Of a stretch of 41,467 nucleotides of DNA, positions 1 through 41,467 are shown piece by piece. The position numbers and the translations under genes are program-made. The stretch spans positions 1-41,467 of IMG/VR virus record IMGVR_UViG_3300036798_000159. One strand, 5' to 3'. Every line of letters starts with the position of its first letter. The stretch's first letter is position 1. Under the pieces are notes generated by a model, which did no database searches, was not told the DNA's origin, and was given only the letters and a program-made list of their open reading frames with translations. This DNA is from a virus (taxonomy: Duplodnaviria > Caudoviricetes).

Positions 1-204
1 TGTGGATCGCTCCGAACGCCACCTTCTGGAGCTACACGCTGGGCGGCGCTCCGGCGCCGATCGCCTGCCCGATCCGCCGCATGTTTGAGGACAATCTAGC
101 GCAGGGGCAGGACGATAAAATCGTCGGTTCCAGCGTGTCGAAATATGGCGAGCTGCAATGGTTTTATGCGGACTCGCGGGATGGGCTGGAGTGCTCGCGC
201 GCCT
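1..204. repeat. Terminal direct repeat, copy 1 (circular assembly overlap)
   Basis: 1-204 is identical to 41264-41467 except T128 vs C41391 (synonymous GGT/GGC). Confidence 0.97.
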
Positions 205-656
205 TGGTGATTTCGCCGGACGGCTGGAGCCGCGATCTGCTCCCACGCTCGGCTTACGTCGATTTCGGGCCGCATCCTGATCCGGTGGGCGTCTCGCCGG
301 ATGGCTGGGTCTATTGGCATGAAAAAGGCAATTCCGCCGATAGCCAGCCGCTCGCCGGGTGGATCGAGTCCGGGGATTTCTACCTAGGCGAAGGGCCGGG
401 CGGGATCATGGTGAACGGGATATGGCCTGACTTCAAAAGCCAGCTCGGGCCGCTGCAACTGACCATCTATGGGCGCGATTATCCGCAGTCCACGGAGCGG
501 ACCTATGGGCCTTGGACGCTGCTCCCTGGCCAGCCGAAGAAGTCGTTTCGGATGGCGTCGCGGATCGCCCGCGTGCGCTTCGATTTCAATTCTTCACCCT
601 GCTATGCGCGCGCCGGGAAACCGGAGTTCGATGTGCAGGCGATCGGCGGACGTTGA
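1..656 (+). CDS. C-terminal part of the tail nozzle/head-closure protein (continues from 40408 across the circular junction)
   Basis: Frame is continuous with the ORF starting at ATG 40408; joined product about 503 aa, Trp/Gly-rich and beta-propeller-like; lies after the tail fibre. Confidence 0.75.
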   Translation, partial: WIAPNATFWSYTLGGAPAPIACPIRRMFEDNLAQGQDDKIVGSSVSKYGELQWFYADSRDGLECSRALVISPDGWSRDLLPRSAYVDFGPHPDPVGVSPDGWVYWHEKGNSADSQPLAGWIESGDFYLGEGPGGIMVNGIWPDFKSQLGPLQLTIYGRDYPQSTERTYGPWTLLPGQPKKSFRMASRIARVRFDFNSSPCYARAGKPEFDVQAIGGR

Positions 657-675
657 TGCGCCCGCTGATCACTCG
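653..675 (+). promoter_or_regulatory. Putative late promoter motif TTGATG-N7-TGATCACTCG
   Basis: One of five TGATCACTC copies upstream of late genes; ATG at 688. Confidence 0.55.
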
Positions 676-687
676 AAAGGCTCGGCC

Positions 688-1134
688 ATGAGCGATCCCG
701 ACACCGAAGACCTGGACGAGCTGGAGCCTGCGGCGCCGGAGGCGGAGGTCATCGACCTGAACAAACAGGTGGACCCGCTGTTGTCACAGTGGGCGCGGTT
801 CCGCGATCAGTTCGCCGAAGCGATGGGCGACGGCTTTTGGACAATCGAGGATTTGGAGCAACGGATTGCGCACCGGCGGGCGTTTTTCTTTCCCGGTAAG
901 GACGCGGCCATTGTTGGCCAGATTGAGGTCTATCCGGGCGGGGTCCGGGTGTTTCAAGCGACGTGGGCGGTGGGTGACGTCGCGGAAATTCTCAGCATGG
1001 CGCCGGGCGTCGAGGCCATGGCGCGGATGATGGGCTGCACCGAAATGCTGATCGAGGGGCGGCAAGCCTGGGCGAAAGTGCTCGGACCGCAGGGTTACAA
1101 GCTGTGGTCGGTGACGCTGCACAAGAGGCTCTAG
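688..1134 (+). CDS. Podophage virion-assembly protein, GNAT-like fold
   Basis: 148 aa; ...ARMMGCTEMLIEGRQAWAKVL...GY motif; lies between nozzle and ejection genes. Confidence 0.6.
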   Translation: MSDPDTEDLDELEPAAPEAEVIDLNKQVDPLLSQWARFRDQFAEAMGDGFWTIEDLEQRIAHRRAFFFPGKDAAIVGQIEVYPGGVRVFQATWAVGDVAEILSMAPGVEAMARMMGCTEMLIEGRQAWAKVLGPQGYKLWSVTLHKRL

Positions 1135-1137
1135 GCG

Positions 1138-2100
1138 ATGGGCCTTTCCTCGAAAAAGACCACCGGCGCGACGACTTCGCAATCGGCTGACACCTCGTCC
1201 GCCACCTCTACGCCAAGCGTCCCGAGTTGGATTCAAAACCCGTCGATGCAGGTGGCGGGGAATGTGCAATCCCTGCTGAACGCCGGACCGGCGGCGACGA
1301 CGCCGCAAATCTCCAGCCTGGAGCAACAGGCGTTCACCAACGCCGGGAACCTGGGCGCCGGAACGGGTTCCTACAACGCGGCGGGGACCACGCTGGGGAG
1401 CGTGCCAAACGTCACCGGGCAGACTGTCACCGGCTCAAGCCTGCTCGATGGCGGGTTGGATCAATATTACAACCCGTTCAAGTCGCAGGTGCTGGACCCG
1501 ACGCTGGCCGACTACGATCAACAGTCGGGGATTACACGGGCGGCGCAGGCGGCGCAGGCTGCCGCCGGGCAGGCGTTCCAGGGCTCGCGCTACGGTATCC
1601 AGGAAGCGCAGACGGAGGACAATCTGGCGCGCGGGCGGGCCTCCACCGAAGGCACGCTGTTGAATTCGATGTATGGCCAAGCGACCACGCTGGCAGATGA
1701 GGACGCGGCGCGGCGCCAACAAGCGGCGCTGGCCAATCAGTCCACCGACCTTTCCGCGCAACAATCCAATCAGTCCGCCGCGCTCCAGAAGGCGCAGCAA
1801 CTGGCCAGCCTTGGCACGGCGCAGGGCTCGGACGAGCGGGCAAACCTGGGTGTCATGGCGGGCCTGGGCGGGGTGCAGACGGACGCGGAGAACGCCATTT
1901 CGCAATATCCGCTGCAATATCAGCAACAGATTGAGGGGCTGTTGTCGGGCCTGAATCCGTCGCTCTACACCGGCAAGACGGTGGACACCTCCGGGACGTC
2001 TACGGGCTCCGGCACGTCTACCTCCACCACCTCGGACCCGATGGGAACGATTGGCCAAATCGCCAAGATTGCGGCGCTGTTCGCCCCGGTTCCGGCTTAG
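1138..2100 (+). CDS. Internal virion/DNA ejection (pilot-like) protein
   Basis: Gln/Ala/Gly/Thr-rich; YYNPF..V and AFQGSRYGIQEA motifs typical of podophage ejection proteins. Confidence 0.65.
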   Translation: MGLSSKKTTGATTSQSADTSSATSTPSVPSWIQNPSMQVAGNVQSLLNAGPAATTPQISSLEQQAFTNAGNLGAGTGSYNAAGTTLGSVPNVTGQTVTGSSLLDGGLDQYYNPFKSQVLDPTLADYDQQSGITRAAQAAQAAAGQAFQGSRYGIQEAQTEDNLARGRASTEGTLLNSMYGQATTLADEDAARRQQAALANQSTDLSAQQSNQSAALQKAQQLASLGTAQGSDERANLGVMAGLGGVQTDAENAISQYPLQYQQQIEGLLSGLNPSLYTGKTVDTSGTSTGSGTSTSTTSDPMGTIGQIAKIAALFAPVPA

Positions 2101-2109
2101 GAGTCGATC

Positions 2110-2979
2110 ATGGGTTTCCTCGATAACCTAAGCTCGATGTGGAACGGGACCACGCCGCAGCTCGCGCAAACGCCGGGCGCCTCAGGCGGGGCGGCTTATG
2201 CACCGCCGACGATGCAGGCGCCCACGGCGGGCGCTCCGGTTGATCCATTTTCGACGGCTGCCGCGCCAACACCGGGCGCCTACATGGGGCAAATTCAGAC
2301 ACCGCCGCAGTTCGCGCCAACCGGCCAAACCGGCGGCGGCCTGCTGGATAGCCTGCGCACGCCGGACTCGCGCGGGCTGACGTTCGGCGACAAGCTGTGG
2401 GCGGCGGGGAGCGTGCTCCAGGGCGACTCCGGCGGCGCGGCGAGCTATCTGCAAAATCAGCGGCAAATGGCGACGCAGGAAACCGACAAGCAGCGGGCGC
2501 AACGGATTCAGCAACAAGGCTTGGACGCGCTGCGCAACAACGTCGATCCGACGACGGGCCAGCTCAACATTCAAGGTTATCTGAAGGCGCTTCCGGCGGG
2601 TGGCGACCTGGATCAGGGGCTTGCGGTGCGTAAGGCGCTCCAGCCTGAGCATTCAATCATCACGCCTGGAGCCGAAGGGGCGCTCGATGTGGCGCGCGAT
2701 CCCAACACCGGGGTTCCGTCGATTACCCGGCTGGCGCCGCGTGACTTTAGCAAGAGCCTGACGCTGGCGGACGGGACGCCGAATTATGATCTGATCCGGG
2801 CGCAGGCGGCGGACGCCAAGGCGAAGTCGGACGCGCTGTTCCCAAATCAGATGTCGTTGAAGTCCAACCGGGCGCCGCCTAAGGCTGGAGGCGCTGGAGG
2901 CGGCGCGCTATCGGGTCCGCAGCTCAAGGCGGCGCTGGCGGCTCGCCGGGCGCAGCTCCTGGCGGCACAAGGCGGATGA
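2110..2979 (+). CDS. Putative internal virion/ejection protein
   Basis: 289 aa; GGAG-like RBS; synteny. Confidence 0.55.
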   Translation: MGFLDNLSSMWNGTTPQLAQTPGASGGAAYAPPTMQAPTAGAPVDPFSTAAAPTPGAYMGQIQTPPQFAPTGQTGGGLLDSLRTPDSRGLTFGDKLWAAGSVLQGDSGGAASYLQNQRQMATQETDKQRAQRIQQQGLDALRNNVDPTTGQLNIQGYLKALPAGGDLDQGLAVRKALQPEHSIITPGAEGALDVARDPNTGVPSITRLAPRDFSKSLTLADGTPNYDLIRAQAADAKAKSDALFPNQMSLKSNRAPPKAGGAGGGALSGPQLKAALAARRAQLLAAQGG

Positions 2980-2987
2980 GGTGATTC

Positions 2988-3818
2988 ATGCCGGGCGGTT
3001 ACACACTCGACCAAATCAACAACATGGGCCTGGACGAAATCAACGCCGCGTCCGGCGGGCTCGGCATGAAAAATATGGATGCTCCGGTCAACGCGGAGGA
3101 TCAGGCGGCATTGACGAAAATGGTGGCGGACGTCGAGCCGGTGCGAAACCGGGCGCTCGCGGCGCGGCAATTTATGGATGCGGCGAAGGGTGTTCCAACC
3201 GGACCGCGATACGGCAAGGTTCCGGTGCTCGGGGGCGATGCGCAGTCGCTTTATCGGCGCCAGCTCGCTAGCTCGAATCCTGAGCTGGAGGCGAAGCTTG
3301 AAAACCTGGAGTCGATCAACTCCGAAAACTGGCCGCAGGAACGTCCGACAGCCTCCGGCCCGATCCGCACGATTGAGGCGCAGGGCTGGAAAAGCGCTTT
3401 CCCGTCGATCGTGAACCTGGGCGACGCCGATCAGGCGATTACGGATCGCGATTGGCAAACCTACGCCGACAAGTCGAACGCCGCGACGTTCGCGCAAAAC
3501 TACGTTCACAGTGGCAAGGGCGGGACACCGGCGGCTCAGGCGGCCTTTGAGCAAACGAAACTGACGCCGAATGCGCAGGGGCGCCATCAGGCGCTTGGGG
3601 CGCAGCCGGGGGATTTCAGCGGACGGGCGCCGGGCTGGCAAACGGCGCTGCCGCCGAAACAGCTCCAGGCCGCGAAGCTCTACGGCAATTCCAACTTCCC
3701 GCCGGGACATCAGAACAACCCCTATGTTCCGCAGTCGATGGCGGAGCTGCGGCAAGTGCGCCCTGGACAATGGTTCTTGGATGACGACGGGACGCGTCGC
3801 CAAATGCCGGGCGGTTAG
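2988..3818 (+). CDS. Putative internal virion/ejection protein
   Basis: 276 aa; GAGGTG RBS; synteny. Confidence 0.55.
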   Translation: MPGGYTLDQINNMGLDEINAASGGLGMKNMDAPVNAEDQAALTKMVADVEPVRNRALAARQFMDAAKGVPTGPRYGKVPVLGGDAQSLYRRQLASSNPELEAKLENLESINSENWPQERPTASGPIRTIEAQGWKSAFPSIVNLGDADQAITDRDWQTYADKSNAATFAQNYVHSGKGGTPAAQAAFEQTKLTPNAQGRHQALGAQPGDFSGRAPGWQTALPPKQLQAAKLYGNSNFPPGHQNNPYVPQSMAELRQVRPGQWFLDDDGTRRQMPGG

Positions 3819-6695
3819 ATGGGAACCTATTGGGACGCGATTCAGGCTGAAAACGCGCCACCGGGAACCGGGCGCTATGCGAAGGCTGTAGGCCTGCCAC
3901 CGGTCAAAGGCACGTCGGCGGATGATGACTACGCGTCGGCCAAGGCGGATGCGCAGAAGTCGATTGCGCAGAACAAGCCTGACGATAAGTCGATCATGGG
4001 GAAGGTGCTTTCCTGGACGGCGGGCGCCGAGAAACCGATTTTGCCGCAAACGGTCGGGGCGATCGCGGCGCTGAAAAACATGATCGGCGGAAGTCCGCAG
4101 GACACCGGCGCGGTGTATCGCGGCTATCGAGACGCTGAGCGCGGGCTGCTGGCGGACTCGTCACAAGCTAATCCGGTGTCGTCACTGACCGGCGAAACTA
4201 TGGGGCTGATGGCGGGCGGCGAGGGGCTGGGGGCGCTCGGCGCAGCGGCCAAGGCGACGGACGCCGGGCAAGCTGTCGTCAAAGCGGTGCAGGCCTCGAA
4301 ACTGGCGAAGGCGGCGGCGCCGATCGCGGCGGCCACAACGCTGCGGGTGAACCCGGCGGTGCTCGATAAGGCGGTGTCGGTTGGCAAGGCGGCGCTGGCC
4401 GGTGGCGCTACCGGTGGGCTGCTGTCCGGCCTGGAGGGTGGGAGCCCGGCGGACGTGGCGACGGGTGCGGGCTACGGCGCCGTGGGCGGTGCGGGGGTTG
4501 AGGGTATCTTGGCGCCTGCGGCTAAGGCGCTGGTCGGCGAAGCCGGGAACGTTGGGAATTGGCTGAAAGGGCTGATCGCCAATCCTGATCTGGCGCCGAA
4601 AATCTCCCAAGAAGAAATCACGGCGGCGCAGCAAGCGGCGGCGGCGCTGGCGGCGCGCAAGGGCGTGACGTCGGCGAATGTGCTTTCCAAAGCCGCGCCT
4701 TACACCGATCCAATTGCCGGGCAGATGCTGGGGACCGAAGGGCAGAACTTGACGGCGGCGCTGGCGCGGCGTGGCGGCGCCACTGGCGACGCGATGCAGA
4801 GCCTAGCCTTGACGCGGAAGGCGGCGCGGCCTGACGAAATCAAACAGGCGATGGCGGATAACCTGGGCGTCTCGCCGGACGAGGCGTCGGGCAATATCGA
4901 CGCGATCGTCAAGGCTGGCCAAGCCTCGGTGAAGCCGGGCTATCAGGCGATTGCGGATGATCCTACGGGCGTGACGTCACCGCCGCTGGAGCGGCTGCTG
5001 GCGACGCCGCAGGGCCAAAAGCTCCAGAAGTTTATCCAGCAACGGGCGGCGTTGGAGGGCAAGCCTTCTGAAGGCCTGACGTGGGCGCCAACCGAAGTGC
5101 CTGAGCCGGGGGTCGGGGTGAATCCGGTGGATGCGCCGATTGAAGGCCGCAAGCTGCTGACGGGCGCCGAACCGCCGCCGGACCTAGGGCCTGCGCCGCA
5201 GGTGAAAGTTCCGCGTGGCCAAGCCGAACCGCCTGGACAAGGCTACTCGCTGACGCAGTGGATGGCGCGGCAAGGCGGTGCGGTGGATACCGGCGGCGCG
5301 CTGGGCGCCCTGGACCTGGGGAATATCGGGGCGCGCTCGCGCTATGCACCGCAAGAGCTGTCCACCCTGGCCGAAAAAGCGCAATCGGCAGGCTACTTCC
5401 CGCCTGCCACCGGCGGCCAAGACGTCACCACCGGCGAAGAGCTGGTGAAGGCCTTGGCGGATGAGGCGGCGGGACGGCGGACGCTTTACGCGAAGGGCGC
5501 GAATGACAAGCTGGCGCAGTCCTTCGCGGCGCGCGAGGCGGCGGAGGCGCAAAATCGGTCGCTGGCCAATCAGCATTGGAACGATCAGCAAGACGCGACG
5601 TCGGCGCATCAGGCGCAGCAACAGGCGGACGCTGAAGAGCTGGCCGCGTGGCACAAGCAAATGGATGAAATCGGCGGCGCCGACGACTATCGGTCGCTCG
5701 GTACGGGGCAGGAACCGCCGCCGGAAGGCTATAGCGAGCGCCCGGCGCCGCAAACCGAACCCACGCCAACGAGTGGCCTGACGCCGCAAAGCCTCGTGCG
5801 GATTCATCAGGAAGCGGGCAAGGCGGTGAAGCGGGAATTCGGTGTTCCGGTGAACACCACGAGCAACAAGCTGATGGATTCGTTCCGGGGGCGGATCGGC
5901 GAGCTGTTGGCCGGTGATGAGAATGGGGCTGGCGCGCTGATCCCTGGCTATCGGGACGATCTGAACCGGGCTGGCGACTACAAGGGGGCGCAGGGCGCCT
6001 ATGAGGATTTCAAGGGCAAGCTGACCGGCGGGCGGATGGATGACTTTGGCAAGGCGGTGGCCAGCCTGCGGGATCGGCAAGGAAACTGGATCGGGACGAA
6101 ACTGCGCGGGGCGCAGGCGTCGCTTGCGAACGAGGCGTCTGAAATGTGGGCGCGTGGCGCGCTGAAGGGCGGCAAGTTCCTAGTCCCTGGCGTGCAACAA
6201 CGCCTGGAGCTGCTGTTCGGGCGGGACGGGGCGCAGGCCTTCACAACGAAGATGGAGCGGGTTTCTGAACAGGCGGCGGCGGAGGCGCGGATGGCGCCGT
6301 TCTCCGGCTCGCCAACGGCGGCGATGACGGAGGCGATGGCTGAACAGAACGAGGCGGCGCGGAAGGCTGGCGACCTGAAGGGGATCGGTGACGCGGTGCT
6401 GTCGGCGAAGTTCGGCAAGGCCTTGGGGATCGCGGGTCGGGCGGCGAACGCCTATCGCCAAACGCCGGGCTCCACGGCGACTTTCCGCGATGAGCTGGGC
6501 CGTATCCTGACGATGAAACCGGACGAGCTGAAAGCCTTCCTGGAGCAAATGGAGGCGATGGGACCGGCGCCGAAGCCTGCGACGTCGCCGGGCCTGTCCG
6601 GGATCGTTGGCGGTGAGACGCTCGGTCATGTCTACCCTGGTGCGGCGGGGATGGGCCTCCAGGCCGCGCCTGAGCGTCGCCAGCCGCTCTATTAG
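3819..6695 (+). CDS. Large internal virion/DNA transfer protein
   Basis: 958 aa, Ala/Gly-rich with GxxxG stretches; last gene of the virion cluster. Confidence 0.6.
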   Translation: MGTYWDAIQAENAPPGTGRYAKAVGLPPVKGTSADDDYASAKADAQKSIAQNKPDDKSIMGKVLSWTAGAEKPILPQTVGAIAALKNMIGGSPQDTGAVYRGYRDAERGLLADSSQANPVSSLTGETMGLMAGGEGLGALGAAAKATDAGQAVVKAVQASKLAKAAAPIAAATTLRVNPAVLDKAVSVGKAALAGGATGGLLSGLEGGSPADVATGAGYGAVGGAGVEGILAPAAKALVGEAGNVGNWLKGLIANPDLAPKISQEEITAAQQAAAALAARKGVTSANVLSKAAPYTDPIAGQMLGTEGQNLTAALARRGGATGDAMQSLALTRKAARPDEIKQAMADNLGVSPDEASGNIDAIVKAGQASVKPGYQAIADDPTGVTSPPLERLLATPQGQKLQKFIQQRAALEGKPSEGLTWAPTEVPEPGVGVNPVDAPIEGRKLLTGAEPPPDLGPAPQVKVPRGQAEPPGQGYSLTQWMARQGGAVDTGGALGALDLGNIGARSRYAPQELSTLAEKAQSAGYFPPATGGQDVTTGEELVKALADEAAGRRTLYAKGANDKLAQSFAAREAAEAQNRSLANQHWNDQQDATSAHQAQQQADAEELAAWHKQMDEIGGADDYRSLGTGQEPPPEGYSERPAPQTEPTPTSGLTPQSLVRIHQEAGKAVKREFGVPVNTTSNKLMDSFRGRIGELLAGDENGAGALIPGYRDDLNRAGDYKGAQGAYEDFKGKLTGGRMDDFGKAVASLRDRQGNWIGTKLRGAQASLANEASEMWARGALKGGKFLVPGVQQRLELLFGRDGAQAFTTKMERVSEQAAAEARMAPFSGSPTAAMTEAMAEQNEAARKAGDLKGIGDAVLSAKFGKALGIAGRAANAYRQTPGSTATFRDELGRILTMKPDELKAFLEQMEAMGPAPKPATSPGLSGIVGGETLGHVYPGAAGMGLQAAPERRQPLY

Positions 6696-6739
6696 GGGTT
6701 GGCGGCTACCCTACTAGCCGAACGGGCCTAGCGGTCTTC

Positions 6740-6949
6740 CTAGGCCTTCTTCTTCGGCTGGTAGTTAGCGACGATCACCACGCCGACGACGGCGACGATA
6801 AACCACCACCCGCCTAGCCATGTGTAACCGGCGAACAGGACGCCGATCGCGAGGGCGGCGACGAGCGCCAACCCGGCAAAAACCAACAACACGTCTAGGA
6901 AGCAAAGGGCGAGGACGGCGAGGACGATCCCGGCGGCAATTGTGAACAT
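6740..6949 (-). CDS. Small membrane protein (possible superinfection exclusion or moron)
   Basis: 69 aa hydrophobic, MFTIAAG...PKKKA; CCCACACAC motif upstream. Confidence 0.5.
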   Translation of the reverse strand: MFTIAAGIVLAVLALCFLDVLLVFAGLALVAALAIGVLFAGYTWLGGWWFIVAVVGVVIVANYQPKKKA

Positions 6950-7041
6950 TTGATCACTCGTAGGTTTCTGTGTGTGGGCGCCGAAATTAGCCGGTGGCCT
7001 CTCGGGCGCAATGCGTTGCGTCGTCACATTGGGAGCTGGCC

Positions 7042-7212
7042 ATGAGCCTGCTGGTCTTCGCGCTGCTGGTGCTGATCGTCGTCGGGATCATTTGCGCCAT
7101 CGCCTATTACATTCCCTTCCCGCCGCCGCTGCTCTGGCTGAAGTGGGTGATCCCCTGCGTCGTGCTGCTGATCGCGGTGCTGCTGATCCTCCAGCGGATG
7201 GGCGTGGTCTAG
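7042..7212 (+). CDS. Small two-TM membrane protein (holin-like candidate)
   Basis: 56 aa with two hydrophobic helices; GGGAG RBS; TGATCACTCG motif at 6951. Confidence 0.55.
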   Translation: MSLLVFALLVLIVVGIICAIAYYIPFPPPLLWLKWVIPCVVLLIAVLLILQRMGVV

Positions 7213-7442
7213 GACCGGACGATTTCCACAACGGTCATTTGATCGAAATGCACGAGCCGCAACGGTAGCTTGCCGGTCTGCTCGATGAGGATTGGCCGCA
7301 GGCTTTCGATGCGCTCGCGGTCGGCGCCGATCACTGGAACAACCATGCCGTTGTCGAGGCCTATGGCGGGGATGCCTTCGCCTCCGTCCGTCTCGGTGAC
7401 AACCCAAGCCCATAGCTCGGTGATCTGCTTGGGGGTGTGCAT
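7209..7442 (-). CDS. Hypothetical phage protein
   Basis: MHTPKQITELWAWVVTETDGGEGIPA..., 77 aa. Confidence 0.55.
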   Translation of the reverse strand: MHTPKQITELWAWVVTETDGGEGIPAIGLDNGMVVPVIGADRERIESLRPILIEQTGKLPLRLVHFDQMTVVEIVRS

Positions 7443-7454
7443 GGTAGCAAAAAC

Positions 7455-7681
7455 TCCGAATTTAGGGGAAGACTGAGGGGAAAAAGACACAGTTAACACT
7501 TTTCCGCAATGTTTTCAGAGTGGTTAGAACGCTTGCAGAGCGCCCCTATAGCGCTAAACGATAGGTTTTTGAGCCCGAAAAGGCCCTCTTTTCCCCTGTG
7601 AAGGTTGCAGAATAATCGGTTTTCAACGATGGTTTCCCGAGAGCCCGGCGCCCTGCTGGGGGAAATTTAAGGGGAAAAATC
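7455..7681. other. Putative attP region with integrase arm-type repeats
   Basis: AT-richer intergenic stretch directly upstream of int; paired GGGGAA(AAA) direct repeats at about 7462-7485 and 7657-7680, plus an inverted copy at about 7589-7597. Confidence 0.5.
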
Positions 7682-9016
7682 GTGGCGACCTTCTTCAACT
7701 GCGACGCCGACGTGAAGGCGATCGCCAAGCCGGGCAAGACGCATGACGGCGACGGCCTGTGGCTGGACGTGCGCTCGGCAACCTCGGCCTCGTGGCTGTT
7801 CAAGTTCACGGCGCCGGGCGGCAAGGTCGATGAGGTGGGCTTAGGCTCGCGCAAGAAAATCACCCTGGAGCGGGCGCGCGAGCTTAAGGGCTGGTGCATC
7901 GAACAGCTCGGCAACGGCGCCAATCCGAAAGAGCTGTTGCAGGCCGCGAAGGCGGAGGCGATCGCGCTGTCCAACGCGCCGAAGCCGAAGACGGTCTATG
8001 AGCTGGCCCGCGATCACGTCACGCTGATTGCCAAAAAGGTGAAGACGGACACCGGGCGCAAGGCCTTCGTCCGCTCGATGCACGCCGACTCCATCGGCGA
8101 TATCGCGGACATGGCGCCGGGCGACGTGACGAAGGAAGCCGTCAAGGCGCTGATGGTGCTGTTCTACACTGGCCACAACGCCAAGGGTGAGCTGGTCCGC
8201 GCGCCGCGTCCGGTGCAAGCCGACGACGTGCGCCAGCGGCTGTGCAAGCTGCTGAAATGGGCGCGCGGCACGGGTCGGATCACCACGCCGGATTGGCAGA
8301 ACCCGGCGGCCTGGGAGGGCAATCTGGAGCACGAGGTCAACCGCGATTTGCACGTTCCGGTGAATCATCCGGCCTTGCCGTTCGCCGAAGTCGGGCAGTT
8401 CCTGGCCGACGTGCGGGCGCAGGATCGTGGCACGCGCGGGGTGAAGCTGGGGCTGGAGTGGCTGGTGATTTCGGGCTCGCGGGTCGGCGAGGTGACGGGC
8501 TGCGATTGGCGCGAAATTGATTGGGTGAATGACTGCTGGTCGATCCCGGATCACCGCATGAAGATGCGCCGCCGCCACCGCGTTCCGCTGACAGCGCGTC
8601 ACCACGAAATTCTCAACGAGCTGAAAGGCGGACCGGATCAGGAGGCGCCCGCGTCCGGCCTGATGTTCGTGGCGCATTCCGACACCGGCACGAACAAGCA
8701 AACCCTGCGCGACGTGCAACTGAAGGTCCGCAAAGGGATCACGCTGCACGGGTTCCGCTCTTCGTTCTCCACCTGGGCGCGGTCGGAAACCTACAAGGTC
8801 GAGCTGCCGGGGACCGGCGAGACGCGCCGCATTCGGCTCTATGACGAGGCGATGATTGAGGAAGCGCTGGCCCATGTCGTCGGCGGCGACACGCGCAACG
8901 CCTACGTCCGGGATGACTTCCTGGAGGTGCGGCGCCCGATGATGGAATCCTGGGCGGCTTACTGCGGGGTGGTGCAATCGAATGTCGTCCAGATGCGGCG
9001 GCGGCGGGCGGCCTGA
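7682..9016 (+). CDS. int: Tyrosine integrase, P4-like, with N-terminal arm-binding domain
   Basis: N-terminal PGKTHDGDGLWLDV..SW; catalytic motifs GSRVGEV, TLHGFRSSF, LAH...NAY. Confidence 0.93.
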   Translation: MATFFNCDADVKAIAKPGKTHDGDGLWLDVRSATSASWLFKFTAPGGKVDEVGLGSRKKITLERARELKGWCIEQLGNGANPKELLQAAKAEAIALSNAPKPKTVYELARDHVTLIAKKVKTDTGRKAFVRSMHADSIGDIADMAPGDVTKEAVKALMVLFYTGHNAKGELVRAPRPVQADDVRQRLCKLLKWARGTGRITTPDWQNPAAWEGNLEHEVNRDLHVPVNHPALPFAEVGQFLADVRAQDRGTRGVKLGLEWLVISGSRVGEVTGCDWREIDWVNDCWSIPDHRMKMRRRHRVPLTARHHEILNELKGGPDQEAPASGLMFVAHSDTGTNKQTLRDVQLKVRKGITLHGFRSSFSTWARSETYKVELPGTGETRRIRLYDEAMIEEALAHVVGGDTRNAYVRDDFLEVRRPMMESWAAYCGVVQSNVVQMRRRRAA

Positions 9017-9045
9017 TATCGCAAAAATGAGATAATCAAATGGTG

Positions 9046-9073
9046 AAAGGCCGCTCTTCGGGGCGGCCTTTTG
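9046..9073. terminator. Bidirectional intrinsic terminator
   Basis: AAAGGCCGCTC-TTCG-GGGCGGCCTTTT between convergent genes. Confidence 0.85.
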
Positions 9074-9077
9074 TTAT

Positions 9078-9398
9078 TCAGAGGGCGACGTAAGTTTTCC
9101 CGTCGTCATCGACCCGCCGTCCGGTGGCGGGGTGCCTATGCCAGCCGATGGGCTCGCCAACGCCGTCCCAAGCCTCCAGGGCGGCTTTGGCGTCATAGGT
9201 GGTGTGGTAGCACCAACGATCTTCTAACCCGACGTAATCGCCCCAGCGCCCGGTGATGATGGCGGTAGTGAACAGGAACGGCGCGAGGGCGGCATAGCGC
9301 CCGTCGCCAAGGTCGCGAATGAAGCGATAGCCGTTCTTGTGAAGGAACGTCGCGAAGTGGCCTTTTACAGTGGCCTGCTGGGCGGCTGCGGCGGTCAT
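9078..9398 (-). CDS. Hypothetical phage protein
   Basis: 106 aa; EDRWCY...WDGVGEPIGWHRHP..GRR motif. Confidence 0.7.
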   Translation of the reverse strand: MTAAAAQQATVKGHFATFLHKNGYRFIRDLGDGRYAALAPFLFTTAIITGRWGDYVGLEDRWCYHTTYDAKAALEAWDGVGEPIGWHRHPATGRRVDDDGKTYVAL

Positions 9399-9610
9399 TG
9401 GTCCCTCGCCTTCGCCTTGGCCTGATACACGGTCGCCGCACTGATCCTGGCCAGCAAGTCGCGGCGGGCCATTTGAACGCGACGGTTTGCAGCGTCCCAC
9501 ACCTCCAGGTGGGCGCTGTCCGGCACGCGCTCCTTTTCCAAAACGGCCTTCTCAAACCGCTTCACGAGAGTTTCCGGGCGGGTCGGCCAACGGTTGATTT
9601 TGCGCGTCAC
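9395..9610 (-). CDS. Hypothetical protein
   Basis: 71 aa; start and stop overlap both neighbours. Confidence 0.55.
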   Translation of the reverse strand: MTRKINRWPTRPETLVKRFEKAVLEKERVPDSAHLEVWDAANRRVQMARRDLLARISAATVYQAKAKARDQ

Positions 9611-9851
9611 GCGTGGCCTTCGTCGCCGGTGTTGCGGCCCTCGAAATTGGCCAACAGCTCGTGCAGGGCGGTGATCATTTCCTCACGCTTGGCGTTTGGA
9701 AATGTAATTCATCCGCCCGCCCGCGTTCTCGCCGACGTCGAAAATCAGCAAGGCGAAGCTGAAGCCTTCCGGCAACGCGCCGCCGATCCTGCCGCCAATC
9801 CTGGGCGACCTTGACGATTTTCGGATCAAGCGGGCCATGGTCGGGTTTCAT
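9607..9851 (-). pseudogene. Frameshifted small phage gene
   Basis: ATG overlaps the upstream stop and TGA overlaps the downstream start, but the span is 245 nt; coding sense is split over three frames. Confidence 0.5.
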
Positions 9852-10219
9852 CGGACTACCTGCACAACTACGATTTCAGCGGCGCGGGCCTGCGCAATCA
9901 TGTTGTCGGTCCCGTCATGGCCGGGGAAGGCAATCACCACGTCCGGTTGGCCTTCGGCGATCATTTGCGCGTTGCGGATCGGACCGGCGGCGTGTCCCTG
10001 CTGATCCCATTTGGCGGGGTAGCGTTCCACCGGCACGCCGCGTTCAATCGCCCATTTGTCGGCGAGCTTGTCGGCGCCGCGATAGTCGCCATGGATCACC
10101 ACCGCGTGTTCCGGGTGGAGGATTAGGGCGTCCAGGGCGCGCTTCACCGCCTCATAGCTTTTGAAGTCGCGTCCGCCGCAAACAAGGTAGCGGGTGCGGT
10201 TCTTTCCCCAAGCGGTCAT
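9848..10219 (-). CDS. SLOG-family protein (DUF2493/YspA-like)
   Basis: LVCGGRDF, VIHGD.RGAD, AGPIRN, VIAFPG..GT..M motifs. Confidence 0.85.
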   Translation of the reverse strand: MTAWGKNRTRYLVCGGRDFKSYEAVKRALDALILHPEHAVVIHGDYRGADKLADKWAIERGVPVERYPAKWDQQGHAAGPIRNAQMIAEGQPDVVIAFPGHDGTDNMIAQARAAEIVVVQVVR

Positions 10220-10461
10220 TGCAGTTCGCCCGGCTGCTGAAACTGCTGCTCGATGTAGTTGAGAACGGCTTTGGCGGCGTCCAGCATTTGCTTAGCAGCG
10301 CGAGGATCATGCGCCATAAAATCAGCCATGATGTCTTTTGCTGACAAGTCTGGTGGACGCGGAAATCGGCCTACGGATTCCGCGATCCGCAAGGCGATTT
10401 CGTCTTGGTCGAATTCGATGAAAAACGTGCCTTTACGGCGGCCAACCTCAACTGTCTTCAT
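10216..10461 (-). CDS. Hypothetical protein
   Basis: 81 aa; overlaps its neighbours. Confidence 0.55.
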   Translation of the reverse strand: MKTVEVGRRKGTFFIEFDQDEIALRIAESVGRFPRPPDLSAKDIMADFMAHDPRAAKQMLDAAKAVLNYIEQQFQQPGELQ

Positions 10462-11192
10462 CCCACGGCCTCCAGGCGCCCGCCTGCCTGCTGGCGGCGC
10501 AAATAGGAATCCTCGGCGGTGATGTAGGGGACGCGGTGGCCAGCGGAGCGGGCGGCGCTCATCCAGGCGGACACCACTTTGCGGTCCGTCTCGCCGGTCT
10601 GCTCCAGGATGGATTCCCAGGTGGCGCCTTCCATGGCCAGCCGCATCGCGAGGTTACGGCGGTCCAGGTAGGCTTGTTTGCTGATCCCGCGTTTCTCGGC
10701 GGCGCGCTCGGCCATGGTGTGGCCTTGGGTGGTCGAAATATCGTCCACGGTCACGGGCCACGCGCGGGCGTCCTGGCCACCTTTCGGCATGAGTTTGACG
10801 CGCTTCGGGATCGGGGCGCCCGCCTTTCGGGCGGCGGCGAGCGCATGATAAACGGTGTGCGGATCAAGCCTGAGGTCAAAGGCGATCTGGCGGGGCTCGA
10901 CGCCTTCAATCCGCATTTTCACGATCTCCATTTCCAGGCTCTCGGTGGGCGGCGCGCGGCCCGTCCGGGTCTGCGGCGCCTGGAGCTGGGCGGGCTGATT
11001 GATACGGGGAATAGCCTGCTGCGGCGCGGCGGCCTGGGGTGTTGCCGAATAGGTGGCGGCGGTGGTCAAGGCCAGATGGATCACCGCATCCCGCATCGGG
11101 CCAACCGGGATCACCGCGAACGCTTCCATAAGCTCGGCGGCGCCGGGGAGGATGGCGAAGCGGGCCAACACCTCCATGTCGATATTGCTCAA
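10458..11192 (-). CDS. Putative DNA-binding protein with two HTH-like segments
   Basis: PRQIAFDLRLDPHTVYHALAAARKAG and WESILEQTG..RKVVSAWMSAARSAG; TTG start with GGAG RBS. Confidence 0.6.
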   Translation of the reverse strand: MSNIDMEVLARFAILPGAAELMEAFAVIPVGPMRDAVIHLALTTAATYSATPQAAAPQQAIPRINQPAQLQAPQTRTGRAPPTESLEMEIVKMRIEGVEPRQIAFDLRLDPHTVYHALAAARKAGAPIPKRVKLMPKGGQDARAWPVTVDDISTTQGHTMAERAAEKRGISKQAYLDRRNLAMRLAMEGATWESILEQTGETDRKVVSAWMSAARSAGHRVPYITAEDSYLRRQQAGGRLEAVG

Positions 11193-11212
11193 GGTCTAGT
11201 CTCCGGTGTGTG

Positions 11213-11413
11213 TCAGTTGGTTTTAACATAGGCCTTGCGGCTGCTGTCATAGCGCAGCTCGCCGGGGTGCTTGGCGCGATAGAGCGAAAGGTCGGCGGAG
11301 GCCTGGGCGCGGGATACCGCGAAGGCGGCCATAAGGTCGCGGCCACGGATCGAGCCTGCGGTGCGCAGGTGGCCGCGTATGTAGTCCTGCCGCCAATCCT
11401 GCGCCCACGTCAT
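11213..11413 (-). CDS. Stand-alone winged HTH resembling the CapW/BrxR N-terminal domain
   Basis: R.DLM..F.VS..QAS.DL.LY...HPG.L.YD.S.K.Y pattern; 66 aa; no WYL domain. Confidence 0.65.
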   Translation of the reverse strand: MTWAQDWRQDYIRGHLRTAGSIRGRDLMAAFAVSRAQASADLSLYRAKHPGELRYDSSRKAYVKTN

Positions 11414-11652
11414 GGATGCGGCTCCGCCATGAAGTCGTGCGCCCAATCCTGCCGGTAGGTGCAGACGGGACAAACCCAACCCTCGGCGGTGGCCACAAGC
11501 TGGCCGAAGTCCTGGTCGGGGTGCTGGAGCTGATAGGCGACGTGCGCCGCGTCCGTCCGATCATTGCCGCAGGTGAAGCCGTGCACGCGGTCATTGGCCT
11601 GCCACGCGTTCAAGGCGTGCACCTGCTCGGGGGTGAACGGGGCGCGGATCAT
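11410..11652 (-). CDS. Hypothetical Cys/His (Zn-binding) protein
   Basis: HGFTCG...GWVCPVCTYRQDWAH. Confidence 0.65.
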   Translation of the reverse strand: MIRAPFTPEQVHALNAWQANDRVHGFTCGNDRTDAAHVAYQLQHPDQDFGQLVATAEGWVCPVCTYRQDWAHDFMAEPHP

Positions 11653-11819
11653 ATGGCGTCATTCCCGGTGTCCTGGCGGCGCTTCAATTCCCAAACGGTC
11701 GCCATAGCCTGACTTAGGAATCTGTCGGCTTCGCGGAGGCGGATTTGTGCCTGCCCGACGTCATTTCTGAGCGACTCCAGCAAGGTCTTGGTTGTGGAAA
11801 AGGAAGGGTCGTCACTCAT
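11649..11819 (-). CDS. Small coiled-coil hypothetical protein (not in ORF track)
   Basis: 56 aa MSDDPSF...NDAI; overlaps neighbours at both ends. Confidence 0.5.
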   Translation of the reverse strand: MSDDPSFSTTKTLLESLRNDVGQAQIRLREADRFLSQAMATVWELKRRQDTGNDAI

Positions 11820-12091
11820 GGCGCGCACGCCTCTATCGCCTCGGTGAGGTCGGCGAAAACGTCGCTCAAGAAATCGGCAAGATAGCTCCGTTCATCCATG
11901 CCACGAATGAACGCGATCAAATCCGCCAGCTCGTTAGCAATGTGGCCAGCGTTGGTGAGGTTGAAAACGCTGACCGGCGGCATGGTCTGCGCGCTGATCG
12001 GAACCGCGATCACGCCAAGCTTGTCTGTGGTCGCCTGGAACCTGATCCCGTCATAATTCGGGTGGACCGGATCATCGTCGCGGGTGGCCAT
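11816..12091 (-). CDS. Hypothetical protein
   Basis: 91 aa ORF within the operon. Confidence 0.5.
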   Translation of the reverse strand: MATRDDDPVHPNYDGIRFQATTDKLGVIAVPISAQTMPPVSVFNLTNAGHIANELADLIAFIRGMDERSYLADFLSDVFADLTEAIEACAP

Positions 12092-12094
12092 GGC

Positions 12095-12460
12095 CTAACC
12101 CTGCTGGGTCCAGTGGCGTTGCCAACCGATCGCGGCCATGACGTTGTTAATTGTCACGTTCTGCGGGCGTTTGGTTCCCTTGTAAAACCACGCCAACAAA
12201 GTATGGCGTGAGACACGGTGGCCATTTTTTTCAGTCTCTTTCTAGATGCGCTCCAGTGTCCAGCCGGATTGTTCGATGGCGGAGAGCACGAAGTCTAATT
12301 CCGGGTCTTTGTCGATCCACGAATATTCCAGCCATGATTGCGCCGGGATGAAATTGACATGCGCCTTTGGCATCGGCTTGGCCCATCGCGCTTGCGACAC
12401 GTAGTTGTGCAGGGCGGGATTTTTAGTCCCTCCGGTGTTGTCCACGGCGAGAGCTGGCAT
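12095..12460 (-). pseudogene. XRE-type HTH protein interrupted by an in-frame TAG
   Basis: ...DKDPELD...TLERI*KETEKNGHRVSRHTLLAWFYKGTKRPQNVTINNVMAAIG; TAG at 12244-12242. Confidence 0.7.
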
Positions 12461-12486
12461 CGCTGAAAATCTCCGGTGTGTGTGGG

Positions 12487-13164
12487 TCATGTGGGTAACA
12501 GGGTTAGAGCTAAGGCCACGGCTTTCTTGAGGTCCGCGACGGCCTCGGGGCCTTCCTCGGCGGCGACGGGTGCAAGGCTTTTCAAGCCAAGCTGGAAACC
12601 CTCAATCACCTCGTCGCGGGTGGCCTCGCGGCCTTCCCGCCACCACGAGGCGCGGACCGGCGCGCCAAGTTTAAACAGCGTGCCGTTCTCCACCTCGAAA
12701 AGCTTGTAACTGAGGGTGTGCCAAATCAGCGTGACGCCGGGATTGTGCTTGATGAAGATACCCGGCGCGTCCTGGAAATCGGCGCGTTCCTGGAGGTCTT
12801 CCATCCCTGGCCGCTTAGCCAGCGGGCGCGAGAGGAACGGGCACGCCACCACGGCGAACGCGGCGCATTGCGGGTGCTCGGGCGGCTCGGCGCTAACCCG
12901 GTTCACGGAACACATGGGGCCGATCGTGAAAGCTAGCATTCGGCCAAGCTTGCCACCGCATATCCAACAGCGGCGCTGCTTGACGCATTGGCTCATGCGG
13001 CGGGTGTCGGCGACGCGAAAGTCAGGCTCTCCGTCGATCCATTGAACAAAGTACGGGACCGGGAATCCGCGCTTATCGACGGGGAGCCTTGCGATACTCG
13101 GCGGCGCGTCGGGGAAACGAGAAATGGCGCGCGCGGCGGGGTTGGTCTGCTGGTGAACACTCAT
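12487..13164 (-). CDS. Conserved hypothetical phage protein with Cys motifs
   Basis: RGFPVPYFV, CWICGGKLG, EPPEHPQCA..A..ACPFL. Confidence 0.7.
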   Translation of the reverse strand: MSVHQQTNPAARAISRFPDAPPSIARLPVDKRGFPVPYFVQWIDGEPDFRVADTRRMSQCVKQRRCWICGGKLGRMLAFTIGPMCSVNRVSAEPPEHPQCAAFAVVACPFLSRPLAKRPGMEDLQERADFQDAPGIFIKHNPGVTLIWHTLSYKLFEVENGTLFKLGAPVRASWWREGREATRDEVIEGFQLGLKSLAPVAAEEGPEAVADLKKAVALALTLLPT

Positions 13165-13230
13165 GTTTTGAGCTTCATTCCGGTGTGCGTTGCGCGCCAT
13201 TGGTCGCCGATCTTTCTGCTACATGCAAGT

Positions 13231-14133
13231 TTAAGCTGTGCGGCGAACGCTCCCCGGACCTTGTGCAAGGTTGTTCTGCCGCGACTCCGCGAGCCTCGCG
13301 CTAAGGTCTTCGACGTCGCTGAATTGCTCCAGCTCGAAACCTTCAATCAGGATGCTTTTGCGCCCGCTGGCTTCCAGTTGCTTGATCAGGCTGAGGTCGC
13401 GATCGGTGACGTAGGCGTTCCAGGCGCGCGCGGTGGCGGTGAACACAACCTCAGGCTTAAGGGTGGCGCGCTGGGCGGTGCGAACGCTGTGATAGAAATA
13501 CCATTCGCGAAGCGACAAGCGCGGATCGCCCTTCTTCATATCCTCGCCGGTCTTCACGCCACTAAGGAAGCTGTCGGCCTGTTGCTGGTAGCGGCCATGG
13601 CCTTCGTTGGCCAAGAACAGCACGGAGCCTAGCGGGCTGCGCGGGAGCGGGGTTTCGGTGGCGCCGATCTTGGCGGCAAGGTCGGCGATCGACGGGTGAT
13701 TGTGAACAAACTGCACAAGCGCAGCTTTCGGGGCGCCATAATTCACCGTAGTGCCTGCGGCGTAGTTCCAGGCCAGCCGGGCGAGTGCAGCCACAAGCGT
13801 GCTGTAAGCGTAGTTCTGAGCGCCTAGCACGTCGCCAACGGTGCGGGCGCGGCCCGAGTCCATCGTCTCGAAGCGTTCTTGCGGCACGCCTCGGACCACG
13901 AACATTTCCACCGCGAGGTTGGCCATAACGATCGCATGGAGGCGGTGCTGTCCGTCTAGCAGGGTGCCGTCTGGCGCGAGGATGATCCCCTGGCCATTGG
14001 TGTTCCAGCGTCCGGCCTGCATTTCGTGGGCGTAGCGGCGGATCAGGGTCCGGGTGGTTGGGCGGTTCGCGCCGTTCTTATCCAGCATGGCGCGCGCCTG
14101 AGCTGGCGTGATGGTTTCAACAGAGCCGATCAT
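13231..14133 (-). CDS. ParB-N/DGQHR-domain protein
   Basis: TITP..A..ML..N..NRP; LLDGQHRLHAIV; D.GRART. Confidence 0.8.
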   Translation of the reverse strand: MIGSVETITPAQARAMLDKNGANRPTTRTLIRRYAHEMQAGRWNTNGQGIILAPDGTLLDGQHRLHAIVMANLAVEMFVVRGVPQERFETMDSGRARTVGDVLGAQNYAYSTLVAALARLAWNYAAGTTVNYGAPKAALVQFVHNHPSIADLAAKIGATETPLPRSPLGSVLFLANEGHGRYQQQADSFLSGVKTGEDMKKGDPRLSLREWYFYHSVRTAQRATLKPEVVFTATARAWNAYVTDRDLSLIKQLEASGRKSILIEGFELEQFSDVEDLSARLAESRQNNLAQGPGSVRRTA

Positions 14134-14330
14134 TTTGGGTCTTCCGTGTGTGTGGACTGAGGACGCACATGAAATTGCGCAACAGCCTTAAGCACAACGT
14201 ATTTTTTGCCGGGGTGACATTTCGCCAGCCTGTGCGCCTCGGTAAGTGCAATCTCGGCGGTGGCGTGACGGCGCTGCGGATTGGCGCCGTAAGGCGTCCA
14301 GACAAGGAAAAAGCCGTCCTCCAGGATCAC
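14130..14330 (-). CDS. Hypothetical phage protein
   Basis: FFLVWTP..PQRRHAT...A..EA.RLA..HPG..Y.VL. Confidence 0.6.
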   Translation of the reverse strand: MILEDGFFLVWTPYGANPQRRHATAEIALTEAHRLAKCHPGKKYVVLKAVAQFHVRPQSTHTEDPK

Positions 14331-14452
14331 GGGTAAAGGCCGGTCAGCAACGCCGCTGCGAAGGCGATCCCGCCAACACCGGCGATGATCACCACGAGGT
14401 CAACGAGGCTCCAGAAGAGCGCGAAAACGCCGGTGTGGCTGTGACGGTCCAT
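14327..14452 (-). CDS. Small membrane peptide (not in ORF track)
   Basis: 41 aa MDRHSHTGVFALFWSLVDLVVIIAGVGG...; stop overlaps next start. Confidence 0.45.
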   Translation of the reverse strand: MDRHSHTGVFALFWSLVDLVVIIAGVGGIAFAAALLTGLYP

Positions 14453-14454
14453 GG

Positions 14455-14685
14455 CTAGTGCATGATCCCGCCGATAACGTCGGCGTCGCGGAAGGCGTTG
14501 CGCAGGTGTCGCACCTCCTGAGGGGTGAATTCCATGGCGCCGTCCGGCCCGGTGATCGCGAACAGTGGAGGCTTTAAGCTGAGGTCAACGGTCATGGTTA
14601 GGCGCCCCATAGGGGTTTCGACATCTAGCAACGTATAAGGCGCGTGATCGCCGCAGGTGCTTGTCACCTTGGGGCCTCCCAACAA
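14455..14685 (-). CDS. Hypothetical protein
   Basis: Up to 76 aa; start uncertain. Confidence 0.45.
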   Translation of the reverse strand: MLGGPKVTSTCGDHAPYTLLDVETPMGRLTMTVDLSLKPPLFAITGPDGAMEFTPQEVRHLRNAFRDADVIGGIMH

Positions 14686-14763
14686 GCGGGTGCTAACCCC
14701 CTAATTGGTTGCGCTTTCTCCGGCTAAGTCAATTCGCCGACAAAGAAAAGCAAAGTCTATTGT

Positions 14764-15351
14764 CTAGCTTACGAAGGTAGCAAGTTGCTCGGTTACTATC
14801 CGGTCCGGGATCAGGGCGATAACGCGGGCCGCCCACACAATTTTTTGATCCGTCATCGGGAGCTGGTTTCTCAGGCTGAACAGATGGAAGAGTCCGGGTG
14901 TGGCGCTCGGCATGACGATGCGCATAAGCCGCTGCTGGGTCTTCAGCTCCACGACACATAGGCGCCCGACGATATCAGTCGGGAGCGCCTTGACCTGGGG
15001 CTGATCGTAAATCGCGAGCTGCCTATGCAGGCCATCCATGACCACGAGCGCCCGCGTAATGGCGCTTGGCGCTGAGGGAAACGCCACGGTTTCGCCGGTC
15101 GCCTCGCCGCAAACATTGAACACCGGCACGCGATCGCGAAGGGCGTCTTCGCGGCCATACAAGAGGAATTCCGGGGTGAGGCCAAAGAACCGCGCATACT
15201 GATCTGCACGCCGGGCGGGCAGGAACTTCTCGGCCCGTTCGTGCACGGTATAAGTTGGAACCGGGACGCCGATAGCTTCGGCGGCGTCCTTTGCAGTTGC
15301 GTAGCCATTGGCTTCGCGCGCGGTCTTCAACCGCTCTCCTGGTGTGCTCAT
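14764..15351 (-). CDS. CI-like repressor (XRE HTH plus C-terminal domain)
   Basis: GERLKTAREANGYATAKDAAEAIGVPVPTYTVHER...YARFFGLTPEFLLYG; divergent from the cro-like gene. Confidence 0.85.
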   Translation of the reverse strand: MSTPGERLKTAREANGYATAKDAAEAIGVPVPTYTVHERAEKFLPARRADQYARFFGLTPEFLLYGREDALRDRVPVFNVCGEATGETVAFPSAPSAITRALVVMDGLHRQLAIYDQPQVKALPTDIVGRLCVVELKTQQRLMRIVMPSATPGLFHLFSLRNQLPMTDQKIVWAARVIALIPDRIVTEQLATFVS

Positions 15352-15454
15352 TACCCTTCCCCACGGTAGCAAAAGTTCTAGGCCTTATGAGGCCTCAACG
15401 CGCAAAAACGTGAAACGTTATCATAGCTCTACAATAAGTTAACAGTTGCTTTCT

Positions 15455-15475
15455 GATAATCGGTTTTCGATTATC
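15455..15475. promoter_or_regulatory. Operator-like palindrome GATAATCG-N5-CGATTATC
   Basis: Perfect 8-bp inverted repeat between cI and cro-like genes, just downstream of the -35-like TTGCTT (15446). Confidence 0.65.
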
Positions 15476-15482
15476 CGCCGCC

Positions 15483-15707
15483 ATGCGAACCCATGCGGAA
15501 ATTCTGCGGGACGGCGGAGGGTGGAAAGCCGTTCGCGATCAGCTCGGACTCAAGTCCGACGACGCCAAAGTCAAGTTTTGGTTTTTCCGCGATAGCATCC
15601 CGGCGGAGTGGTTCACGGCGCTGGCGGCGCTCAACCTGACCACGGTTGAAGAGCTGGCCCTGGCCGCGCACCGGCGGCGGTATCTCAAAGAACAGGACGC
15701 AGCGTGA
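15483..15707 (+). CDS. Cro-like transcriptional regulator
   Basis: GGWKAVRDQLGL....VKFWFFRDSIPAEWF..L; divergent from cI. Confidence 0.75.
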   Translation: MRTHAEILRDGGGWKAVRDQLGLKSDDAKVKFWFFRDSIPAEWFTALAALNLTTVEELALAAHRRRYLKEQDAA

Positions 15708-16024
15708 GTGTCGCGCCCGCCAAACCGGCGGCCCCTGCGCCTGCGCCAAATCCTGAGCTGGAGCGCGTCCGTGATCCGTTCCGCCTGCCGAAAATGCGAC
15801 GCGCCATGCACCTGCTAGTGCCGCGAAAATACGGTGAACGGGTGGTGGAGGCTTACGTCACGGTCACGGAGCTGAAAGCCGGGGTGCAACTGGTCCTGGA
15901 CGTCGATGGTGATGGGATCGGGGTGAAGTCGGTCCAGCTCTCCATCCCTGAGGCGAACCGGCTGGCCGAAATGCTGAACGAGATTCGGCGCCGGGTGGTG
16001 AAGCGCGGGGAGTGGGTTCCATGA
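15704..16024 (+). CDS. Hypothetical protein
   Basis: 106 aa, translationally coupled. Confidence 0.6.
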   Translation: MSVAPAKPAAPAPAPNPELERVRDPFRLPKMRRAMHLLVPRKYGERVVEAYVTVTELKAGVQLVLDVDGDGIGVKSVQLSIPEANRLAEMLNEIRRRVVKRGEWVP

Positions 16025-16509
16025 CTCATTTGATCCTGGCGATTGATCCCGACGCGTTCGGCGCCCTGGCGCTGATGGATCGGGAAAGCGGCGAGCTGGT
16101 CGAGGTGATCGACATGCCGCAGGCGAACGTCAAACCGGCGCGGCTGGTGGACCTTCGCCAGCTCGCCGGGATCATTGATCAATGGTCGGAAAAGATTGGC
16201 GAAGCCTACGTTGAGAAGGCCTGGGCGCGGCCTCGTGATCCGCCGTCGTTCGCCTTCCGGGTTGGCCACAACTTCGGCGGTGTCTGTGGTGTGGTGAACG
16301 CCCATTTCATCCGTCTGCACCTTGCCACGCCGCAGGCCTGGAAGAAGGCCATTGGGGTCACGAGCGACAAGGAAACTTCGCGCCAAGAGGCGTCGCTGCG
16401 CTTCCCGGCGGACTGTCGCCGGTGGGCGCTGAAAAAGCATCATGGCAGAGCGGAGGCGGTGCTGCTGGCCAGCTATGGGCGGAGCCTGCTGCTGCGTGAG
16501 GCGGCATGA
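16021..16509 (+). CDS. RuvC-like Holliday junction resolvase
   Basis: LILAIDP..GALA, AYVEK, TPQAWKKAIG, HGRAEAVLLA. Confidence 0.85.
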   Translation: MTHLILAIDPDAFGALALMDRESGELVEVIDMPQANVKPARLVDLRQLAGIIDQWSEKIGEAYVEKAWARPRDPPSFAFRVGHNFGGVCGVVNAHFIRLHLATPQAWKKAIGVTSDKETSRQEASLRFPADCRRWALKKHHGRAEAVLLASYGRSLLLREAA

Positions 16510-16868
16510 TGTTGCACGAGCGCTGCAAGCAACTGATCCGAATGCTGGCCTCGCCGGTAGACGGTGAGGTGCTGACGGCGGCGCGCAAGCTGGCGATCGC
16601 GCTGAAAGTCGATGGTCACGACTTCCACGATCTGGCGGACGGCAAGCCATGGGGCGCGAAGAGCTATGCGCCACCGCCGCCACCGCCGCGCGAGCGCAGC
16701 GCCCGCGAAACCCTGGCGGAGCTGCTGAAGCTGAATCCGGTTCGGATGCGGCCTCGCGAGCGGGAATTCCTGGAGCGGCTGACGTCCTGGGATGGAGCCT
16801 TCACGGAAAAACAAGCCGCGTGGCTTCGGCGGCTGGAGGAAACCTATCTCGGGCGGAGGGCGGCATGA
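16506..16868 (+). CDS. Hypothetical phage protein
   Basis: LIRMLASPVDGEVL.A...REREFL...TEKQ.AWL motif. Confidence 0.65.
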   Translation: MMLHERCKQLIRMLASPVDGEVLTAARKLAIALKVDGHDFHDLADGKPWGAKSYAPPPPPPRERSARETLAELLKLNPVRMRPREREFLERLTSWDGAFTEKQAAWLRRLEETYLGRRAA

Positions 16869-17554
16869 GATTGCTAGACCTGTTCTGCGGCGCCGGGGGC
16901 GCGACGCGCGGCTATCAGCGGGCGGGCTTCCACGTCACCGGCATAGATAACAAGCCGCAGCCGCACTATTGCGGCGACGTGTTCATTGAAGCGGACGCGC
17001 TGTCGATCCGCCCGGAATGGATCGCCGAAAACTTCGATGCGGTGCACGCGAGTCCACCCTGCCAATTCGCCACCGCCATGCGCTATGCGCCGGGGGCGAA
17101 ACAGCATCCCAACCTGATCCCGGAAACCCGGACCTTGCTCCAGGCCACCGGCCTGCCGTGGGTGATCGAAAACGTCGATGCGCGGTTGGCGCGCGAGTCC
17201 ATGCCTGGTTCTTTGCGGCTGTGCGGAACAAGCTTCGGCTTAGGCGCGGAAGGTTGCGAGCTGCGGCGTCACCGGCGATTCCTGTCGAACGTGCTGCTGT
17301 TCGGCCAGCCCTGCCAGCACTATCCCGGCGCGGCGGTGATCGGCGTCTACGGGGGTCACGCGCGCCTGCGGGCGGCCAAGCACGGCGGGCGCGGCACGAA
17401 AGAGGTGTGGGCGACCGGACACCTCCAGGCGGCCTCTACAGCGCTGGGAATAGACTGGATGACGCTGGCCGAAATGTCGGAGGCGATCCCGCCGGAATTC
17501 ACGAAATATGTGGGTAATCAGCTCCGGCGGTTCGTCGTCGCGAAGGCGGCTTAG
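16865..17554 (+). CDS. DNA cytosine-C5 methyltransferase-like protein
   Basis: Motif I LDLFCGAGG, motif IV ASPPCQ, motif VI VIENV, RRHRRF. Confidence 0.85.
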   Translation: MRLLDLFCGAGGATRGYQRAGFHVTGIDNKPQPHYCGDVFIEADALSIRPEWIAENFDAVHASPPCQFATAMRYAPGAKQHPNLIPETRTLLQATGLPWVIENVDARLARESMPGSLRLCGTSFGLGAEGCELRRHRRFLSNVLLFGQPCQHYPGAAVIGVYGGHARLRAAKHGGRGTKEVWATGHLQAASTALGIDWMTLAEMSEAIPPEFTKYVGNQLRRFVVAKAA

Positions 17555-17737
17555 ATGGGGCGCCAGCTCGGACAATCGGAATTCTGGACACTCTACCGGC
17601 AAGAGGTCGTGCGGCGCCTGCTGCATGACGGTCTGCCGCGCGCGCTGATCGCGGAGCGGCTGGGGATCACTATTGGAATCCTGCGGGACGGGATTCATCG
17701 CTTCAAGCTGTCGGAGCGGTCGAATGCGCAGGGATAA
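17555..17737 (+). CDS. Small HTH protein, GcrA N-terminus-like
   Basis: FWT.....VRRLLHDGLPRALIAERLGIT. Confidence 0.6.
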   Translation: MGRQLGQSEFWTLYRQEVVRRLLHDGLPRALIAERLGITIGILRDGIHRFKLSERSNAQG

Positions 17738-17754
17738 GCTGGCGGAAGCGGCCC

Positions 17755-17952
17755 ATGGGTAAGCTGCCGCTCGGATTCTGGACGGTCGAACGCTGCGATG
17801 AGGCGCGTTATCGGCTGATGGCTGGAGCGTCACGCGAGGTCGTGGCGGCGAAGCTGGGCGTCACCGTTAAACAGCTCGGCTATGCGCTTGGAAATCATTA
17901 CATTTTGCAGCCGTATCCGGCCTATCGGTCGAGGCGGGCGCGTCGTGGGTAA
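17755..17952 (+). CDS. Small HTH protein, GcrA N-terminus-like
   Basis: FWTVER...LMAGASREVVAAKLGVT. Confidence 0.6.
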   Translation: MGKLPLGFWTVERCDEARYRLMAGASREVVAAKLGVTVKQLGYALGNHYILQPYPAYRSRRARRG

Positions 17953-18208
17953 GCTGCTGGACGCCTTGTCGCCAAGTTCGTCCTACGCGGCGAAGAAAAC
18001 CGACCTGTGGCCGGAGCTGTGCGACCGGATCGCCGGTGCAATGTGGCCCGCTGTGCTCGATGATTTCGAGGTGTGGCTAGAGCTGCACGAAATGGAAATC
18101 CCCTATCCCTGGCGCGAGCCTTTGGCGGAGCTGGTTGAGAAGCGACGCGAAGAGCTGGCGGACGAAGATATCGGCCTGATCGTCCGTGATCGGTTCGATT
18201 TCACCTGA
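17945..18208 (+). CDS. Hypothetical protein
   Basis: GTG start overlapping the upstream stop; 87 aa. Confidence 0.55.
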   Translation: MGKLLDALSPSSSYAAKKTDLWPELCDRIAGAMWPAVLDDFEVWLELHEMEIPYPWREPLAELVEKRREELADEDIGLIVRDRFDFT

Positions 18209-18259
18209 GGGTGAGGTCGCGGCGGGCCTGCCGTCGCATGGTGTTGTGAGGTGTTGAAA

Positions 18260-18916
18260 ATGGCTTTGGGCCTTCCTGTGGGCGGTGGCGGACACCGCGT
18301 TCCGATCATCAAATATGACGCAAGAGCCGGGCGAATATCGCGGGTGGACCGGACGCAGAATGGCGCCGGTCAATGGGAGTCGAATCCGGTGGAGATAACG
18401 GCCAACTTCCAAGCCGTTATGGACCTGGAGCGGATCGAGCTGGGATGGCTGAATTTCCCCGCCAACGGCGCCCCTGAGATTACCGTGGCGCCCTATGGCC
18501 AACCGCTACCGGGCAAGCCGTCGCTTCAGCACAAGCCGGGCTATCGGATCAATATGCTGCTCGGCAAAGGCTGCGGGGGTGACGTCCGCGAAATGGCCAG
18601 CAATGCGCAGGCCTCCATCAATGGCATGGATGCGCTGCATACCGCCTATCTGGCGGGCGTGAAGTCGAACCCTGGCAAGCTGCCGGTGGTGAAACTGGCG
18701 GGCGCGTCGATGATCGTTTCCAAAGGCAAAGAGGCCAGCTCAACGAATTACGAGCCGGTCTATGAAATCGTCTCCTGGGTCGATCGCCCGGCGAAGCTCT
18801 CGGCGGAGGCGATCGAGGCTTGGCGGACCGGTGCGGATGCACCGGCCAATGAACAGGCGGCGCCAGCGGAGCCGGTGAAACAACCGGCCCTGGCCTCGGT
18901 GGCGGATGATTTTTGA
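18260..18916 (+). CDS. Putative single-stranded DNA-binding protein
   Basis: Precedes the primase; Pro/Ala linker and acidic C-terminal tip ADDF; EIVSWVDRP motif. Confidence 0.6.
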   Translation: MALGLPVGGGGHRVPIIKYDARAGRISRVDRTQNGAGQWESNPVEITANFQAVMDLERIELGWLNFPANGAPEITVAPYGQPLPGKPSLQHKPGYRINMLLGKGCGGDVREMASNAQASINGMDALHTAYLAGVKSNPGKLPVVKLAGASMIVSKGKEASSTNYEPVYEIVSWVDRPAKLSAEAIEAWRTGADAPANEQAAPAEPVKQPALASVADDF

Positions 18917-18954
18917 GGCAATAGCGCCCCTGGCGATGTCGGGGGCGCGCTTTT

Positions 18955-21060
18955 GTGAGGCCTCGCGTGGTGACTGCGCCAACCGACTTCAACGCCGAAT
19001 GGGCCGAAGGCTGGGAATGGGCGCGAGAGTATCGCGGCCTGGGCCTCCAGGTGGTGCCTGCGCATACCCCGCACGCTGGCCAGTGGAAGCGCCCGGCGGT
19101 TGAGGCCTGGGTGGAGTTTCAAAAAAACCTCGTGCCTGAGAGCCTGTTCGCGCGCTGGTACGATCCCAAAACCGGAGAGCATCGCAACCGCCGCAATATG
19201 GGGCTGATCACCGGCGCGGTGAGTGGCGGCCTCGTGGTGGTCGATCTGGACACGCAAAAAGAGCTGGGCGCGGAAGCGTGGTGGATCGGGCTTATCGCGG
19301 TGCATGAAAACGGGCTGGAGCCTGAGACGTGGGCGCAGCGGACCGGCGGCGGCGGGCGGCAAGTGTTCTTCCGGGCGCCGGAAGGCTGGACACCGCCAAC
19401 CTTCAAAGCGTCGACTCTCGGGATCGACTGTCGCGGCGAAGGTGGATTCGTGATGGCGCCGCCGTCGATGCATTCCAGCGGGCAGATTTACGATTGGGAA
19501 TTAGGGCGCGAGCCGTGGGCCTGCGAGCTGGTCGCGGCGCCGCCATGGCTGATCGCGGCGCTGGAAAAGCTGCGCCTGGAGCACGGCGGCGGACCAACGG
19601 GTCCGCACGAGCGGACGGAGAGCGACGCGCCGAAAGGGCCGTTTGGTCACGACATTGACGATCGCGAGCATAAGCTTGCCGCCGTGGTGTGGGCGGCGGT
19701 GGTGGACCTTTATCGGGAAAGCCCGATCCCGCCGCCTACGGTGGCGCAGGACGCCGAAGTCGAGCGGATTTGGACACAGTATGAGGCGACGACGCGAAGC
19801 CGCTTAGAGCGCGTCCCTGGCGTGACGAACGCGGAGCTGCTGGAGCGCGAAGGGCGCGGGATCACGCTGCTGCGTCAGAAGTGGTCGTATGCGATGGCGC
19901 GTTGGGAAACGAAGGTCGCGGAGGCGGCCAAAGTCCCAAAGCCTGAGTCGCAAAATTCAACGGCAAGCGAGAGCGCGGATTCGACTCGCGACGACGCTGG
20001 CCTGGGGCCTGACGTTCCGCCAACCGCCAGCCGAAGCGCCTCCAGCTTCAGCGGCCAACCAACACCGCGCCGTTGGCTGGTGGAGGGCTGGATCGCCAAG
20101 GGCGAGGTGAATTCGATGTATGGCGGCGGCGCCACGGGGAAGAGCCTGCTGGCGCTCCAGCTCTGCTATTCATCCGCAATCGGCCTGCCGTGGCTGGGCC
20201 TGGACACGGGCCAAGCGTCCAGCCTGTTCGTGTCCTGCGAGGATGATGACGACGAGCTGCACCGGCGCCACGTCGCGATCAAGAACGGGCTGGGTCATGG
20301 GATCGGGAATCCGTTCGGGGCGGTGAGCCTGTGGGATCGGGTTGGCCATAATAACCTGCTGGCCACCGGCGACGGCAAAGGCGGCTTGGTCGCCGGGCCG
20401 TTCCTGAACCCGTTGAAAGACGAGCTGGCCAAGGTGACGCCGGGCCTGCTGGTGCTGGACACCCTGGCGGACGTCTACGGCGGCAATGAGATTGATCGGG
20501 TGCAGGTGAACAGCTTCTTGAAGACGTGCCTTGGCGGGCTGATCCAGGAGCGCAAACAGGCCTCCCATGAGCTGACAATCCTGCTGCTCGGCCATCCGTC
20601 GAAGTCGTCAATGGCGGACGGGACCGGCTTTAGTGGTTCAACCGCCTGGGAAAACGGCGTGCGCAGCCGACTCTACCTTTCGAGGCCTGAGGACGGCGGA
20701 CCGGATGAGCGGACGCTGGAACGCGGCAAGGCCAACTATGCCGGTGGCGACGACGGCCAACGGGCGCTGATCTGGAGCGACGGGGTATTTGCGGCGCTGG
20801 GCGGCGAGGTTGGACTCTCGCAAATGGCCAACACGGTCCGCAACGAAGTGGCCAGCGCCTGGGCGATGGGGCGGCCTTACGTTGAGAAGCGCGGGCATCC
20901 TCGAAACCTCCATGCGGCGCTTGTTCACAAGCTGACGATCCTGCCGCAACAGCCGCGATCCCTGGTGATCGCAGGCGTGCGAGCGGCGATAGATGAGGGC
21001 GCAATCTATCCGTCAAAGAACACCGCAAAGCGCGGTTGGCGGACGCAGGAGGGAGGGTAA
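18955..21060 (+). CDS. Bifunctional primase-polymerase fused to a RepA-like (AAA_25) helicase
   Basis: NMGLITG..SGGLVVVDLD, RTGGGGRQVFF, GIDCRGEGGFVMAPPS.H.SG..Y; Walker A GGGATGKS, Walker B LLVLDT, GHPSK, SGSTAW; start may be GTG 18970. Confidence 0.9.
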   Translation: MRPRVVTAPTDFNAEWAEGWEWAREYRGLGLQVVPAHTPHAGQWKRPAVEAWVEFQKNLVPESLFARWYDPKTGEHRNRRNMGLITGAVSGGLVVVDLDTQKELGAEAWWIGLIAVHENGLEPETWAQRTGGGGRQVFFRAPEGWTPPTFKASTLGIDCRGEGGFVMAPPSMHSSGQIYDWELGREPWACELVAAPPWLIAALEKLRLEHGGGPTGPHERTESDAPKGPFGHDIDDREHKLAAVVWAAVVDLYRESPIPPPTVAQDAEVERIWTQYEATTRSRLERVPGVTNAELLEREGRGITLLRQKWSYAMARWETKVAEAAKVPKPESQNSTASESADSTRDDAGLGPDVPPTASRSASSFSGQPTPRRWLVEGWIAKGEVNSMYGGGATGKSLLALQLCYSSAIGLPWLGLDTGQASSLFVSCEDDDDELHRRHVAIKNGLGHGIGNPFGAVSLWDRVGHNNLLATGDGKGGLVAGPFLNPLKDELAKVTPGLLVLDTLADVYGGNEIDRVQVNSFLKTCLGGLIQERKQASHELTILLLGHPSKSSMADGTGFSGSTAWENGVRSRLYLSRPEDGGPDERTLERGKANYAGGDDGQRALIWSDGVFAALGGEVGLSQMANTVRNEVASAWAMGRPYVEKRGHPRNLHAALVHKLTILPQQPRSLVIAGVRAAIDEGAIYPSKNTAKRGWRTQEGG

Positions 21061-21240
21061 AGCAGTTGCAAGCGCTTTCGCCGCAACGTCTTGAAACACA
21101 AGGGAAAGCCTGCGCTTTCGCTTTCAACGCTTTAGGGGCAAGCGTTGGACTGCTGAAAGTCAATGTTTTCAATGGGGCGGCCTCGCGTACGCGTAGCGCG
21201 CGCTCTTCGGCCCCCCCCCTAAAGGGGGAGGGGGCCTCAG
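21061..21240. other. Candidate replication origin
   Basis: Intergenic after the primase-helicase; repeated GCGCTTTCGC/AAGCG elements and a CCCCCCC-TAAA-GGGGG hairpin. Confidence 0.4.
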
Positions 21241-21245
21241 GTTAG

Positions 21246-21656
21246 ATGGAATATCTGAGCCCGAAAGCGGATGCGCTCCGTGGGCTTCGCGCATCGTCGC
21301 TTTGCGGGCTCGGTGATACGTCAACGGCGGAGGTGATCATGGTTGAGCTGCAAGCTGGCGCGGTTGAGGTGGAAGGGCGGTTGCTGCTGCTGGTGGATCG
21401 GATGAAGGCGATCCGGCGTGGGATCGTGAAGCGCAAGCGGACCCTGGCCAATAGCCAAGCCTATGTCGCGGCGGCGCGGGTTCCCAGGCCTGCGGACCGG
21501 GCGCGGTGGGCGAAGCTGGCGGGTGAAATCGTGGAGTTTGAGTTCATCCTGGCCAAGCTGGAGCGTGGTGAAGAGGTGGAGCTGTCGCCGCGCACCGGCA
21601 AGGGCTGCGCCACGCTGCCGGATTACCTAGGCCAGCGCGATCGGGAGGACACCTGA
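21246..21656 (+). CDS. Hypothetical protein
   Basis: Up to 136 aa; start uncertain. Confidence 0.5.
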   Translation: MEYLSPKADALRGLRASSLCGLGDTSTAEVIMVELQAGAVEVEGRLLLLVDRMKAIRRGIVKRKRTLANSQAYVAAARVPRPADRARWAKLAGEIVEFEFILAKLERGEEVELSPRTGKGCATLPDYLGQRDREDT

Positions 21657-21658
21657 CC

Positions 21659-22366
21659 ATGGCGCTATCACCGGAAGATTGCGCCATGCTGGCGGCCTAT
21701 TTCGAGGGCGTTGAGGCGGCGCGGAAAGAGGTTGAAGGCAAGTGGGGCGTGGGCCGGGTGGAGCTGCTGGCCGGTGACGATTTGCGGGCGAAGTGGCGTC
21801 GGCAATGCGCAAGCTGGCGGACGGTCTATGCGGCGGCCTGGGAAAGCCAATTCCTGACGCGGGATCAGCTCCAGGCGGTGCAGGACAAGGCGGCGGCGAT
21901 GCAGCGGGGCTATGTGGCGCTGGATGCGGCGGCGGAGGAAGCCGGACACCGGCCGATTGCGCCGTGGGTGTGGGAGGTGCTGCTGTCGGGGGGTGAGGTG
22001 GCGGCGATCGTCCAGACGAATGCGGAGGCGGGCAAGGTGATCGCTGACGGGCGGTATCTTGTGGTTTACACGTTGGCCGAAGTGGGCGCGGTCATTGCGG
22101 CTTTGCCGGACGCGCTGGCCCTGGCGAAACAGACGTTTCCGGGCGCCCGGTTCCAGGTTCCACGGTTCTCCAGCGCGATTGAGGATCAGCTCGGCGCCGG
22201 ACCCTGGCGGCCTGAGGGCGACGAAATCCCGTTCGGTGATCCGATAGGCCGCGAATTGCAGGCCGCACCCGCTCTGCCGCCAAGTGGCGGCCTCGCGAGT
22301 GGCCGCGAGCTGCAAGCCTTGGTCACGGCGCGGACAATGCCGGTGGAGGCTGAGACGTGGGATTAA
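21659..22366 (+). CDS. Hypothetical phage protein
   Basis: KWGVGRVELL...LRAKW, RGY.ALD..A..AGH.P; GGAGG RBS. Confidence 0.7.
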   Translation: MALSPEDCAMLAAYFEGVEAARKEVEGKWGVGRVELLAGDDLRAKWRRQCASWRTVYAAAWESQFLTRDQLQAVQDKAAAMQRGYVALDAAAEEAGHRPIAPWVWEVLLSGGEVAAIVQTNAEAGKVIADGRYLVVYTLAEVGAVIAALPDALALAKQTFPGARFQVPRFSSAIEDQLGAGPWRPEGDEIPFGDPIGRELQAAPALPPSGGLASGRELQALVTARTMPVEAETWD

Positions 22367-22878
22367 GCTCAACCTTAGGCCAAACCTGGAATGACGATCT
22401 TGTGGCGCAACTGCGCAGCCTGTGGGCGACCGGCCTGCCACGGTCGCAGATTGCGGCGCAGCTCGGGTTGACGGCGGGCATGGTGGCGGGGAAGCGGCAT
22501 AGTCTTGGCCTGCCACCGCGCACCGGCGAGGCGCGGCTGGCGGCGGAGGCGGCGAACGGTCGGCGCTCGGCAAGGCTGTGCGGGTTCGTCGGGCGGACGC
22601 TGAATCCGAAGTTTGAGCTGGAGGCGCCCGCTGCGCCGCTGGCTGGATCAACGCCTAGACCGTGGGAGCAACGCAACTTCGGGGAATGCGCCTTCCCGGT
22701 GGCGGGCTGGGGCGCGGAAACCTTGAGCTGCTGCCTGCCGACACTGGAAGTCGGGCCGTATTGCGAAGGCCACCGGGCGATCGTGGCGGGGCGCCCCTGG
22801 CCTCCCGTCGAGCCCTGCGGGCTCTCCGGGGGCCTCAATCTCGCCTCGCTCGATTTGCCACCTCAAGACGGGCCTTGA
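22357..22878 (+). CDS. gcrA: GcrA-family transcriptional regulator
   Basis: WNDDLVAQLRSLWATGLPRSQIAAQLG.T...VAGKRHSLGL; C-terminal ECAFPV...CC...PYCEGH. Confidence 0.85.
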   Translation: MGLSSTLGQTWNDDLVAQLRSLWATGLPRSQIAAQLGLTAGMVAGKRHSLGLPPRTGEARLAAEAANGRRSARLCGFVGRTLNPKFELEAPAAPLAGSTPRPWEQRNFGECAFPVAGWGAETLSCCLPTLEVGPYCEGHRAIVAGRPWPPVEPCGLSGGLNLASLDLPPQDGP

Positions 22879-22897
22879 CGGGCAATCTGATCACTCG
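22875..22897 (+). promoter_or_regulatory. Putative late promoter TTGACG-N7-TGATCACTCG
   Basis: Upstream of the terminase operon. Confidence 0.6.
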
Positions 22898-22937
22898 GAC
22901 CCGATGAGCTGCGCGCCAGCTTTCGGAGTCTCCGGCC

Positions 22938-23126
22938 ATGTCCAACGGCAATCTGAACCGCGATCCGATTATCCAGGATTCGCCGGGGACGGCGGGCGGC
23001 ACGCCAAAGCGTTCGGACACGCTGAACGGTAAGCCGAAGACGACTTCGGCGGGATCGGCGGGGCCGAATTTCACGAAAAAGGATGATCCGAAACAGGGTC
23101 TTCCCTGTCCGAATTCACCTTACTAG
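22938..23126 (+). CDS. Small hypothetical protein
   Basis: 62 aa; GGAG RBS. Confidence 0.5.
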   Translation: MSNGNLNRDPIIQDSPGTAGGTPKRSDTLNGKPKTTSAGSAGPNFTKKDDPKQGLPCPNSPY

Positions 23127-23585
23127 GTGGCGCCTATGGTGGCGGTTGGCGTCACGGTTTGGGACGATGATCTGGCGGCGGAGATTATCGAGGTCGCCGC
23201 GATTTCGCCCCGGTCCATGGGTTGGCTGGTGGCGCACAATCCGCACTGGCCCTGTCTCGCGACAATCTACAATTGGAAGACGGTCAACGCGGAATTTCGC
23301 AACGCGCTGAATTCGGCCCGGCGGCTGCTGGCGGATGAGCTGGCGTTCCAGATTCTGGATATCGGCGACGACGGGTCGGCGGACGTCCAGGTGATTGAGC
23401 GGAAGGATGGATCAACCTTCACGCTGCTGGTGCAAGAGGTGGTGAACCGCTCCAAGCTGAAGTGTGAAAACCGCAAGTGGCTGGCGGGCAAGCTGGCGCC
23501 GGAGGTTTACGGGGAGCGGATTGAGGCCAGCTTACGGGTTGGCCAGATGCTGACGCAGGAAGAAGCCCTAGAGCAGCTCCGATGA
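23127..23585 (+). CDS. terS: Terminase small subunit
   Basis: P..ATIYNW....EF......AR...ADE....I.DD...V.RSKL....RKW.AGKLAP..YGER. Confidence 0.85.
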   Translation: MAPMVAVGVTVWDDDLAAEIIEVAAISPRSMGWLVAHNPHWPCLATIYNWKTVNAEFRNALNSARRLLADELAFQILDIGDDGSADVQVIERKDGSTFTLLVQEVVNRSKLKCENRKWLAGKLAPEVYGERIEASLRVGQMLTQEEALEQLR

Positions 23586-23702
23586 TGGGGGCTCATTCGG
23601 AGTCTGCTTCATTCGCTCCGGCGGCTTCACTCGGCTTCGCCTCGTGGTTCGCCTGCGCGATTGAGCAATTGCGGTGACGGTGTGCCTGTCTCCGCGCGTC
23701 GC

Positions 23703-25268
23703 ATGTCTGACGAAGAAGAGGCGATCCGCCAGCGGTATAAGGATGATCGCCGCTGGTTCGCGGAGCGCTGCTTAAAAATCCGCACGAAGTCCGGCGAGCT
23801 GATGCCGCTGATCTTCAACGGTGTGCAGAGCTACATTGACCAGAAACTTGATGAGCAAGCGAGAAGCTTAGGTAAGGTTCGGGCTCTCGTTCTCAAGGCG
23901 AGGCAAGAAGGCCTATCAACTTACATAGGTTGCCGATTCTATCACCGGGCTATTCATCAGCGCGGGTGTCAGGTGTTTATTCTGACGCATGAGCAAGACG
24001 CCACGAATAACTTGTTCGGGATGGTCGATCGCTTCCACAAGCATAATAAGGTTGGGATCGGCCCGCGTACCGGCGCGGCGAATGCTAAAGAGCTGTTCTT
24101 CCCTGGCCTGGATAGCGGCTATTCGGTTGGTACGGCGGGGTCCAAGGCGGTCGGGCGGTCGAAAACGGTGCAGCTCTTCCACGGGAGCGAAGTGGCGTTC
24201 TGGCCCAATGCGGCGGAGCATTTCGCGGGCGTGCTCCAGACGGTGCCGGACCTGGACGGAACGGAAATCGTTCTGGAGTCCACGGCGAACGGGATTGGCG
24301 GGGAGTTTCACGAGCGCTGGCAACAAGCGGAGGCGGGCGACGGGGAATATTTGCCGCTGTTCGTCCCGTGGTTCTGGAGCGCGGACTATCAGCGGGCGCA
24401 GCCGGTTGGTTTCGAGCTGAACGATGAGGAAGAGGATTACGCGCGGTCGTATGGCCTGAGCGTCGAACAAATGGTGTGGCGGCGCGTCAAGCTGGCGGAG
24501 CTGAAAGACCCGAACCTGTTCCGGCAAGAATACCCGGCGACGGCGGCGGAGGCGTTCCAGGCCACGGGCCACGATGCGTTCATTGCAAGTCAACTCGTCC
24601 TGCAAGCGCGCAAGCGCAATTGTGAGGCGTTCGGAAGTCTGATCGTGGGAGTCGATCCGGCGCGGTTCGGCGATGACGGGTTCGCGGTGGCGTGGCGCCA
24701 AGGGCGCAAGGTGCTGAAGGTTGAGCGGCGGCACAAGCTGGACACGATCCAGGGCGCGAATTGGGTTCGGACGATCATTGATCGGGATAGCCCGGCGCGG
24801 GTGTTCATCGACGTGGGCGGCGCGGGCGCCGGTGTGGTCGATGTGCTCCAGGATTTCGGGGAGCCGTATGCGAAGTTGAGTGAAGGCGTGAACTTCGGCG
24901 GGGCGCCGCAGGAACCGACAACGGTGGGGGCGCGCGGTGAAATCATCCCCGGCCCGCGTAATCGGCGGGCGGAAATGTGGATGCGCTCGAAAGACTGGCT
25001 GACGGATGAGGGCGGCGCGGATTTGCCGGATGATGATGCGTTGCACGCGGACGCGGTGGCGCCCGGCTATCGTTATGATGCGAGGCAATTTTTGGTCCTT
25101 GAATCCAAGGAAGATATTCGCAAGCGCGGCCTGCGATCGCCGGACGGTTGGGATGCGGTGGCGCTGACGTTCGCGGCGCCGGTGCGGTCACGCGAAAGCG
25201 CCCCCAACGGGGGACGCTGGGGGCGCTGGAAAGGCTTAGGGCAAAGCCGGAGCCTATGGGGGGCTTAA
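23703..25268 (+). CDS. terL: Terminase large subunit
   Basis: LKARQEGLST, FHGSEVAFW, ESTANG, FRQEYP, VGVDPARFGDD, RSPDGWDA. Confidence 0.95.
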   Translation: MSDEEEAIRQRYKDDRRWFAERCLKIRTKSGELMPLIFNGVQSYIDQKLDEQARSLGKVRALVLKARQEGLSTYIGCRFYHRAIHQRGCQVFILTHEQDATNNLFGMVDRFHKHNKVGIGPRTGAANAKELFFPGLDSGYSVGTAGSKAVGRSKTVQLFHGSEVAFWPNAAEHFAGVLQTVPDLDGTEIVLESTANGIGGEFHERWQQAEAGDGEYLPLFVPWFWSADYQRAQPVGFELNDEEEDYARSYGLSVEQMVWRRVKLAELKDPNLFRQEYPATAAEAFQATGHDAFIASQLVLQARKRNCEAFGSLIVGVDPARFGDDGFAVAWRQGRKVLKVERRHKLDTIQGANWVRTIIDRDSPARVFIDVGGAGAGVVDVLQDFGEPYAKLSEGVNFGGAPQEPTTVGARGEIIPGPRNRRAEMWMRSKDWLTDEGGADLPDDDALHADAVAPGYRYDARQFLVLESKEDIRKRGLRSPDGWDAVALTFAAPVRSRESAPNGGRWGRWKGLGQSRSLWGA

Positions 25269-25437
25269 TCCCGCCATGGGCTGTTCGCGGTGGTCGGACG
25301 GATCACGATGGCGCGGATTTCTTTCGCCAACATGCGAAAGCATTCGGCGCCTTCAGGATCGCCGCAACTTTGGCGCTCGCGCGCCCAATCCATTGCGGCT
25401 TTGGCGGCTTCGCGGCGGACGGCGCTTGCGGTTTTCA

Positions 25438-25722
25438 TTAGCCGCGCCTCCGGGTTCTGGCGGCCTGCGGAGGCTCAGGGCTGGCCTCCAGCCTATCGGC
25501 GGCTACTTGGGTAGCTGGAGTCGGTTGAGCGGCCTCCAGGGCGCTGAATTTCAACATCAGGCGGACGGCGACGGATACCGGACCGGGGATCGGGTGGCGT
25601 TCGGTTTCCCAAGTCCAGACGTTGCGGCCTGGGTCGCGGCCTCCAAGCTCCAGGGCGCGGCCTAGGTCGGCGGCGGTGAGGTTCAGCCGCGCGCGGGCGG
25701 CGATCAGTTCGGCGGCGGTCAT
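25438..25722 (-). CDS. XRE HTH protein
   Basis: MTAAELIAARARLNLTAADLGRAL...VWTWE...IPGPV. Confidence 0.75.
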   Translation of the reverse strand: MTAAELIAARARLNLTAADLGRALELGGRDPGRNVWTWETERHPIPGPVSVAVRLMLKFSALEAAQPTPATQVAADRLEASPEPPQAARTRRRG

Positions 25723-26003
25723 TGTGTGGGCTCCTGATCTGCGTCGCGGCCAAGGTAATCGAGGTTGAACCACGCGCCGCTGTCGGCCATGCCTTGGATG
25801 CTCATAGGGCCGTCGATTTTGTCGTATTGGACGCGGCTTTCGTTCCAGCGAAACACCGGCGGCTTGTCGCCGGGCGCCATCAGGCGGGCAAACATGGCGG
25901 TGAGCTGGGCGGCGCGCTTGTGGCCTAGCGCGTGGTCGGCGGGTTTGCCTTTGGCATATGGCGGGTCCAGCTCAATCCAGACGCGTTGCATGGTGTCGGT
26001 CAT
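25719..26003 (-). CDS. Hypothetical protein
   Basis: 94 aa; CA motif and RBS upstream. Confidence 0.65.
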   Translation of the reverse strand: MTDTMQRVWIELDPPYAKGKPADHALGHKRAAQLTAMFARLMAPGDKPPVFRWNESRVQYDKIDGPMSIQGMADSGAWFNLDYLGRDADQEPTQ

Positions 26004-26032
26004 AGTCTCGGTTCCTGTGTGTGGGCGGGCGG

Positions 26033-26305
26033 CTAGAGTTTGCCGCTCCAGATATCGAAGGGGATGGGGTCGGTGATCATTTCGCCCGGTCGGGCGCGGC
26101 GGATCAGGTCGGCTTCATGCAAGCGAACCTGTTTCGTCCAGGTGCGCGAACGCTTGCGCCATTTCAGGACCATGACGCGGTAAGGCGTGCGGCCATACAC
26201 GGTGCCGAATTGGGTGTTTTGGGTTCCGAATTTGATCAGGATTTGGTCGCCGCGTTTTAGCTCGGCGAAGACTTCGGCGCGGGTTTCGCGGGGTGTGTCG
26301 GTCAT
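26033..26305 (-). CDS. Hypothetical protein
   Basis: MTDTPRETRAE..., 90 aa; CA motif upstream. Confidence 0.65.
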   Translation of the reverse strand: MTDTPRETRAEVFAELKRGDQILIKFGTQNTQFGTVYGRTPYRVMVLKWRKRSRTWTKQVRLHEADLIRRARPGEMITDPIPFDIWSGKL

Positions 26306-26339
26306 GTGCGGGGTTCCTGCGGTGTGTGTGGGGATTTGA

Positions 26340-26621
26340 TCAGGCGTAGCGGGCGGCAACACCGGCCCAAAGGTTGGCGGCGGGTCCGCCGGGTGGCGGG
26401 CTGTCGGCGGCTGCGGAGGCGGCGGCGAAGGCTACGGCGCGGGCCGTGGGGCCGTTGCGGCTTAGGTGGCGCCAGCCGCCTAGGCCGCGTCGGCTGGCGG
26501 CGCACATAACCTGGACGTGGGCGAAACCGCCGTTGTCGAAAAGGACGTCGTAAGTTTTCTCCTTCTGTTTCACCCGAAAGCGGGTCGTGTGGGTGGCGAT
26601 GACGTGTTGTCCGATCTGCAT
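26340..26621 (-). CDS. Hypothetical protein
   Basis: MQIGQHVIAT..., 93 aa; CA motif upstream. Confidence 0.6.
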   Translation of the reverse strand: MQIGQHVIATHTTRFRVKQKEKTYDVLFDNGGFAHVQVMCAASRRGLGGWRHLSRNGPTARAVAFAAASAAADSPPPGGPAANLWAGVAARYA

Positions 26622-26643
26622 GGGTCTAGCTCCGGTGTGTGGG

Positions 26644-26850
26644 TTAGTAGGTTTCAGCCGGTCCACCCTCTTGGGTGAATAGGTCGATCAGGTCGAAAGC
26701 GTCGGCATATTCAAAGGTGACTTTTTCGGGCGGTCCATAGCTGCCGCCTTGTTCTTCCAGCCGTGCAAGCACGGCTTTACGGGTTTTGGCGCGGACGCTG
26801 TAACAGGGTGCATCGTTCAGGCATGGCGCGACCCAATAGGTTAGCTTCAT
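26644..26850 (-). CDS. Hypothetical protein
   Basis: 68 aa MKLTYWVAPCLND..; CA motif upstream. Confidence 0.65.
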   Translation of the reverse strand: MKLTYWVAPCLNDAPCYSVRAKTRKAVLARLEEQGGSYGPPEKVTFEYADAFDLIDLFTQEGGPAETY

Positions 26851-26881
26851 GGTCTAGGTTCCTTCGGTGTGTGGGTTGGGG

Positions 26882-27217
26882 TTAGGCGACGCAGCGCAGG
26901 AACGCGCCGCGTCCGTGGTTCTTGCCGCCGCAGGCGCATTCGCATTCCATGGCGCGGCCTTTGGCGTTGATGCATCGGACGTCGCAAACGTGGCGCGACG
27001 GGCTGGATTTCAAGCGGACGGTGCGGGTGATCCGGGTCCAGCCGTGTTGCGGGTGATACCCGGCAAGCTTGCCGTCTTCACGGTGGCCAACCTTGGCGGA
27101 AATGGTGCGGCGGCGCGGGTTGCCGAAAAGGTCAACGTCGCCGGTGTGCTCGGTGGTGTCCTTCCACTCTAGGACTGTCCCGTCCTGGAGGTCGGCGTAG
27201 TAGGCGAAGGCGGCCAT
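26882..27217 (-). CDS. Cys-rich putative Zn-binding protein
   Basis: CDVRCINAKG...CECACGGKNHG. Confidence 0.7.
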   Translation of the reverse strand: MAAFAYYADLQDGTVLEWKDTTEHTGDVDLFGNPRRRTISAKVGHREDGKLAGYHPQHGWTRITRTVRLKSSPSRHVCDVRCINAKGRAMECECACGGKNHGRGAFLRCVA

Positions 27218-27442
27218 TCAAGCCGCCTGAATCCAGAACGTGAAGCTGTGCACCTCACTCATGCGGTTGAGGATTTCAGCCTTACGCTTGGCCTCTCCCT
27301 CGCCCATCGTGAAGGCCTCGGCGCGCGGGCCAATCCAGCCCTCGCCACCGCGTCCGGTGTAGTATTGCGGCTCGCCTTGCTTGTTCCAGCCGGTGGTCAA
27401 AACGAAGCGGTCGGCCATAGGCGGAATGTTCAGGGTGGTCAT
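27218..27442 (-). CDS. Hypothetical protein
   Basis: 74 aa; CA motif upstream. Confidence 0.65.
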   Translation of the reverse strand: MTTLNIPPMADRFVLTTGWNKQGEPQYYTGRGGEGWIGPRAEAFTMGEGEAKRKAEILNRMSEVHSFTFWIQAA

Positions 27443-27466
27443 GGGTCGGTGTCCTGTGTGTGTGGG

Positions 27467-27856
27467 TTAGCGGCGAACGCGGTCGGCGCGGAATGCGGTG
27501 TCTGAGGCCTCGGCGGCTTTCAGGATGCGGGTGAAGAGTTCGGCGCGGTAGTCGGTGGCGCGCTTGGCGGTTTCGCCAAAGCCTGCGCCCAACACCTTGG
27601 CCAGCGCCATGCCGTGCGCGAGGCCGGAGGCGCAGGTGAGCGGTTGGCTGGGGCACGTCATGGCGGACACGAAATTCTCAACCATGAGCGCGCGGGTGTA
27701 GATGCCTTCGCCGCGTTGCTTGCGGTCGATGCGATAGGCCTCGTGCCAAAGGTTGAATTCGCTGTGTCCGGTGCGCTCCAGCGCGTAGCTGATCAGGTCG
27801 AAAGCGTCGATGATTACGGCGCGTTCTTTGCGGGTCATGGTGGCGGCGGTGGTCAT
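27467..27856 (-). CDS. Hypothetical protein
   Basis: 129 aa; CA motif upstream. Confidence 0.65.
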   Translation of the reverse strand: MTTAATMTRKERAVIIDAFDLISYALERTGHSEFNLWHEAYRIDRKQRGEGIYTRALMVENFVSAMTCPSQPLTCASGLAHGMALAKVLGAGFGETAKRATDYRAELFTRILKAAEASDTAFRADRVRR

Positions 27857-27910
27857 GGTTCAGGTTCCGTGTGTGTGTGGGTGGCGCGGCTTTCGCCGCG
27901 CCGTTGGCGT

Positions 27911-28156
27911 CTATTTCTTGAAGGCTTCCCGGTAGGTCTTGGCGTCTACGATTTGGACCGCGACGATTTCGTGGTCGTAGTAGTCGCCAGCGTTGCGGGC
28001 GGCGCCAGCGGCGGACGTTGAAAAGCTGGGGAGGCGGTCAACGCGCTTGCCGTCGCGGAATTTCACGGCGGCGTGGGTGAAGCCGTAATCATTCTGCGAG
28101 GCGCGGCCAACGGGTTCGCCAGCCTTCGTGAAACCTAGGTAATGGGTCTTAGTCAT
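27911..28156 (-). CDS. Hypothetical protein (first gene of the leftward operon)
   Basis: MTKTHYLGF..., 81 aa; GGAG RBS. Confidence 0.65.
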   Translation of the reverse strand: MTKTHYLGFTKAGEPVGRASQNDYGFTHAAVKFRDGKRVDRLPSFSTSAAGAARNAGDYYDHEIVAVQIVDAKTYREAFKK

Positions 28157-28253
28157 TGGGTGTTCTCCGTGTGCGGGTTGTCTCAAGCGCCCGGCAAAAC
28201 AGGCGATTGAGAAACCCGGCGGCGCCTGTCACGCGCCGCGCGGTTTTCATTTG

Positions 28254-28363
28254 GGCCTTCCCTTCTCTCAGCCGGTTCCGTGCGCTTTCCGTCGCGCTTC
28301 CGTCTTTCACGGTTCGTCCGTCACTGAGCCTTTTGGGAAGGCCTCGTTTCACAATGTCAAAGA
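28254..28363 (-). promoter_or_regulatory. Structured operon leader with boxA-like element
   Basis: TCTTTGACATTGT followed by a GGCCTTCCC/GGGAAGGCC stem enclosing four ACGGA motifs. Confidence 0.5.
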
Positions 28364-28877
28364 TCACTTGCCCTCGTGGGCGGCGGTCCGGTCAACTCCG
28401 CCGCTACCGCGACGGGAGCTAATATCTACACTGTCACTGTGTATGTGTATACCCCTCCAGTGTCGCACCCTGTGTCGCACCTAAGCCGCGCGTCGCGCCT
28501 CGTGTGCGGAGCGCGCGGCAAGGCTGCTTAGGCTCCAGGGAAGCCGCTGGAGGCCTGCGGCGCAGGCTGGCGGAGGCAGGGTCACGGAATGTGATTGGAC
28601 GCTAAAACAGACGTCCTAGCAGGTTGGGCGCGCGCGCTGCTTTCCGTGCCTTCGACTCTCGGTCCGCCGGACCGATCGACCCGTCGCCGTCCGGTCCGGT
28701 CCAGGCGCATCGCTCCGGGAGCGTTTGGTTTCCCTCGGCGAAGGCCTGATCCTGGCCATTTTCCCCTCAATCTTCCCTCGGCGCTGGCCTGCGGCTGGCG
28801 GCGCCTGGGGTGGGTGAAATCTCCAGGAGGGGCGCCCCGTCCGGTGCTAGGGCCACGGGGGGTGGGGGGCCATGAAT

Positions 28878-28903
28878 TTGACCTACCCCTCCCGCGCTAT
28901 AAC
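28878..28903 (+). promoter_or_regulatory. Sigma70-type promoter TTGACC...GCTATAAC
   Basis: Fits the Caulobacter-type TTGAC / GCTANAWC consensus; upstream of the peptide gene. Confidence 0.5.
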
Positions 28904-28945
28904 CTGCGCGCGCGTGATCGTTGCAATCCGCTACCGGAGGACACG

Positions 28946-29092
28946 ATGGACAAGCCAAAGCCGTTGCCGCCGCTCGACGTGGTGTTGTCGAGCGTGGCGA
29001 TCCGCCGGATTATTGAAGAGGTGCGGGCTGACGAGCTGGACCCGCAGCCGGGCCGCTATAATCGGGTCTACACCCGGCATAACCGGAGCTGA
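28946..29092 (+). CDS. Putative triceptide (YhhA-like cyclophane RiPP) precursor peptide
   Basis: 48 aa; GGAGG RBS; leader S.AIRRIIEEVR and core YNRVYTRHNRS. Confidence 0.65.
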   Translation: MDKPKPLPPLDVVLSSVAIRRIIEEVRADELDPQPGRYNRVYTRHNRS

Positions 29093-29161
29093 CTCCGCGC
29101 GCACGTAATGTTGCAATCCGCTACTGCCGGCGCCAGCCTAGGCGACCGGAGGAAACCCGCG

Positions 29162-29410
29162 ATGACCTATTACGAGTGTCCGGCCTGCCAGTGGGGTTGT
29201 GTCCTGAACCTGCATACCGACGCGCCGCTGGGGTGCCCGCTCTGCCTGGAGGACAATGGCCGTTTCGTGCGCCTTGAAGGCCGCCCGGCGACGGCAAGCG
29301 ATAAGCCGGAAGGACCGGATGAGCGCCTAATCCTCAGCGTTGATCCTGCGATTGAGGGCGCGTTTGTGATGCTTGATCCCGCCACGGGAAAATTCGTCAC
29401 GCGCATGTGA
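29162..29410 (+). CDS. Zn-ribbon protein
   Basis: YECPACQ...CPLCLED; GGAGG RBS. Confidence 0.65.
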   Translation: MTYYECPACQWGCVLNLHTDAPLGCPLCLEDNGRFVRLEGRPATASDKPEGPDERLILSVDPAIEGAFVMLDPATGKFVTRM

Positions 29411-29621
29411 ATGTATCAATCGGCTACTCGGCGTAAGCTCGCCGCGTGCGGGTGACAGCGCACGTCATGGGAAATACCCCAAGTTGAACGGAAGCGCGTC
29501 GGGCGGATCAACCCGGCGCGCTTTTGCGTAAGGGTAGGCGGACCGCAACCCCCAACGACACGCCGGTCCGCTTAGAGGGTCGGGAGTCAATGCCAACCCG
29601 CCTCCTGGCCCTCGCCTGCCT

Positions 29622-29993
29622 TCAGGCCGCATCCGGCTCCGGCGGCTCCGGGGTGTCCTTGGCCTGCGCTTCATTGGCCAGCCTGCCGATCGCGCTCCAG
29701 GCGAATTTGTCGAGTTCATCTTGCAGCCGCATCACCCGCACGCGGTCGTTGATCGCCATAGGCGCGGCCTTCGCCAGCGTGTCGAGCTGGCCGAACATCA
29801 GGTTGGCGCCTGCGTAAAAGCAGGTGCGCATTGCGGTCAAGGCGCCGGGGCCAAGGGTTTGCGGGAACGTCCGCCGCAGGTGCAACCATTCAGCTTCGAT
29901 CAGCTTGCTTTGTTGGCGAGCCTCGTTTTCCAGGCGTTGCAAGAATTCGTTGCTGGCCACGCTTGCCTCCAGGTTTCGCCTGGTTAGTATCAC
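29622..29993 (-). CDS. Hypothetical phage protein
   Basis: 123 aa; MR.CFYAGA motif. Confidence 0.6.
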   Translation of the reverse strand: MILTRRNLEASVASNEFLQRLENEARQQSKLIEAEWLHLRRTFPQTLGPGALTAMRTCFYAGANLMFGQLDTLAKAAPMAINDRVRVMRLQDELDKFAWSAIGRLANEAQAKDTPEPPEPDAA

Positions 29994-30106
29994 GTTGCTC
30001 CCAGCCTATGGAGAGCTATGAGGTTGAGACAGACTCCCCCGCCGGGGCGGCTCTTTTCCGAGCCCTCGGAACGCCCTCCAAACCCGGCGGGGGGATTTTC
30101 AAAGAG

Positions 30107-30129
30107 CTGGCGGCCTAAGTGATCACTCG
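30107..30129 (+). promoter_or_regulatory. Putative late promoter CTGGCG-N7-TGATCACTCG
   Basis: Upstream of the head operon; ATG at 30144. Confidence 0.5.
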
Positions 30130-30143
30130 TATCGCTGGCCGCT

Positions 30144-30491
30144 ATGTCCAAGCCCGAACCTGAATCCAAGCACGATCGCGACCATGATCGTCACCCGCAT
30201 CCGAAGCCGCGTCACGGTCTGCCGGACGCCGAGCTGGCGAGCTTCGCCCGGCTGCTGATTGAGATTTGGCAGAGCGGAATTCCAGGGAGCTACCTGGATA
30301 GCGCGGGCGGGAATTGGTCGATTGTGCCGATCCGCGACGCGGAGGCGCGGCTTGAGGCGCATCGTTATCTGCTGGATGCGGAGGGCGAGCCGGAGCTGGC
30401 CGGAAGCCTCGTGGTGCATCAGCCGCAGTTTGCAGTGGATGCGCCGGAGACACCGATTGCCGCCCGCATCCTGGCCGTGACGAGCGCCTGA
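30144..30491 (+). CDS. Hypothetical protein upstream of portal
   Basis: 115 aa with His/Asp-rich N-terminus. Confidence 0.55.
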   Translation: MSKPEPESKHDRDHDRHPHPKPRHGLPDAELASFARLLIEIWQSGIPGSYLDSAGGNWSIVPIRDAEARLEAHRYLLDAEGEPELAGSLVVHQPQFAVDAPETPIAARILAVTSA

Positions 30492-30656
30492 TGCGTCTCT
30501 GGTGGCAGACGTCACCGGAGCGGCTGCAACGCCGCTATGAGGCCAGCCGTCGGGCGTGGCGAGAGTCGCATCCGTTGATTCCGGGATCGAGCTGGACGCC
30601 CCCGCCGGGACACCCCCGCGAAGCCGAGTTCCTTGGCCAGCCTGCGGATCGCCCGC

Positions 30657-32771
30657 ATGAGTGACGCGCCAACCCGTGGGCCGCAGTTCGACGCCGCGCC
30701 GACTCCGGTGACGCCCGAAAATGACGATGACGAGCTGCTGGAACGCTTCGCCGATTGGCAGGTGAAGTTGGATGGCCATTGGAGCCAGTGGCGGCAAGGC
30801 GCCCGGCTTTCCTATGCGTTCGTCGCCGGGGATCAGTGGACCGACGAAGAGAAGAGCCAGATGGATTCCGCCGCGAAAATCGCGGTGACGTTCAATCTGA
30901 CCGGTCCGGTGATTGATGCGGTGCAGGGCGCCGAGATTCAGAACCGCCAACAGGTGCAGTTCTATCCGCGCGAGGTCGGCGACACCGGCGTGTCGGACGT
31001 ACTGACGCAGGGCGCCGACTATGTGACCGAAGAGTGCAACGGCGATCAGGAGGATTCAGAATCCTTCTGGGATTGTCTCGTTTGCGGTCTGGGCTGGACG
31101 GAGACGCGCCCGGAAATCGACGGCGATCAGGTGCGCTTGCTGAAAGAGCGGGTGGACCCGTTGCAAATGTTCCCGGACCCTTCGGCGCGCAAACGCTGTC
31201 TGGAGGACATGCGCTATGTGAAGCGCGAAATCCCGATGTCGAAAGACGAGTTCGATGACTTCAAAGAGGAAATCGGGCGCGAGGATTTAGACGAAGACCT
31301 GGACGGTATGGACCCGAGCGGCAAACGAGTCACAATCGTCAATCCCTCGGTCCGCTACACCCATGGGCTGTTGGGGACCGATCCCGACGAAGACGCGGTA
31401 ATCGTCTGCGAATGGCAATGGTGGGACCGTGAGCCGGTGATGCTGGCCGGGGTTCCTGATCCGCAAACCGGCGTGGTGAAAATCACCCAAATGTCGCCGG
31501 ACGAGCTGAAACAGGCGCAGGCGGCGGACCCCACGCTCCGCTACTCGAAATCCCACAAGAAGGTCTATTACCGGGCCTTCGCCACCGACACGGAAGTGTT
31601 GTTCAAGGAACAGCTTCGCGAGAACGATTTCCGTTACAAGCCGATCACCGGCAAGCGCGATCGCAACAACGGGACGTGGTACGGGCTGGTCAAGGCGATG
31701 ATGGACCCGCAGCGGTTCACCAATAAGCTTTACTCGGAAATCCTCCACATCATCCGCACCAACGCCAACGGCGGCATGGCCTTGGAAGAGGACGCGGTGG
31801 AGGACATTCGCCAGTTTGAATCCACTTGGGCGGCGACGGATCGGATCACATGGCTGAAGTCGGGCGCGCTCTCCGGCGCCCACGGGTCGAAAATGGCCCC
31901 GAAGACCCCGCCGACCATCCAGCCCGCGCTTTTTCAATTGATGGATTTCGCACAGTCGATGGTGAAGGCCACCACTGGCGTGAACGAAGAGATTCTTGGG
32001 CTGGTGGGCCGCGAACAGGCGGGCGTCCTGGAGCAACAGCGCAAACAGGCGGCCTATGGAATCCTATCCGCCTTCTTTGATGCAAAACGCCGCTATCAGC
32101 GGGAGCAAGGCAAGTTGTTGCTGGCGCAGATGCGCGTCTATTTCCCGCCCGACAAGCTGGTGCGGATCGTGGATCAGGGGTCGGCGCAGTATGTGCAGCT
32201 CGCGACGGCTCTGGAGACGCAGGAATACGATATCGTGGTGGACGAGGCGCCTGCCGGGCCGGATCAAAAGGCCAAGGTCATGCAGGTGCTGATGCCGCTG
32301 CTGCCGCAGCTCCTGGATGCCGGGTTGATCGGGCCGCAGGCGCTCGCCGATGTGATCCCTTACCTGCCGATCCCGGCGGCGGTGGCGAACAAGCTGGCGC
32401 AAGCGATCATGCAGCAAATGCAGATGCAGCAAACGCCGAACCCGGTGGCGCAACAAATGGGCGCCGCCGAGCTGGAGAACAAACAGGCGGATACAGCGAA
32501 GAAGGGCGCAGATGCGCAGCTCGCCACCGCCAAGGCGTTCAACGTCACCACCGACGCCCACGGCAAGCACATGGGGTTCATGGCGGGGGTCAAGCACAAC
32601 GAGGCGCCCGGCTGGGCGCCACCGGCGCCGCCGATGAATGTGGGCGTTGGGCCGCAGCCGGGCGGTCCGCAAGCCAGCTCGCCCGCGCAAGTTGGGCCGC
32701 AGGCGCCGGGCGTGGCTCCGAACGCGCCTCCAGGCGGCCCGCCGCAACCGGGCGGGATACCGCCGCAGTAG
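30657..32771 (+). CDS. Portal protein, P22-like
   Basis: F.AGDQW, TFNL..P.ID.V.G.E..NR, GLV..M.DPQR..NK..S; Gln/Pro-rich C-terminus. Confidence 0.92.
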   Translation: MSDAPTRGPQFDAAPTPVTPENDDDELLERFADWQVKLDGHWSQWRQGARLSYAFVAGDQWTDEEKSQMDSAAKIAVTFNLTGPVIDAVQGAEIQNRQQVQFYPREVGDTGVSDVLTQGADYVTEECNGDQEDSESFWDCLVCGLGWTETRPEIDGDQVRLLKERVDPLQMFPDPSARKRCLEDMRYVKREIPMSKDEFDDFKEEIGREDLDEDLDGMDPSGKRVTIVNPSVRYTHGLLGTDPDEDAVIVCEWQWWDREPVMLAGVPDPQTGVVKITQMSPDELKQAQAADPTLRYSKSHKKVYYRAFATDTEVLFKEQLRENDFRYKPITGKRDRNNGTWYGLVKAMMDPQRFTNKLYSEILHIIRTNANGGMALEEDAVEDIRQFESTWAATDRITWLKSGALSGAHGSKMAPKTPPTIQPALFQLMDFAQSMVKATTGVNEEILGLVGREQAGVLEQQRKQAAYGILSAFFDAKRRYQREQGKLLLAQMRVYFPPDKLVRIVDQGSAQYVQLATALETQEYDIVVDEAPAGPDQKAKVMQVLMPLLPQLLDAGLIGPQALADVIPYLPIPAAVANKLAQAIMQQMQMQQTPNPVAQQMGAAELENKQADTAKKGADAQLATAKAFNVTTDAHGKHMGFMAGVKHNEAPGWAPPAPPMNVGVGPQPGGPQASSPAQVGPQAPGVAPNAPPGGPPQPGGIPPQ

Positions 32772-32784
32772 GAAAGCCAACGCG

Positions 32785-33645
32785 ATGAGTGAAGCCCGCG
32801 ACGCCGATCAGGAGTTTGATGATGGCCAAGAAAATGAAGACGCCGAATCCGTTTCAGAAGAGCGCGAAGACGGCGACGACGGCGACGACGAAGGCGAATC
32901 CGCCCGGCCTGCTGCAAAACCTGTCGATTGGGAAAATAAATCCCATTCTTATGCCGGGCAAGCCGCCGCCGAGCGGTCCCGTCGCCACGCGGCGGAGAAG
33001 CGGGCGAATGAGCTAGAAACCCGCCTGGAGGCGCTGGAATCCCGCACCGGCGGCGATCCTGACGAGCTGCTGGCGCTGATTGGCCACCTGCGGGACGATG
33101 AAGACGATCCGGTGGGCGATATCGCGGCGGTGAAGCGGGCGTTGAAGCTGTTTCGGCAACGCGAAATGGGCTCCGTCGAGGAAACCCGTGCGCAGGTGAA
33201 GGCCAATCGCGAAGTCGAGGCGGTGAAAAGCTCGATGGCGGACGCCGAACAGGATTTCGCGCTGGAACACCCGGACTATCACGAGGCGGCGCAGTTTTAT
33301 CGCAAGGATCGCACCGAAGAGCTTCAGGAATTGGGCTATCGCGGCGACGCGCTGATGGCCAAGCTTAGCCAAGACCTGTTTGGGCTGGTGCGGACCGCGT
33401 TCGCATCGGGGATGGACCCGGCGGAGCGGGTTTATAAGCTGGCGGCCAAGCGCGGCTTCAAGCCCGGCGGCAGGGCGGCGGACAAGAAGTTGGACGCGTT
33501 GGATCGCGCTGGCCAAACCGGAATCAGGCCGCAGGCGCGCTCTGTCGCCGGGGTGTTGACTTGGGCCGATGTCGCCAAGCTGGACGGCGCTGCGCGCGAC
33601 AAGGCGTGGGCCAAGCTTCGGGATCGCGAGCGCGCCCGTAAATGA
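32785..33645 (+). CDS. Capsid scaffolding protein
   Basis: Acidic N-terminus, coiled coil, HPDY, DPAERVYKLA..RG; lies between portal and MCP. Confidence 0.75.
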   Translation: MSEARDADQEFDDGQENEDAESVSEEREDGDDGDDEGESARPAAKPVDWENKSHSYAGQAAAERSRRHAAEKRANELETRLEALESRTGGDPDELLALIGHLRDDEDDPVGDIAAVKRALKLFRQREMGSVEETRAQVKANREVEAVKSSMADAEQDFALEHPDYHEAAQFYRKDRTEELQELGYRGDALMAKLSQDLFGLVRTAFASGMDPAERVYKLAAKRGFKPGGRAADKKLDALDRAGQTGIRPQARSVAGVLTWADVAKLDGAARDKAWAKLRDRERARK

Positions 33646-33725
33646 GGTGGGGCTGGCCTTGGGTGGTGGCGATCGCCTTCCTGGCCGGGCTGACGATCGG
33701 CGTGCTGCTGGCGGGGACGGCGTGA
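33642..33725 (+). CDS. 27-aa single-TM peptide (not in ORF track)
   Basis: MRWGWPWVVAIAFLAGLTIGVLLAGTA; ATGA and GTGA overlaps with both neighbours. Confidence 0.55.
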   Translation: MRWGWPWVVAIAFLAGLTIGVLLAGTA

Positions 33726-33937
33726 CGCAGGACGAGGATACTTATGTCCAGGCGGCGGGCATTGCCGATCGGCTGTTGGCGCAGGGCCTGCCGCTTTTGG
33801 GGTTCGCGTCGGTGGACCTGGGCGCCAAAGCTTTATTTACGATCCAGGACGGGGACGGTCGCTGTTGGGCGTTCCGGGTTCCGCGTGAGAATTTGAAGCT
33901 GGAAAGCGTCGAGGAAATGGTGCGGGCGTACTTGTGA
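33722..33937 (+). CDS. Hypothetical protein
   Basis: 71 aa from GTG 33722. Confidence 0.55.
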   Translation: MTQDEDTYVQAAGIADRLLAQGLPLLGFASVDLGAKALFTIQDGDGRCWAFRVPRENLKLESVEEMVRAYL

Positions 33938-34116
33938 CGCCGCACGTCGCGGGCTATCTCAGAAGCGTTCCTGTGTGTGGGAAACAAGCCGCCTGCGGCC
34001 TCGTGATCGGGAAACCGCTCGGGCGCCGCAGGCGGTGGGTCCGCTCCTGGTGAGCTGGGCCGCCGCTGAATAGCGTACTCGGGCGCGAAATCCCCCCCAC
34101 GGGCGCCCGTCGTCAC
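33934..34116 (+). ncRNA. Candidate structured non-coding RNA with a GUGUGU loop
   Basis: Nested stems GTGACG/CGTCAC, GCTAT-TCAG/CTGA-ATAGC, CCGCCTGCGG/CCGCAGGCGG with CGG-GAAA-CCG, and TTCCT-GTGTGT-GGGAA. Confidence 0.5.
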
Positions 34117-34152
34117 TCTCCCCCTCGGCGTCGGCCCCTTCTCCCTCAAAAC

Positions 34153-34175
34153 TTGACGCCCTGATTGATCACTCC
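34153..34175 (+). promoter_or_regulatory. Putative late promoter TTGACG-N7-TGATCACTCC
   Basis: Upstream of the major capsid gene; a second TGATCAC follows at 34182. Confidence 0.6.
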
Positions 34176-34320
34176 AACGGGTGATCACGCCTAGGCCTTG
34201 CCTGGGTTCTGCTTGGCCAGCACACAACCGGCCATTTCGCCTCGCGGGAGCGCATTTCCCGCCGCCGGGACCGCACGCGACGCGGTGAAGCCAATTCCCT
34301 TCACCCCACGAGGCGCGGCA

Positions 34321-35391
34321 ATGGCCGGAACCGTTTATGGCGTGAATGCTCCTGAAGCTGTGAAGCTTTGGAGGTCACAACTCGCACGGGAAGCTCTGAA
34401 AGCGACCTGGATTCAAAAGTTTATCGGCGATACCTCGGATGACATTATCCAGGTGTACGACGAAACCGGCAAAAGCGCTGGCGATCGCGTGACGGTCACG
34501 CTGCGGATGCAGTTGAACGGCGATGGTGTCGCCGGAGACGGCACGCTGGAAGGCAATGAAGAGGCGCTGACCACGTTCACCGACAACCTGTTTGTCGATC
34601 AGCTCCGCCACGCGGTCCGCTCCGGCGGCAAGATGACGGAGCAACGCATTCCCTGGAAAATCCGGGAAGAGGCCATGATGGGCCTGAAAGATTGGTGGGC
34701 GGGCCGTTTGGATACGGCTTTTTTCAATCAGCTCTCCGGCTACACGCCTGCGGTGGACGTCCGCTATACCGGCATGAATGCGGTGATCGCCCCGGACGCC
34801 AACCACATCGCCCGTCCGAACGCCAAGGCGTCGGATCAGGCGTTAGCGGCGGGCGATGAAATGTCCCTGGCGCTGATCGACAAGCTGGTGGAGAGCGCCA
34901 AGCTGGGATCGACCACGGGGACGGGTCCGGTGATCCGGCCTGTGACGGTGGATGGTGAGGACCACTATGTCGTGGTCATGCACACGCGTCAGGTGACGCA
35001 GATGCGGACCAATATCGCCACCGGCCAATGGTTGGATATCCAGAAGGCCGCGACCCAAGGCGACGGCTCCAGCAAGAACCCGATCTTTACCGGGGCGCTG
35101 GGGGTCTACAACGGCGCCGTGCTGCACGAGAGCACGCGGGTGACGAACGGGGTGGACTCCGGCTCCGGCGCCGCCGTGTTGACGGCGCGGCGGGCGATCC
35201 TGCTGGGGGCGCAGGCGGCAAGCATCGGCTTCGGCCAAGGCCAATCGTTCAAAAACTTCGATTGGAACGAAGAGCTGTTCGACTACGGAAACCAACTCGG
35301 CGTCGAGGCCGGGCTGATCCACGGTCTGAAGAAGCTCCGGTTCAACGCGCAGGACTTCGGCGTCATCGTCGGGTCCACGTTCACGAATTAG
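34321..35391 (+). CDS. Major capsid protein (N4-gp56/DUF4043-like)
   Basis: AVKLW, K.AGDRVT..L...L.G.GV.GD..LEGNEE.L, DQLRHAV, NPIFTGALG.YNG, W.EE.FDYGN, KK.RFN..DFGVI. Confidence 0.92.
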   Translation: MAGTVYGVNAPEAVKLWRSQLAREALKATWIQKFIGDTSDDIIQVYDETGKSAGDRVTVTLRMQLNGDGVAGDGTLEGNEEALTTFTDNLFVDQLRHAVRSGGKMTEQRIPWKIREEAMMGLKDWWAGRLDTAFFNQLSGYTPAVDVRYTGMNAVIAPDANHIARPNAKASDQALAAGDEMSLALIDKLVESAKLGSTTGTGPVIRPVTVDGEDHYVVVMHTRQVTQMRTNIATGQWLDIQKAATQGDGSSKNPIFTGALGVYNGAVLHESTRVTNGVDSGSGAAVLTARRAILLGAQAASIGFGQGQSFKNFDWNEELFDYGNQLGVEAGLIHGLKKLRFNAQDFGVIVGSTFTN

Positions 35392-35400
35392 GAGGGTCGA

Positions 35401-35778
35401 ATGGCCACCGGCGGTCGCAAGACCCAATATCAAGTCATCCACGAAATCAGTGCGCAGTTCGGTTTCGGGCAGACGTCGGGGATCATCGGCGTGCTGCCTG
35501 CGGGCGCCATCGCCATGACCACGCATCTGCTGACGTCGCAGGTGTTCAACTCCACCACGAATACGCTGGCGGTCGGCACAACGCCGGGCGGCAATCAGTT
35601 CTTGGCGGCCTCTGATCTGCACGCGGCGGTCGCGCGGGTCGATACGCCGGTTCCGGCGGCCTCCATGGGGCCGTTCGCGGTGGACACGCCGATTTACGGA
35701 ACCGTGGCCTCCACCGGTCCGGCGCCCACGCAAGGCGTCGCGACGGTGTGGATCGACTATCTGCCCGGCCCTGGATGA
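35401..35778 (+). CDS. Capsid decoration/cement protein
   Basis: 125 aa beta-rich, directly after MCP; GVLPAGA...T.G.A.V.IDY. Confidence 0.65.
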   Translation: MATGGRKTQYQVIHEISAQFGFGQTSGIIGVLPAGAIAMTTHLLTSQVFNSTTNTLAVGTTPGGNQFLAASDLHAAVARVDTPVPAASMGPFAVDTPIYGTVASTGPAPTQGVATVWIDYLPGPG

Positions 35779-35785
35779 GGCTGCC

Positions 35786-37609
35786 ATGGCGTCAGGCCGG
35801 GATAGCGGGCTCCAGGCTGTCCAATTCATATCGCGGTCGGTCACGCCGCTGGTTCCCGGCCTCGTGGCCGGGACTCCGGTGGGCGTGCTGCCTGCCGGGG
35901 CGGTAGCGCGCAATCTGCATATCCTGACGCCGATGGCGTGGTTCGCGGCGGGCGCCGTGACTTTGAGTGTCGGCTTGACGCCGCTGGGCTCTGAGCTGGC
36001 CGCTGGGATCGATCTGAAGACGGTCGGGCGGACGGATACGGCGGTGCCGATCGCGGCCATGGGGCCGTTCTCGAAAGACACGCCGATCTATGCGTCCGTC
36101 CAGGGCGCGGCCTGGGTCGATCACCTGACGCCGAATGATCTGACGGTGAGTAGCGCTGCCGTGCCAATGGTTCCGGGGGCGCCGGTCGGCACGCTGGCGG
36201 GGATGGCGCCGGGCTCAACGCTGATGCTGCTGGGCGCCAGCGGGCGCCTGACGCTGGCGGGCTACGCGTTGTTTACCGGGCAGAGTCCGGCGACGAGCGG
36301 TTCATTCGCGGAGACGATCCGCGATATCAATGCGGCTTACCCGGCGCCCGGCTACCACGATACGACGCTTGTGTTCACGGCGGGCGGCGGCGTGGTGACG
36401 GTGGAGGCCTATGGCATCAATGCCGCCCCGCCGATCCCGGCGAATGCACAGATGATCAGTCCAGGCCAGCTCTGGACGAAAATCAACGCGGCGCAGCCGG
36501 GCGACATTCTCGGGCTGAATGTCGGGGATTGGACGGATGACGTCTACAATCTGACCGGGGTGGTGAAGGGCAACACCGGCCAACCGTATGTGACGATTTG
36601 GGGGCAACCGGGCTGCATCGCCCGCTACATCGACACAACCGGGTGCGTCGGTATCGAAATGATCGGCCTAAGCCTGAACAGCACGGGCGGGCCGACGCAA
36701 ATTTTCATCACCTCGGGGAGCCATTGCCGGTTCGCCTATATCTCCTGTGAAGGCAACACCGACTATCCGCGCGCCTTCATGGTGCGGGCCAACGCCGGGC
36801 CGGGGACGTTCGTGCAGGACTGCGAAATCGTGCATTGCGATTTTCGCCACGTCTACGGCTTCTCAGTCGCCAACTACGCCGATCCCGGCACGGTCCGCGA
36901 TGTGCGGATCACCGATAATCGTATCCAGCATTGGGGGACGGACGGGGCGCTGGTGATGAACGCCACGAGCCTCAAGTTCCAGCGCAATATCTTCTATGAT
37001 TGCAACGATTTCGGCGATCACAACGATATGTTTCAGACGGCGAACACCGGCCTGAACACCGACACGCCGTATTTCGACCCGATCACCGGCAAGAATGTTT
37101 CGGTGTGGGTTGAGTCTAATCTGGCGATCACGGAGCTGGGTTCGGCGAACGGGACGGCGGTGCAGGGCATCCCGTTCATGGGCGACGCGGCGGCGGGTGT
37201 CCTGGTGCGCTATAATTGTTCGTGGGGATGCAGCGCCAACGGCGGCAACTTCGCGGGGGTGGACACCGGCACGGTGACGGCGAATTTCTGGCAGGCGATC
37301 ACCGGGGGGCCGTCCTGGGCGCCCCTAACCATTCTGCAATGTCCCAATCTCTCGGTGACGAACAATCAGGCGGACCACTTTTCGATCGACACGCAATCGG
37401 ACCCTTCGGTGTTCGGTAATGTGCTGATCCCGGACGCGGCGTCGAACGCCGACACGGCGCTGCGCGACGCATTCATTCGGCAACATAGCTTGCCGCATAG
37501 CTTCACCGATTATGCGATCGCGCTGGCCAATAGCCCGGAGGTCCAGGCGGCCACGCCAAGCTCCGGCCAAACGATTGTGGCGCTCGATTACATCGCGCGG
37601 GCGGCATGA
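35786..37609 (+). CDS. Decoration-domain protein with an inserted right-handed beta-helix (head spike/depolymerase-like)
   Basis: Termini paralogous to 35401-35778; central INAAQPGDIL.L..G, Asn-rich repeats and DHNDMFQ. Confidence 0.65.
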   Translation: MASGRDSGLQAVQFISRSVTPLVPGLVAGTPVGVLPAGAVARNLHILTPMAWFAAGAVTLSVGLTPLGSELAAGIDLKTVGRTDTAVPIAAMGPFSKDTPIYASVQGAAWVDHLTPNDLTVSSAAVPMVPGAPVGTLAGMAPGSTLMLLGASGRLTLAGYALFTGQSPATSGSFAETIRDINAAYPAPGYHDTTLVFTAGGGVVTVEAYGINAAPPIPANAQMISPGQLWTKINAAQPGDILGLNVGDWTDDVYNLTGVVKGNTGQPYVTIWGQPGCIARYIDTTGCVGIEMIGLSLNSTGGPTQIFITSGSHCRFAYISCEGNTDYPRAFMVRANAGPGTFVQDCEIVHCDFRHVYGFSVANYADPGTVRDVRITDNRIQHWGTDGALVMNATSLKFQRNIFYDCNDFGDHNDMFQTANTGLNTDTPYFDPITGKNVSVWVESNLAITELGSANGTAVQGIPFMGDAAAGVLVRYNCSWGCSANGGNFAGVDTGTVTANFWQAITGGPSWAPLTILQCPNLSVTNNQADHFSIDTQSDPSVFGNVLIPDAASNADTALRDAFIRQHSLPHSFTDYAIALANSPEVQAATPSSGQTIVALDYIARAA

Positions 37610-37610
37610 C

Positions 37611-38252
37611 ATGGCGACGCTCGGCGATCTGAAAACGAGGATCATCGCGGAGACGCTGCGCGACGATTTGGCGGACGATATGGCGGCGTCGCTGACGTTG
37701 CTGATCCAAAAATCTATCGAGCAATATGCAAGCGTCCGCTGGTGGTTCAACGAGGCGCGCGGCACGACTTACACCGTGCTCGGGTCGCAGAACGCGGTGC
37801 TGCCGCCGGATTTCCGTTATGGCGATGACGCCAAGCTGGACCTGGGCGGCGTCAACTATTCGATGTTGCTCCGCCAGCCGGTGGAAATTGATGATCGCTA
37901 CACGGCGGGCGCGATCCAGGGCCAACCCACGGAATATGCCTATCTAGGCTCCAGCCTTTACCTCTGGCCGACGCCGAACCGGATTTATCCGGTGCTGCTG
38001 CGCTACGTCGCCAATGTGAGCCCGGCGCTCGATTTCACCGACGACACCTCGGCCAACTTCTGGACGAACGAGGGGCAGGATTTAATCACCGCGCGGGTTA
38101 AGCTGCGGCTCTATCGGGATTATCTGTCGGCGGCGCTGACGGACCCGCGTGTCGTGGCCTCCAACAATCAGGAACAGGACGCCTATACGATCCTGCGCAG
38201 CGCCCATAACCGGCGGATCAGCACGGGCCGCGTCAGGGCCGGGTTCGGATGA
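37611..38252 (+). CDS. Head-tail adaptor (tail tubular A-like)
   Basis: MATLGDLKTRI..E..RDDL, RWWFNE, G.P..YA....LYLWPTP. Confidence 0.75.
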   Translation: MATLGDLKTRIIAETLRDDLADDMAASLTLLIQKSIEQYASVRWWFNEARGTTYTVLGSQNAVLPPDFRYGDDAKLDLGGVNYSMLLRQPVEIDDRYTAGAIQGQPTEYAYLGSSLYLWPTPNRIYPVLLRYVANVSPALDFTDDTSANFWTNEGQDLITARVKLRLYRDYLSAALTDPRVVASNNQEQDAYTILRSAHNRRISTGRVRAGFG

Positions 38253-38503
38253 TCGCGCAAACCCCGACTTCGCTGCTGCTGGAGCCCTCGGCGCCGTCCT
38301 GGGCGCAGCGGCTCGCGCTGCGGCTGGATCGGGTGTTCCTGAACCTGTTTCCAACCTCGCCGGTGCGGTTGTGGTCGGTGACGAAAGCCAACCTTCCCCC
38401 GGCGGCGGATTGGCCGGGGGCGGTTGTCTATGTGAACGATGTCAAAAAGCTCGGGGTGTCGGACGGCGCCGCGTGGCGGGATGCGATGGGAGGCGCGATT
38501 TAG
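38249..38503 (+). CDS. Small virion protein
   Basis: T.ANLPPAA.W.G.VVYV.D....VSDG..W motif. Confidence 0.65.
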   Translation: MIAQTPTSLLLEPSAPSWAQRLALRLDRVFLNLFPTSPVRLWSVTKANLPPAADWPGAVVYVNDVKKLGVSDGAAWRDAMGGAI

Positions 38504-40411
38504 ATGGCCTCTAGCTATACCACGCGAGCCCGGTTCACGCTTCAGGCGACGGGCGAAAACAACAACACCTGGGGCGTGATCCTCAACAGCGGCGTCTTCC
38601 AACTGGTGGATGATTCCATTGCCGGAACGATCGCCTTTGCGCTCTCCGGGACGCACGCGCTGACCACGGCGAACGGCGCCACCGATGAGGCGCGTTTCGC
38701 GGTGGTGAATATCACCGGCGGGACCGGCGGAAGCGTCACGATCCCGGCTGTCTCCAAGCTCTACACGGTGCGCAACGCGTCTTCTGGCCAAGTTCAGGTC
38801 GGCGTCAATGCCGGGCCGATGGCGATGTTTCAGCCGGGCGAGGTCGGACATTGCTACTGTGATGGCGCGACGACGTATCGGGTGCGGGCGACCGATTTTG
38901 GCGGCGCCACGCTGACCGGCCTGGGCGTCCCGATCAATCCGACTGACGCGTGCACGCGCGGCTATGCGGATAATCTCGCCTTCAACGCTATCGGCTTGCC
39001 GGGCCAACCCGGCAACGCTGGGAACTACCTGAAGACCGACGGCACGAACGCCGCTTGGACGCAGGTATCCGGGGCCGACCTTGCGCCCGCGTCGGTGAAT
39101 ACTGCCCAACTGGCGAACGGCGCCGTCACCAACGCGAAGATCGGCGCCAGCCAGATCACTACGACCAACATGGTCGATGGCGCGATCACCAACCCGAAGA
39201 TTGGGCCGGTGGCGGTCGATCACACGAAATACGGTGACACCGTGCTGTGGTTAAGCGCCGCGAACGCCACGGCGCGGGCGTTGCAGTTTTTTACGGGCGC
39301 CCAGCCGGTACCTGCGGCGGGCTTGCGCTGGAATTTTGGCGCCAACGCGGCGAGCGAGACAGGCGCGAATGTCGGGTCCGACCTTGCGATTGATCGGTTC
39401 AGCGATACCGGGGGCTATCTCGGCTCGCCGCTGGTCATAAACCGCAACAGCGGTGCGGTGACGATGCCGAACGCCGTGTCCGTGGGCTCCCTGAACGTCT
39501 CGGGCGGGGTGGGGATCACCGGGGCGCTGTCGGTTGGCGGGAACGTGACCTCTAATGCGATGCTCCGCAGCACAGCCCCGAACCAAACCGGCAAGGGCCT
39601 GCAAATCCTCACTAACAACGTCCTGCGCTGGCAGGTTATCGCCGGAGCCGACAATGAGACGGGCAGCGGCAACAACGGGTCCACGTTCTACGTCCAGAGG
39701 TTCGATGACGGCGGGAACTATCTGGATAGTCCGGTCCAAATTCTCCGCACAAGCGGGCAAACCTACTTAACGTCCCTTAGTGTAAGCGGCGGGTGTGGCC
39801 TTAGTGCAGGCGCAACGTCTAGTGCCGCCATAACGCTTATCGGCGCCAACTCGTCTGCCATTGTCTACAACCCTTCTGGGGTGCTGCGGTTTCAGACAGT
39901 ATGGGACCCAAGCTACGGCTACACTGGATATGCTTACAACTCTAGCGGCGCTTTCATTGGCACGACATTCAGGACTGATGTGGCGTCGGGCCTGCTTTAC
40001 ATTCCGCTGACCGGCAACAACACGACCGGCGCCGCTGCGAACGTGTCGATCCGCGCTTCGGATGGCCTGCTGTTCACCTCGTCGTCGTCGGTGCGCTATA
40101 AGCGCGATCTGTTGGACTACGAGCCGCCGGTCGGCGTGATCGACCTGATGCGCCCGATCAGCTACCGCGAGTTGGAGGCTGGCGAGCAGTCCTATGGCGG
40201 GGATCGGCTCTATGTCGGCTTCACCGCCGAAGACCTCGACGCGCTCGGCCTGACGGAGTTCGTGGACTACGACGCCGAAGGCCTGCCGAACGGCATTTTC
40301 TACGCCAACCTTACCGCGCTGCTGGTGCGTGAATTGCAGGACGTGCGGCAACGGCTGAACGATCTGGAGAACCCCGGCCACGCTCACGGATCAGCTCGGC
40401 GGCGCGCATGA
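38504..40411 (+). CDS. Tail fibre with C-terminal S74-type intramolecular chaperone
   Basis: N-terminal L.ATGEN.NTWG..LN anchor; two LRW...ETG.N.GS....RF.D.G.YL.SP repeats; SS.RYK...MRPISY...GF.AED...Y..L...LV..LQ chaperone. Confidence 0.85.
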   Translation: MASSYTTRARFTLQATGENNNTWGVILNSGVFQLVDDSIAGTIAFALSGTHALTTANGATDEARFAVVNITGGTGGSVTIPAVSKLYTVRNASSGQVQVGVNAGPMAMFQPGEVGHCYCDGATTYRVRATDFGGATLTGLGVPINPTDACTRGYADNLAFNAIGLPGQPGNAGNYLKTDGTNAAWTQVSGADLAPASVNTAQLANGAVTNAKIGASQITTTNMVDGAITNPKIGPVAVDHTKYGDTVLWLSAANATARALQFFTGAQPVPAAGLRWNFGANAASETGANVGSDLAIDRFSDTGGYLGSPLVINRNSGAVTMPNAVSVGSLNVSGGVGITGALSVGGNVTSNAMLRSTAPNQTGKGLQILTNNVLRWQVIAGADNETGSGNNGSTFYVQRFDDGGNYLDSPVQILRTSGQTYLTSLSVSGGCGLSAGATSSAAITLIGANSSAIVYNPSGVLRFQTVWDPSYGYTGYAYNSSGAFIGTTFRTDVASGLLYIPLTGNNTTGAAANVSIRASDGLLFTSSSSVRYKRDLLDYEPPVGVIDLMRPISYRELEAGEQSYGGDRLYVGFTAEDLDALGLTEFVDYDAEGLPNGIFYANLTALLVRELQDVRQRLNDLENPGHAHGSARRRA

Positions 40412-41467
40412 CCAATACGCCGTTTGTCCTGCCGTCCGGGCTAAACAACGATGACACGCATTTTGCGTCGGAAGGGGCGTGGTTTAACGGCTCGCTGATC
40501 CGCTTTTATCAAGGGTCGTGGCAAGTCAAAGGCGGCTGGGAAAAGCTGACGGTCACGAACCTGGGCGGCATTTGCCGGACGGTGTTCGGCTGGACGGACC
40601 TTAGCGAGCTGACGGCGCTGGCGTTCGGTTGCCACAACAGCCTCCAGGTGTGGCGGGACGGCGTGCTCTCCGACATTACCCCGGCGGCCTTCGTGGCGGG
40701 TGAAGGCGACGGGACCGGCGGGGCGGGCTATTCCACGGGCGTCTACGGCGCCAATACCGCCTATGGCACGCCGTCCACCTCGGACTATTTCCCGTTGACC
40801 TGGAGCCTCGCGGCCTGGGGCGGCCTGCTGCTGGCCAACCCGCGCGGACAAGGGATTTTCCAGTGGGACGGGGTGGCGGCGGACAAGGCCGCGATCCTCT
40901 CGAACGCGCCCGCGCAAGTGACTTACATGGTGACGACGCCGCAGCGGCAAGTCATGGCGTTCGGCTGCAATGAAGAGACGAGCGGCACATTCAATCCGCT
41001 GGCGATCCGCTGGAGCGATATCGAAAACAACAACGTGTGGGCGAGCCTGCCAAGCAACAACGCAGGCGAATGGATTCTCGAATCCGGCGGGCGGATCGTC
41101 TGCGCCCGCGTGATGGGCGACTACGTGTTGGTGTGGACGTCGATCAGCGTGTTCCTCGGAACCTACGTTGGCGATCCTGGCCAAACCTGGAAGTTTGAGC
41201 GGGTCGGTTCCTGGTGCGGGTCGATCAGTCCCGGCGCCCCGATCGTCCAGGGCCAGAACGCCATGTGGATCGCTCCGAACGCCACCTTCTGGAGCTACAC
41301 GCTGGGCGGCGCTCCGGCGCCGATCGCCTGCCCGATCCGCCGCATGTTTGAGGACAATCTAGCGCAGGGGCAGGACGATAAAATCGTCGGCTCCAGCGTG
41401 TCGAAATATGGCGAGCTGCAATGGTTTTATGCGGACTCGCGGGATGGGCTGGAGTGCTCGCGCGCCT
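40408..41467 (+). CDS. Tail nozzle/head-closure protein, N-terminal part (continues at window start)
   Basis: ATG overlaps the fibre stop; MTNTPFVLPSGL...IRF...KGGW...IRWSD.EN; open to the window end. Confidence 0.75.
   Translation, partial: MTNTPFVLPSGLNNDDTHFASEGAWFNGSLIRFYQGSWQVKGGWEKLTVTNLGGICRTVFGWTDLSELTALAFGCHNSLQVWRDGVLSDITPAAFVAGEGDGTGGAGYSTGVYGANTAYGTPSTSDYFPLTWSLAAWGGLLLANPRGQGIFQWDGVAADKAAILSNAPAQVTYMVTTPQRQVMAFGCNEETSGTFNPLAIRWSDIENNNVWASLPSNNAGEWILESGGRIVCARVMGDYVLVWTSISVFLGTYVGDPGQTWKFERVGSWCGSISPGAPIVQGQNAMWIAPNATFWSYTLGGAPAPIACPIRRMFEDNLAQGQDDKIVGSSVSKYGELQWFYADSRDGLECSRA
41264..41467. repeat. Terminal direct repeat, copy 2
   Basis: Matches 1-204. Confidence 0.97.

Follow-up and report, generated by a model that had tools for sequence, protein, structure and literature searches.

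A candidate phage small RNA whose 5' seed mirrors, and changes together with, a tag over the ribosome-binding regions of accessory genes

In the head region of a phage genome, just upstream of the capsid gene, a noncoding gap holds a copy of a CA-rich motif that otherwise stands before start codons of genes read in the opposite direction. Why should a motif of ribosome-binding regions recur once, in reversed sense, where there is no start codon for it to precede? The genome is the IMG/VR virus record IMGVR_UViG_3300036798_000159, analysed over its entire 41,467 nucleotides (hereafter the window). A sequence-only reading had proposed that the gap encodes a late-expressed, trans-acting RNA which occludes the ribosome-binding sites of about a dozen early genes. 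Our analysis finds a start tag, one intergenic antisense copy of that tag with which a conserved unit of two hairpins begins, and seeds and tags that change jointly among relatives. The account that we consider probable, though well short of assured, is that a trans-acting small RNA made from a predicted sigma70 promoter silences a probably early accessory regulon by blocking translation, most likely already in the lysogen.

The window represents a podophage, one of a family of temperate and uncultured phages, and its host is probably an alphaproteobacterium, as judged from the GcrA homologue of the phage and from a GTDB scan of the capsid, where the nearest matches are MAGs of Proteobacteria and Caulobacteraceae. 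The best of these matches (L115-L117, 65-73%) contain neither the gap nor the element. The genome is near-complete (96%, with a 204-nt terminal repeat) and carries primase and terminase genes in addition to those listed in Table 1. An integrase was found in 14 of 14 family records of at least 29 kb. The closest capsids of named phages are less than 50% identical, and a blastn comparison of the gap with GenBank phages gave a single 27-nt chance match.

The motif CACACAC occurs 17 times in the window, at 11 places and only on the minus strand, while shuffling yields a mean of 2.9 and a maximum of 8 and reached 17 in none of 100 shuffles. Ten of these places lie upstream of leftward start codons and the remaining one is the gap copy (33973-33979), so that the gap indeed holds the sole full copy away from a leftward start; an eleventh tagged start, 28156, carries the variant CGCACAC. 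The surrounding GTTCCTGTGTGTGGG occupies 33967-33981 and is identical in 15 of 15 positions to 26011-26025, as had been noted before. In full, the tag of the window reads CCCACACAC..GGA, a CA run followed by the GGA core of the Shine-Dalgarno sequence, and it overlies the ribosome-binding region of 11 leftward genes. The spacing between run and core differs by 0-5 nt among tags, a variation that is tolerable for a bulged RNA duplex.

Read rightward, 33967-33981 is predicted to pair with the 11 start regions at -16.5 to -30.5 kcal/mol, between positions -29 and -6, so that the CA run and, as a rule, the GGA core are covered (Table 1); these predicted target sites are spread across 21 kb. Of 4822 noncoding 16-nt windows scored for pairing with leftward starts, the one at 33967 takes first place. 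At -20 kcal/mol, one of four pairing-energy thresholds tried, 8 of 26 called leftward starts but 0 of 37 rightward ones count as partners of the seed, and none of 1000 shuffled seeds reaches 8; at the loose threshold of -15 the contrast is weak, 42 of 1000 shuffled seeds matching the observed count. With accessibility included, the 5' seed is used by 9 of the 12 best start regions, and all strong targets use nucleotides 1-15 of the predicted RNA. Together with the co-variation of seed and tag among relatives, this contrast between leftward and rightward starts supports the earlier proposal of an antisense RNA that acts in trans on some dozen leftward genes through their ribosome-binding regions.

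Table 1. Genes, predicted elements and predicted target sites in the window (energies in kcal/mol)
Feature	Position	Strand	Remarks
Integrase gene	7682-9016		
Repressor-like HTH gene	14764-15351		
GcrA homologue	22357-22878		
Cassette of small leftward genes	25265-28156		between terminase and portal
Portal gene	30633-32771		
Presumed scaffold gene	32785-33645		named from position only
N4-gp56-type capsid gene	34321-35391		
Predicted sigma70-type promoter of the RNA	33932..33960	+	-35 TTGTGA 33932-37, 17-nt spacer, -10 TATCTC 33955-60
5' seed hairpin UUCCU-GUGUGU-GGGAA	33967..33985	+	nt 1-15 predicted pairing seed; predicted +1 G33967
Long GC-rich second hairpin	33988..34036	+	16 bp and inner GAAA-capped stem; predicted stability scaffold
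3' part of predicted RNA	34037..34152	+	further stems, C-rich loop 34092-34099, C/U-rich end
Separate late-type capsid promoter TTGACG-N7-TGATCACTC	34153..34174	+	matching signature at 22875 and 653
Shared signature TTGA(C/T)G-N7-TGATCACTC	653-674, 22875-22896, 34153-34174	+	partial at 30120 and 6951
Tag/target, start 28156	28162..28177	-	duplex -26.3; first leftward cassette gene
Tag/target, start 27856	27864..27881	-	duplex -24.5
Tag/target, start 27442	27452..27465	-	duplex -23.2
Tag/target, start 26850	26858..26875	-	duplex -24.5
Tag/target, start 26621	26629..26643	-	duplex -26.0; start missed by gene caller, hand-added
Tag/target, start 26305	26313..26332	-	duplex -24.4
Tag/target, start 26003	26011..26025	-	perfect 15-bp complement, duplex -30.5; best start with accessibility included
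Partial tag CCCACACA, start 25722	25723..25730	-	immediately before the start; -8.8 with accessibility
Tag/target, start 14133	14142..14156	-	duplex -21.2; 300-aa gene downstream of repressor-like gene; start hand-added
Tag/target, start 12460	12471..12486	-	duplex -21.9
Weaker tag/target, TTG start 11192	11201..11212	-	duplex -16.5; start hand-added
Tag/target, start 6949	6964..6978	-	duplex -23.6; left of integrase; 15-29 nt upstream of ATG

The gap extends from the end of a small ORF at 33937 to the capsid start and contains two units, the sRNA element (approximately 33932-34150) and the capsid promoter with its leader (34153-34320). The -35 box, the -10 box and the +1 near G33967 were placed on the basis of TTG and TA columns that are conserved, 17 nt apart and just upstream of the seed, in an alignment of seven GU-seed sequences; a strict consensus scan of the window found neither this promoter nor a U-tailed terminator. 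TTG lies 16-18 nt before the -10 box in 19 of 26 elements, against a background of 3.2%, a figure inflated by the definition of these elements through a -10 box picked by eye after the motifs had been seen. In clade B, the promoter TTG falls inside scaffold codons. We infer that the RNA is transcribed from its own promoter.

The minimum-energy fold of 33934-34116 (z -2.3; 3 of 200 shuffles equally stable) contains every stem named in the sequence-only reading, but the two outer ones, 33934-39/34111-16 and 33953-62/34066-74, probably do not form part of the RNA, since their sequence is shared in part with the preceding stop codon and with the predicted -35 and -10 boxes. For the stem 33988-34003/34020-34036, with its inner GAAA loop, the predicted stability is high (z -5.0; 0 of 200 shuffles). 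A hairpin presenting the seed in its loop is predicted as described earlier, but taken alone it is weak (-3.9 kcal/mol, z -0.9) and alternative folds exist. Folding of the 3' part differs between predictions, and the predicted RNA is about 80-185 nt long. An Rfam scan of the window to E 5 found no family at gathering score and five weak chance matches elsewhere in the window; L030, L103 and L101 likewise gave no match at gathering score. The adjoining capsid leader (34180-34320, plus strand) carries conserved hairpins with CACG/CACGTCA loops, present in many relatives including those without the gap element, and these are a possible cis element for capsid translation or packaging.

Relatives were collected by a capsid scan, which matched 599 stretches of which the best 80 were used, and by portal scans that supplied more. 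The GU seed is kept in seven records, the window and six relatives, where TGTGTGGGA is invariant (7/7) and lies in a short hairpin; of these relatives, L103 (3 of 3 called starts) and G001 also carry tags. Most elements fold into a hairpin at the 5' end and, after it, a long GC stem that is unrelated in sequence, and the fold of the first 90 nt has z below -2 in 21 of 26 elements as well as in the second unit of G011. U-tailed hairpins close the element in G006, L221, L010, G011, G017 and L102, though not in the window. Structural covariation, a check that the sequence-only reading had put forward, was modest in the GU group, where the RNAalifold consensus was weak (12 pairs, of which 5 show two-sided change), and absent from the 5' hairpins of clade B, which gave no consensus pairs and fold singly with the seed in or beside loops of differing size.

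A quick capsid tree places all elements within one supported clade of 29 rows, clade B being a subclade of it, and no such gap element was found in the rows outside; in G008 and G018 no element was seen. Mostly, the element lies behind the scaffold gene in the rightward head region, but inserted ORFs part it from the capsid gene in L101, G009, G012, G014 and L024, and in G011 the unit is inverted together with its -10 box and U-tailed hairpin and is still antisense to the tags. A scaffold-protein scan of viral contigs returned nothing. Among 34 loci found by a pattern scan for members, six belong to the family, one of them new; a second pattern scan gave 3 members among 119 loci, none new, and no other locus with three tagged starts.

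In the sequences compared, mirror seed and tag co-vary across relatives. Seeds in the gaps of other relatives match their own tags, TTGAGCATCC with GGATGCTCAA, TTCCATAGCT with AGCTATGGAA and GTCTGTCC with GGACAGAC. Thus, G009, G010, G014, L020 and L039 have leftward cassette genes with GGATGCTC(AA) directly before the start codon (tag class GGATGCTCAA) and gap elements with GAGCATCC (TTGAGCATCC in four of the five), G017 combines tag AGCTATGGAA with seed TTCCATAGCT, G011 combines tag GGACAGAC with its inverted element, and L221 combines tag CCTATCAC with seed GTGATAGG; L010 and G005 have CGCTAGGA and TCCTAGCG, G016 has CCCATGAC, and the overlapping record L008 has GTCATGGG. Tags differ completely between phages with 70-86% identical capsids. 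They also stand before rightward starts in G009, G014 and L020, where they follow the mRNA sense, and in G010 the complementarity runs across the AUG.

These correspondences were quantified in several ways, an early k-mer scan with all ATGs having been noisy, with an edge artefact in G004, and replaced by whole-gap and genome-wide tests. When noncoding gaps, on both strands, were compared with 19 sets of called cassette starts, an 8-mer of the own gap was complementary to 3-7 starts in 11 sets, to two starts in two and to one start in six; for the first 13 of these sets, between 0 and 35 of 300 shuffles did as well as the real sequence. Some gaps also matched starts of another seed class, chiefly those of G007, G003 and G009, and the G011 gap takes in the start, itself tagged, of an inserted gene. 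Over whole genomes, an 8-mer common to at least three starts exists in 7 of 15 records, and in all seven a top noncoding antisense copy lies in the gap, with ties at tagged rightward starts (G009, G014) or at one other site (G006, G011); the antisense copy of G006 is probably within an uncalled ORF. The other eight records have no 8-mer common to three called cassette starts. In an energy test against other seed classes, in which records of one seed class are related and not independent counts, the own element took the top rank in 11 of 17 cases, spread over 5 of 9 classes, was second or fourth in three, and failed in G003 (rank 13 of 17), G004 (17 of 17) and G006 (15 of 16).

Some records fall outside this pattern. 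G018 and G006 carry the tag CAGATCAGGA with no clear antisense element, and G007 has GAGCATCC in its gap while no tagged starts were found in it. Sites of the CAGATCAGGA start tag are G018 15452 and 16556, G006 34882-35949 and L221 2724 (minus strand, capsid-plus orientation). In L001/G003, a second GTGTGTGGGAG word lies in the gap at about 30005-30015, the main element has another seed and two cassette starts carry CACACA; this word is possibly a remnant of the GU system.

Most target proteins are without a Pfam or PHROG function. The leftward cassette suggests early accessory or anti-defence genes, because near-consensus sigma70 promoters are present in the cassettes of G014 and G009 and because tagged genes of relatives encode, among others, ArdC anti-restriction and DUF932 proteins. 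Along the leftward cassette of G014 (minus strand, capsid-plus orientation), near-identical strong sigma70 promoters (TTGAC-N-TAGAAC) recur at 7154, 7768, 9083 and 10582. In the window, a sigma70-like promoter lies near 28451-28423 on the minus strand, with the direct repeat GGTGCGACAC immediately upstream, and the cassette leader of about 260 nt (28160-28485, minus strand) shows GAAA-type hairpin-like runs, possibly an operator and an antitermination element.

A different signature is common to the promoters before the terminase region (22875), the capsid gene (34153) and a virion operon (653), and relatives have another private 8-11-mer in the slot of TGATCACTC; we take the promoters with this signature to be late ones. 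The GcrA homologue is a candidate activator of the signature promoters. The sRNA promoter is without the TGATCACTC word and resembles a host sigma70 promoter. Given this promoter, the temperate lifestyle of the phages and the early-type cassettes, expression in the lysogen and in early infection appears most likely and is favoured over a late-only switch.

In the mechanism that we propose, the predicted host sigma70 promoter would drive synthesis of a small RNA with its 5' end at about G33967; the first 15 bases of this RNA are complementary to the CA-rich tag and Shine-Dalgarno core of the 11 leftward genes. A target mRNA would invade the weak 5' hairpin and form 10-15 bp, with bulges, over positions -29 to -6. 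The duplex would cover the CA-rich enhancer and the GGA core, or core and AUG in clade B, and thereby block initiation of translation. An RNA made in the lysogen and from the first moments of infection, as this one most likely is, would hold leaky early genes silent and, as its level rises, damp their expression; a phage-specific seed would confer an immunity-like specificity, as with C4 of P1 and P7.

The same RNA and targets could instead act late only, through read-through or processing of a portal-scaffold transcript or late activation of the promoter, as a pure early-to-late switch. The position of most elements behind the scaffold gene in the rightward head region agrees with this, as do the GcrA homologue, which could activate promoters late, and a search between the upstream ORF and the element that found no terminator. 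We nevertheless hold a late-only RNA to be unlikely, since a conserved promoter of the element's own resembles sigma70 promoters and is free of the late signature, and since the G011 unit lies on the strand opposite the late transcript; these grounds, and the finding that relatives have the element inverted or parted from the capsid gene, also leave its description as a late-expressed head operon transcript unsupported, although late read-through is possible. Pairing might also activate or stabilise the mRNAs, or mainly titrate the RNA, which we regard as improbable: the GGA core lies within the predicted duplexes, as does the start codon in clade B, and covering either normally blocks initiation. 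The sign of regulation is unreadable from sequence, and other outcomes are described for PreS (PMC12197685) and SviR (bioRxiv 10.1101/2022.04.08.487710) in the available text of these sources.

Asymmetric tags that are oriented with transcription and lie in short intergenic gaps also recall the stoperators of cluster A mycobacteriophages, a precedent documented in the accessible part of PMC9283540, and the tags could accordingly be DNA sites for a phage protein, with the gap copy as an operator at +1 to +15 of the promoter, a classic operator position; the tags of G018 and G006 without a clear antisense copy would fit such sites. This is a rather remote prospect, because the gap copy runs against the local direction of transcription in every case, the inverted G011 unit included, and sits in hairpin loops or linkers, because the tags are fixed over the Shine-Dalgarno sequence with variable internal spacing, follow the mRNA sense on rightward genes too and are wholly changed between phages with similar capsids, and because the complementarity in G010 extends over the AUG. 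Least probable of all, we believe, is that the CA run serves only as a translation enhancer, as ACA motifs can according to the available text of PMC3879156, and that the gap hairpin is a chance match or a cis element of the capsid leader, forming the kissing loop with CACACA at 34221-34226 that the sequence-only reading had offered as its alternative. CACACA is present at 34221, but CACAC/ACACA occurs in the capsid leader of just 2 of 7 GU-seed records, inserted ORFs cut the element off from the capsid gene in five records, and non-CA tags co-vary with non-GU seeds. Pairing of the RNA with the repressor mRNA (C-rich loop versus 15351) was rejected, as the own element ranked 7, 25, 24, 2, 8, 11, 20 and 14 of 27. 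In L028/G011 (21000-21268), the gap holds two divergent small-RNA-like units, and the loop GCCCCCTA of the plus-strand unit of G011 is complementary to the ribosome-binding site of its own repressor, with a rank of only 8 of 27. Silencing by a trans-acting RNA remains the reading that we prefer; the element is real and conserved, and the computed comparisons argue strongly for a phage sRNA with many targets and with a seed that co-evolves with the regulon.

As in known trans-acting sRNAs, the element shows a conserved, accessible seed complementary to the initiation regions of several distant mRNAs. The Rfam scan of the window to E 5 matched neither GcvB nor the C4 antisense RNA (RF01695), whose two target sites lie in its own immI operon. 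According to the available part of PMC5320573, C4 of P1 and P7 is a three-stem RNA that is cut by RNase P and has two pairing loops, a' and b'; it is a temperate-phage RNA that pairs through loops with ribosome-binding regions of phage mRNAs and acts in lysogeny or immunity, and small loop changes set its phage specificity. The likeness to our family, in which seed and tag co-vary in silico, is functional only: the window element is a tandem of hairpins with one 5' seed, not a three-stem junction with two loops, and it has about 11 predicted sites over 21 kb, its own predicted promoter and a seed that is replaced as a whole between relatives. The multi-target GcvB of enteric bacteria pairs just upstream of the Shine-Dalgarno sequence on ACA enhancer motifs, in the accessible text of PMC3879156, much as the GU seed would on the CA tag; GcvB, however, is a host RNA with host targets, and the likeness is limited to the GU seed class, other family members being non-GU. 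SviR, of the Vibrio cholerae satellite PLE, is likewise an sRNA that a mobile element encodes and that acts in trans on several targets, some of which belong to that element's own genome, but it sets a satellite against a helper phage, and the preprint text available describes no repeated start-codon tag and no seed-tag replacement (bioRxiv 10.1101/2022.04.08.487710). The phage RNAs sar (P22), OOP and aQ (lambda), PreS, VpdS and 24B_1 also take part in the lysis-lysogeny decision, yet they are cis-antisense to a single target or act on host genes, and none silences a tagged set of own genes, as far as the available text of PMC12197685 goes. Within the literature surveyed, mainly open-access main texts, we found no sRNA by which a phage silences a group of its own genes marked by a tag.

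A further parallel is provided by the start-associated sequences (SAS) of cluster K mycobacteriophages, as portrayed in the available parts of PMC3203893, PMC11373665 and PMC12699233: in these temperate phages, an asymmetric repeat stands a few bases before the starts of non-structural genes, and PMC3203893 describes, for four K1 genomes, one reversed copy away from a gene start. The repeats differ from the tags of the window family in sequence, with the SAS consensus GGGATAGGAGCCC compared with CCCACACAC..GGA, GGATGCTCAA and others, and they belong to another host and phage family. The function of SAS is stated to be unknown, and an RNA or protein partner is left open with none named in the text available (PMC3203893). 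In the K1 phage Anaya (JF704106 59870-59882; L249:34871-34883), the lone reversed SAS copy lies in the loop of a GC hairpin in the gap between genes 96 and 97. The region, present in many cluster K phages, matched 157 phage records; seven aligned phages retain the hairpin, three of them with a loop that has drifted from the SAS complement. No lone SAS copy was found in ZoeJ 25000-57315. Anaya possibly encodes an anti-SAS RNA, which we note as a lead only.

The general picture that we put forward tentatively, and judge to have slightly less than an even chance of being right, is that of an RNA-addressed regulon, in which one sRNA with a swappable 5' seed acts on a private tag over the ribosome-binding site of every silenced gene, seed and tags having been rewritten together at least five times to give RNA-based immunity groups; the same design may explain the SAS of cluster K, with its lone reversed copy in a conserved hairpin loop. 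This would suggest a testable answer for SAS, the function of which is called unknown in the available texts of 2011, 2024 and 2025. In the parts of the literature surveyed, known phage antisense RNAs have one or two phage targets or act on host genes, whereas here one short seed would address a whole accessory cassette. The natural swaps of seed and tag constitute ready-made compensatory pairs, and such orthogonal pairs have a potential use in multiplex translational control. If true, the proposed mechanism would add a translational layer to prophage silencing and to the specificity of superinfection.
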